A stretch of DNA of 64,000 nucleotides from Gekko japonicus (GCF_001447785.1 NW_015168654.1:2120031-2184030), one strand, 5' to 3'. Shown: positions 1-64,000, numbered from the stretch's first letter. The notes: generated by a model not told the origin, from the letters alone. Made by a program: numbers and translations.

Positions 1-257
1 GGGGAAGCTAGGTCCATCTGCCTGCGATGGGGATGCCAGCAGTAACACAACCCTCCATCATTCTTGGTCTGCAGTGGGGTTGCTGTGAACTTGCCTGCAA
101 CTGCTATGCTCCCTGTACTTTGCTTGAGGGCTATTTCCTATGCTTATTTTCCTCCCCAGAACAGGCATAAGAGACCAATTAGCTGTGCTGGATTTGGCAA
201 TATGGGAGCATCAGGATCTTGGGTTTGTGTTCCCTCCCCCCCCTGACGTCCCCAGGC

Positions 258-262
<5 letters not shown>

Positions 263-301
<39 letters not shown>
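263..301. repeat. (CA)n microsatellite
   Basis: Perfect CA run. Confidence 0.95.
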
Positions 302-304
<3 letters not shown>

Positions 305-864
305 ACCCAAAACTCCACATCTCAACACATTTTAAAAGAAAGTGCACTTGAAGGGTGGGGTGGGGGTGGTTATCATCAGTGGGCATTTCTGCTACTGCGG
401 ATGGACTGTGATACTAAAATAGCCCTGCATCAAGATGAACAGTGGCTCACTGGGAATTTCTCAGTAGTTACAGGAGTAGCCTGACCATAAGAAAACAACC
501 CTTTCAGGAACTTTCAGAAGAATAATTTGAGAGAGGGACCTACTTTGGCAATGCTTTCAGGGCCGTACTACAAACGATGGACTTGTAGTCCACGAGACCC
601 TGATCTGGATTGGGCACACAGCACAGTGGCTCCAGGAGCTCTTGTTTCCAAGAATAGAAACAGCCATGCTGGATCAGGGCCCTGCAGGAATTTTTAAAGA
701 ACTACAAATGCTTCTAAAATGGCATTTGCGTCTGCAGGATGGACACATGGACTCTGTCATTTGTAACTTGGCTCTCAGTACAATCCTAATCAGAGTTATA
801 TCTTTCTAAACCACTGATTGGATTTAGAAGGGTTTTGTTTAGACTGAACACTCACAAAACTTCC

Positions 865-1345
865 TCGGACTGAATAAGACCGTTGGTCCATCCAGGTAAG
901 TAATGTTTACTCAGACTGGCAGCAACTCTCCAGGGTCTCAGGTGGAGGCCTTTCACATCACCTACTTCCAGATCCCTTTTTAACTGGAGATGCCCATGAC
1001 TGAACGTAGGACCTTCTGCAAGCAAAGCAGAGGGTGATTTCCCACAAGCGCTGCTCCGCGCTCACTCCTCCCTTTTGCCCCGATGGTACGTGTCAATTTC
1101 ACACAAGCTGCTGCGCAGCCACATTTTGCCCTGCAGCTTCGCACGATTTTCCCCGCGTCTACTCAATCCTGTTTTTTGAGGATTGAGTAGACGCAGGAAA
1201 AATCGCGCGAAGCTACGGGGCAAAATGCGGCCGCGCAGCAGCTTGTGTGAAATTGACACATACCATTGGGGCAAAAGGGAGGAGTGAGCGCAGAGCAGCG
1301 CTTGTGGGAAATCACCCAGAGTCTCTTTCACTGAGCCACAGCCCT
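865..1345 (-). mobile_element. tRNA-derived SINE copy, split by the MITE at 1032-1317
   Basis: Reverse complement matches the family seen intact at 27920-28132 and 61345-61552. Confidence 0.75.
1032..1317. mobile_element. Fully palindromic MITE (PIF/Harbinger-like) with 3-bp TSD AGA, nested in a tRNA-derived SINE
   Basis: Ends GGGTGATTTCCCACAAGCGCTGCT / AGCAGCGCTTGTGGGAAATCACCC; the two halves pair along almost the whole length; AGA on both flanks. Confidence 0.85.
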
Positions 1346-1627
1346 TCCAGTTATCTGTTTCCTTGGAATACAAGAAGGGGATCTACCAATGAATGGCATC
1401 TAAGTACCAACAGCTGCTATGACAAGACAGGAAAAGGTTCCCAGTCTCGACAGGGCCTTTATCAGGCCTCAGTGGGAAAGCTGACGGTGTGTTGTCCATC
1501 TCTCCCTTTCCTCCAAGAGCACTTGGCTTCAGTTGTTCAGCTCTGAGTGTCCACTTTGAGTCCCACTGTGAACAAGTCCCTTTTGCAGGTTTTTCATGCC
1601 TCCTCCCCACCACATGCTAGCACCCAC

Positions 1628-3404
1628 CTCATTTGCTGTGTGAGCAACACTTTACGGCTGTACTGGTGCAGATGGGAGAAGAGGCTGACTTTGGCACCGT
1701 AATCCGGTCTCAAAGGCACCTGGGCAGACGGCAAAGAACAGGGTTGGAAGGCACTTTCTGGCTACCAGCAAGGGACTCCCTTCCTATATTTCACCCTCTC
1801 CTACAGATTTTTAACTCAGCAAATCTCTACTTAACATTTCTATTATGTTTTGATTTGCAACATTCTCACATACCCCTTATAGTTACAAGATGGAAGGCAG
1901 AGCGATTGGCCAAATACCTCCCAAATCACCTTCCTCCGAGCTCAAAGCTCCACTCCAACCCCAGACAACACAGGCACACACTGGCCTACCACGACCACCA
2001 TCCAAATTCAAAACCGATAAGTGGCAGAGTACAAGCCTAACAAGAAACCAAGCCCTTGGACATAAACCCCTGCCTTAGCCCTCCAAATGTTTGGGGGCTG
2101 GCTGCCTGGCTATCACACCCTACACATGTGACAGCCAGTGTGGTGTAGTGGTTAAGTGTCAGACTAGTACGTGGAAGATCCGGGTTCGAATCCTCACTTG
2201 TGCCATGGAAGCTCACTGGGTTACCTTAAGCCAGTCACGCTCTCACAGTCTAATCTATCTCACAGGGTTGTTGTGAGGATAAAATGGAGGAGAGGAGATT
2301 GATATAAGCTTTTCTTCCCATTGGGGAAAAAGGCAGGGTATAATTGAAGTAAATATAAACACTTCAGGGTAGCTTCCTACAGCTAAGCCAAAACCAGAGA
2401 AGCAAGCCCCAAAGCTATTGGAACTAGCCATCCCAGACACACACACCCCAAGCAGGTTCGCAGGTTCTCTCACCCACCCCCTTTCTCCTACCTGCTGTCG
2501 CTCCAGCTTCTTGGCCAGTTTCTTGAGCGCAGCCGGGTCATCGACTTGCACGTGTTCAGGGAGCCGCTTCACGGGAGGGGGGGGGGGGGAGAGAAAACCA
2601 GGTCAGGGATGAGGCGGTGACCCAGGGAGGGTGATTCCCACCCGGGGGGCCGCTGGGACAGTCCTACCTGGCTGGGCCTCACTAGGTACGAGCCGAGGTT
2701 TGGCGGGCAAGGCCGCAGGGCTCTGCTCTCCTTTCTTGGTCTGCTTCAGGGCCCGGTCGGCCTCCTGCTTCGCCCGCCGCTCTGCCCGCATCTCGGCCTT
2801 GCTTTTGCCCCCCGGGGCCTTGTCAACGGCCATGGCCGGGGTCGGCGCTGTGCCTAGAGGGAGGAAGGGAGCGGGTCAGGAGCCAGGGCGCGGCGCCCCC
2901 CTCGACCGGCAAAGCCTCTCGGCGAGGCCAGGGGGCGCCTTTCCCCACCGCGCTGGGGGAACTTCCAGCAGCCCAGAGAGAAGCGACCGGCAGGCTTAGG
3001 TCCATCTGCCCACCCGCCCAGGTCTAGGCTGCATTCGCTTCCCGGGCCGGGCCCCATGGGCAACCTGGCGGCGGCGGCGGCGCAGCACTGATGGGTGCAG
3101 GTTGAACGAGGGGGGCTCCCTCCTGCTGCTGCTGCTGCTGCTGCCTCTCCGGCTGCTGCTCGTCCTGGCGTCGCTGCTTCTTTTTCTGCTGCTTCTTCTC
3201 TTTCCGGAGCTGCAGCTTCTCCTCGCGGGAGAGCTCGGCGCCGGGCACCTGCAGAGGCGACCGTGGGGTTAAACAGAGCGGAGCGGCGCCTTCCTCTCCT
3301 GTCCGCTCTCGCCTCCGCCACCCACCCTCCGATACCTGGCCCCGCTCCGCGCTTGACGGCGGCTGTACGCCTTTCCCGACCTCGCGGTTACTTTGCTCCG
3401 CCAT
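1628..3404 (-). CDS. EIF2B4: Translation initiation factor eIF2B subunit delta, 5' part (continues off the left edge). Exons: 3404-3336 (or 3404-3381), 3248-3065, 2853-2668, ~2574-2492, 1719-1628
   Basis: Peptides [54 protein letters not shown] and [22 protein letters not shown] match the eIF2B-delta N-terminus. GT/AG boundaries keep frame, except one missing acceptor at ~2575. Head-to-head with SNX17 as in human. Confidence 0.93.
2133..2360 (+). mobile_element. CORE-type tRNA SINE (Squam3-like)
   Basis: A box TGGTGTAGTGG, B box GGTTCGAATCC, CORE-like CTGGGTTACCTTAAGCCAGTCAC, A-rich tail; related copies at ~4395, 11670, 14615, 26020, 38690, 50878, 59830. Confidence 0.8.
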
Positions 3405-3900
3405 TGCCTCTCGGTCCCAGCTAGAAGCCGACAACAGGCGACCGGAGCCGCGAGGCAGCGACGCCTGCTGGAGGGAGCGAGGGCGCCAGGCCAGATGGAA
3501 AGGGGCGCAAGCCGCCTGGAGCGGCGGTACTTGGGAGCCTCTCACCGTCCAGACCTGGGCATGCCTACTTGCTCCCGGGGGGAGCGCCGCTAGGACTGCG
3601 GCAATGCCCGCAGGGATGGGAGGTGGGTGGAGAGAAGAGAGTTGTCCCTCTCTCCATTCCTTCTCCTGGGCAGCTGGGCGCACAAGACAGGCAGCTCTGC
3701 GCTCCCCGGGTGGCCAAGTGACCCGTGGTAGAGGGCGCTCCTCTTGCCCCCGGGTCTGGATGCGGGTGGGGCGGGAAGAGGCTCGATCTGATCAGCCGCA
3801 TTTTAATGGGGCGTAAAGAAAGGATCCTTCGGAGTCGAGGGGGGAGGGGACTCCGCCTCACAGGGGACACTGCTGAGAAGCTGAATGCATATTTCCCCTG
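2600..3900. promoter_or_regulatory. CpG island / promoter of EIF2B4
   Basis: High GC and CpG density across the first exons and upstream. Confidence 0.75.
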
Positions 3901-4144
3901 GCTTTTTGCTGAGGAAGACGCTGTTTTCAGGCAGAGTGACTCATTTCAGTGGTTTGGGGATTACTTGGCATAGGCGTGCACTGGCACTACCTCCTATATA
4001 TAGGGGGCAGTGGCACTGGTCTCTGGGCCTTTTCAGAGTCGGAAAAAAATAATAACGTGAGGGCACCACAGAGGCTTAAAAAGAAATTATTGTGCATGGT
4101 ATGCAGAGAATTCCTCCAGAAATAAAAGGGTCTGCCAGTGAAAT

Positions 4145-4290
4145 GGTATGAGCTTTCCTGAGTCACTGCTCACTTCTTCAGATTGAGCAGTGACTCAGGA
4201 AAGCTTATACCTTGCCACAAATTTTGTTAGTTTTTAAGGTGCCACTGGACTCTTGCTCTTTTCTACTGCTACAGACAGACTAACAGGGCT
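4145..4290. mobile_element. Penelope-like retroelement terminal fragment with inverted repeat
   Basis: Inverted repeat GAGCTTTCCTGAGTCACTGCTCA / TGAGCAGTGACTCAGGAAAGCTT plus TAAGGTGCCACTGGACTC motif shared with 53660-53913 and 54480-54670. Confidence 0.65.
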
Positions 4291-5376
4291 TGAGCTATCT
4301 GCCAGTTAAATGGTTAGGTAATAGAGTCAGAACGAGCCCCCCCCCCCAAGAAAACAAGCACTTCTTTTCACTATGCATTACTAATTTGCCTTTACTGTGG
4401 CGCAGTGGTTAAAATGCTGACCTAGGATCCGGGAGACCCAGGTTCAGGTCTCTAGTCTGCCATGAATCTTGGGCCAGTGATTACTTCCTGGGTTACTATC
4501 AGGGTAAAATGCAGGAAGGGAAACTGATATACATGGCTCTAAACTCCCCAGAGGAAGAGCTGGGTGTGTGTGTGTGTGTGTGTATTAAGGGCTGACAAAT
4601 CACTTCTGACTCATGGTGACCTCCAAAACATCATTAACAGCCTTGCTCAGGTCTTGCAAACTGAGTGCCAAGACTTCCTTCATGGAGTCAATCCATTTCA
4701 TCTTGGGTCTTCCTCTTTTCCTGCTGCATTCAGCTTTTGTAGCATTATCATCTTTTCCAGTGATTCTTGTTTTCTCATACTGTGACCAAAGTACAATAGA
4801 TCCAGTTTAGTCATTTTAGCTCCTAGGGAGAGCTATATACTATACTATATATTATAGTACACAGCAGAAGTTTCCTTGAATGTGGAGCCATGACGAGTTG
4901 TTGTTATTACTATTATTACTGACACACACAGACACACACATATATAATTAGTATGCCAGTGCAACACCCTAGGCTACCACTGTCTGGCATGCATGCAACA
5001 TACAAGTAGCAGCTTTTGCGGTTTAAAGGAGATGTGGGAGTGCAAAAGTAGCACAGGTGAGCTCTTTTTGTTGTGCCGGTATCCTGTTTAAATCAAGCCT
5101 GAAATTCCGCAGAATTATGCAGTCTAAACCCATTGATTTCAGTGGATTTAGACAGGAGTAACTGCATAGGATTCCACTGTAAGAGAAAGTTGTACAGGAC
5201 AGATACACTTATATGTATTGCGGTGTTCATTGTATTTAGTAACTTGTTTTAACTGCATTGTCTTCTACTTTTGTAGTCTGCTTTCCGCATTATGGGATGT
5301 CATGCCTACGTAGTTCTGTAATTATAATTCTATTGCATTGTTCATTGGATGTCTTCCGCTGTCTGATTGAATTCCA

Positions 5377-6190
5377 GAAGCTGGAATTAAGATTGCTGGG
5401 AAAAACATCAACAACCTCAGATACGCAGACGATACCACTCTAATGGCAGGAAGTGAAGAGGACCTAAAGAGCCTTTTGCTGATGGTAAAAGAGGAGAGCG
5501 CAAAGGTTGGCTTGAAACTCAACATCAAAAAAACTAAGACCATGGCATCCGGCCCCATCACTCCTTGGCAAATAGAAGGAGAAGTCGTGGAAGCAGTGAC
5601 AGACTTCACGTTCCTGGGATCCAAGATCACTGCAGACGGTGACTGCACTCATGAAATTAAAAGATGCCTGCTCCTTGGGAGGAAAGCGATGGCAAACCTT
5701 GACAGCATAATAAAAAGTAGAGACATCACCCTGCCAACCAAAGTTCATATGGTCAAAGCAATGGTGTATGGCTGCGAGAGCTGGACTATAAGGAAGGCCG
5801 AGCGCCGAATAATAGATTCTTTTGAATTATGGTGCTGGAGAAGACTCTTGAGAGTTCCCTGGACTGCAAGAGGATCAATCAGTCAGTCCTAAAAGAATTC
5901 AACCCTGACTGTTCCCTGGAAGGCCAGATACTGAAGATGAAGCTCAAGTACTTTGGCCACCAAATGAGAAGGGAGCACTCACTGGAGAAGAACCTGATGC
6001 TGGGAAAGACTGAAGGTCAAAGAAGACAGGGACGACAAAGGATGAGATGGTTAGACAGTGTCATAGATGCAACGAACATGAAATTGAGCAAACTTCAGAG
6101 GATGGCGGAAGACAGGAAGGCCTGGCGTGATCTGGTTCACGGGGTTGCGAAGAGTCGGACTTGACTATGCGACTGAACAACAACAACAAA
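5377..6190 (+). mobile_element. BovB/RTE LINE, 5'-truncated 3' end
   Basis: RT motif NNLRYADDTTL, KVGLKLNIKKTK, YGCESWT, FELWCWRRLLRVPWT, RMRWLD; (CAA)n tail. Confidence 0.92.
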
Positions 6191-6273
6191 CCTCCTTAAG
6201 TCTCAAAGAGAAATAAATGAAGTAAATAAATAAAATCTATTAGTTTTCTTTATTTCAAAGGGAAAGAAATGAA

Positions 6274-6638
6274 GGCCCCGGTCACACGGGACGGATATTA
6301 CAGGGGGGAGGCGTGGCTAATTGCCCCGGCACAGTTTGATGCACGATTACGCGATCAGACGCACCGGCGGCACACCACGGGTCCTTCCCTCGGCGCCGGC
6401 GGGTAAACGAGGGACCAGAGGGGAATGCCGCACGCCGGCGCGATCACACCACGGGCGTCTGGAGGCAGCCCGTGGCAAACGTTTACTAGTACCCTGGAGG
6501 TACTAGTTTTTAAGGCACATTGTCGGCGGTAAGCCACGGGTGCGCTCCACTTCCCAGATGTTGGGGTGTGATCGCGCCCGGATAATCCGCCCACCATCCG
6601 TGCCTCTCCTGTGGCAACTTTTCCATGTGACCGGGGCA
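6274..6638. mobile_element. GC-rich non-autonomous DNA transposon (MITE), possibly Harbinger-like
   Basis: TIR GCCCCGGTCACACGG / CCATGTGACCGGGGC; candidate 3-bp TSD GAA. Confidence 0.65.
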
Positions 6639-7299
6639 GAAGTAAATCTATGGCTATTAGCCATAATGGCTAAATGAAACCTCCAAGGCCAGAAGCAGTG
6701 AACCTCTGAATACTGGATGGAGGAGATTAAAAACTGGGAAGGGCTACTGTGCTCTGTAGGCATCAGACAACACAAACCCAATCCCCTTAATGTCTTTCAT
6801 TTGCATCAACCGAAATGACACAGAACAGCGTATGCTTCTTGTTGCCCACAGTGGCTGGTTGTCTCTGCGGGAAACTGGAAGACTTAGACGGATTCTTCGT
6901 CTTATTCCTTCTTACTGTCAGTTTCGCTCCCAATGCGGTTAATACCTTGTATCCAATTGCTATTAATCATGACCGGTGAACAGGGGTAAGGAGCGAAGGC
7001 TTCATAAACTGCAACTTTCACGAAAGAAAATCCCACGCAATCCAGGCGAAAGAGCCCAAGCATCCTTCCAACAGATAAGAAAGCAAAGGGGCGGTGTCAA
7101 CATTACCCACGTGTTGCGGTCCCTTTAAAGGTACGTACCATGCCATCTGCCAAGGAGGGGTGCCTGATATAAAGGAGAAGAAATACCTCTCCATGGTTTC
7201 TCCCGCTGTTCAGAGTTTTCCCAGAGGCTGAAGCCTAGAGGCGCTATATCCAGCCCTTGCCATGGCAGCAGAAGGACTGCCTTTTCTCTCCACCGTTCT

Positions 7300-7700
7300 T
7301 GCTGTCTCACCGCCCTCCCTCCGGGACTTGGTCCTTTCTGAGCCGATCCATTCCGTGCAAAGTGAGGGGGAGGACCGGCTACGAGAAAGGCGGCCACCCC
7401 CTCTCCCCGCCCACAGTGGTGCGGCCTCCTCCCCGCGGCCCGTGCAAGATGGCGGTGTTTGCGGGGCTCCGTTCCGGCCTCAGTTGGAGGTAGCAGTGGA
7501 CCCAGGATCAGGCGACAGGCGGCGGCCATGCACTTCTCCATCCCGGAGACCGAGACCCGCCCCGGGGAAGGCGGCAATGGGGCCTACGTGGTGGGTGTCG
7601 CGGGGCCAGCCTTCCTGCCCCTCTGCCATTCGGGCCCCGGGGAGGTGGGGGAGGTGGTGATGCCCCCTTTGCACGTCCGGCGCTCTGGTCTTCACTATGG
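7300..7700 (+). promoter_or_regulatory. SNX17 CpG-island promoter with YY1 motif CAAGATGGCGG at 7445-7455
   Basis: CpG-rich; canonical YY1 consensus ~75 nt upstream of the ATG. Confidence 0.7.
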
Positions 7701-10700
7701 GGTGCAGTATTGGATTGTGCCCCATGGGCTCCCCGGTCCCCACTCCGTTAAGAGACTGGGTGTTCGGTCACCCTCTCAGTGCTGGATCTGGAAGGGGCGG
7801 CTGCCTGCATGCATGGAATCTGCCCCCCCCCCCGCCCCCCAGACACGTTACACCGGCCCTGGCTGGCATCAGGTGGGCCCGGGTCCTGTTTTTAGCGGCT
7901 GCTATGCTTTCCTTACAGTCACGTCCGCAAGTCCCCTGCAAAACACACAGAAGCTGCTGGAGCAAGGTTTTTTGGGAGGCAGCTCTGTTGGGTCGCGCCC
8001 GTGCCCATAACCCTCCTTGCTTATCCTTTCCCAGGGTTAATTTGCAAGTTACGTGTCGAAGGGGTAGGGGGGCGGGGCGCATAGGAGTTCTGTGCTGACC
8101 GATCGATTAGGCCTGCCTTTATCCCAGGTAACGAAGTCCCAGCCGGGATAAACACATTAAAAACAGAACCATACAAGACTCCAAAATAATCAAAGTTAAA
8201 ACAGCCTTGAGTCCAGCAGCGATCTTGACCCTTGAAGACATCCCAGAAGTGTGAAAGCATTCATGTAGAATGGATTCTAGAGGACTCAAAACCTCTTCTA
8301 TAAAGTGCTGTTTTGCAGTCCCTCTCTAAAGGCAGGGAAGAGTCTTCTAATGTGACCCTCCTAGTAGGGTTAGGGAAGGGTTTTGTGTTTGTGATTCCCC
8401 CCGCCGGCGCCTTTCTGTCCCATTTAATTAGCTCTTCTGTGGCCATTACCAAACCACAGTATGTGACCAAAAGTCACCTTCTTGATTTTAAGACATATGG
8501 AGCTGCCTGATACAGAGCCAGTCCATTGGCCTGCATTGCCCAGAATAGTCTGCTCTGGCTGGCAAAGATTTCTCCAGGACTCAGGCAGAGAAAATCTTTT
8601 CCTGCAAGCTGAGCTCCTTTCACTAAAGAGGCCAGTGATCGAACCAGGGACCTTCTGCATGCACTGCTGGTGCTCTGGAGAGAGCTGTGGCTCCATACTT
8701 GTGTAATCTGTTTAAATATCTTTGACAAATTTTGCAAGAAAGCAAACAGTTACTACCCTCTATCTGTCTTCAGCCTCCCACTTGCAGTAGCTTTTTGTCT
8801 TAGTATTTTTTATTCATTAGGCTTCATCTGTTTCTCCTTAAAACAGAATGGGGAGAGTCTCTCTTTGGATTACCCTCTCCTGCCTGGCATGTTGTTGAGC
8901 TGTCGTTTGATATACATATGCATGCTTAGTATGTGTCTACGTGTACAAAGCTGACGGCAGGCATTACTCATTAATCAGTGTTTCTTGTCTGCTGCTTCTA
9001 TGCTGGGGGATTGAGCAACTGCTTCCATTCCTCTCAAGAAGATCTTCTTGCAAGGGGGGGGGGGGAAGGGGTGTCCTGTAGCTGCTGCTTCACTTATATG
9101 GTACCTTTCCCTGGAAGTGATAATGAAACATGTTTTTCATCAAAGTCTTTTCCTTCCTCTGTGCGTGTCTGTGTGTACAGAAGCCATGCAAGTAGTGGTG
9201 TGAATTATATAAAACTGGCTTATGCTCAAACCACACCATTGGTCTGCTAAAGTCATCCGAGACTACTCTGACTGGCAGTTGTTCTACATCACCTACTTGC
9301 GATCCTTTGAACTAGACTGAATCCAGGACATTCCATGTGTAATCCAGAGGGTTGCAAAACAAAGCTTTTTAGAAGAGACTTTGCCTGCCATGAATGAGTG
9401 CTTTAACACTTCTATATGTCTTGAAGGGCAGAGAGCACAGTTGGATTCAGACGTTTCTGTGAGCTTGCAAAGCAGATACTTCAGGCAACACCCCCCCCCC
9501 CCACAAGTCCAGGGAATGTAGTTTTCTTAGGGTGAACGTTGCTTTATAACAGAAGACTGTGTTTTATGTTAGCCTGTGATAATCATCCTTTTTCCTTTCC
9601 CCTTCTGTCATTTATTTTCCAGGGCAAAGCAGAATATCCATATGCACCAGCACCTCTTTTGGCACTTTTGCCCTCCTTCATTGGGCCTCTGGAGCCTTTA
9701 TGCTGGGAGCTAAGCCAGCTCTGCTATAGCTTGGCCAGGGATCTGCAGCCCTTTCACAGAGCAGGCAGAGCTGTCATGGGGCTGATAGGATATCTCTTAC
9801 CTGGGAATTCTTACCACATGGGAGTCCTAACCACCCTAGTGTAGAGGGCGGGGACAGCTGGCAGGGCTCCCTGTCCCCAAATCAGGTCTCTTCAGTGTAT
9901 CTTTACTCTGTGTATCCAGCTGTTGACTGCATTCCTGATGATGCTTTCTTTCACCCCGGCAGGCCTACAATATCCACGTGAATGGTGTCTTGCACTGCCA
10001 GGTGCGATACAGTCAGCTGCTGGGCCTGCATGAACAGGTGAGGAGCCGGGGGGGGGGGGAATTGGAGGAGAGGCACTGGAATCTGCCATTAGACAGAACT
10101 GTGAGGCTTCTAGGCTGTAGGATGTGCTCCCAGCCTTGTTAAACTGCAAATGGTGAAGCCCTGTTAGCCTCTCTTGTGGTATGCTGGCTTCTACTACGAC
10201 CAGCCTGCCGTGAGACAGAGAGGACTCCACAGGGAATTCCTGTCCTGAAGCCAGAGTGAGTGTGATCAGGCAATCTAAAAATGTGAGTGGCAAAGTGGAG
10301 AGCCATTCTTGGTTGTTTTATAACTAGAGGTCTGCTCGTCTGTCTGCAGTTAAGGAAAGAGTATGGCGCCAACGTGGTACCAGCCTTCCCCCCAAAGAAG
10401 ATCTTCACACTCACGCCAGCAGAGGTAGAGCAACGACGGGAGCAGCTGGAGAAGTATATGCAGGCCGGTGAGTGACATGAGTCTACCTTCCACTGAGTCA
10501 GCCTTGTCTACTCGGACAGTTGGTGGCTTCCAGGATCTCAGACTGGGGTCTTTTCCCGTCTCCTGCTATCTGATCCTTTTAGCTGGAGATGCCAGGGATT
10601 GAACCTGGGATCTTGTGCAGACGAATCAGATGCTGTACTGTAAAGCCACCCTCCCCCCAAGTTTTCCAAGTAGCTGTTGAAGTCTGGGTGTTGGGAGAAG

Positions 10701-13700
10701 GGGTAGTGGAGACATCTAAGCAAAGGCATTGTCCTGATGGGGAGGGAGTGGAACCTTTTGGGCTGACAATGACCTCTCTTGATCAACCACAGTACGACAG
10801 GACCACTTGCTGGGAGGCAGTGAGATCTTCAACAGCTTCCTGCGCAAAGCTCAGCAGGTAAGAAAAGAAAGGAGCCAGTTTGGGGGGGGGTGGGGTATGG
10901 GAGGAAAGGGTTGCAGTATTGCAAGTAGAGGTAAACAGACCTCGATCCCCGTGTGCCCTCAGGAGACCCAGCAGATCCCCACTGAAGAAGTACAACTGGA
11001 AGTGCTTCTGTCCAATGGGCAGAAGGTCAAGGTCAATATCCTCACCTCGGATCAAACCGAAGATGTCCTCGAGGTGAGCACCTTCCCCCAGGGGTGGCAG
11101 CATGCCATTTGGTTCCTGTTAGTAGAGCATGGGGAGCATTCTTCAAAACGTTTCTTGCTCTCCTTAAAGTCAAGCTCTTTTTGAAGGGGTGTGACAAAGC
11201 AGCATCTTCTGGCTTGCTCCCTCTGTCATGTCTGTGACCAGGACAGCTTTTCACAGCTGTAGGGAGACTTCAGATTACGGTGACCCCCCCTCCCATTGTT
11301 TTCAGGCTGTAGCCTCCAAGCTGGACCTGCCAGATGACTTGATTGGCTACTTCCACCTCTTCCTGGTACGAGAAGCCAAGGACGGAGCTTTTTCCTGTGA
11401 GTGTCCTCTCTGGCTGGCTCTNNNNNNNNNNNNNNNNNNNNNNNNNNNNNNNNNNNNNNNNNGTTGCCTGCATGAACTGGAGGGGGGTGGAATGCTACAG
11501 TGGGTGTGCTCTGGCCCAGCTTTTTCTGAGCTGTCTTCTCTTCCAGTCATTCGGAAACTGCAGGAGTTTGAACTGCCGTATGTGTCTGTTACCAGCCTCC
11601 ACAACCCGGACTACAAGATCCTTCTGCGGAAAAGGTATGTGGGAGTGCAGGGTGGAAAGAGCAATGAAGAGGAGAAGTGGTTGGATTTATACTCTGCCCT
11701 TCACTCGGAGTCTCAGAGCAGCTTACAAAGTCCTTCCCCTCCCCACAACAGACAAAACTATGGCTTGCCCAAGGTCATCCAGCAGCTGCAAGTGGGGCAC
11801 AGTGGGGAATCAAACCCGGTCCTCCCATATTAGAGTCCACACACTTAACCACTACACCAAACTGGCTCAGTCACAACTTGATTGAGCAACCTCATGCAAT
11901 CTGGCGAAGGGTCACCTTTCCTGTACTCTCCGTCTCCTAGCTACTGGGACTCTGCCTACGATGATGATGTCATGGAGCAGCGGGTGGGGCTGAACCTGCT
12001 ATATGCCCAGGTGAGAGGATGTGGTTCCTGTAGGGAGTGTGGGGAAGGGAGTCGGCGGCAAGCACTGCAGCTCGGCCTACTTTCTCCTTCTGCTCATCTC
12101 TTCACAGACAGTAGCGGACATTGAGCAGGGTTGGATACTCGCCAGCAAGGAGCAGCACCGACAGCTGAAGTCCTTGCAGGAGAAGGTCTCCAAGAAGGAG
12201 GTGGGCCCCCACTCTGTAAGCAGAGCCTCTCTGGCACTAGTCCTGGGCTGCTTCTGGCTCCCTGGTTTCCTCAGTGGCAGTCAAGGTGAGAGATTAGGCA
12301 ACTGTCACAGATAGGCGGGCTCTTGTTCCAACGCTCCCTTTCTTCTTTTCACCCCACAGTTCATCCGCCTGGCACAGACCCTCAAGTATTATGGCTATCT
12401 CAAATTTGACCCCTGTATTACCGACTTCCCCGAGAAGGGCTGCCATGTCATCGTCGGGGCTGGGAACAGCGAGTTGAACTTCCAGGTCAAGCTGCCAAAC
12501 GACCAGATCAAGGAGGGGAGTTTCAAAGTGACCCGCATGCGCTGCTGGCGGGTTACTTCCTCGGTGAGTAAACCTATGAAGCTGCCTTGGTCTAACAAGA
12601 CCCTGTTTTCTGGTGGAGGTGGCGGCAGCTTTCGGGTCACACAGAGAACAGTCTTCCCTAGCCCAGCTATCGGGAGTTTCTAAAGAACAAACCTGGAACC
12701 TTCTGCAGAGTGCTCTGCAGCACAGAGTACCTGCAGCACAGGTACATGAGCTTCAGGCTCTCACAACCAATGTTCCCTCTAAGCTGTGGAGTCTGGTGAG
12801 CAAAGATTCTACTTTGTCAGCTACTGGCATCAAAGTTGTGAGCGAGCAATTTGGCTGCTGCATAAATTAGTCTGCTCTGGAGCCATCCTTCCTGAGCTAA
12901 GACAAAAATGTGTGAGCTGGAGGCTAAAAAGCTGTGAGCTAGCTCACACTAACTCGGCTTAGAGGGAACACTGCTCACAACTGTACGTTTTTCAGGTCCC
13001 TGTGAACAACGGTACATCGGGCCCACCGGCGAGCAAGTCAGAAGTGAAACTGGAACTGGCCTTTGAGTATCTGATGAGCAAGGACCGCCTGCAATGGGTC
13101 ACCATCACCAGCCCACAAGTAGGTATCCGGTGGGAGATGGGGGACCTTGGCAAGAGGTTTCATCTCTACTTGCATTTTCAAAGTTTCCAGCAGGGGGGAA
13201 AAAAAGAAGGCTCCAAACTTCTGATTGCAAAATGGAGACTTCAGCTGCTTCTTTTTTCTCTTAAGGCTATAATGCTGAGCATCTGCCTGCAGTCCATGGT
13301 GGATGAGTTGATGGTGAAGAAGTCAGGAGGCAGCATCCGCAAGGTCAGAGTGTGGCTCAGGCAGGCTTTTAGGAGTGCTGGTGGAGGGAGATGGAGCAAT
13401 AATTCCTCCTCCTGTTAGAACCGTGGGGAAGGAAAGGCAGGAGCAGGGCCCTATAAACGCTGCCCGTTTTCACTGCTTGTTCTCCCTCCAGATGTTCCGT
13501 AGGCGAGCCAATGGTGCCCTGCAGCGTTCGGACAGCCAACAAGCAGTGAAGTCGCCTCCACTTCTGGTGAGCAGGCTTCATCCCTGGATATCCCCTCTCC
13601 CCTTGACCCCTTACGTGGAGGGGGTGTTTCTGTAATAATGCTTTCATCCCCTTAATACATCTGCTTGTCCTGCCAGGATTCTCCTGACGCCAATAGGGAA

Positions 13701-13960
13701 TCGATTGCAAAGGTCTCGGTAAGTCACATTGCCCCGTGCCGTTCCCATAGGATAGAGGGCCAGTCTCTCTGCGTTCCGGGGTGGAGGGGCCCCGGGAAAT
13801 GGGGGAGGGCAAAGTTTCTGACTCCTTCTTCTTCCTACAGAGTAAGCTCAGCTCTGTCAGCCTGCGGGCAATCAGCCATTCCAGCTCTTCCACCGACATC
13901 AAGGCCAACGACTTTCACGGCAACTTTGCCTTCGAAGGCATTGGCGACGAGGACCTCTAG
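7528..13960 (+). CDS. SNX17: Sorting nexin 17 (PX + FERM-like), ~471 aa. Exons: 7528-7590, 9963-10037, 10350-10467, 10793-10857, 10963-11073, 11306-11396, 11547-11634, 11941-12010, 12108-12200, 12360-12563, 12996-13118, 13266-13343, 13492-13566, 13677-13718, 13841-13960
   Basis: Starts MHFSIPETETR, contains AYNIHVNGVLHC and LRKEYGANVVPAFPPKKIF, ends NFAFEGIGDEDL*. All 14 introns are GT-AG and the phases give an open 1416-nt CDS. Confidence 0.97.
11422..11462. other. Assembly gap (N run) in an SNX17 intron
   Basis: Run of n. Confidence 0.99.
11670..11866 (-). mobile_element. CORE-type SINE (Squam3-like)
   Basis: Reverse-complement tRNA head CCAGTTTGGTGTAGTGGTTAAG and (CTC/CTT) tail. Confidence 0.75.
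12768..12973. mobile_element. hAT-type MITE, 8-bp TSD CTCACAAC
   Basis: TIR CAATGTTCCCTCTAAG / CTTAGAGGGAACACTG; perfect 8-bp TSD; sister copy at 44572-44777. Confidence 0.9.
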
Positions 13961-14321
13961 GCACCCTGCCCTGCCCGCATCTGTGGAATGTACGACCTGC
14001 TCCTGGGTTGTGAGATGGATGTGCCTCAATCAACCCTGGCTGGCCCCCCCGTCCTCCACCCCCACCCACCCCCGTGCCTGCAGCCTGTGGGGACTTCCTT
14101 TGCAAGGCAGCCGCATGGGGCAACTGGCTGGCAGCTTCAGCTCCATACATGCCAAGTTAGGGTAGAGTGGACACTCGCACAAAAAAAAAGAAAAAGAAAA
14201 AAAAAAGAGCATTCGTGGCTCTGGCGCTAACCATAGACTCCAGCATACCCGCTAGGCTTATAACCTTGTTTTTATCTTCCTGCTGTTTACAGATGAACAT
14301 TAACAAATGTTTGTGGCAATG

Positions 14322-14327
14322 ATTAAA
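14322..14327 (+). terminator. Candidate polyadenylation signal (ATTAAA) for SNX17
   Basis: About 360 nt after the SNX17 stop codon. Confidence 0.45.
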
Positions 14328-14614
14328 TAGTACATGATTGGGAACGGGGCCTTCGAGCCCTCCCAGTGCTACTCCCTTCTTTCTGTAGCCAAGCTAGCTG
14401 TGAGACAAGTTATTCTCCCCTGCCAGAAAAAGTTTGATCGGTAGTGCTTACCTGCTTCGTGGGAGAGGGCCCTCTACCCATAGCGGAGGTGGGAGAGCTC
14501 AGAGGGGGTGCTAAATGGTTCTTTTGGCAGGGAAGCCTTTCCAACATAAAGAAGAGAAGTGGAGGGAGAAGGGGGGGGAAGCCCACAGATGCCTGTTCTG
14601 AATCTCTTCCCTTG

Positions 14615-14876
14615 AGGAGGAGGAGATTGGATTTATACCCCGCCCTTCACTCAGAGTGACTTACAGACTCCTTTCCCTTCCCCTCCCCACAACAGACACC
14701 CTGTGAGGTAGGTGGGGCTGAGACAGCTCTTTCAAGAATTGCCCTTTCAAGGACAGCTCTTGTCAGAACTGTGGCTTGCCCAAGGTCATCCAGCAGATGG
14801 AAGTGGAGGAAGTGGGGAATGAAATGCGGTTCTCCCAGATTAGAGTCTGCGCACTTAACCACTACACCAAACTGGC
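14615..14876 (-). mobile_element. CORE-type SINE (Squam3-like) between the SNX17 and ZNF513 3' ends
   Basis: Same family as 11670-11866. Confidence 0.75.
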
Positions 14877-15409
14877 CTGGCCCACTTCAGGCCAGGCTCT
14901 GGCTCACATAGGCTCTGGGTTCAGGTACTACCCCTCCCCACCTCAGCCAAAATAAAGCAAGATAAGAAAACCATTTACTGCGTTAATACACCATATAAAT
15001 TACACAGACTCAAGCAGCAACCACAGTTAAAGGAAGGGGGAGGTGTGGCAGGCACAAAAGACAGAACAGCACCAAGAACTTCCCCCTCCCTGGGCTTCAA
15101 GCTGCACCCCCTCCCGAGCAGCAGGCCGAATCTGTCACTCTGATGTGAGATGGGACCATGAGGAGCAGAAAGTACAATTTGCTTTCTCCAGCCCTCAGAA
15201 CAGGAACGTAGTTCAGAGCTTATACGGTAAAACTCCCCCCCCCCCGAGGTATACACAGCTTCCATACGGCCCCAAGGAGCTTGCTAACAAGTCAGTGCCT
15301 CAAGTCTACCCCCACAGGCAGTGAAGGCGGATGGCTCCCGTTCTGTCCACCAAGACTGCGGAAGTGTCCAGGACCATGTCTTAAGTGCCCAAAGAACCTT
15401 CTCCCCGAT

Positions 15410-18400
15410 TTAGGGCATACTGCTATCAGGGCCAGGTCCCCCTTCATCTGCCAGGACCTGCCCATGCACCTTTTGGTGGCGCTTATAGTTGTCCCAGTGG
15501 CCGGTGGTGTAGGGGCAGATGCGGCACTGGAAGGGCTTCTCACCGGTGTGTCTCAGCATGTGGCGTTTGAGGTTCATGCTCTGATTGCAGGAGTAGGAGC
15601 AGAGGCGGCAGCGGAAGGGCTTGTCCCCCGAGTGGATGCGGCCGTGGCGCTTGAGGTTGGCAAGGTTGCCGCAGGCGTAGGGGCACAGCGGGCACTTGTA
15701 GGGTTTCTCGCCAGTGTGCACCCGCTGATGGCGCTTGAGGTTGTCCAGGTGGGCCGAGGCATACGGGCAGAGGGCGCAGGTGAAAGGTTTCTCACCGCTG
15801 TGGGTCTTCATGTGCCGTGCCAGGTGGTTGGGATAGGTTGTAACAAAGGAACACAGCTGGCACGAGAAGCCTTTAGGAGAGGCAGGCTCAGTCCCCAGCA
15901 CTGTCAGGCTGCAGCGCCCACACACGGGCTCGCCCAGGCCCTCGTCAGCCTCCAGAACCAGACCACAGGCCCTACAGGTGAACGGGAATAGCAGCTCGGG
16001 AAGAACAGTGGCAGAGTCCTCGGACCGCAGGAAGGGGGAGCCAGGCAGCAACGGTTCTGCGAAAGAAAAAAAAAGTGAGCAAGTTTGCTGGCCTTCCCAA
16101 GTTCCCTGTGCAGGTCTCCTTTGGTGAAGGCACCACATCACTTCTTACAGCCCAGCCCCAAGCCTGTGCTGTGAAGCCCTTGAGAACCAAGATATCTAAA
16201 ACTGGACAAGAAGCACAGATCAGCAGCAAGAGCAAGTTAGAGTTCAGTTTATCTGCGGGAAAGGTTGGAGTTCCTGGTTGCGAACTCCACTGGCCCACTA
16301 AAGCTGCAGCTAATTTCTGTCATACAACAAGATGACACGTCCCCGCTCCAAGGAGTTTTACAGGCTAAAATTTAAGATGGGGAGCTGTATTATGTCGACT
16401 GCAAGGCAGGAATCTTATGACAGTTTGAATGCACTTTGTTCCAGCATAAGCTTTTGTCATGTACAGGCCACTAACCCGTACACTCTTGTATATGCTCACT
16501 GTGCAGTCATTTTATGGAGAAGTACTTTAAAAAGATCAGGGAAGGGATGCAGACTCAAGAAAAGTGTATTCAGGCTACGTTTCAGCAGGGCAGGGAAACA
16601 GCCAGGTTGGAGATTCAGTCTCAAATGACGGTACACAACCTTTCCCCTAGAATTGGAGAATCATGAAAGCTTCAACCTGGGAGGGGGGTAGCTTTTGCTA
16701 TGTCAAGGGTATTGCCAAGACTTGCTCCTCTGCATCCCAGGCCCCCTAAGAAATGCCCCTTGCCCTGACTGGTACCTGGCTCCTGGTCAGCTACAGGTGG
16801 TCCCTCCAATTCTGGCTCTGATTCCCCTTGGAGCTGCTGGCTGTGGTCCTGGAAAGAGTTGCCATGGATGCAGCGGCAGTTGCAGGGGCCGCTTTGTGGC
16901 AGCCGTTCCTGGCCATGGACTCGCTGGTGCCTCTTGAGGTTGCCAAGGCTGCTGCAAGCAAAGGGGCAAGTGGGGCAGCGGTATGGCTTCTCGCCGGTGT
17001 GGGTGCGCAGGTGGCGTGTCAGGTTGACCAGCTGGGCTGAGGCGTAGGAGCAGTGCGGGCAGCGGTAAGGCTTTTCACCGTTGTGAGTCTTCATGTGCCG
17101 TTTGAGGTGGCTGGAGTAGTGTGAAGTGAAGGAGCACAGCTGGCAGGAGAAGACCACGCGCCCCTTTGGGGAGCCTTCCTCGTCCCCCTCGGGGCAAGGG
17201 CGGCAGTGGGCGGAGCCGGGAGCAGGCAGGCCACAGTGGTGACAGGCCAGGTCTGGGCCACCAGTTTCTCTGTCCTCCTGGGTCTGGCACAGAGGTGCGA
17301 ACTCCTCCTCGCTCAGTGTGTAGGCCGGCAGCCCAGGAGTCCCCCCAAGGGAGTCTGCAGCACACAAGGAGGGGGCATCAGGTAGGCAGCTGTGGGGATC
17401 CTCACCTTGGCCTCTCCCTTTCCTGCTGGTACAATAGGGGGTTACCGGGTGGGGGACCTAAGCTGCAGGAACCCTTACCACCCCCAGGCTTCCCTGCTCT
17501 GCTGCTCCCCCAGAAGGGATGCCTGACCTGGTGGCCCTCACTTTTGTCTAGAAGCTCTGGAGTCTTGTCCAACAGCTGCAACCAACCTGCATGCTCCCTA
17601 CAGAACACTCCACAACTCTCTCCTTCCCCACCACCTCCCCCCTCACTACAAATCTGCACCCCACAGCAATCATAAGGGACAGAGAAGAAAAAGCTCACTG
17701 TTTGGTTTTGACACTCCTGGCTCCAAACTCAGCTAAGCAAGAACCGAGGACACCCGCAATGCCACTGACCCAAGCCAGCGGCCCAATGCAAAGAAGGCGC
17801 TACCAGCTTACTAGCCTAGGGCTACCCGGGGACCCACCGGACCACAACCTCCCATCCCACCGAACCAACCTTCTGAGTCCTTCTCGAAGGCCAGGATCTG
17901 GTCGCCGCTCTCCTCCAGCTCCAGCTCCTCCTCTAGGAGGAAGTTACCCTGCGGCGCCAGGCTGTCTCCCGGGGGCTCAGCGGGAACTCCGACGGCATCC
18001 ACTGCAACAGAGGGAAGCCGCTTCAGAGAAGGGCTCGGCAAGCACCGCAAACCGGACTGGGTTCACCTGTGTACCACCGCGCGCGTGTGTGGGGGAGTGG
18101 GGAGCATCCCAGGCGGAACCCCAAGCCCGATCTCCACCCCCTCCCCCGCCGCGGCACTTTGAGGGGAAAGTAGGGTTTCTAGCCCTCACGAGCGCCTGAC
18201 CAGAGAATCGCAGAGCGACGGCTCGGGCCGGAGACGGCAGGAGGAGAATTGTAGGGAGGGAGCAGCCCGAACTCCCTCCGGTTGAGGGAATCGGCCTCGA
18301 AGCCTGGAGGAAGAAGACACCACCAGCAGCCCCTCGGTGAATAGAAGGAGAAGGGCCGGGCCTGCCTCACCTTTGACTGGCTGCGGGTTACGCTGCTTCC

Positions 18401-18410
18401 GGCGGGGCAT
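15410..18410 (-). CDS. ZNF513: C2H2 zinc finger protein 513, ~465 aa. Exons: 18410-18371, 18001-17870, 17354-16776, 16056-15410
   Basis: MPRRKQRNPQPVK start; fingers SHYSSHLKRH, ASAQLVNLTRH, YPNHLARH, AHLDNLKRH, NQSMNLKRH and GHWDNYKRH are characteristic of ZNF513. Phase-1 GT-AG introns; syntenic position. Confidence 0.95.
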
Positions 18411-18850
18411 TTTGCCCGGCGGGGGGGAGGGCGGCCGCTCCAGCCCTGGGCGCCTCCCCCGCACCGGGTCGCTCAGCGCCGCTCGGCCTCGTCTTCCGCC
18501 TGCGCCGCCCCGAGGCCCCGGCAGCCGCTCCCGCCGACGCTCCCGCCCATCCGCGGGGCGGGCAGCCAGAGCAGCCTGCGGTTCCGGTTCCGCTCCCGCC
18601 CGTGTTGCAAGACGGGAAGTGAAGTCCTTAGAAAGCACAAAAGAAGGACCGGAAGGACCGTGAAGAACGCGCCCTTACGCAATAGCCGAGAGCTCTGGCG
18701 AGAGACGTAGCGAGACGCTCGAACCGCTTCGCCCCCCTTGTGATTATTGTAGCCCTGCCTTGTGTCTCCTGTCGCCGCGATTCCTTTAAGGGGTGTTCTG
18801 GTCTGCTGCAGAATGAGGCGGGCGTTTTGGGTTCTCCGCAGAACCCTGAG
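17950..18850. promoter_or_regulatory. ZNF513 CpG-island promoter with ETS-like (CGGAAG/GGAAGTG) motifs
   Basis: CpG dense; GGAAGTG at ~18615 and CCGGAAG at ~18649. Confidence 0.7.
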
Positions 18851-18927
18851 AGAGTCTGAGCATGTTTGTGCGGTCCCCCGTGAAGAAGAAGAAGAGTTAG
18901 CTATTATACCCCGCTTTTCTCTACCTT

Positions 18928-19295
18928 TTGTTGTTGTTCAGTCACACATTCGAGTCCGACTCTTTGTGACCCCATGGACCACATCACGCCAGGCCCTCCT
19001 GTCTTCCACCAGCCTCTGCTTAATTTTATGTTCGTTGCATCGATGACACTGTCTAACCATCTCATCCTTTGCCGTCCCCGTCTTCTTTTCCCTTCAATCA
19101 TTCCCAGCATCAGGGTCTTCTCCAGTGAGTGCTCCCTTCTCATTTGGTGGCCAAAGTATTTGAGCTTCAGCTTCAGTATCTGGCCTTCCAGGAACAGTAA
19201 GGGTTGATTTCTTTTAGGATTGACTCTCAAAAGTCAAAAGGGACTCTGAAATGTCTTCTCCAGCACCATAATTCAAAAGCATCTATTCTTTGGCA
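18928..19295 (-). mobile_element. BovB/RTE LINE 3' fragment
   Basis: LKLKYFGHQMRREHSLEKTLMLG..RMRWLD; (CAA)n tail on the minus strand; similar to 5377-6190. Confidence 0.88.
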
Positions 19296-21149
19296 CTCCT
19301 GTATTTTTTGTTCTGCATGTCTGAAGTGTTCTTCGGAAACCAGTCCAACTCTGCCTCTGGCCTGCCAAAGTACTGCTACGATTTTAGCAGTTAAGTCCAA
19401 CAACCACTCCCTGGTATTCCTAGTCTGAACTTTAACGGGGTTCTTGTTCCAGATGCTTTTCTTGGGCTTGAAGAAGCTGGAGCAATGTGGTGGTACTTGC
19501 AGTATTCTGGTTAACTGAATCATTTGATCTTGCTGCAAAGATGCATTTGGTCTTCCTCCTTGGTACAGCCCTTCATGATAGGTCTCTCTGTGCATATGGC
19601 AGGGAGAGGAATGGGGCTGCATTTGACTCTTTCTTTTGAAATGTTCTGTGGAATGATTCATGAAACTTTAATACTTTTTTTGCTGCTGGGAGATTCCTGC
19701 CAGCTGTAGTGCCTAAGCAGTTCATAACCCAGACCCAGACCTCTGGGCTGAGGGCTCACCATGATGCCTTGATGTCATTCAGAACCTGCTGGGGAAATCA
19801 GATCACTGTTAAAGCCACTTAACCCGTGATTCTTCATTTGCACATGCGAGTCAGAACCTAGCCTATCCCTCCTTGATCCAACTTTTACTTATTTACTTCC
19901 TTACTTCCTTAATTTATAGTCCACCTTTCTCACTGAGGTGCATGGTGGATTACAAAACTTTTTTAAAAATCACAATGTCATAAAATAATATAATGGATAT
20001 AATAGACAATGCAATAAAACTGTGTTATAACATTTTGAAACAATGCAATAAAACCAGTATAATACATACAGTAAACGATGCAATAGAAGTACCTATTTTT
20101 TCCACAGATATTAAAACGACAGCTCTGTTCCCTTAATAAGAATGCCCTCCTGAACATTTTCACTTTGCATGTTCTGCAAAATGAAAATATAGGAGCCTTC
20201 CTAACCATGTCAGGTGGGCCCTTCCACGAAGTTGGAGCCATAGCAGAGAATGCTCAGGTGTGGGTAGCTGTTGATCTTACCCATTTCTGGGGAGCAGAGG
20301 AGGTTCTGGGAGGGAAACATGGAATCCATCAGAAGCTTAGCAGCATATTTGAGCCTGAATACTTATTGAGATCAGTGTCCTATCTAAATATCTTATTTTT
20401 TGTAAAGCACTTTATGAGCATGAGAGCTTTTGTATTACTCTGATATTTCCTGAGGAAGATCCAATTTTGAAACGTTGTTATATAATCCGGAGACGACGAC
20501 AATGTATTTTTACACAAGGATTTTCTTATGATTTGAAGGAATTTGTTTATTGTGTTGTAGTGCTTGTTGACAATAATATACAGAAAGCATTTTTTGCAAG
20601 TCTTGTTGACTGCCTGATCTGTGGGTTAGACTCTCACGACTGTTTTCTTTACATTTGTTCTCAGATGCACTGTTGTCAGTCACTGGCTCTGAGTCCAGTT
20701 TCCCTATTGGGGCCCCCTCAATTTCCCAAGATCCTAAACCCCATTTCTGTAAAATGCTCACAAAAAGGGAAAAAATAAGGATAACCTGGCCAGTCTGAGA
20801 GCCTCTGCCAGATCTGCTTTTCTTGAACAAAATGATCTAGCAAGTGGAACAGCTGTAGGCAGTCCTGAGTGATGCTGCTTTCTTTGAACCTATAAAACTC
20901 TGGTCTGTGTCTACAGATTAAGCAGGGGATACCATCCTATTAATTCTGTTCAGACCTCTCATCAGCTTCAGACATGCTCCTGGATCACTTAGAGTATCTG
21001 GTAAGGTAATGCTGGTTAGGCTTGCCAATGTTTTGGAGAGGGTGGATCTACCAGTGATAGATGGTGTTACTATCTGATCAAATTAAGAATCTAGGGATAT
21101 TCTTGAATCCACAGGGGCAGTGGCCCAGAGTACTTTCTTACCTTTACGT

Positions 21150-21830
21150 ATTATTCAAAGGTTATTTTCCCTCTAAACCAGTCTGGCCTGGCCCTGTTGA
21201 TCCATGTTTCAGGAGCTTCCAGGCTTGACTACTGTAATGTGCCCTACATGGGGGCTGCTCTGGAAACCAGCCAAGAAGCTTCAGCTGGTACAAAATGCAG
21301 CTGCTTTCCTATTCTCTGGTAAAGGATAGCATGATCATACTTACACCAACTCCACTGGTTACCAGTTTGCTTTAGATCTTATTTCAAGATGACGGTGTTA
21401 ATCTTTAAAGCTTTTAGCAGTCTAGGACTTACATTCCTGAAACCATACTTTTCTATTTGAGCCTGCATGCCAGTTAAGAACTGGACAGCTGGCATTATTG
21501 GTAGTCATTTATTAGGTAAGATCTCCATTGGGCTGATCTGGAGCTTTCAAATTATGTCACCTCTTCTTTGGAACCAGATTCAATGAGCTGAGAAATTCCC
21601 TGTTAAGCATTCACAGAGAATGCTAAACTTCCTTCTTCTGTCTGAGGAAAATGTGTGATGCAACCAGACTGAGTCATTTTTATTTTGGCTTATTGATATA
21701 TGGCGCCTTTGATATATGATAAGATGTCATGTTGATTCTGATTATTTTGATCTATAGGTGTTACTGATATGGATGAGCTGTCTTTTGGGGGTGGGGGAGG
21801 AAGCCAGGGTAAAGGCTTTTAAAATAAATA
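21150..21830 (+). mobile_element. Old, degenerate L2-like LINE 3' fragment
   Basis: Remnants of KLQLVQNAA and LHWLP motifs, similar to 28561-29783. Confidence 0.55.
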
Positions 21831-22724
21831 GACTGGCAGTGTCCCAAATTCAAGGTTAAGCCCAGCAGCTGAGCTCCCGTCACGATGTGCCAAGCAATGG
21901 GCATTGGGTGGCTGCCCTGAGGCAAGAATCTCACCTGCCACCCTTAATTTGGTCTCCAGACAGTGATTAAAGACTGCCAAGGTTGGGCCTGACAATGTCA
22001 GTGTCTCTTTAGCAGTCTCGGTTTATTGATCTTCCCCCCTCACTGATCTTCTCCTGCTGAGAACTCCTCCCATCAGGGGCTCTTTCCTAGTGCAGGACTG
22101 GCACTAGAATCTGAAGACTACAGGGATACCTTCTCTGTGAGGCCGATGAGCTGGCAAAGCTTGGGGATGGACTACACTTCCCAGGATGCCGTGCAGTTGC
22201 TGGAGTGCAGAGTGTGCAGCGGCTGGGGGAGGGGGGCTCAGCTGTTAGTGAAGAAGCAGGCAAGGCAAGGCAGGGGCTCAAGAGAGCGAGAGGCAGGTAA
22301 GCCAGCATCCTTCATCCTTCCTGGCCCTCTCCTAGTTGCCCAGGCAACACCGCTGGGAGGACCCAGCCGGCTCCAGCTGCTGGTAAAGGACAGGCTGACA
22401 TCTGGTTCTCCTTGACTGCTGGGCTGGGATGCGCTCTCTCGATGGGGGGGGGGGGCAGGGGTGGAGGCCAGCTAGGAGCCCTGATGCCCAGGAGGAGGGG
22501 GAGAAGCAACAAAGCCACAGCTTCTCTGTGCTAAAGAGACAGCTGATGGCCAGGGCAGGGGAAGCTCCCGGCCCCTTCATGCCACCAGTCCCAGAGGGGG
22601 GCAGAGCAGGCCCTTCTGTGACCTGTCAGCCCCTGGCAATCTCTCCCTCCCTTCTCCAGCTCCTGCCTGTGCCCTGCAGGCTCTTCCAGTATTGCCAGTC
22701 CCTGCAGGTCAGCCAGACTGGGGC

Positions 22725-22933
22725 GGGCTGCCAACCTCCAGGTGGGGCCTGGAATTCTCCTGGAATCACAACCGATCTCCAGTCTACAGAGGTCAGTTCC
22801 CCTGGAGGGGAAGGGCCGCTTCAGAGAGCAGGCTCATATCCCACTGCGCTCCCTCCCCTCCGACAACTCCTGCACCCTGAGGCGTGCAAACCCCCCCCCC
22901 TCCAGGAATTTCCCAAGCCAGGGCTGGCAACCC
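22725..22933. mobile_element. hAT-like MITE (GGGTTGCC / GGCAACCC family)
   Basis: Ends GGGCTGCCAACCTCC and CTGGCAACCC; similar copy at ~52835-53033. Confidence 0.6.
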
Positions 22934-23251
22934 GGACTATGACCCCCACAGCAGGCAGAGTCAGTCTAGGCTTCTAGGGCACCATTGCTGAGTTCTGTGT
23001 CTGCCTCCCCCCTCTTCTCCTGTCACCTCTCCTAGGTTTCCAGACGTTGATGGGGAGGAAGGTGAGGATGGTACAGCTCCTGGTACTCAGAGCCAGCTGA
23101 GAGAAAGAAAGGCCTTGGAGCTGCTGGGCATGGGGCAGGTGTCTGTGTCCAGGGGGGCTCTCTGTCTGCCTGCTACTCATCCTGGCTGGGCAGCACTATG
23201 TCCGGACGGCCGCCTGCCCCCTCCTTGAGCTAACCCTTCCTCGTCTCCAGC

Positions 23252-26200
23252 ATGAAGCGGCCCAAGGTGGGACCTCCCTCCCTTGGCATCCTGGGCCTTT
23301 TTGGACGGAAACCCAAAGTGACTTTGGAGCAGGATGGGAAGCTAGAATCCCCTCTGGGCAACCCTGAAGAGACCCACATCTCTCTGGTGCCAGAAGGGGA
23401 GGAGGAGGAGGAGGAAGATGAAGGCTTGCTAGAATGCCCACTGTGCCTGCTGCCCCAGCCTCCAGAGGCCTTCCCTGCACTCTCCTGCTGTTCCCACCTG
23501 TCCTGCCTCACCTGCTTGCAGCAATACTTGCGCATCGAGATCAGCGAGAGCCGCGTCCAGGTGGCCTGCCCACACTGCCCTGCTCTCCTCCAGCCCTCCG
23601 AGATCCACCAGCTGCTTCCCGAGGCCAACCTGTGCGAGAAGTATGAGGAATATCTGCTGCGGCGCCTCCTGGTGGCTGACCCAGGCACACGCTGGTGCCC
23701 TGCTCCGGATTGCAGGTGGGGCAGGGGTGACCTTTGGGGGAAGTGGAACTCATGTGGAGTTTTCCTGTAAACCAGGTCTGACCTGTCCACCAGGAAAGGG
23801 AGTGTGCCCTTTGGGCCACGGAAGACATGCCTATCCCATCATTCAGGGCTGCCATGGGCTGGATCCAGACTAAGCTTTCCACTAATAGAAGGAGAGGTGT
23901 AATTTCCATCGATTCCCCACCTCCTGCCGCAGACCCCATATGGGGTTTTTGAGAGCCCCCTTATCCCCTAGGAGCAGCACTTTGGGGAGATTAATGGGTG
24001 GCAGTGAGAGGCAGGATGAGGCAAGGAAGTTCCCTTTGGCTGATGGAAGTGCCTTCCGTTTAGTCTGGGTCTAGCCCTCGGTTTGTGCCAGCTGGCCGGA
24101 TGAAGCTCCAGAAGACTCTTGTAGTTGTCTAAACACTTTGTGTGTTACTGCCCAGAAAGGAGGGGGTCCCGGTGGTTTCTTTCATCCTTGATAAGCCTCT
24201 TTATATAACGGAAGAGGATGTAATTATGGCCATAGGCATAGACAGCTTTAAAAGGGGATTAGACAGATTCATGGAGGAGAGGTCTAATCAGTGGCTACCA
24301 CCCATGGTGGCTAAAGGGAACCTCCACATTCAGAGACCTCTGAACCCCAGAGCCAGGAGGCAAGATCAGGGGAAGGCCTCGGCCTCTATGCCCTGTATCT
24401 GGCCCTCCAGAGTAACTGGTCGGCCACTGTGTGAGACTGGGTGCTGGACTAGATGGACCACTGGTCTGATCCAGCAGGGCTGTTCTTATGTTCTTAAGGC
24501 AAGCAGAGAAGTGCTGCAGGGGTGGCCCAGGCACTCATTGGAGACCCTGTTTGGTCCCCATTTGGAAGGGCAGGATCAGATGCTTGCCAGGTTCGGTCCT
24601 CAGCTTTTCCATTCTTAAAAAACCTCAAGCAACACAATTAAGAATGACCTTTCTCTGCCTAAGAACATAAGAAGAGCCCTGCTGGATCAGACCAGTGGTC
24701 ATCTAGTCCAGCATCCTGCCTCACACAGTGGCCAGCCAGTTCATCTGGAGGGCCAACAACAGGGCATAGAGGCCAAGGCCTTCCCTTGATGCCTCCTGGG
24801 TCTGGGATTCAGAGTTTTAGTGCCTCTGAATGTGTAGGTTCCTCTTTGTCACCATGGCTAGTAGCCACTGATAGACCTGCCCGCCATTAATCTAATCCTC
24901 TTTTAAAGCTGTCTATTCCTGTGGCCATTACTGCATCCTCTGGCAGCGAATTCCACATTTTAATCACTCTGTGTATAAAGAAGTATCTTCTTTTGTCCAT
25001 CCTGAATCTACTGCCCATCAGCTTCATTTGATGCCCTCAAGTTCTAGTCTTTTGGGAGAGGGAGAGAAATTTCTCTTTATCAATTCTCTTCACCCCATGC
25101 CTGAATTTGGGGCAAGTGATGCTCTGTATTCTTGGTGCTTGAGGGGGGGGAGCAACAGTGGGAGGGCTTCTACTGTCTTGGCCCCCCTGGTGGTTCTCCT
25201 GATGGCACCAGGTATTTTTGGCCACTGTGTGACAGAGTGTTGGACTGGATGGGCCATTGGCCAGATCCAACATTGGCTTCTCTTATGTTCTTATGAATCC
25301 CTGGAGAGTTCCTGTCAGTCAGAGAAGGCAGTGCGGAGCTGGATGGACCAATTACCCAGTGCAGTGTCCTGCGGTTCCTAAGTGCCCCTGTGTGTGCAGT
25401 GTGAGATCTCAGTTAGGGAAGGCAAAGCAGAAGGTTCTGCTGTGAGGGAGGGAGAGGGTGTGGGGACATCCTCTCCAGTAGAAGCTCTGGAGCAGATGGA
25501 AGCTGGGGTACCTGAAGGATTTTCAGGAGACTGGGGTGAATGTTGAGCCACGATAGCTGCTGGACAAAATTACCTCTGGCCCTCTGACCTTCAGACCACA
25601 ATTTGGGCCCTTGTCACATTCAGAAGGTTTGACAAGACGTTCCATGATGCTATCTGCCAGTGGCATCTGGCTTGGCTCTGACATGTAGGCAGAGGGAGAG
25701 GCCGCATTCTTGCTCACCACAGTTGCAGGAACAGGGAATAACACATCTTATCATGAACACCTGAAGTCGCCTTAGACTGAATTACACTCCTGGTCTATCA
25801 AAGTCAATATTGTCTGTTCAGACAGGTAGGGGCTCTCTAGGGTCTCAGGCAGAGGTCTCTCACATCACCTGCTGCCTGGTTCTTTTTCTTTTTTTAACTG
25901 GAGGTGCTGAGGGTGGAACCTGGGGCCTTCTCTGTGTCAAGCAGATGTTCTACCACTGAGCAGCAACCTCTCCCCATTATTGCTTCAGTTACTATGTGGG
26001 CTTCTTAATGCTTGTGTAAGAGAGGAGGAGGAGGAGATTGGATTTATACCCCACCCTTCACTACCAGAAGGAGTCTCAGAGCAGCTTACAACCTCCTTTC
26101 CCTTCCCCACAACAGACACCCTGTGAGGTAGGTAGGGCTGAGAGAGCTCTCTCGAGAACTGCCCTTGAGAAAACAGAGATGGTTTCACAGACCTCCCTCT

Positions 26201-29200
26201 CTCATCTTTCTGGGATTCCAGAGAGGACATACGAAATGCCTAAATATAATCTAAATTGAATTCCTCCTGATTGTTTTGCCCTGACTTACCTTCTGTTTTA
26301 AAGCATGAGCTCAGGTTGCAGGCAAGAGCCACTGCCCCGAACTGAGGAGCTTCTCTTTGGGCCCTGAGAGCACCCAGCTCCTCTGACCGCTCCTTAAATT
26401 CCATCTCGAACCTCCTGGCAAAATATCACAAGTACTTGTGTGTTTTGTGAATCCAACAGAAGCACTGACAGTTAGGCACAGAGGATAAAAAATCGTAAAT
26501 GCAGCATATCCACAATGGTGGTGGAAAGTTCTGCCAAGTCGCAGCTAACTTATGGTGACCCTGTAGAGATTTCAAGGTGAGAGACCTTCAGAGGTGGTTT
26601 GCCATTGCCTGGCTCTGCGTCATCATGACCCTAGACTTCCTGGATGGTCTCCTATCCAAATACTAACCAGGTCCAACCCTGCTTCGCTTCTGAGATCTGA
26701 GGAGATCAGGGTAGCTGGGCCATCTAGGTCAGAGCATACCCACAATACTAGGGGCTAGATCCTATCTAGCACAATTAAGACCATAGGAAAAGCCAATGTT
26801 GGATCAGGCCTACGGCCCATCCAGTCCAACACTCTGTCACACAGTGGCCAAAAATACCAGGTGCCATCAGGAGGTCCAGCAGTGGGGCCAGGACATTAGA
26901 AGCCCTCCCACTGTTGCCCCCCTCCCCCAAGCACCAAGAAAGAGAGCGTTTCTTGCCCCAGACTGAGAGTTCCTATCTATAACTTGTGGCTAATAGACAC
27001 TGATGGACCTCTGTTCCATATGTTTATCCAATTCCCTCTTGAAGCCGTCCATGCTTGTAGCCACCACCACCTCCTGTGGCAGTGAATTCCATGTGTTAAT
27101 CACAATTGGAGGTGTGCTAGATCAAGGAGTTTTCTGCCTCCCTTTCCCTGCAGTAACTGGCTGTGCCCCCCAGCTCAAAATTGGACCCTCAGGGATCAGT
27201 GAAGCTCCAGGAACAGTGTGTATTTGTCTGTGGGGGGAGGAGTGGGAGTTCGCAGAGGGTATGATGGGAGAAATTATCCATAACCTGCTTGTCCAGATGA
27301 AAGCATTTTCTGTAAGCAGCCAGGGCCGGCCCCAGTTTACTTTGCACCCTAGGCGAGGATCCCTTTTGGCGCCACCCCTCCCCCCCCGGGCGCCCACCAA
27401 TTTTCAAAAATAAATGCATTTTAGGAAGAATGAAAAACACAAATAATCAAGGAACTCCCAGAGTACGGGGCCGGGTGCAGTTTGGCGCCCCTAAGGGCCA
27501 GCCCGCTCTAGGCAATCGCCTAGTGAGTGAGCCGGCCCTGTAAGCAGCAGAGGTTAGGATACAAGCCAGGAAGTTTGGCTTGAACTTCAGCATGCAGCCT
27601 GGGTTATATTATTTGAAGAGATACCAGGCAGAAGTTGCTTTGCTGGATTTCCCCAAGCTGGAGAGGAAAGCATGGATGTGACTGGTCAGTCCCTGTTCCT
27701 GCCCCCCCTCGACAAGTCAAAGCTTTAAACTTGGCTCTGTTTTAAAGACCCATGCATGTTGGGAATGGTTGAGGACTGAATTTCTGAGTAATCCCAGGCC
27801 AGTCTTTCCAGTAAATGTAACATCAGTTCAGGATGAGATGCTGTTTAAGCATCCCTAATTCTATGCTGGATTGTTGCCGTTTTAAGATTTAAACGATTTA
27901 ATACAGCAGAGTGGTAGGAGATGGCCATGGCTCAGTGGTAGAGCATCTGCCTGGTGTGTAGAAGGTCCAAGTTTCAGTCCCCGGCATCTCCAGTTAAAAG
28001 GATCTGGCAGTCGGTGATGTGAAAGATCTTTCTCTGCTTGAGACCCTGGAGAGCCACTGCCAGTTTTAGTAGACAATACTGACCCAGCTGAACCGATGAT
28101 CTGTTTCATTATAAGACAGCTTCATGTGTTCCCATGTGAAACCTGAGTGACATCGCCTCAGATTTTTAAAATACATTTTTATTCAAGTTTAATTTGAAAT
28201 TACAATGCTCGATAATAGATAACAAAACTACAAAGATTATACCTTTGACAGTATAACAGAAACTTCAACCATTACATCGTAAAACTGAAATGACAAGCAG
28301 TCTATTAGAATTGTTATTCTATTGCACTATTGAACTATAAGCAGCCATGGAGATAATATCAGTATAACCTCTACTTTTAAAAATTCGATTTCACAAAAGG
28401 AGCCCATTTCTTAACTATATAGGAATCATCGACCTGATCCAATCCTTGTATATCATCAGATAGTTTGTCCATAACAAAATAGTTCCATAATTTTGCATGC
28501 CACTTTTGAACCATAGGAGGGTTCTTATCTTTCCATTTTAAAGCTATTTTTTTGCTGCTGTGATCATTGTGGCGCTCGGGGTGGCGCTCGGGGAGGAGCT
28601 GTCCCAAAGACATCCACTAGTCTGTGGGGTGCCCCAAGGGGCAGTTCTCTCCCCGATGTTATTTAACATCTATATGCGCCCCCTTGCCCAGATTGTCTAG
28701 AGACATGGGCTAGGGTGTTATCAATATGCGGATGACACCCAGCTCTATCTGTTGCTAGGTGGTCAGTCTGGCTCTACCCCGGAAGATCTGGACTGAGCGT
28801 TGCGGGACGTAGCGGGCTGGCTTAGGCTGAGCCGACTGAAATTGAATCCGACGAAGACGGAGGTCCTAAGCCTGAATCAGAGTGGCTCGGGGCTAGGGGT
28901 CCCTCTTCCGGCCTTCGGTGGGGCGCCATTGGTGCCAGCGCCGAGGGTCAGGAGCTTGGGAGTGCTCCTGGATGCTTCCCTGACAATGGAGGCCCAGATA
29001 GCAGCCACTGCCAAGGCAGCCTTTTACCACCTTCGGCTGATTAGGCAGTTGGTCTCCTTCCTCGAACGCAACGATCTGGCATCAGTGATCCATGCTATGG
29101 TCACCTCGAGGTTGGAGTACTGTAATGCTTTCTACATGGGCCTGCCCTTGGGGCAACTCCGGAAGCTGCAGCTGGTGCAGAATGCTGCGGCCAGGTTGCT

Positions 29201-32200
29201 GATGGGTCTCCCCATGAGGGAGCACATCCAACCTGTGCTGAAGTCGCTGCACTGGCTGCCAATAGCGTTCCGGATACGCTTCAAGGTGCTGTTTTTGACC
29301 TTTAAAGCCCTTAATGGTCTGGGGCCTGTGTACCTGAGGGACCGCCTTTCCCCATATGTTCCCCCGAGAGCACTGAGATCCGGGACACAAAACCGCCTGG
29401 TCCCCCCTGGCCCTAGGGATGCTAAGTTAACAGCAACAAGAACCAGGGCATTCTCCCTAGCTGCACCAAAGCTATGGAACGAGCTCTGCGGGATCTTCAA
29501 CAATTCCGTAGAGTGGTTGAAGAACAAGCTGTTCCGACAAGCGTTCTAAGAGCCCTGGCCACACTGGCCGCTCCACATGAGCACTAGCACTTTATACGGA
29601 TGGCCGCCAAATCTCAAATCTCAATAGGTTGTACTTATTGCAATGTTTTATGGTTTTATGGTATGGTATTGTATTAGTTGTGATAACTGGTTTTAATTGT
29701 ATATTGGTATTAATTATTTGTAAGCCGCCCTGAGCCGCCTTGGTGGGAGGGCAGGGTAAAAGTTTGATAAATAAATAAATAAATTGTCAGTGTTAAATCC
29801 TTCTTGATTTTAGAAATTTCAAAGTTGTCCCAGAGGTTCAGACATCCTCTCAGATAATGGACTTGGGACATGCTAGTCCAAAGAGTTGCTTGTCACTGGC
29901 CAGCAGCGTCTGACGTCTGACCTGCATAGGACCTGAGTCCGTTCCCCAGCTCAGGCCAGCTGCAAAAAGGACCCTTAAGGATTATTGGTTGTTTGTGCTG
30001 CAGTAGCCTAACATGGCTGCTCTCCCAGAACTCATCCACCTTGCCCAGCACTCCTGATATTAGATTATAGGAGCTCTTCTCTGTAAAAGAAGCTCTAAGC
30101 ATAGGGAAGAGCAGGGAAGGTAGAAGAGCATGAAATATTGTAGAGAGAAGCAAACAAGGCTTGCTTGGGGACCAGACCCCGCTGGAGGATCTGATGCTGC
30201 CCAGAAATACATCAATGCTCAGTCCGGGAGCTGCTCCCCCATGTGAAGGATTCTTGCCTGGTGACGACCAGGGCTGCGACTTTCAGCCACTCTGGGATCC
30301 AAACATGCTGGGCAGTAGATCACACCTGAAGTGACACACAGGAGGCCAGAGCTCCCCTGCATTCAAGCTCAGACTCTCAAGACCTAAGAGCAAATTTCTT
30401 ATGCGTGGACAGTAATTTCTGACCCCCTGGAACAGCAATTCTGGAGGCTCAGCGGGCTGCAGCAGGAGGGGGGAATTAGCAGAATTTGCTACCCCCTCTT
30501 ATTTTTTTGTCATTTTATTTCTGAAAATTTCAAAATACAAACATAAATATTGACAGAACAATTGAAATTTCAAAGGAGTACTATAGATTCCAGCTGCAGG
30601 ATATGCTACACAATAAGAAGCACAGTAACAAGATAACTTAATTTTTAGCAGGTTTGCCTGAACCTCTTGCTTCTAAGCAGGGGTCATTTTGTAGAAAAAG
30701 AGGTGCAGGAGCTCATTAGCATAACTCATTAGCATAACTTATTTGCATATGCCACACCTGACATCACCGGAAGTGTGTCAGAAGGCAACACCCACCGCTC
30801 AGGCTCCACTGGACTGTTTTGGATTGCTAGCAATTGGGGGAGGGGGGAACGTGCAGATCTGTCCCTCACAGAGGAGGGAGAGCTTGTACCTGAATAAAAC
30901 CTGGTCTTAAAGGTGCCACTGGACTGTTTTGGACTGGGGGGCCGGGGGGGGGCTCTGCAGCTTACCTGGCTGCTTCTTGCTCTGACTGAGGGCTGCTGGG
31001 AGCAGGGGGTGGGGCTTGTTGCATGTGCCTGCCCCCTGTGCTCTTTACTGCCGGAGCGCCGCTCCTGTGTGCTCCTGCAGGAAATGACCCCTGCTTCTAA
31101 GTAAACAACTGTTACTAAAGATAAGCCAGAAGATTATAATAATGGTGATTCTGAAAGGATTTTTTACTGCGAGCATTCTGTGCCATTGATTCTAATACCG
31201 GAAGGCATCGATCAGAAAGATTAGTGTGACCTGTTTGTTGTTCCGATTGTGAAATATGTTTGGAGATTTTATCCATGAGATAATGGTCCCAAATTCTATT
31301 GTACCACTAACTAATTGTTGGAGGATCTTTGTGTTTCCATTTGGATACTATTAACCTTTTTGCAGCTGATAAAAACAGTGCAGTGAGATCCCTACGTACA
31401 GCTGGGATAGTTCATCTTGCCAATGATTTGATAAAATTAATTCTGATTCCTCTAAAATCAGGTACCCTGTGATTAAATTGACCTGGGCCAATATTCTATG
31501 CCAAAACTTTCTCATAACAGTACAGTACCACCAGGAGACAATTCTTCCGCATAGCTTCCAACACATGGGTGAAAGTTTCATCTTAAGAGGATGAAAACGC
31601 CCTTAAGTCTTTGGGACCGCTTGGACAGCTACAAACCTTTCCTCTCACCATTGCAGGGAGGGCGGGGCATAAATTGAATAAAATAAAATAAAAATAAAAA
31701 TCCCCAAAGGAGATCACAGTCTTTCCTTAATCTCCACCATATCCACAGGGCCTATAAAACGGAGCTGTTCTGCCAGGCCTTTGGTTGAGGTGGCAGATGT
31801 TTTTACCATCTCGGCCTCCCCTGCCCATAGTGGGCCTACAGATGCCTACTATCCTACTAACACCCAACAAGAAGTGTATTAGGCTGCTCTGGACTGCTGT
31901 TATTTTGTGTTGCTGCCATCCTGTTTTTATTAACTGGCTTCAATTGTATATTTAATGTTCTATCACTGTTGTGAGCCACCCTGAGCCCATCGTGGGATAG
32001 GGCGGGACATAAATGCAATAATAAATAAATATTGCGGAGGGTCTGGAACCCAGTCTCTCCCTGTGATCAGTCAGTACTTGAGTCTAGCAAAGAGGGAGAT
32101 CCACTGTCATCTTCTTGGGGAAGCAAAGGCGCTTGCAGTGAACTGGGGGGGGGGGGGATGCATGCAGAGAGTTGACCTGGGAGTGGATGCACTGCTCCTA

Positions 32201-35200
32201 AGCTTACACCTTTCCTCTTGGTCTCTCCCCTTAGCTATGCAGTCATTGCCTACGGCTGTGCTGAATGTCCCCGGCTCGTCTGTGGCCGCCAGGACTGCAG
32301 GACGGAGTTCTGCTACCACTGCCGGCAGCCCTGGCACCCCAGCTCTTCCTGTGAGCAGGCCTGGCGGGAATGGAGCCGGCAAGCTCCAGGGGCAGTGGAG
32401 CTGTCCACCCAGCTGATCCAGAAGGAGGAAGCTTCCAGGCGTGAGTCTGGCCAAAAGGGTATCGTATGTGCCTCTGTTCTCCCAGCACTGGATTGCTCCA
32501 GTGGCATCCCTTCCTCCTTGGTTGGGCTGTCCCTTCTCGCTAGGATTTGGAGAGGAGACCAGCACTTCTGTCACCAAGCTTGGTTCCCCAAATGGGGCAC
32601 TACAGTTCCTTATCTGCTAGTGGCCCACTGCCAGGGGTCCCTCCAAGGCTCTGCTCCACCGCTTGAGAACTAACTATTCTTTCCCTTGTCTTTCCTCTGT
32701 CTCACCAGCAGACACAGAAACCATCAAGGTGTGTCCCCGCTGCGGTGCCTTCATCATGAAGATCAATGACGGGAGCTGCAATCGCATGAATTGCACCGTC
32801 TGTGGATGCCTGTTCTGCTGGCTGTGCTTGCGAGAGATCACGGACGTGCACTTCCTCAGGTGGTAGTGTGCTGTGGGAGGTGGGGGGGAGGCAGATTGGT
32901 GCAGCGGTCAAGGGGACCGCTGGGAGTAAAGGGAAACTGGACCTTTACATTTGGTCCTCCTTCCCAGGTCCCTTTGTGAAATAGAAGCTTAGGCAGCTTA
33001 AGATCTGTCCTGATGCAGCACATAAAACCTGCATCAAGCGTCATGTCTATTAGTCTTCCAGAGGAACTGGTTGGCCACAGCGTGAGACAGGATGCTGGAC
33101 TAGATGGACCAGTGGTCTGACCCAGCAGGTCGTTAATTCGATTTATTAGGATGTTAAAGCATCATTTATTTATATTTGTTTTCATAGCTCAACTTGCATG
33201 CTGTTTTTCTCCTGCAGAAGGCTGCCAAAATGGCTTTTAGCAGACTCTGTAACAACTGGACAATAATCAGTCACTACACAGTTCTTAAAACAGTAGTGTA
33301 AAAATTAACTGCAGCTGCAGGAATGTAAAATTCAGTGAACTTGATTATCACAAAATGTCTGGTGAAGTTTGCCTAAAATGGCAACAGAGTAGGCCTGATG
33401 GATCTCTTTTGGAAGGGTGTTCCAGAGTATTATGGGGTGGGGGCAGGAGCAGTGCTGACTTTAGTTGGGCCTGAGACTCTATACAATCAGGGAGAAGAGT
33501 AGAATTGGCTGTTAACCACACAAGGTGAGGGTCTGATTAAACACAGTGGAAGTCATGGATGTCTCATTATCTTAAAAGTAAATGCCAGGGGCGTGCGACC
33601 CAGTTCAGGCCATTTGGGGAGGGGAGAGGGGGTTTAATCCTCCCAGTTCTGCACGGTTTGGCCTATCAAAACCATAAGAACATAAGAACATAAGAGACGC
33701 AAATGTTGGATCAGGCCAAAGGCCCATCCAGTCCAACACTCTGTGTCACACAGTGGCCAGAAATACCAGGTGCCATCAGGAGGTCCATCAGTGGGGCCAG
33801 GACATTAGAAGCCCTCCCACTGTTGACCCACCCCCCAAGCACCAAGAAGACAGCATCACTTGCCCCAGAGCCCCTAGCTATACCTTGTGGCTAATAGCCA
33901 CTGATGGACCTCTGCTCCATATGCTTATCTAATTCCCTTTTGAAGCCATCCAAACCACCTTCCCTGTGCTGTTATGAGCCCTAGAGGGGAGGGGGGGGGA
34001 GATATCTATAATTGTCCATAATTCTCCCAAAGTATGAGTATATTTGTATGGGTGGGGTGGGATGGGGAGGAGTTTTCAAAGACAAAATCATGCAAATGTG
34101 GAAAAGCAGAGACACCCTCTTCCACCCTGTGTAGCTCTGATCTGGACTGGGATCGCATGCACCTGCATGTTTTGCAAATGCTAAGGCCAGATCACAATTC
34201 TCTCATCATGTTGCTAATGTGGACCCTAAAAACCCCAAGGTTCTGACCTTTGTGGCTACAAAGCCGGCATCAGCATATACCCTGAGGTGGGTTGTCTGCC
34301 AGGGCCCAGAGCTTCTGCCAAAGCCAACTGCCCTTGACCACCACACCCACACCTCCTCTGCCACCTGCCTCCACACCGTTCTCTTGCCTGCTTGCAAACA
34401 CTCCAGCTCCTATGCTCCTGGCCGCCCAGCACTGCAAGGGAAGAGTGTGCTGGTGGTGCAGACGGTGCTCTGGACAGTTTGTAGCATTTGCACTCCCAGC
34501 CACATGCCTCATGCCGTGCAGGAAAGGGCACGTAGGTGGCTGCGGGCGCAGGTAATGGGGAAGGGTCAAGAGTAGCCACGGGAAGGGTGCACAGGCAAGT
34601 GGGGGATACATGGGGAGGGGCAGGAAGGGAAATGTGAGTGGGGATCTTGGTGGTGGGCAAAGGATGGGAGGGGGCATCCCCTGAGCACTTTCTACCCAAG
34701 GCCCTTCAAAACCTAGAAGCAGCCTAGGCCTAGTGACATTTTTCAAACTGCAGGTAAGACCTCCAGCCTCCCTGGCATTCTCACTTCCACTATTGACCCC
34801 CCAGCTGTAAGAACATAAGAGAAACCATGTTGGATCAGGCCAATGGCCCATCCAGTCCAACATTCTTTGTCACACAGTGGCCAAAAACAAGGTGCCACCA
34901 GGAGGTCCACCTGTGGGGCCGGAAGCCCTCCCACTGTGGCCCCCCCAAGCACCAAGAATACAGAGCATCACTGCCCCATAGTGTTCCATCCATACCTTGT
35001 GGCTAATAGCTACAGATGGACCTCTGCTCCATATGCTTATCCAACCCCCACTTGAAGGTGTCTGTGCTTGTAGCCACCACCACTTCCTGCAGCAGGGAAT
35101 TCCACACGTCAACTACTCTTTGGGTGAAGAAGTTCTTCCTTTTACCTGTCCTAAGCTTACTGCTCAGCAATTTCATTGAGTGCCCACGAGTTATTGTATT

Positions 35201-38200
35201 GTGAGAAAGAGAGAAAAGTACTTCTTTCTCTACCTTCTCTGTCCCATTCATCATTCTGTAAACCTCTATCATGTCACCCGTCTTCTCCCCAGTCCTTCTG
35301 GATGCACCTTTTGGGGGAAGAAGCCCTGGTCCCGGACACGCAAGCTTCTCTGGCAGCTAGGCATGGTACTGGGAGCGCCCATGGTGATCTCTCTCGTTGC
35401 TGGCATTGCTGTGCCGGTCATCACCCTAGGGATACCCATCTACATGGGGAAAAAGGTAAGGCATTTCACTCCTCCACCCCCAATAGCAGGAACTCCTCAA
35501 GAGCATTGCTGCAATGCTCTTCCAGGCCTAGTGGTGGAAGCAACACTTAGGGGTTCTCTCGACTTAGCATTCCCTTTCCAAGCCTCAATACCTTCCCTCC
35601 CTCAAGGTTCTGAGCCACGGACGCAAGAGCAAACTGTCGGTCTGCCAGCAGTGTCTGTCTGTGTCCAGCAGTATTCTTCTGTCCCTCTTTGTGTCACCTG
35701 TAATCACTGCAGTCACTGTAGGTAAGAGTCAAAAAGGTATCTCGGGGGTTGGAAGAGGGTCCTGGATTCACAGAGATGTCCGTTGCATCGCCAATGAACA
35801 GCAAAGGATATCACCTTACTGCCCTTTTGGCAGTGCTGTGTCTGCTAGGCTGACACACACACAGCCTGCTGTCACCCAAAGGGGAGGGTCTCCAAATTAT
35901 TTGGGGGAATTTAGCTCTTAAAGGAGGCCTTTTGCTTAGCAAGAGGGGGTAACAGTGAGACTTCTCCACCAGCTTTTATGGTGATTTTTCCCTTAGAGAA
36001 CCTCTCAGAAATAAACGAGGCTGTTGCTTAACCAAGAAAGGCTGCTTTATTGAGAGAGGAAATTCTAATAAGATCATGCACACATACAGAAACAAATGCA
36101 TACTGGAAAACACACAGGGTACTAGGAAAAATAGAAGGGAGCAGAAATGTAGGAGGGTTCGGGGTGAAGATCAGAGGTCCGTGGAGAAGAGGCTGTGAAG
36201 ATGAAAAGGAACCCAAACGAATTTGGGGGTGAACTGTCACCTTGGGAAGAGTCAGGTCTCATACGAGGCTCTCTGCTCACAGGGGTCGGGGTGCCGCTGA
36301 TGCTCACCTATGTGTATGGAGTGGTGGCGCTCTCTCTGTGCCGGAATCGCTGGGGGTGTGGTGGCACCCGGAGAAAAGCTGGGGAGCTCAGCATGGTGGA
36401 ACTGGAGAACCTTGCCAAATGTACGTGAGTCACTGAAGCAGGTTGAGAAAGGGAAGCCCAAACGTCTGGGGGATGAAGCAGTGGACGCATCACTATCCTT
36501 GGCACGTCACAGTCTCTCTGTTCACCTCCTAAGCTACCTTGAGTGAAACAATCTGTTCTAACTTTGGTGTGAGATGCGAATTTTATTTATTTATTCATTC
36601 ATTCGTTTTTATTTATTTATTTACATTATTTGTGACCTACCTGTCTCACTGGGACTCCAGGAGGATTACACAGGTGTGGGTGAAAGGGAACAACCTTGGC
36701 CAGGGCCAGTGTCAGCATCCCTTGAGGTGGGACGCCTGCCAGGGCCTACTGCTGCCAGCACCCTCTGCCTACTTGCTTGCTAGTGGTCTACTATTCATGA
36801 TCCCTGCTGCATGCACTGCCCGATGCCACTGGGGAAAGGGCTGCAGGCAGTTGTGAGCGTGGGCAGTGGGAGTGTATGTGTGCAGACAAGGGAAGGGGAC
36901 ACACAGACACACAAGCAGATGGGAGTCATGCATGTGGGTGGCAATGGAAGGAGGGCACAAGTGCCTGGTGATGGGCAGAGAAGGAGTGCCTGTGAATTGT
37001 CTGCCCAGTGCCCCCCCCCCCTGGAACCAGCCCTGATCTTGACAAGTTCTCTCCATAATGAAACTGAACAGCCTCCGACCATCAAGATTTTGCCTGTAGG
37101 TTTTGACAGCTCTGTACTGNNNNNNNNNNNNNNNNNNNNNNNNNNNNNNNNNNNNNNNNNNNNNNNNNACCTATTGCAGGCCTTTTCAGCTCTGAAGAAA
37201 GTCATCCTCTGTTGGACTTTCCAATGTTTTGTCAGCTTGATATAAGATGAATTGGTTTTCTAAGGTACCTTGAAGTTTCATATGTGGAATGGAACAAGTC
37301 GGAGCATGCAAAATGTAAATGAGCAATAGAATAATGGGTAGTCCAGTCTTAACAGTTTTGCTAACAGGGAGTCCACTACACTAACACAAGGTTAGAAAAT
37401 GTCTGGCCACGCAGGTGGGTTCAGTTCTGTAGCTGTGATGTTTACAAAGGTTTAGATTCTGTGGTTCTGTTCTGCTAATAGTGGAGTTCTCTGTCAGCAC
37501 AAGGAGACATGGGTTGGATCCAGTGGTCTGCAGGTTCCTCCTCACTGCAGTCCTTTCTTACCTGGGACACTTGATTCCCAGGTTCATGGGATCCATACAG
37601 ACAAACAGCCTTGCTTCAGAATGCAGGAGTGGTGAGGGAAAAGGGGACAGAATTTCCCTCTTCTGTGCTGATGGAAGAGGCAAAAAGGGAGAGTTTTGTC
37701 CCTTACCTTGTTCCCATTGAAGGCTCCCACTGTGGGTAGTACAAATCAAGTTTCTAGGATGGGAAGGGACTGCTGGCGATGGGGAGGAGACAATTTGAGA
37801 AAGATCCACAGCTGTTACAGCTTTCCGTTGGCAGATTGCTGGATCCAGCCCTATGCCTTTTCTGCCATCAACAGTGAAATAGAGTAATAGGACCCAGCCC
37901 TGTATGTGTTATTCTTGTAGCGTTAGTACTGCATGCAGGCATAGAGTGCTAACACAAGAATAACACTCACATGGAATTGAAAGCAGTCGTGTAGTGTCTT
38001 ACTGATTATGATGTCACCTTTAGACAATTCTCTTTGCAATCATGTCCATAAGACTGCTCTACAGGGAGACAACCCTATGGATAAGAGCCCCTTTTGCTCC
38101 TGTGCAATGACAAAAAAATGAATCTGTTGGTCGATTGGTGAGCAGAATTTGAAGACATACAGAAAACTCGATTCTAGCCTGGAAACCCTGACCTAGTTAG

Positions 38201-40125
38201 ACCTATCAGCAGTTCTTGTACTTACAGTAATCAGTCTGTTCTTTGGAATTGTCTAGAAACCCCTCACAACATGAAATTGTTTTTCTTCAGTCTCTCTTCT
38301 GGCTTCTCACTGCATTTTTCAAGTTGTTTCACCATCCCACCCCCCAGCTAGTGGGGTAGATCCAACCAATGTTTCAGCCTATCTTACTCAATTCCCCTTC
38401 TCACTACAGTTCCTGTCCCCACATGGCTTTTCTCTATGCAGCTCTCATGACCCCCCCCCCATAACATTTTTGGGTGGTTAGAGGGGACCCTTCTTCTTTT
38501 TATCCACCCCAGTATTTCCCATTTTCCTTCTTTTCTGCTTCCCTTCCATGTGAACAAACACACTGTTAATGTTCCTACTATTTCTTTTTCATTGTCCCCA
38601 CATATAATATTTTTCTAACTATGGTTACACAGGCAAAAGCTGTTTCTGGGTGTTATATCGACTGAAACATGATCCCAGCATTCTTGTGCCCTAGAGTGGA
38701 GGACTTTAATCTGGAGAACCGGGTTTGATTCCGTACTCCTCCGCCTGAAGCCCGCTGGTTGACCTTGAGTCAGTCACAGTTCTCTCAGAGCTCTCTCAGC
38801 CCCGCCTACCTCACAAGGTGCCTGTTGTGGGGAGAGGAAGATAAGCCACCTTGAGACTCCTTAGTGTGGAGAAAAGCAGGGGGGGTGTTATGAAAACCAA
38901 CTCTTCTCCTTTTCCCCCTCAGGATGTTCTTCTCAAAAGCACCTTACTGCCATTTTTCCCACAGGGGAACGTCTTTGCCCACTGAATAGATATATGTTCA
39001 GCGGTGGTTTCCCCCCCCCTAAAAATTTTTGAGCAAAAAACCTTAATCGGCTTTGAATACTCCCCTAACCAACCAAACAACCCTCTCCTGATAAAGCAGA
39101 TTGCTTCATCCAAGGAGAAACATGAAGCTGCCTTCCACTGAGTCAGAACATTGGTCTGCCTTGGCCAATGTTGTCTACTCCGACTGGTGGCAGCTCTCCA
39201 AGGTCTCAAGTTGTGGTCTTTCACAGCACCTACTTCCCTAATCCTTTCAGCTGAAGATCCCAGCAGGGACTGAACCTGGGACCTTCTGCGTGCCAAGCAG
39301 ATGCCCTCCCCGATGCTTATTTTATTTTATTAGACTAGCATCCCGCCCTCCCCGCAAGCAGGCTCATAACTACTCTACTGTTGCATAAATGCCCTTTCTT
39401 CTCTCTCTGCCTGTTCCAGTGAATGAGCTGCTGTCTGTGCTGCCTACTCCAAGGGCTGCTGAAGTTGGGGGTCTGCCTGCTGCGATGGCGGCTGCCTCAT
39501 TACGTAGCGCTGGTCATAGCCAACATGAGGAGCCGCCACGAAAGCAGCAACACAGCCAGTCCGCCAGCACCGTAGCCCTGGCTGGCAGCATGCTGAGCGA
39601 AGGCCAGGAAACGTCTTACAGGTCAGTGTGCTGGGGAGGGGCAGGGGAGGGCCCAGGCAAAACCTGGCCAGAGGTTGCAGGAAACAAGAAGGGGATATGT
39701 TGCACAGCATCTGGCTATAGTCCTCCACTGTTGCATGGGTAGAACTTGGTGGCTCTGAAGGTACCCCCTGATTTCAAAGCAGGCTCGATGGGAGGAGAGG
39801 TCTTGGGTTCACTCAGGGGCTCAAGGGCCACCTTCTCCTCCACTCCACAAGCCAGTGGGGTCCTACTACCTAAGGCAGAAGGCCACCTACCGATTCTGAA
39901 GTAGGATTCCAAGCACCCCGTGGCGGCTGCAGGCGGGCTCGCCAGCCACTCTTGTTCTCTATCCTTCTCAGGGATGGGCTGAACTTCGAGGTGGAGGTGG
40001 AAGTGGAGCCCCAGGCTTCCTCGGAGCGCAGCCTCTGCAGCGCAGCCTCAGGCCACAGCTTCTCCATGGACTCTCTTGCCTGCACCAGCGACGGCTGCAG
40101 CTTGGCAGGAGCAGTAACAGAATAA
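23252..40125 (+). CDS. RNF19-family RBR (RING1-IBR-RING2) E3 ubiquitin ligase with C-terminal membrane segments, ~530 aa; divergent RNF19A/RNF19B paralog. Exons: 23252-23715, 32235-32440, 32709-32859, 35293-35455, 35607-35721, 36283-36420, 39420-39621, 39972-40125
   Basis: RING1 [36 protein letters not shown]; [31 protein letters not shown]; RING2 [32 protein letters not shown]; RNF19 signature [15 protein letters not shown]; two hydrophobic stretches. All introns GT-AG, phases give an uninterrupted 1593-nt ORF. Confidence 0.92.
24210..25295. mobile_element. Cluster of CR1 LINE 3' fragments in alternating orientation (~24210-24495 +, ~24662-25110 -, ~25110-25295 +)
   Basis: [14 protein letters not shown] motif and (TTCTTATG)n / AAGAACATAAG tails. 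Confidence 0.75.
26515..26735 (-). mobile_element. 5S rRNA-derived SINE (5S-Sauria-like)
   Basis: Reverse complement contains 5S-like GATCTCAGAAGCGAAGCAGGG..CTGGTTAGTATTTGGATAGGAGACC followed by GGCAATGGCAAACCACCTCTG; sister copy ~44370-44530 (+). Confidence 0.7.
27321..27540. mobile_element. hAT-type MITE, 8-bp TSD TAAGCAGC
   Basis: TIR CAGGGCCGGC / GCCGGCCCTG; perfect TSD. Confidence 0.88.
27920..28132 (+). mobile_element. tRNA-derived SINE, near full length
   Basis: Head GGCTCAGTGGTAGAGCATCTGC with B-box-like sequence, tail CAGCTTCATGTGTTC; about 10 copies in the window (865, 8495, 10480, 25760, 39120, 45425, 51930, 60135, 61345). Confidence 0.8.
28170..28560 (-). mobile_element. L1-like LINE ORF2 C-terminal / 3' fragment
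   Basis: [23 protein letters not shown] peptide and A-rich 3' end on the minus strand; family assignment by resemblance only. Confidence 0.5.
28561..29783 (+). mobile_element. L2-clade LINE, 5'-truncated RT and 3' end
   Basis: [49 protein letters not shown]; (TAAA)n tail; in-frame stop near 28795. Confidence 0.9.
30678..31093. mobile_element. hAT-type MITE, 8-bp TSD CTTCTAAG, carrying a Penelope-like fragment
   Basis: TIR CAGGGGTCATTT / AAATGACCCCTG; perfect TSD. Confidence 0.85.
34810..35280 (-). mobile_element. CR1 LINE 3' fragment abutting the acceptor of an RNF19-like exon
   Basis: [34 protein letters not shown] and AAGAACATAAG tail. Confidence 0.85.
37120..37168. other. Assembly gap (N run) in an intron of the RNF19-like gene
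   Basis: Run of n. Confidence 0.99.
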
Positions 40126-40303
40126 AGCAGCTTCACACGGAGCCACACAAGATGCCAAGGACCTGGGAATCACCTGTTGCTGGTCTGCAGCCCATGCTGG
40201 ATCTGTCTCCCCTCGCTCCTCCAACTCCTCCTCCTCACAATGCCTTGCATCTCTAGCTCCTTCCCAGCCTTCAACTGCAGCTCGGAACTTGGTGCTTTGA
40301 GGC

Positions 40304-40309
40304 AATAAA
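40304..40309 (+). terminator. Candidate polyadenylation signal (AATAAA) for the RNF19-like gene
   Basis: About 180 nt after the stop, followed by GT/T-rich sequence; a second AATAAA overlaps the stop codon (40121-40126). Confidence 0.5.
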
Positions 40310-43110
40310 CCTGCAACCCACAGAAGAGCCCTGCCGACCCTCCGTTGCCGTTTTCTGGTGTCCACTCCCATGCTTTACCTACCAAGAATGGGGAAGTGAC
40401 CTTGCTCAGAGGAGGATAACACTACGCCTCCAAGCCTTGGGAGCTCCATGCTAGAGAACCTGCTTCACCTGCAAAAGGTCTTGGCTTCAGACCCTGACAT
40501 CTTCTCTTAAAAATACCTAGTGTAGCAAGGTTTCCTGGAATCTGGGAGAGGTGTAGACAGGATGGGGGTAGAATGTTTCAGTGATGTAAGGGTCACTTCC
40601 TATATTTGGCCCTTGGAGGGAGAGATGAGACATCAGGAGAAGGTAAGGAAAGAGGCTGGTTGGTGCAAATAAGGCACAGCTCCTGCAACAGAGTCACATT
40701 TGACATGGCCAGGAGTTATAGGGTAAGAGAACAGGTCCTTTTAAGAGTCGCTCTGTAAATGCTAAGGATCTGAAGCCTAGCAAAGACCCAGGTGTCTATC
40801 TCTCTTTGACATGGCAGTGAACTGCCCTGCTTGGAGCATCTCTCCGCACCACCCCTGCAGAGGCCCCATGTTCTTCCTAGTGTTACAAGGACAATGACTC
40901 TGAGAACCAGAATGGTGTACTGCTTGGCCTGCTACACAAGGACCACAGAAGCCTAATAGGGAGGTTGAGAACATGGAACAGAGAAGGGGAGTTTCTAAGG
41001 GGGAAAGGTGTGCTAACAGTGTGATGGACAGACCCTACCCACACCCACACCTCCTGAACACCGTCTGACCACTCAGATTGCCCACTTGCTATGAAATGGC
41101 TTGACTGCTAGCTCTGACCCAGCCCTTGGTGAGAAACAGGGAGGAAAGAGGTAGTCAAGGGAAACAAAGGGGTGTATGTTAAGTAAAAACAAACACACAG
41201 GAATAAAAGGAGTTTGTCACAATGGAAGTAAGTTGTGAACAGGCTACGCAAGCTGTGAGTTCCCCAGAATGGCACTATTTAGTTTACTCATGACCTGGAG
41301 GTGGGGTAAGCAGGGGTCCACACTCAGGCAGGATTTTTTTTTTAATCCTTTAAGAGTTTGGAGAAGGACAAGGACTTTTTCAGACCATCATTAATGTGGC
41401 TGTGTTCCAAAAGCCAGCATGAAATGCAGGGATATTGGGAGAGGGCAGGGAATCCCCCTGACCCTAACACTGAGTTTCAGCACAGTTCAAAAAGTTAGCA
41501 AGCGGCTGCTTTCCAAACCTTTCTGATACAGAGCATAACAAAGTTTGGACTCCTTGTTGCAAAATGAACAGGGCAGGACTCCTTAGGCAACTCCAAAGCT
41601 CAGCTTTTTACCTCTATTAAAGCTCAGCAGCCCTCTGGAGGGGCAGTCAGTGATAGCTGATCCGCAGAGGCACAGGGGTTTGCATTGAGGAAACTCAGGT
41701 TAATGCTGGCACCAACATTACTGAGGATGATACTGAGGATACTGAAAACCCAAACAAGCTGCAAAATGGCACTACAATGCGCTCTGCAGCCTGAGTAAAC
41801 AAGCAGCAAAGTGGCCAATGAGATTCAAGTGTGAAATAATTCAGGTTGGGGCCAAGAAATGATAGGGACCTTGGTGGCTAACTCACTGAAAACACTGATT
41901 CAGTGAGCAGCAGTAAAATCAGCAACTCCCTAATGCCCTCTGCTGCATAGATATAAGGTGCAGCAGCATCTGAAATACTGTCTACGGTTCTGGTCACATT
42001 AAAAATAATATCACAGAGCTAGGAAGGGGCAACCATGCTGATCACGAGTGAAGCAATTTCCTTCCAAAAGAAAGAGTCAAGTACTTAGGGTTTACCTTAC
42101 AAAATCCCCTCCCACAAACTGTGGTGACACAAGAGTCTTATCTGTAGCTTTCAGCCACAGCCAAAAAATATGATCTTCCACCCTCAGAGGTAAGAATCTG
42201 GATGATCAGACACTGGAAAATGAGCTCCCTGATGCTCCCATCACATTTGGGATAACCTGTAGGGTACCTAACAATTGCTGGAGGTGGACCACTACAAAAT
42301 TCAGGGAACAAAGATACTCCAAGATCCTCCCCTACTCTTGTACTGTATGCCTAATCCCCCCCCACCCCCCGTGGACCATCAAGGAAAAGAGGGGGGACAT
42401 CTTAAATTTGCATACAAGTATGTACAGTGATTTTTAAAAACTGTGTATGACATTTGAGGGAGGGTCACCTTCCTTTCATGTTCGTATACCTCCCATTCTG
42501 CATGCCTTTCTGGATGCCACCCCCACCCCTCTGCCCGTAAGACATGCAGGCAGTTTCGTGAAAGGTCCCTTTCCCGTACAAAAAGCACAGAGGCACAGCT
42601 CAGTTTTTGGTCTTTTAGTTTGAAAAAAATTTCACTGAAAGTGAACAACACAGAATGAGGCTTGGTGGCCAATTTCCATTTTTTTGGGGGGGAGGGGCAG
42701 CCAGTCCCACAAAGAAAACCAGGAGGGCTTTAAATGGAGAGGGAGGGGTGCAGATCAGAAACCTCCACAATGGAACAACTGCTTCCTGCCGACAGAAGAC
42801 ATCACAGGCACGGGAATGGCAACAACCACACGGAGACGCTGCAGGGCAAGGTAGGTGGAGGGGAGGCTTCTGGGCCCTGACCGGCCCTGCCCCTCCCCGC
42901 CATTCATTCTTTGGAATGGTTTCAAAGAACAGCGGGACCAACATGAACCCCAAATTCTCAACTCCCCCCCACCCCCCCCGCAATGACACAGACGAACTGG
43001 GCCTCCCTAAGGCTAAAAAAAAGGCCTAAATCGGGCATCGAGAGTTCAGCATTGCTTAGAAAAACAAGAGTCCAGTGAGAGCTTGGGCAATTCCCAGCCC
43101 AACTTCGCTG

Positions 43111-46100
43111 CTAGTCCTGCTTGGCCTTCTTGCTGCAGCTCTCTTCCGTGGGGGCAGCCGCGGCTGTGTTGTCCTCAAGTTTCCGTTTGCCACCCTCGGC
43201 AGGGAGGGCCTGGCCAGGGCGGGGCTTGAATGAGATGATGATGCAGGTCATGTTGTCACAGCCTGTTCCATCACCGGATGTATCAGGAGCCAAGCAGCGG
43301 TCCAGGAGCTGGGGGCAGAAGCAGCAGAGGATGAGTCTCATCGTTACTGACCGTCGTTGAGCAGTCTGTGGACTCCCTTCCAGAAGGAGCCTGCATGGCA
43401 GAGCGGTCTCTGCTAGGGTTGCCAAGTCCTACCTTGGCTGCAGCGGAATTCTTTGGTGCAACGTCATCCGGAAGTGACATCATCGCGTCGGGCTCATTGG
43501 GAGCAGGGCCACTATCATTCAAGGGAAAACCATAGAGTTTTCCCTCGAATGCTAGAGTGTCCCCCTGCAACGTGCCCGATGCGATGATGACACCTCCGGG
43601 TGACGTCATCACGCCGGGCACGTCTCCGTGCTCCCAGCACTTTGGGGGTGGGGTTCCCCCTGGCGGTCCAAATCGGGCCGGCGGGGAATGGACCCATTGA
43701 GCGGGGTCCCCCCCCCCACCGGAGACCTGGCAACCCTAGTCTCCGCTAAGGTACCCAAATGTGTACCTGTGCTCAACCAGATGTGAATGCACAAATGTAA
43801 CAATAGTTTGTCAGGAAGCCCGGAGTAAGCTTCACAGGCTTAACCTGGTGAGTTGACATTGAGGGTATAGAGTCCTCTTTAGGCACAGAAGTTCAATATC
43901 AGGCCTTGTGACTGGTGGACTGTAACGCCTCTGGAGTGGCTACCCCCAGTACGGATTGTAGGACTCCCAGCTCTAGCAACAGAGACAGCAAGCATCCTGC
44001 AGTCTCAAGACGGCCCCCTACAATCCTAGTCAGACCCTGCCAATATTGATCATTGAACGCACCAATTTTCAACAGCAGCCTGCCGAAACCACTGCAGAGA
44101 GCAGCAATTATAACTGGGAAGAAGGTCAGAGTCCACTGCGCCAGATGTATGACGTGCTTCTACCGAAGTCCGCAGGGGACGGAGGGCATTACGAAGGGAG
44201 GGCAAACTGTTCAAAACACTGGTGTGGTACAATTATCATGCAGATGACAACAAGATCCAGTTAAAAGCATAAAGGATCCCTTTCAAATAGGCATCGGCCA
44301 CCCGGTCCACATCTTTATGCTTCTGATTGGATCTTGTTTTCATTTGCATGGAAGTGTAGCACAAACCCAAACCTGGATGGCCCAGGCTAGCCTGGTCTCG
44401 TCAGACCTTGGCCGCTAAGCAGGGCCAGCCCTGCCTAGGCTTTGGATGGGAGACCACCCAGGAGAGTTCAGGCTCACAATGCAGAGGCAGGCGCAGGCAA
44501 AGGCAAACCACCTCTGTCCATCTCTTGAGAATGTCACAGCCACCACGATGTAGCACACACACACCCCACACCAATGTTCCCTCTAAGCTGTGGAGTCTTG
44601 TGAGCAAAAATTCTACTTTGTGGGCTGCTGACATTAAAGGTGTGAGCGAGCGATTTGGCTCCTGCATCAATTAGTTTGCTCTGGAGCCCTCCTTCCTGAG
44701 CTGAGATAAAAATGTGTGAGCCGGAGGCTAAAAAACTATGAGCTAGCTCACACGAACTCAGCTTAGAGGGAACACTGCCCCACACACTTTCCACTGAAGG
44801 TGACACAATGTGCATTTGAGAAAATGGGCTCTGGCTCACAAGACAGGCTCTGGGTTCTCCCGCAGTGCGCTTGGGACTCTTAATAGCTCATGGGGACTTT
44901 TTTTTTTTTTTGCTGCAACAGAACAACATCAGCCATCCATTCAAACATTTCAGGAATTGGAAATGCCCTCAGAGAAGCCACTTGGACAAATCCTTGCAGG
45001 CGGATGCCTCACTTCAGCTCTCAGTCATGCCTCTCCCAGACCCCACCCTTTGAAGACTCACTTCTTCTACTATGGACGAAAGGGGCCTTAGCTTGTCATT
45101 CTCATCTTTCTCAGTGATCTTGGACTGGACGAAATCCACCACCTCCTGGCTGCTCATGACATTCCTGGGTGGGAGAAGAAAGGGGGGAGTTATCAAAAGT
45201 AGGGGGGAGTTATCAAAAGTAGGGGGGTGCTGCCGTGCTACTCTTACATCCCCCCACCCCTCAAGCGCTGCGGCCTCAGCTTTCCTGAGGGGACAGTACT
45301 GTCGACTCCCTAGCCTCAGGAGCCAGCTGGTGACGGCTTAGTCTGCCGTAGGAACACCCTTAGTCAGTTTGGGGACAGGGGTGAGATGGGAAATGCAAGC
45401 AGGAAGGCCCACTGTTATACAAATAAACATGAAACTGCCTTATACTCAGGGCTATTTTTGGGCAGGAACACACAGGAACGGAGTTCCGGCTGGCTTCAGA
45501 GTTGGCCACGCCCACTACAGCCAAAACCTCTGCGCGAAGGCCTGGAGAGCGACCACCCCCGGTGACTCCGAGGCCTGGAGAGCGACCACCCCCGGTGACT
45601 CCGAGGCGGGCGGGCCAGGGGGGCCCCTGGAAGGATTGGGGAGGCATTTAAAAGCCTCCCCATGTCTTCCCCGGCCTAGCCAAGGGCCGGCAAGCCAAGG
45701 GAAGGCATGGGGGTGTGGCCTAATATGCTAATGACTTCCTGCTGTTGAGTGTGGCCTGTTATGCTAATGAGTTCCTGCTGGGCTTTTTCTACACAAAAAA
45801 AGCCCTTCTTATACTGAATCACACCCTTGGTCCATCAAGGTCAGTACTGTGTACTCAGATGGGCAGTGGGTCGCACACAGAGGCCTTTCTCATCAACTAC
45901 CACCTGGGGATTGAAACTGGACCTTCCGCCTGTCAAGCAGATGCTCTAATCACTGAGCCATCGCCCTTCCCAACCCAGCCTTGGAGCTTCTGCAGCTGCC
46001 CAGCCCCCACCTACCAGATGCCATCGCAGGCAATGACCATAAAATCGTGGTCATCGTTGATTGTCAGCACCTTGATGTCTGGCAGCGCTGAGATCATCTG

Positions 46101-48044
46101 CTCCTCTGGAGGCAGGTTTTTATTGCGTTTGTAGAAGTGATCTCCTGTAAGAGGGAAGCATGGGAGAGATGCGTCGGAGGGGCTCCCTGCCCTTGAAAGC
46201 ACTTCTCTGGGGGCGGGCTGCGCCACACAGATGAAGACAGACACAGCATCAAGGCACCCCTGCCTCACCCCTAATGAACCTGACGCATCAGATATATTGT
46301 CGAGCATTTCCATATGGCACAACCAAACACCAAACAGAACAGCAGAAATTCACTGTCGTAGTGGCCACCGGCTTACATGCTTCAAAAGGGGTGTGTGACA
46401 ATCTCAGTTTTAGCAATAATGATCACATGGAGTCCTGAGTGAGAGGGGGAGGGCTTTCTCACAAGGCCAACTTGTTCCTTTGAATGCCAGCTGCTGGGCG
46501 GGGGAGTGGACACACAGCAAGGGAAGGCTGTGTCCTTCATGGCCTGCTTCTGGGCCGGATCCAGACTAAATTTCCCATTAACGGACGGGTTGGTCATCGT
46601 TCCACCGGTTTTTCATCCTATTGCAGACCCCAAATATGCCCCCTCTTGCCATTCCTGAGGGTCCGCTATCCCCCCAAAGAGCAGCAGTTCAGGGAGGACA
46701 GTGGGCTGTAGCAAGACACTTCTGTTCCGCGAATGGAAGTGCCACCCGTGAGTGGAAAGTCAGTCTGGATCAGACCACCTGTGCTTTCAGCTTCACTAAC
46801 CGCAGCTGGAAACAGAGTTCTGGCCTCAATAAACTTCAGTCTGCTCGGAAAGGCCTTCCCTCCCACCCCACCCCCAGTTCCCCCTTGACACCGCATCTTC
46901 TCGCCCCACTAACGTGCTGCCCCTTGCACAGTCCCAGGTCAGGACAGGATGGATGGAAGGATGACTGGCTGGCTGGCTGGCAGCTGGAGGGCTGCATGAG
47001 AGAAACGAAGGCCACGGTTAGAGACGGGAGTGCAGGCTACTGCAGCCCTGGAGCCTCAGCACACTCACCGATGGCCCGGGAGAGGTTGAGGCCGCCGTTG
47101 ACCCGGCCGTCCATGGTCACTTTCCCACCGGCGTTCTTTATTCTGGCCAGCTCAACCTCGTCTTCGGGCTTGTGGTCGTAGGACATGTCAACCGCCTTGC
47201 CGGCTTCCGACACCACGCAGCGAGAGTCCCCGGCGTTGGCCACGATGAGCTGTTTGCCCCGGATGAGGGCGACCACCGCTGTTGTGCCACTTTCTGAGCC
47301 GGGCTGGAGACCAAGAAGAACATTAGATGCTTCCCGCATACCAGAGGGGAGGCTGGCGGAAAGGATGCTTCCGAGGGCAGGGCCACGAGCAGACAGCTGT
47401 CCCAACCCCCGCCCTGTGCTCCCATCTGCCCTGTTTGCCAAGCCGCACTTCACCTTGAGCCAGCCAGGCAGAGCTGCCTCGGCTGAGATCGTAGCTTCTC
47501 TCGGCAACTAGGACAGAATCCCCCACCCCCCCAGCTCCAGGACTGACCTTCTCCTTTCCCTCCATGCCTGCAAGCATCATGTCCTCATCTTCATCCTCTT
47601 CCGCTTCTTCTGTGTCATCCTCGTCCTCCTCAATGTCTCCTTCCTCGCTGCTGTAGCCATCTTCATCCTCCTCAATGTGTCCTTCCTCGCTGCTGTAGCC
47701 ATCTTCATCCTCACTGCATTCCTAGCAGAGACAAGAACACCCCAGTCCCCCCCCACCCCCAAAAACAATCAGACTGGCCGGAAACAATGGCAGGTCCTGA
47801 GTGAGATGGGGAGGGCTTTCTCACAAGGCCAATCGGGTCTCCTCCAGCCTAGAAAACAGCCAGGCCAAGTGGAGGGCAACAGAAAGCCCTGGAGGTAGTG
47901 AGATGGCTGTTTTGGCAAGCCAACTAGAACCACCCACTTGTCCGCAAAGCGGCCGGACTACCAAAGCTCCCTTTCCCAACTCATCTATGGAAGACAGAGA
48001 TCCCTTCCCTTGACCAGCTGAAGCCAGAGGTTACCTCGCTGTCA

Positions 48045-48079
<35 letters not shown>

Positions 48080-51000
48080 CTCGCTGTCCTCGAAGAATTT
48101 GGACATGGTGGTTCGCTGGCTCTTGCTCACAGAGGAGCAGGAAGGCTCCGCCTCCCCCGCTGCAGGGGCTGTTCCCTCCGCTGCCTTTCTCGGGGGAGCG
48201 CTGGCATCCCCTCCGCCGGCTGCGTCTGGCCCAGGGGAGGTGCTGGTGGTGGTGGACTCAAGGCACAGCTTGCCGTTCTTCTCCTCCTCCTGGCGAGGCT
48301 TTGAGAGCTCCTCCGTACCCGCCTCGCCATTCACGCTGGGCTCATCCCGTGTATCCTCCGGGCCCTGCTCGCCACCTGGATGCCCCAGCTTGCCCTTGAC
48401 ACAGTTCTGGCCGTAGCGAGTGAGCAACTCCTCAATGGCCATTGTGGCCTCCTCGTGCAGCAAGGCTGCCTCCTCGTTGTCCACTGAATGGATTTTGGGG
48501 GAGGGGGGGTCGATCATCAATATCACGGCAAGCTTCTCAGCTTTTTCCCCCTGACTCAAATTTACTGAACGAATGCACCCCATACTCTATACAGCATGTG
48601 AACAACACGCTGTCCGTTCCCCTCCTCCTCCCCAAACCAGACAGATGGCCTTTCCTAAACAATGAAGAACAGGAGCTGGGGAGAACTTGCAGGCACCCAC
48701 ATTCCATGAGCTGCCTTCTGCTAGGTCCAACTAGCCCTGTATTGTCTACTAGAGGCACAGCCTCTTGCAGTTGGAAATACTGAGCATGGGGTGGGGTGGT
48801 CAAGTGTAGTCAGCATTATAAAGACACAGCTCTGGTTTTACTTGCGCATGAGAGAATGTGGGCCACTTCACTGGCATGCTCTGAATCCCAGGGGATAGAG
48901 TTGCACCCCACTTTCTGATCCTGCGCAAAAGACTCCCCTGCCCCAAGTGATACTACAGAGATATCTTTGCTTCACTCTCAGGCTGCCCACTCCTGGGCAG
49001 CAAGCTGCAGCTTTGCTCACCATCATCTTCATCAGCCACCTTCTCCTCCTTCTCCTCTCCATCGTGTTGGGGCCGCCCTGCCATCTGCGACAGCTCCTTG
49101 ACTACCTCCTCGGTTGTCAGCTTGGCATCGATGGCCAAAAAGGCATCCTCGAGGGCCTAGGGGGCAGCACAGTGGAGAGAGTCTTGCACGTAAGGGACAG
49201 CAATTCCATGAGGGGCAACACAGAACCACCGACGAGTGCAATTACAGGCGTGACTCCTTTGAGCCTGCCAAAGCAGCACAACTGACTTCTATGTGTCTCT
49301 ACACCATTAGAGACCATTTACGGACTCAGCGTTAAAGAACAGACTGTGCAGTCCAGGGGGAATGGGTGGGGGTATTCAAGCAGGTTTCTAGCCAGCGTTG
49401 AAGACAGAGTGCTAGACTGAGAGCTTTACTACTCTGATCCTACCGAGCAGTTCTCATATTTTCTTGGGAGTCTTGTTCCTGGTGTTGCAGGTACCCTCAC
49501 AGCACTATTTTGACTGATAGTGCAGAAATGCCTCAAGGGGATTGTGCACTATGCTTGACTTATACGACTCCCAGCTCAGGGAACAGGTTTGCTTTAATTT
49601 ATTTATTCAACTATTGTCAGTCTGCCTACCTCATCATTCTCAATGGCTGACGGTGGCTCACTTTTGCCACCCAAAACCAGTAGGCAAAAACATGAACTGT
49701 GCTAACGTCACACAGACAATGGCATAAGTGAAAAAGCCCCTATGTGCAAGATTAAGGCATTAGGAACAACAAACCAAAACAAGGACCAGAAGGATTCACG
49801 GCCATTAAAAAATATCAAGTTTTGCAACTCAACTAGCCCCATTCTATTTAGTTTCTACGTGAAAAGTGTTATGGCTGGAACCAGCTTGAAAACTGTCCCT
49901 TTGAAGTGAAGAAGGTGGTTGCAATTTAGAAACAAGGCGTGATGGGTGATACAGGAGCTTAAAGATCCTCCAAGCTATTTTGTGGCTCAGAATCTGGCGT
50001 AAAGCTCAACAACTGCTCCCACCCCCCAAACTCTGGCCAGGTTAATTTTATCTATTTATTTAAAACATGTATTAGCTGCCTTTCTTCTATACGAAGTTCA
50101 AAGCATCTTACAATATAGACAAAATCCATAAAGAATAATTTAAAACTGCAGTTTAGAATTGCTAGCAAATTATCAGATGTGGTCCTAAATGTAACCATCT
50201 CCGACTGCCTCACAGACTGAAAGCAAAGGGAGCCAGATACACCTCCCTGGGGAGGTTGTTCCATGATCATGGGGTACCATTTGAAAAGGCTGTCTTTAAC
50301 TGATGGGACAGTCAGGAGGATAATCTTAATTCCGAGGCACAAACAGATGGGAGAGGTCTAGGACTTATAAAAATAACAGTCTCACTGTGCAAGGCTGGAA
50401 GAATTCACTGCCTGGCTTGTTTGGCCATAATATCCAGATAATGGTAAGGAAAAGCTGCTGGAAGCAGACTGACCAGATGGCCCTTGGGAGGATACTGTTG
50501 GACAAGCTCTTCAGCCTTACCTTCTGTAACTTGCCTTCCTTGTATGCTTTCTGGTCCTTGATGATCTCAGGGAGGTACTTGGCACAGTATAGAGCAACCT
50601 CTTCTCCTGGATTTCAGGAAACAGCAGTTAGAAGCCTGCTTGCCCTAACCCCAACACACTGCCAGATGAGCAATTAATCCCACAGAGGAAGGGAAACGCC
50701 TCATCTAGATGAAGGAAAGGCAGCTAATGGTTCTACTTCTAATGGGCCTACGTACAGCTAATGGGTCTACTTCTTCAGTAGAGTGCACAAAGAATCACAT
50801 TGTGTACCCAGTTAACAGGAGATAACCAGACAGGCTGCCCAGACTAATGAAAAATGGCCAAGCCCGACAAAAATGAGAGCCAGAGTGGTGCAGTGGTTAA
50901 AGCGGCAGACAGGGATCTAGGAAATCCAGGTTCAATCCCCACTCTGCCATAGAAGCTTGGCTGGGTGGCCTTGGGACAGTCATAAGAACATAAGAGCCCT

Positions 51001-53368
51001 GCTGGATCAGATGAATGGTCCATCTAATCCAGCATCCTGCCTCACACAGTTCCTCTTCAACCAGTTCCTCTGGAGGGCCAACAACAGGGCAGAGAGGCCA
51101 AGGCCTTCCCCTGATGTTGCCTTCTATCTCTGGGATTCAGAGGCTTCGTGCCAATGTGGAGGTTCCCCTTAGTCGCCATGGCTAGTAGCCACTGATAAAC
51201 ATCCTCCATGAATCGAATTCCCTTATAAATCTGTCTATGCCTGTGGCCATCACATCCTCTAGCAGCAAATTCCACATTTTATTCACTCTCTGTGTAAAAT
51301 AGTATTTCCTTTTGTCCATCCTGAAACTACTGCCCATCAGCTTCATTGGATGCCCTTGCGTTCTAGTATTTTGGGAGAGAGAGAAAAATTTCTCTTTGCC
51401 AGCTCTCTCCACTCCATGCATAATTTGATAAACCTCTATCACATACTCTCAGCCTAACCTACGGATTGTTAAAATGGAGATGAGGTGAATGATGTAACCT
51501 GCTTTGGGTCCTTATTAGAGAGAAAGGGGGAATATAAATTCAGTAAATAAATAAAAGCCAGTGGATATGGCACCAGCATCTGTGGCTACTGAACCTAACC
51601 TTCCCTCTACAAGGGGTGGGATGGAAAAACGAAACACAGCACAAGAACACAGCAGTGCAAGATTTAGCCCAATACAAGATGACCTCACTTTGAATGGGAA
51701 AATAAGAACATAAGAGAAGCCATGTTGGATCAGGCCAATGACCCATCCAGTCCAACACTCGATGTCACACAGTAGCTGAAACCCAGATGCCATCAGGAGG
51801 AACACCAGCGGAGCCAGAACTCCAGAAGCCCTCCCACTGTTGCCCCCCAAAATGCTGTACTCTTCCCTCCTACTGCCACTACATGCTCACCAGCCCCCCC
51901 CCCATTCCTGCCGGACTTAACAGCAGAATTAAATGCAGATGGTTCCAGGTTCAATGTCCAACATTTCTAGTTAAAAGATCTCAAGCAGCTGACACTGGGG
52001 AAAGGCCTTTTTCTGCCTGAAGTCCAGAAGAGCCGCTGCCGAGCAGGGGAGAGAGATCTGGCTACAAGGACCAAGGGCCTCCCTCTGCCTTAGCCTCAGA
52101 TATGTTTATGTACATCCCCTACTTTTGGCCCCCAAGATGCTGCTGTATATGTCTAACGGCTCTTTGTACCAAGAAAGTAACATTCCACAGGATCTTTTAC
52201 CTCCATGACCGTCGTATACAGAGAACATTGCTGTCTCGCTGTCCAGGTCAGGAATGCAATTGTGTGCATCCTGAAAGAGAAAGCAAAAATCAGCAAATGG
52301 GGGGGGGGGTGTATTTGCAAGCTGCTAGCAGTATGGCAACAGAGGAAGATCCTAAAAAAGCAATCAGGGAACAACTGTTCATACATGTGGGAGCAGCTTT
52401 CCAAACAAGAATGCTTTAAAAGCCACCAGAGACCTTTTGAACAGAATAGGCAGTAACAAGAAAATAAGGCCTAAGAAATAAGAAGAACCCTGCTGGATCA
52501 GACCAATGGTCCATCTAGTCCAGCATCCTGTCTTACGCAGTGGCCGTCCAGTTCCTCTGGAGGGCCAACAACAGGGCATAGAGGCTGAGGCCTTCCCCTG
52601 ATGTTGCCTCCTGGCTCTGGGATTCAGAGGTTTAGTGCCTCTGAATGTGAAGGTTCCCCTAGCCACCACTCTCCACCTCTCATGGAACAAAGCCCTTGGG
52701 ATTCTAGGGCCACGACTACTGCCTAAGCTTCTTCTAGGTGCCTGCAAAATCGAAGGAAACCATCACTAGCCAGACTGGGGACAGGAAGTTGGGCACCAAC
52801 TACAACAGTGGAAGTGGGCCAGGCTTTTGAACAAGGTTGCTAACCTCCAGGTGGTGGCTGGAGATCTCACAGGATTACAACTAATCTCCAGGTGACAGAG
52901 ATCAGTTCCACTGGAGAAAATGGCCACTTTGGAAGGTGGACTCTGTGCCATTACACCCCATTGAAGTCCGTCCCCTCCCCAAACCCCGCCCCCCCAAATC
53001 TCCAAGTATTTGTCAGCTCGGAGCTGGCAACACTACTCGCGAAGGTTAAGCAAACTGGCAAGGAGATGGTGAAAAGCAGAAGATGCGAGCCGTAAGAGGA
53101 GGGATCCCAGTCTCAAGAACACTCTGGGATGAGTGATGGGAGAAAGATCTGGAGCGGGGACAGCCAGGTGGAGCCTTCACCCACGAAGCTCCCGCTTGGC
53201 GCTGGCCGGCCACGCCCCCTCCCCCGGCCCTTCCTTTCCTCTCCTCACCTCCATGGAGACCCGCCAGCCTTGCATGGCGCTGTAGCCGAAGTACAGCGGG
53301 CGCGGCCCCGACCCGCCACCGTTCCCCGAGCTTTTGGTTGTCCTGGGCTGCGAAAGATAGGCACCCAT
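43111..53368 (-). CDS. PPM1G: Protein phosphatase 1G (PP2C-gamma), ~566 aa. Exons: 53368-53249, 52270-52201, 50606-50521, 49156-49021, 48483-48035, 47721-47548, 47303-47069, 46144-46015, 45164-45062, 43308-43111
   Basis: MGAYLSQP start, [20 protein letters not shown], internal acidic region, [52 protein letters not shown], basic C-terminus KKAKQD*. GT-AG introns in frame. Confidence 0.97.
43414..43738. mobile_element. hAT-type MITE, 8-bp TSD GTCTC(T/C)GC
   Basis: TIR TAGGGTTGCCA / TGGCAACCCTA. Confidence 0.82.
44572..44777. mobile_element. hAT-type MITE, 8-bp TSD CCCCACAC
   Basis: Same family as 12768-12973; perfect TSD. Confidence 0.9.
45447..45807. mobile_element. hAT-type MITE, 8-bp TSD CTTATACT, nested in a tRNA SINE; internal 33-bp tandem duplication (~45538-45606)
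   Basis: Ends CAGGGCTATTTTTG / CAAAAAAAGCCCTT; TSD on both sides; SINE sequence resumes after the element. Confidence 0.82.
50878..51555. mobile_element. CORE SINE (+) interrupted by a CR1 3' fragment (-, ~50981-51440)
   Basis: SINE head at 50878-50980; CR1 [22 protein letters not shown]; SINE body CTCTCAGCCTAACCTAC resumes at ~51441. Confidence 0.8.
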
Positions 53369-54120
53369 GGCCGGCCGAACGGAAGGACCAGGCCCCGCCA
53401 AGCGGGACGAGGGGAAAGGAGGGAGGGAGGAAAGGAGCGCACGGCGGCGGCAAAAGCGGACCGAGCGAGAGAAGGAGGGAGACCGGGAGACGGAACCGGA
53501 ACCAAGCACCATAGAGTCCCCGCCGGGAGGAATGAGGGGGACCGGAAGCCGAGGCTAGCGAGCCGCAGGCGGAAAAGGAATAGCTAGAACTAGGAAACAA
53601 AGATCCTGTCCATGGAGACACATGTGGCCTGTAGGCGGCTGAGCGATTACCTAGTCCTAGGAAAAAGTGTGAGTCCCGCGGCACCTTTAAGACCAACAGA
53701 GTTTTATTCAAGGTATAAGCTTTCATGTGCACGCACACCTCTTCAGAAGTGGCGATTCTAAAGGGGGAGATGAGACAAGCCTCTAAATAAACTCAGCAAC
53801 GAAAAGATAACCAGAAAGCTTATACCCAGAACTAAACTTTGTTGGTCTTAAAGGTGCCAGTGCCCTCAAACTTGGTTCTGCTGCTTCAGACCAACACGGC
53901 TACCCACCTGAGTCTAGTCCTAGAAAGGATGACCGGAAATGGATAGTTGCAAAAAGGCCAGGAAGCGGTGAGAGGATTAGGCATGACGAACCATAGAGCC
54001 TCAGCGAGGGAGTGGCGGGCTTGCGCGCGAGCCAGCTTGACGTTGGTTGCCAGGCAACGGTGGAAGGCCTCGAAGTGGCCTCAAGGCGAATGTAAACTGC
54101 CTGCCGGCTTCTGGGGAGGG
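53150..54120. promoter_or_regulatory. PPM1G CpG promoter with ETS motifs and RFX X-box GTTGCCAGGCAAC (54046-54058), interrupted by a Penelope insertion
   Basis: CpG-rich first exon, CCGGAA motifs at ~53542 and ~53933, palindromic X-box. Confidence 0.65.
53661..53913. mobile_element. Penelope-like insertion in the PPM1G promoter, flanked by 10-bp direct repeat CTAGTCCTAG
   Basis: Inverted GGCACCTTTAAGACCAAC / GTTGGTCTTAAAGGTGCC arms; direct repeats at 53651-53660 and 53914-53923. Confidence 0.7.
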
Positions 54121-54139
54121 GAGGGAATTCAGCGTGGGC

Positions 54140-54455
54140 AGGGAACTCTACCAGTTCCCAGAGACATTGTTCCCGCTACTCGGCCTAGTTATAGAGGAGG
54201 TGCTGAAATAGTAATGACCTATGATGTCCTGCCAACCTAGCAGTTCGAAAGCAAGAAATTGCAAGTAGATAAATAGGTACTGCTTCAGTGTGAAGGTAAC
54301 AGCGTTCCATGGCCTCAGAGTTTAGTCATGCCGGCCACATGACTACGGAAACGTCTTTGGACAGCGCTGGCTCTTCGGCTTGGAAACGGAGATGAGCACC
54401 ACCCCCTATATTCGGATTCGACTGGCTTTTGAGCAAGGGAAACCTTTACCTTTAT
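54140..54455 (+). mobile_element. Sauria-like SINE (Squam1) fragment
   Basis: GCAAGTAGATAAATAGGTAC, GGCCACATGAC, GAGATGAGCACC and (ACCTTT)n tail, as recalled for Sauria SINE. Confidence 0.75.
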
Positions 54456-54477
54456 GATGTACGAGAAACAAATATAG

Positions 54478-54672
54478 ACCCTGGTGGTCAGCCGTGTTGG
54501 TCTAAAGCAGTAGAACACATTTAGAGTCCAGTGGCACTTTTAAGACGACAAAGTTTAGTCAATGTATGAGCTTTCATGCACATGAAATGTATTTGAAAAA
54601 GTATGTGTGCTCAGGAAAGCTCATTTGTTGAATAAAGCTTTGTTGGTCTTAAAGGTGCCACTGGACTCTACA
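54478..54672. mobile_element. Penelope-like terminal fragment with inverted arms
   Basis: GAGTCCAGTGGCAC..TTAAGAC / GTCTTAAAGGTGCCACTGGACTC. Confidence 0.65.
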
Positions 54673-55899
54673 TTTGAGAAACAAATATATTATTTCTGTC
54701 CTCGTTCGTAAGCTTCCTTTAGATCAAGTCTGGAAATCTCTGCGCAGTGCTTTAGTTGGACTTTCTTCTGAATAAATGTACCTAGGTCTAGATTGTAGGA
54801 ATCGCAACATTATACCAGAATGCCTTTTACTAAGAAGAATGTGTTAGCAGGCCGTAACTGATAGCAGCCCCAACCATATGGCATTCAAGGCAAAAGAGGA
54901 GCAGAGGTGGTTTGCCATTGCCTTCCTCTGAATAACAAATCCATCCACGTTTTTCCTCGCCCTCTTTTGTTTTGGCTTAGCATCAAGCATGTTTTGCTGC
55001 GCTCAAAAGATTGCGACTTGTTAGTTGGTCATAAGGAAGGTATTATGTATTGGATTTATCTAACAGACCAACATAGTTATTTGTGTGTAATTTCTAGAGA
55101 AGTGCTAGGAGTTCCCACCTCACTTAATTGGCAGTGTGTTCACCAGGAGTGGAACCAAGCATTAAATGTAGTCCTGTGATTATTTTTTTCTCTTCCAGAT
55201 GCAGTTTGCTGAGCCTGCTTCCTCATGGAAAAGATCAGCACAGCAGAAATGGGTCTCCTCCAGCTTTTCCTCCTGAACTGGGGGAAAAGATGCATTCTTG
55301 TGTTGTCTCAGATCAGGTGCACACTACAGTTTAGTAACCTTGCCAGAACTTCCATATATTTCAATGTACTTCACAAATTTATTTGCGGCATGATATTTGG
55401 GGATATGGGAGGCATAACAGAGGACTGCACACATGCATTCGATCCCATTACTGCAACAAAATTACCTCTATTTTGGTAAATGTGATCCCACAGAAAAAGC
55501 CAGCCTTTGTCAGCACATAAATAAATACAGTACAGCAGGCAGTAAAGTTTAATTTTCCCTTCTGCGAAGGAAACCACCATGTGTTCTGGAAATGATGATC
55601 AGTGTCAGGGCGTCTGATTCCATTGTGTTTTGCCTGACTATGGTCACTCCCGACAGATAACCTGCGTCGAGCAGGCTTCAACCTCTGGTGCTACAAGGTC
55701 TGGCCTCAGCAGGGCAGACTGGGGGAGGTAGCGGCGACAGCCCCCCCCCCCCGGAAATATTTAACTTTCAGAACTTTTCCATCTTCGCTCAACGCAACAG
55801 GGAGCTCAGCAAAGCTCTGACAGTGGCCGGAGTGATTTTGCCCTCCAGTCGGCGCTCAAGCGGGCACTAGCTGAGAGCGGTGCTTTTTCCTTTCTACCC

Positions 55900-56800
55900 A
55901 CCCTCCATCGATAATGCTTATCAGGCTTACGCAGGCGCAAGTCCATTATTTTCTCGTGTTGGAAGCTCCCTGAGGGCGGGAACTTTATTCAAACGAAGAG
56001 CACCAGGAATAAGGCGGCTCTCGTTTGAAAACCATCACGGCACGAGCCAAGATCCACTAACCCGGCTACATCACGCAAATCTCCCATCCGGGGACCAACA
56101 CGCAGCTCCACCCGGACCTACCCAGCGCAAGCGCAGCCCCGTCGGTTACAGGCATAGCCTTTGCCATGGTCTGCGCACGCGCACTTCTCCCTTTCGCTCG
56201 GTAACTCGACAGACTGACAGGTATTAGCGACAGGGCTGGTTTCCTCGAGCCCTCTGTCCAATCTGAAGCTAGTCCCGGCGCCCAAGGCGCGCTCTCATTG
56301 GTTTACGCGGAGCCCCACCCCCTTGCCGTCCAGTCGCCGCCGTCCGCAGCGGGTTAGGCTGCGCGGCTTGGAGGCTGCCACTTGCCTTCGGGCTCTCGTC
56401 GGCGGAGACGGGCCTGTGCCCGGTAAGTCTCCTTGACCCTTTCCCGTCAGCCTGGGGGATGGTAGCTGGGTAGGCCGCGCGTGGCCTCGGGGGGGGGGGA
56501 AGTTCGTGGGGTCCCTGCCCCGCCCCCTCCCGCGTTTCCATGGCGCTGGCCGTGAGCAGAGGGAGGGTGACTCTGGCTGACCCCCTACCCAAGGAGGCCA
56601 CGCCCTCTGGAAGTGGATGAGTGCGGGGTGGGCGTTGGCGGTCAGGCCTTCCCTTCTTCTCCGCAGGGGGGCTGGCTTAAGGAGGACAGCTGCTCGTGAC
56701 GCAGCCCCGGGGGGGGGGTGTCGAGAAATTGCCATGGTAACAGGCCCCTCCTTCCCCCTGTGCCTCGTGCGGGGCAAGTACTCTTAAGTCCCCCTCTCCT
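55900..56800. promoter_or_regulatory. NRBP1 CpG promoter with NRF1-like motifs (~56125, 56172-56183) and an X-box-like motif (56728-56741)
   Basis: TGCGCACGCGCA, GCGCAAGCGCA and ATTGCCATGGTAAC in CpG-rich DNA. Confidence 0.65.
56330..56422 (+). other. NRBP1: Probable non-coding first exon of NRBP1 (start approximate)
   Basis: Lies in a CpG island, ends at a strong donor CG|GTAAGT (56423), upstream of the ATG exon acceptor at 56910. Confidence 0.6.
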
Positions 56801-56930
56801 TTTCTGGTCGAGAAGGGCTCGCTCCCCCCTTTTGTCTTCCTTGGCCAGAGAGTCCCCATCAGTGCCCCGCAGCACAGTCACCCGGCATGCCCCTGACTTT
56901 CTCCCTGTAGGTTTGCGAGCCTTTCCCAAG

Positions 56931-59900
56931 ATGTCTGAAGGAGAAGCCAAGCAGGTGCCCAGTAGCGGCTCTGACACGAAGCCGGACTCGGGGCCTGGCC
57001 TGGCCTCTTTGTCACCGCCCATGGCTGCTTCTGCCCCCCAAGAGGAGGAAGAGGAAGAGAGTGAGGACGAATCAGAGATCCTGGAAGAGTCGCCCTGTGG
57101 AAGGTGGCAGAAGAGGCGGGAAGAGGTTTGTGGTGGGGATGGTGGACCTGAGAGGGAAGTGGTAGTGAGGAGAGCACTGACAAAGAGGACCAGCGTTGTT
57201 TCTCCTGCTACTCTGTTTTCATAGTGCTGGTAATCATGATCTTGACATTGGGTCCTTCCCAAAACCTGCGAGATCGAAGCATGTTCTCTCGATTCTTTGT
57301 TAAAATCACTTGAAACTCTTCCATGAAGCTCTGTAGTACTTCTGAGTTTCATTGCCAACAGTGGCGATGATCCATATGATACCTAACTAAAGAAATGCTC
57401 TTAAGGTTTGTAGTGCTTCACTTTGCACTATCAGTCATGTAGATGAATGAGGATGAGAAATCAAGATATGTGCCAGGCAATGGCCTCTAGGCAAAGGGTT
57501 CTTCCTGTTTTGTGCATACAGCAGTTGGCGAATGAAGCCTCTGTTGTGTGATGCATTTGTCCGAGTGGGTGCTTAGATCCTGTCTCTGTGTGTTAGAGGC
57601 TTAAATAAATAGGGGAGAGTTGGCCTGAGGGAAATTGGAGTTGCTGAGCCTTGATGCATCTCTGTAGAGGACATGCGCTTACAGGAATACTAGCCCTCAA
57701 GCCAACCCTGGAGTTGAAGCAGCAAGAGACAATCCTTCTTCATGTTCTTGGCAGAGGGAATCCTTGGTTGAACTTTTCCAGTATCTCACACTTGCTTGGT
57801 AGTGTCTGGGTACTTATGCTTCCTTGTCTATTCAGTACTTATTGGAGGAATAGCAGAACCAACCTTGAGGTCCTGCACATGCTGTGCAGACTGCTGTTTG
57901 ACTTGGTCATTGGTGCTTTTGAATTCACATCATTTCAGGGGCTGGTTGTTTGCTTCTTGCGTCTTTTTCTGATTGAATTGATGAAGGCTCTACAGAGAAA
58001 TTTTACAGTTTTGGCCTATTCTCTAGTCCAACCTCTTAGCAAGTTGTAGACTTGTCCTTTGTTTTTTACCACCTCCACACAAATATTGAAATTTAAAATT
58101 ATTCCTCATAATGAGCACTCAGGATGGCTGATTGACTTCCAGCTGTTTGCATTGCTCTTAATTTAGTTTCCCTAGGAATGGAGTGGGCAATCCAGTTAAA
58201 GAAGACAGCACTAGAATAAATATTTCTGGAAATTTTACAGCCATGGGAGAATTCTATACGTTATTTTGAAACTGGGGTTTCTGTGCAGCTCTCTGCTGTT
58301 TTGAACTTCTCTCAACTTGCAGAAGAGGATTGGACTTGAAAAACTGGGAAAGGTGTGGGTACTCAGAGGCTAAGTTGTAAGAATGTGCCTCCTGCTTACC
58401 TGGTACAGAAGTGAAGGCAGGTGCTTTTATTTGCAGTTCTTGTGTGTGTTTTTTGTACAGGAGTTATTTTTTATGTGCCTTTACTCTTAAACCAAAGAAT
58501 TCTTGTAAATCCTATAGTATCCTTATTTTTGTTTGCGTTTTGAAAAAGACCATTACATGAGTCCTCAAGTGGTGGTTTTGCGTGGGGTTTTTATGTAATA
58601 TTTAATTTCAGTGTGGTACTAATAATTTGTTTTCAGTTGGTTCTAAATTTTAGTGTAGTTTTTGTGATCTGCTTCTAAATTTAATGTAGTTTTTTTGTAC
58701 TTGCAACACAATGTCACACTGCTTTCCTTATCCACAACAAACTGTGTTACAGCCATTTCGCACATTATACCGAGGCATGCCGAAACTAGCCATTGAGCTT
58801 CTCTGCTGACCCTAGTCTTTCTCCTGGCCTCCCAACCGACCTGTGGGAAAGTTAGGAACCAGTATTTTAGATTGCTGAGAATACTTCATGTGTGTTATGT
58901 CAGTCTTTACCTTAATTATCCCTGTTGTTTTTTTTTAGTTTGTCCACTGCATGGAATGTCTTAGACATAGTATGTAAGACATTGCTTTTTATCCGCTTAT
59001 TGCCCAGTGTGTGTGAGGTGAGGTGCAAAAACTGAGCTTATGGAGTACAGAACCTGGGAATGTGGTTCATGACAGAAATCTCAAAGCAAATACAGAGGAG
59101 GTCATTCAACCAGAGACTACAGACTTGAATGGCTTCGCTGGGATCTTGTTTTTGTTTTGCTTAGTCTGTCTCCCCCTCCCATTTCTTGGGTCGAGTAACA
59201 ATATGCTTCTTGTGAAGAATCTTCAGGGAGAGCCAGTGTCTTGGCTGCTTGGGTTTTATTTGATGTGCTTGCTCTAGCCCTCACTGTTTTCCTTCTTATC
59301 CCAAAATAGATTTTCTGACGCTTCCTTGCTGTGCCAAGTCTGTTGGGTTTTTTTTGCTTTGCTGGTTTTTCATACAGACTCTTGATGCTGCACCTTTAAA
59401 TTGCTGCATCTCAGAGCTGTTCTCTAAGCCATAATGTTCTTCCCTCCCATTTTAGGGGTTGTTCACGTGGATGTTAAATGATGTTTGTGTATTTTGGGTT
59501 CAGATCTACATAAAAGTCTTGTAATTGTCAATGTGACTCATTGTAGTTTAACTACTAGAGGAAGTGGCATTGCATCAAGAGAAGAGACCGTGCTATTTGG
59601 GAATGTGTTCCTGATGAAACTAAGGTGGCCACATCACCTAATATGTCATTCTGTTGGAATGCTGCATGAAATAGGACTGAGTGACTAGGCAGCAGGAGGA
59701 GAAGTGGAGACTTGCCAAAAAGCAATAAGTAGTGGAGCTGTGAACTTCAGACAGGTGGGAAGAAGAGGGATTGTGAACTGTGACTAGATCTGGGAACTTA
59801 GATCAAAAGCCATTTTGCTGTAATTGTTAGTGTGGGACTAGTACCAGGGAGATCAAATTCCTAATCAACCTTAAAGCTTTCTGTATGTGACCTGGGGTCA

Positions 59901-62900
59901 GTTACTCTCTCTCAGCCAAATCTGCCTCATGGGATTGTTTTGAGGGTAAAATAAAGAAGAGACCACTGTATGCTGCCCCAAGCTCCATAGAGGAACAGAG
60001 TGGGATAAAAATGTAATAGATCAGTCTAACATCTGACTCAGGGAAGCTGGTGGAAAGTGCTGTTGAATTATTTAGAAGAGTGAGCTTTACGAGGAAGCTT
60101 CATCATGGTGTCTACAAAAAGCAAAGAACTGGGATGAGCTGTGGCAAAGCATTTGCTTTACATGCAGAAAGCCCCGTGTTCAGTCCCTGGCATCTCCAAT
60201 GAAAAGGATCAGGTGGGAGGTGATGTGAAAGAACTCTGCCTGAGACCCTAGAGAGCCACTGCCAGTCAGAATAGATAGTGCCGACCTTGATAGGACTTAC
60301 TTGGTATAAGGCAGCTTCAAGCATTCATATGTTATAGGCCTCTTCATGTAAAACAAAAGCAAACAGCATGTGGGGCAATGTGAGAGAGACTCATAAAATT
60401 CTGAGTAGTGTAATTTAAGGTAGATAATGAAGTATTTTTCTTCCCCAGTAGTAGTTTTTCTGGTTATCCAGTGAAATCAGAATGTTACTTATTTATTTAT
60501 TTGGATTTATATCCCGCCCTCCCCGTAAGCAGGCTCAGGGCGGGTTCCAACAATATAAATATAATATACAATACAGTTAAAACCACTTAAAACAACAGGA
60601 CCCGCAAAGGAAATCTTTCACTCAATGTATAGTTAACTTACAAGATTGCTATCATAAGATGGGCAAATGACCACAAGTATATGTGGCTTTGAAAAAGATT
60701 GGCCAGATCCACAGAACATGAAGCAATCATATACTGTGTATGTATTAAGTGCCATCAAATTTTCCTCTGATTTATGGTGACCCTGTGAATTAGTGACTTC
60801 CAAAATGACTTATCATTACCAGCCTTGCTCAGGTCTTGCAGAACTGAGGGGCTGTGGTTTCTTTTGGGTCTTCATCTTTTCCTGCTGCTTTCAACTTTTC
60901 ATAGCATTATTATCTTTTCATAATGTGACCAAGGTATGATAGCCTCAGTTTAGTCATTTTAGCTTTTAGGGAGAGTTCAGGCTTGATTTGTTCTAGAACC
61001 CACTTACTTGTCTTTTTAGTGGTCCACAGTACCTGTAAAACTCTCCTCCAACACCACATTTCAAATGAAATAATATACTACGAGTCACGGTAACAGCATA
61101 CCTCTTCAGTACCAGAAGTATCTGAGTGGCCACTATTAGACGAGGATTCCTGGACCATAGATGAAGCCTTAGGGTCTAATCCAGCAAAGCAGGTCTTGTA
61201 GTCAGTTTAACTGGAGTTTCATCAAACCTTTGATGCACAGACTCTTTGCTTGCTTGCCTGCCTGCCCTAGCACCTAAGCACTGGATGCTGGTGCCTGTGG
61301 TTTTGAAATTTTTTACCTTTTAAAAATCACCAGTATGAGAAAGAGGGGGCATGGCTCAGTGGTAGAGCATCTGCTTGGCATACAGAAGGTCCTAGGTTCA
61401 ATCCCTGGCATCTGCAGATAAAAGTATCAAGTGGTAGGTAATGTTAAAGACTTCTGCTTGAGACCCTAGAGAGCTGCCTCCTGTCCGAATAGACAATAAT
61501 GACTTCAATGGACCAAGGATCTGATTCAGTACAAGGCAGCTTCATGTGTTTATGAGGCAGATTATCCTGGGGGAGGAAAAGAGCCTTGTAGTTCCAAAAA
61601 GTTTGTTCCTGCTAATGGCCTCCTCTATTCTTGGCGTGCACCTGATGTGAAGCCTTTCTCTGATGTCTGCCTCTTGAGTCCAGGTGAAGCTTCAATGACA
61701 GTTTGATCTCCCAGGCATCTNNNNNNNNNNNNNNNNNNNNNNNNNNNNNNNNNNNNNNNNNNNNNNNTCCCTTCCCTTTTCTTTCACAGAGTCTTAGTTG
61801 GCACCTGTGTGCAATTCAGTTGTGAAATATTTCCCTTTTAGGCCTCAAGCTTCCTGCTTATTTTTTTAAATTCCAGCTTAGATGGGGGCTGCTGTTCCCT
61901 CTTGTGTATCCCTGAGAATTAAAAGCTTAACTGTGCTCTGTAACTTTTAACATTTTAAAAGAAAGTAACCGAAGGTGAATGAACTGATTACGTATTCCCT
62001 TGCCAGATTTTGGTTGCTAGAGCTGGGGTACAGTGTGTTCTGAGAGTTACGATAGCAGTAAGTTAAGATATTGCACGCAGTTAGAGGTCAGAAGTTTTCA
62101 GATTGACATCCATCTTTTAAAGTCCACACCCAGGTCCCACTATTGACTTCACAACTTATGTGATCTCCTAAGGTAGTACTAGTTGGGAAGGGGGTTTCAC
62201 GTTTGGCAGCGCCACACCATGGCTTGTATCCAACCATCCATGAATTGCGGGCTCAGAGGTTTCCTGTGTTCCTGCAGTCCTTTCCAACGCCCAAAAAGTT
62301 CAGTCCGAGGCTTGCAGGATCCATGTGGAGGAGTAGTTGTGTGGGTCAGCGGGTACAGAGGAAGGACAAGGAATGAAATTGATCCCTTTCCTTGGTAGAG
62401 TTGTACTTGCAGATAGGGGTGTGTGCCCGGTATATACTGAGCCGAATAAATACTGAAAAAATTGGAGAATCTGACTCAGCTACTGAAATAGCTGAGCCTG
62501 AATAAAAGCCAATATTATTCAGCTTTTATTTGGGTGCAGCTAGAAGGCATTTAAAGAGACAGTGGACAATGGAGGGGGAAAGGCATTTAAAGAGACAGTG
62601 GTCTCTTTAAATGCCTTTTTTCCTCCATTGGTTTCAATAGAGGATGGGGGCACCTTCTTTGGGGGGCCATAGAACTGGACCCCCTGGTCTAATCTTTTTG
62701 AAACTTGGGGATTTTTTTAGGAGAGGCACCAGCAGCTATGCTGCAAATTTGGTGCCTCTGTCTCAAAAAAACAGCCCCCCCCACAGCCCCGACTACCCCA
62801 GATAGATTCTCCATTATACCCTTTGAGGACGGTCTGATATTTTTCAGGTTCAACAGAGCAGAATAGGGGGAAAAACCAATTTTTTTTGCACACCCCTAGT

Positions 62901-64000
62901 TGCAGAAGAGGAAGGAGGACTGATTCATCCCTACATCCTTCCTCACTCATGTCCTCCAGTTCACATGCTTGTTCCTCTGTCAGTGTTGCGACCCTGGGAG
63001 TGAACATTCTGGTGGTCAGAAGGGGCTTCTGGAACAGAAAAGAATGCAGGAGAAGTGCCTGGTTAGGTCTAGGCCAGTGACTGAGACTGTACAGAGCCTG
63101 GAGCCACTTCACTGTAGGCTGTTTAGAAGTAGCACATCCAGTGAGAGATCGAGGCCTGTTCATTTCCCCCCTCCCAGCTGTAGAATCCTGAAGGTTGAAA
63201 TCTCAAGATAAAGAAACCTGCAGCTGCTTATTTGATTCTAGCTGTAGTACATACATATTCTGGCTCACGTCTTGCCTTCTGTCATGTAAGAGGAAGCATG
63301 ACTCTGACACTGGCAGGGTTCTGCTGGAGTGAGGGGTAACTTTACTAATCCACTTGTTAGTAGAGACCTGTCCCTTTAAGACTGAAGAAGTATCCTTGTT
63401 GGGATTCCTTTGTGGGAGGGAGGAGAGAAGACGCCCAAGCTTCCAGTCTTAGTCCCACCACAGGCAGCAGCGTCTCAGTGCTGGGGTAATCGGCAACATC
63501 CATGTGAGATTCCCCTGGGGAATAATGCTGGATTGTTCTCCATTCCTTGTTTTGACCTAAGAGTCCAGTTCCGAAGTATCCTCTTCTTCTCATTTCCACT
63601 ATTGCTTGTCTCAGGTCCTGTCTTGTAGGCTTGTTAAGGAGGGTCACAGGAGTGACATTGCCCAGTTTGTTGAACCCCTTTCTTTCCAGGCTTGTTGGCC
63701 ACAGTGGAACTTGCCTCAGCTAAACTGCAAGCCTTCTGCTGCTCCTTCTTGCACTGGCTGCATCCTCTCTCTTCTTTGAGTCTTTCATGCTGAGTTGGTT
63801 CTTGATTAAGGGTAGCATTGCCTGATTACTGGGAAGACTCCTTTAGATCTGGTTTGTCTGATCTTCTGCCAATTTCAGCAACTGTTTTACCATACTGTGC
63901 ATAGAGGCAGGTCTTAGCTCTAACCTTCTCTTAGCTACATAAGTCTCCACTCTCTCATGTGCTCATCTCTCTCACCAGGTAAATCAGCGCAATGTTCCTG
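56931..64000 (+). CDS. NRBP1: Nuclear receptor-binding protein 1 (pseudokinase), 5' part. Coding exons 56931-57125 and 63979->64000 (continues)
   Basis: MSEGE...EEEEESEDESEILEESPCGRWQKRREE spliced to VNQRNVP matches the NRBP1 N-terminus. Acceptors at 56910 and 63978; syntenic after PPM1G. Confidence 0.93.
61345..61552 (+). mobile_element. tRNA-derived SINE, near full length
   Basis: GGCTCAGTGGTAGAGCATCTGCTTGGCATACAGAAGGTCCTAGGTTCAATCCC head; same family as 27920. Confidence 0.8.
61721..61766. other. Assembly gap (N run) in an NRBP1 intron
   Basis: Run of n. Confidence 0.99.
62414..62898. mobile_element. hAT-type non-autonomous element, 8-bp TSD (C/G)TTGCAGA
   Basis: TIR TAGGGGTGTG / CACACCCCTA; internal direct and inverted GGCATTTAAAGAGAC repeats. 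Confidence 0.78.

What the first reader, a model, noticed from the sequence alone, without database searches (positions are those of the whole stretch)
23252..40125. Extra RNF19-family RBR E3 ligase between ZNF513 and PPM1G: candidate third RNF19 ohnolog absent from mammals
Seen: an intact 8-exon ORF (~530 aa) with RING1, IBR, RING2, the RNF19 motif [15 protein letters not shown] and two membrane segments, with no stop or frameshift. Known (from recall): human 2p23.3 runs SNX17-ZNF513-PPM1G-NRBP1 with no RBR gene; RNF19A lies near SNX31 (the SNX17 paralog) on 8q22 and RNF19B on 1p35, both in the 1p/2p/8q paralogon. Intron positions and the 163- and 115-nt exons match my recollection of RNF19A, so it is not a retrocopy. 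Inference: a whole-genome-duplication paralog ('RNF19C') kept in this reptile and lost in mammals, probably uncharacterised.
Basis: partly seen in the sequence, partly recalled or inferred. Interest (0 to 1): 0.9.

Follow-up and report, generated by a model that had tools for sequence, protein, structure and literature searches.

The report
Third RNF19 ubiquitin ligase gene, non-mammalian
This gecko carries an intact, expressed gene for a third member of the RNF19 family of membrane-bound ubiquitin ligases, an ancient copy kept by many fishes, amphibians, reptiles and birds, not found in mammals, never named or studied, and with two catalytic helper residues changed.

Summary
Window 23252-40125 (+) holds an 8-exon, all GT-AG, 1593-nt ORF of 530 aa. 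It encodes RING1-IBR-RING2, the [15 protein letters not shown] motif and two long membrane helices. It lies between a ZNF513-like gene and PPM1G.

The N gap (37120-37168) lies inside intron 6. RNA-seq reads and a spliced transcript contig join 36420 to 39420 in frame, so the gap does not touch the coding sequence. Junctions E3-E4 to E7-E8 are all seen in RNA.

In a careful ML tree this protein falls in a third clade ("C", 100/100), separate from RNF19A and RNF19B. The clade holds squamates, birds, alligator, salamander, caecilians, lungfish, coelacanth and ray-finned fishes. An origin inside RNF19B after sharks split off is rejected (AU p=0.003). Single species carry A, B and C. No mammal, turtle or frog appeared among the 120 best hits. 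A 2R whole-genome-duplication origin is plausible but was not tested.

Two points were not in this finding's text. The genes are already in databases, auto-named "RNF19A-like" or "RNF19B-like", but no searched paper describes them. The clade evolves 10-20 times faster than A and B.

The parts
23252..23715 (+). Exon 1: start codon (conserved MKRPK), acidic N-terminus, RING1 (C62..C109, C3HC4), start of IBR
32235..32440 (+). Exon 2: IBR (BRcat) and linker
32709..32859 (+). Exon 3: RING2 (Rcat)
   Evidence: the 3' end is joined to E4 in 5 RNA reads
32777..32779 (+). Codon of catalytic Cys247 (invariant in A, B, C and outgroups)
32783..32785 (+). Codon of Arg249, in place of the catalytic-triad His (ARIH1 His359, parkin His433)
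32810..32812 (+). Codon of Leu258, in place of the triad Glu (ARIH1 Glu370, parkin Glu444)
35293..35455 (+). Exon 4 (163 nt): [15 protein letters not shown] motif and membrane helix 1 (aa 292-326)
35607..35721 (+). Exon 5 (115 nt): loop and first half of membrane helix 2
36283..36420 (+). Exon 6: second half of membrane helix 2, conserved YVYGVV..SLCRN.W.C
37120..37168 (.). Assembly gap (N), inside intron 6; no effect on the coding sequence
39420..39621 (+). Exon 7: poorly conserved tail
39972..40125 (+). Exon 8: tail motif EVxVEIEP shared with RNF19A/B, Ser-rich end, stop TAA
40126..40400 (+). 3' UTR; the transcript contig runs on about 800 nt beyond 40400
   Evidence: X1 record 1
11228..13418 (+). 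Context: SNX17 exons (FERM lobes)
15410..17367 (-). Context: C2H2 zinc-finger gene in the ZNF513 position
   Evidence: the name comes from position and recall
47037..48583 (-). Context: PP2C phosphatase with an acidic insert (PPM1G-like)

Best explanation
The locus is a working gene for a third vertebrate RNF19-type RBR E3 ubiquitin ligase, here called 'RNF19C'. It separated from the RNF19B line before sharks and bony vertebrates diverged. It has been kept in ray-finned fishes, coelacanth, lungfish, salamanders, caecilians, crocodilians, birds and squamates, and it appears to be missing in mammals. Shown here: gene structure, splicing, expression, domain content, clade membership and constraint on the core. 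Inferred mechanism: the protein sits in a membrane through two long helices, with the N-terminal RBR module and the short C-terminal tail in the cytosol. RING1 would bind a ubiquitin-charged E2. Ubiquitin would pass to Cys247 of RING2 as a thioester and then to a substrate. The usual helper residues are replaced (His to Arg249; Glu to Leu258 in lobe-finned lineages, Gln in ray-finned fishes). The last step, acyl transfer, is therefore probably catalysed differently, as proposed for RNF216, which also has Arg at that place. The tail after the membrane helices is only about 140 aa, against about 400 in RNF19A, so the substrate range is probably different.
For: The ORF is intact with GT-AG introns. 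Junctions 35455/35607, 35721/36283, 36420/39420 and 39621/39972 are seen in raw RNA-seq of the same species. A spliced contig shows 0 mismatches. X18 has no intron depth outside the repeats, and X17 and X19 only about 0-3. E3-E4 is supported by loose ends. Clade C is 100/100, its inner branching follows the species tree, and B+C is 99/94. C nested in bony-vertebrate B is rejected at p-AU 0.0026. A, B and C coexist in Paroedura, Rhineura and Rhinatrema. All Zn-ligand Cys/His and Cys247 are kept in 27/27 members. Against the Paroedura ortholog there are 3 changes in the 343 core residues and 21 in the 187 tail residues, Fisher p=1e-7. Foldseek finds only RBR ligases at the top. The roles of His433 and His887 and the Arg in RNF216 come from PMC8767196; the triad comes from PMC3940038.
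Against: No enzymatic data exist. Loss of both triad partners could mean a weak or inactive ligase. The RING2 part of the model has only moderate confidence (pLDDT about 56-61). The clade sits on a long stem (about 0.88 in the careful tree; 0.74 in the quick tree) and evolves 10-22 times faster than A and B. Its sister position to B may therefore be pulled by branch length; the alternatives are only marginally rejected (p-AU 0.044 and 0.037). No shark or lamprey member was seen, although the tree implies that one once existed. Absence in mammals rests on a list cut at 120 hits.
Confidence: 0.85

Rival explanations
1. The third paralog is ancient but arose by a local or segmental duplication, not by the vertebrate 2R whole-genome duplications.
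For: No synteny test could be run. The tree only dates the split to before the shark/bony-vertebrate divergence. Only three of four possible ohnologs are seen.
Against: C lies beside SNX17. In human, RNF19A shares an 8q22 amplicon with SNX31, the SNX17 paralog (PMC3617176; adjacency from recall). NRBP1 and NRBP2 lie on 2p23 and 8q24 (recall). The timing fits 2R.
Confidence: 0.25
2. The protein is a catalytically weakened or dead 'pseudo-ligase'. It would be kept for a non-enzymatic role, for example binding E2~Ub, trapping ubiquitin on Cys247, or regulating RNF19A/B in the membrane.
For: Both triad partners are replaced in all 27 members. In HOIP and parkin, mutating the His blocks or slows acyl transfer but not thioester formation (PMC8767196). 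Evolution is fast.
Against: The catalytic Cys and every Zn ligand are invariant across a clade that spans ray-finned and lobe-finned vertebrates. RNF216 (Arg) and RNF144A/B (Gln) lack the His and are active. HOIP has Gln at the Glu place (PMC3940038).
Confidence: 0.15
3. It is a recent lineage-specific duplicate or a translocated ortholog of RNF19A or RNF19B.
For: Database names say 'RNF19A-like' or 'RNF19B-like'.
Against: Clades A, B and C are separate with full support. The AU test rejects nesting in B. The same species hold all three. Clade C spans fishes to birds.
Confidence: 0.02
4. In this gecko the gene is a transcribed relic on its way to being lost.
For: The tail diverges fast. The RNA depth seen was low, a few reads per exon in the 3-12% of each run that was sampled.
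Against: There is no stop, frameshift or broken splice site. Residues 223-403 show no change against Paroedura. The one coding SNP seen in the reads is synonymous (35720 A>T).
Confidence: 0.03

Closest known systems
RNF19B (NKLAM/IBRDC3)
   Same: Same architecture: N-terminal RING1-IBR-RING2, the [15 protein letters not shown] motif, two membrane helices, and the tail motif E.QVDIEP / EVxVEIEP. It is the sister clade in the tree (99/94).
   Different: A separate clade that split off before the shark/bony-vertebrate divergence. It reads CNRM and C-L/Q-FCW instead of CNHM and CEFCW. It is 530 aa against about 700-790. It evolves about 10 times faster.
RNF19A (Dorfin)
   Same: Same family and architecture. 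RNF19A lies near the SNX17 paralog SNX31 in human.
   Different: It falls outside the A clade. It lacks most of the long C-terminal extension that binds Dorfin substrates (PMC3940038). The triad His and Glu are replaced.
RNF216 (TRIAD3)
   Same: An active RBR ligase with Arg at the place of the catalytic His (PMC8767196). It is among the best structural matches.
   Different: A different RBR subfamily with no membrane helices. The resemblance is at one active-site position only.
HOIP / HOIL-1
   Same: RBRs with a non-canonical triad. HOIP has Gln at the Glu place, as the fish members of clade C do. HOIL-1 lacks the His and makes ester bonds.
   Different: They keep other specialised parts (LDD, NZF) that are absent here. 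No evidence links clade C to linear or ester-linked ubiquitin.

Membership tests
RBR E3 ubiquitin ligases | RING1 with the C3HC4 zinc ligands | tested here: met
   C62, C65, C80, H82, C85, C88, C106 and C109 are kept in 27/27 clade members. There are Pfam RING hits. pLDDT is 89-96.
RBR E3 ubiquitin ligases | IBR (BRcat) between the two RINGs | tested here: met
   Pfam IBR hits on the end of E1 and on E2. Cys/His ligands at 149-194 are invariant or nearly so.
RBR E3 ubiquitin ligases | RING2 (Rcat) with the catalytic cysteine | tested here: met
   E3 scores above the Pfam IBR threshold (30.2 against 24.3 bits). It aligns to the ARIH1/ARIH2 Rcat with Cys247 on the catalytic Cys. Cys247 is invariant.
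RBR E3 ubiquitin ligases | Catalytic-triad His two residues after the Cys, and Glu/Gln partner | tested here: not met
   Arg249 in 27/27. Leu258 in 15 (lobe-finned side) and Gln in 12 (ray-finned side). This feature is not universal: RNF216, RNF144A/B, RNF14 and HOIL-1 also lack the His.
RBR E3 ubiquitin ligases | Overall fold like solved RBRs | tested here: met
   Foldseek top hits are ARIH2, ARIH1, RNF216, HOIL-1, parkin and HOIP, E down to 5e-10. The model used the ortholog P0153. Whole-model pLDDT is only 57.8.
RBR E3 ubiquitin ligases | Thioester intermediate and ligase activity | not testable with these tools
   This needs biochemistry.
RNF19 (Dorfin) subfamily | RBR near the N-terminus, followed by [15 protein letters not shown] and two membrane helices | tested here: met
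RNF19 (Dorfin) subfamily | Falls inside the vertebrate RNF19 clade, apart from invertebrate RNF19 | tested here: met
   A+B+C against 7 invertebrate sequences: 100/99.
RNF19 (Dorfin) subfamily | Long C-terminal 'Dorfin' extension | tested here: inconclusive
   The tail is about 140 aa. Only the EVxVEIEP block and Ser-rich end align with A/B. The tail is disordered in the model.
RNF19A orthologs | Placement in the RNF19A clade | tested here: not met
   Clade A is 99/96 without it. A+C held together gives p-AU 0.037.
RNF19B orthologs | Placement in the RNF19B clade | tested here: not met
   Clade B is 100/99, sharks included, without it. Nesting inside bony-vertebrate B gives p-AU 0.0026.
2R ohnolog | Duplication older than the gnathostome radiation | tested here: met
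2R ohnolog | Paralogous neighbour genes around A, B and C (paralogon) | not testable with these tools
   Only this window's SNX17 neighbour was seen.

The most novel reading that the evidence does not exclude
Clade C is a naturally re-engineered RBR. With Arg249 and Leu/Gln258 in place of the His-Glu pair, it would transfer ubiquitin by a different chemistry or to a different acceptor than RNF19A/B. Examples are substrate-assisted or linkage-specific transfer as in RNF216, or non-lysine (ester) ubiquitination as in HOIL-1. It would do this at a membrane, giving non-mammalian vertebrates a ubiquitin signal that mammals lost.
Probability: 0.2. Interest if true: 0.7.

Novelty: new member of a known kind. 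Interest (0 to 1): 0.45.

Why it matters
Textbook lists give vertebrates two RNF19 ligases because they are drawn from human and mouse. This locus shows a third, ancient one that is kept in most non-mammalian bony vertebrates. In databases it hides under misleading names ('RNF19A-like', 'RNF19B-like', and sometimes plain 'RNF19A' or 'RNF19B'), and these names can corrupt orthology calls and expression studies in fish, birds and reptiles. The clade-wide replacement of the catalytic His and Glu, with the Cys kept, is a natural experiment on how RBR ligases carry out the acyl-transfer step. The practical gains are a proper name and a test system in zebrafish, medaka or chicken. It is not a new kind of system, and loss of an ohnolog in mammals is common.

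Tried and rejected
No synteny in other species, no ortholog coding DNA and no dN/dS could be obtained. As a substitute I used the spread of amino-acid changes against the Paroedura ortholog.
- The joined (spliced) protein was never sent to a search tool. Exons were searched one by one by reference. The joined translation was built only inside the sandbox from window coordinates for alignment and trees. The structure was predicted for the ortholog P0153 (96% identical) instead.
- Read laying allows one call of at most 6 kb, so junctions E1-E2 and E2-E3 were not tested.
- A contig of run X1 lies across the place of the N gap. Its letters were not used or reported.
- The first quick tree held three unstable rows: tunicate P0061, dragonet P0073 and 'Lampetra' P0495. 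They were left out of the careful tree.
- Pfam gave no hit on exons 4-8.
- The protein-atlas search named only generic RBR clusters.
- Full-text searches for 'RNF19C' and for 'RNF19A-like', 'RNF19B-like', 'rnf19al' and 'rnf19bl' found no paper on this gene. A search for RBR family phylogenies found none that treats it.
- The whole-model pLDDT is too low (57.8) to read active-site geometry.
- Rejected readings: retrocopy (7 introns), recent duplicate, pseudogene.
Full report
**1. What is in the sequence**

On the + strand eight blocks translate into an RNF19-like protein. Reading the splice sites by eye gives this model:
- E1 23252-23715
- E2 32235-32440
- E3 32709-32859
- E4 35293-35455
- E5 35607-35721
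- E6 36283-36420
- E7 39420-39621
- E8 39972-40125

I then checked the model against related proteins with tblastn. Every intron is GT..AG. The exons add up to 1593 nt, which is 530 codons and a TAA stop, with no internal stop.

Searched exon by exon by reference, E1-E3 give Pfam RING and IBR hits. E3 aligns to the catalytic RING2 (Rcat) of ARIH1, ARIH2, parkin and RNF216. E4 carries [15 protein letters not shown] and a 35-residue hydrophobic stretch, and E5 and E6 carry a second one. An AlphaFold model of the 96%-identical ortholog P0153 has a confident RING1, a moderate IBR and RING2, two long helices (288-335 and 340-389) and disordered ends. Its best structural matches are all RBR ligases.

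The joined protein of the window was not sent to any search tool. It was assembled only inside the sandbox from window coordinates, for alignment and trees.

**2. The assembly gap**

The Ns at 37120-37168 lie inside intron 6 (36421-39419). Raw RNA-seq reads of the same species join 36420 directly to 39420 with GT..AG ends. The read counts are 2 (X17), 4 (X18) and 11 (X19).

An 1851-nt contig of run X1 runs E4-E5-E6-E7-E8 and on into the 3' UTR without a single mismatch. The codon across the joint is T+TG = Leu413. The Paroedura ortholog has the same length and aligns without any indel. The gap therefore hides no exon and has no bearing on the frame. A contig lies across the place of the gap, and I did not use or report its letters.

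**3. Expression**

The same call shows junctions 35455/35607, 35721/36283 and 39621/39972. Five reads carry loose ends that equal window 32823-32852, the end of E3, which supports E3-E4. In X18 the introns have no depth outside the repeats; in X17 and X19 it is only about 0-3, near the exon level in X17. The exons have a few reads in the 3-12% of each run that was sampled.

One coding difference seen in the reads, 35720 A>T, is synonymous (GTA to GTT). Junctions E1-E2 and E2-E3 could not be tested, because only one call of at most 6 kb was allowed.

**4. Neighbours**

- Upstream on + are SNX17 FERM exons (Pfam; PDB SNX17 4gxb).
- Next come two C2H2 zinc-finger ORFs on the minus strand.
- Downstream on the minus strand is a PP2C phosphatase with an acidic insert.

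This is the order SNX17, ZNF513, [this gene], PPM1G. The name ZNF513 rests on position and recall. A human fine-mapping paper lists the annotated genes there as '...EIF2B4, SNX17, ZNF513, PPM1G, NRBP1, KRTCAP3...', with no gene between ZNF513 and PPM1G (PMC2570409).

**5. Relatives**

An exhaustive HMMER search with exon 1 found a set of 450-620-aa proteins that are closer than any RNF19A or RNF19B. A search with one of them (Rhineura, P0005) returned 120 clusters at 515 bits or more. They are named 'RNF19A-like', 'RNF19B-like', or sometimes plain RNF19A or RNF19B. They come from squamates, many birds, alligator, axolotl, caecilians, coelacanth, lungfish, bichir, sturgeons, gar and teleosts.

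The nearest is Paroedura picta P0153 (530 aa, 95.5% identical), so the window comes from a gecko. No mammal, turtle, tuatara, frog, shark or lamprey is in that list, although far more distant teleost orthologs are. The list is cut at 120, so this is good but not final evidence of absence.

True RNF19A and RNF19B sets were collected with two further searches. Paroedura has A (P0401), B (P0540) and the third gene (P0153). So do Rhineura (P0423, P0522, P0005) and Rhinatrema (P0393, P0511, P0180).

**6. Tree**

The careful tree has 62 rows and 533 columns, under LG+C20+F+G4 with ultrafast bootstrap and SH-aLRT support.

| Group | Support |
|---|---|
| Third clade (27 rows) | 100/100 |
| RNF19B (19 rows, with three cartilaginous fishes) | 100/99 |
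| RNF19A (9 rows) | 99/96 |
| Vertebrates against 7 invertebrate RNF19 | 100/99 |

Inside the third clade the branching follows the species tree: bichir, sturgeon, gar and teleosts on one side; coelacanth, lungfish, amphibians, alligator plus birds, and squamates on the other.

B and C group together (99/94). Holding A+B or A+C together costs about 7.7-7.8 log-likelihood units (p-AU 0.044 and 0.037), which is only a marginal rejection. Forcing C inside bony-vertebrate B, with shark B outside, is rejected (p-AU 0.0026). The copy is therefore older than the split of cartilaginous and bony vertebrates. This refutes a recent duplicate and fits the time of the 2R duplications.

Caveats:
- The stem of C is long (about 0.88 in the careful tree; 0.74 in the quick tree).
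- C evolves 10-22 times faster than A or B between the same species pairs.
- Fish RNF19A is represented by one sequence.
- Three unstable rows were left out (tunicate, dragonet P0073, 'Lampetra' P0495).

**7. Constraint**

dN/dS could not be computed because no ortholog DNA was available. Three substitutes point the same way:
- The ORF is intact in 27 sampled species across the clade.
- All zinc ligands and the catalytic Cys are invariant in 27/27 members.
- Against Paroedura, 24 residues differ. Three fall in the 343 core residues (61-403), none at all in 223-403, and 21 fall in the 187 residues of the two ends (Fisher p = 1e-7).

**8. The active site**

RNF19A, RNF19B and all outgroups read C-N-H-M...G-C-E-F-C-W. 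All 27 members of the third clade read C-N-R-M (one reads C-N-R-I), followed by Leu on the lobe-finned side and Gln on the ray-finned side. HMMER's alignment to ARIH1 puts Arg249 on His359 and Leu258 on Glu370.

These are the two partners of the Cys-His-Glu triad described for parkin, HHARI and HOIP (PMC3940038). In parkin and HOIP the His speeds acyl transfer to the acceptor amine, not the loading of the Cys. RNF216 has Arg and RNF144A/B have Gln at this place and are active. HOIL-1 lacks the His and makes ester bonds (PMC8767196). I found it independently and extended it to the whole clade and to the Glu position.

**9. How it most likely works**

Shown here: an expressed, constrained, membrane-anchored RBR protein with a complete zinc scaffold and a catalytic Cys.

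Inferred: the RBR module and the tail face the cytosol. RING1 takes a charged E2 (UBE2L3 or UBE2L6, as for Dorfin). Ubiquitin goes to Cys247 and then to substrates near the membrane. The last step is catalysed without the His-Glu pair, perhaps as in RNF216. The short tail keeps only the EVxVEIEP block shared with A and B, so the substrates probably differ. A catalytically weak or regulatory role is the main rival at about 15%.

**10. Origin**

A 2R ohnolog is the most economical reading, at about 65-70%. The split is old enough. C lies next to SNX17, while human RNF19A shares an 8q22 amplicon with SNX31 (PMC3617176; adjacency from recall). NRBP1 and NRBP2 lie on 2p23 and 8q24 (recall). No paralogon test could be run here, so an old local duplication remains open.

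**11. Novelty and verdict**

It is not new to databases, since hundreds of automatic models exist. It has no name of its own, and no paper in the searched library treats it. Loss of an ohnolog in mammals is common. The clade-wide change of the catalytic helpers is the more interesting part.

My class for it is a new member of a known kind, with moderate interest of 0.45.

Noticed in passing
P0495 (public protein, 'Lampetra planeri'): This 631-aa 'lamprey' product nests inside teleost RNF19B, next to a pipefish. It is probably fish contamination in that assembly, not a lamprey gene.
   Followed up: partly
P0073 (Synchiropus, dragonets): A 733-aa 'RNF19A-like' protein with CNHM kept sits on a very long branch (0.99) and could not be placed among A, B and C. 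It may be a divergent teleost copy or a fourth lineage.
   Followed up: no
P0402 (Platysternon megacephalum): A protein named 'isocitrate dehydrogenase' in the record is a full-length RNF19A, so it is misnamed.
   Followed up: no
window 38680-38853 and 39202-39375 (intron 6): Two short interspersed repeats show very high depth and many loose ends in all RNA runs. They are transcribed copies from elsewhere in the genome, not part of this gene's mRNA.
   Followed up: partly
window 5443-6164 (+), 19227-19661 (-), 28800-29549 (+): These are ORF fragments of retrotransposons. There is a weak reverse-transcriptase hit and the 'ELWCWRR' motif typical of BovB/RTE by recall. The 249-aa ORF in intron 1 has no Pfam hit.
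   Followed up: no
window 61349-61416 (+): One tRNA match above the Rfam threshold (41.5 bits). It may be a tRNA gene or a tRNA-derived repeat.
   Followed up: no
window 11422-11462 and 61721-61767: Two more assembly gaps. The first lies within the SNX17 gene region.
   Followed up: no
window 35720: A>T in the reads of two RNA runs, a synonymous change in a Val codon at the E5 end.
   Followed up: yes
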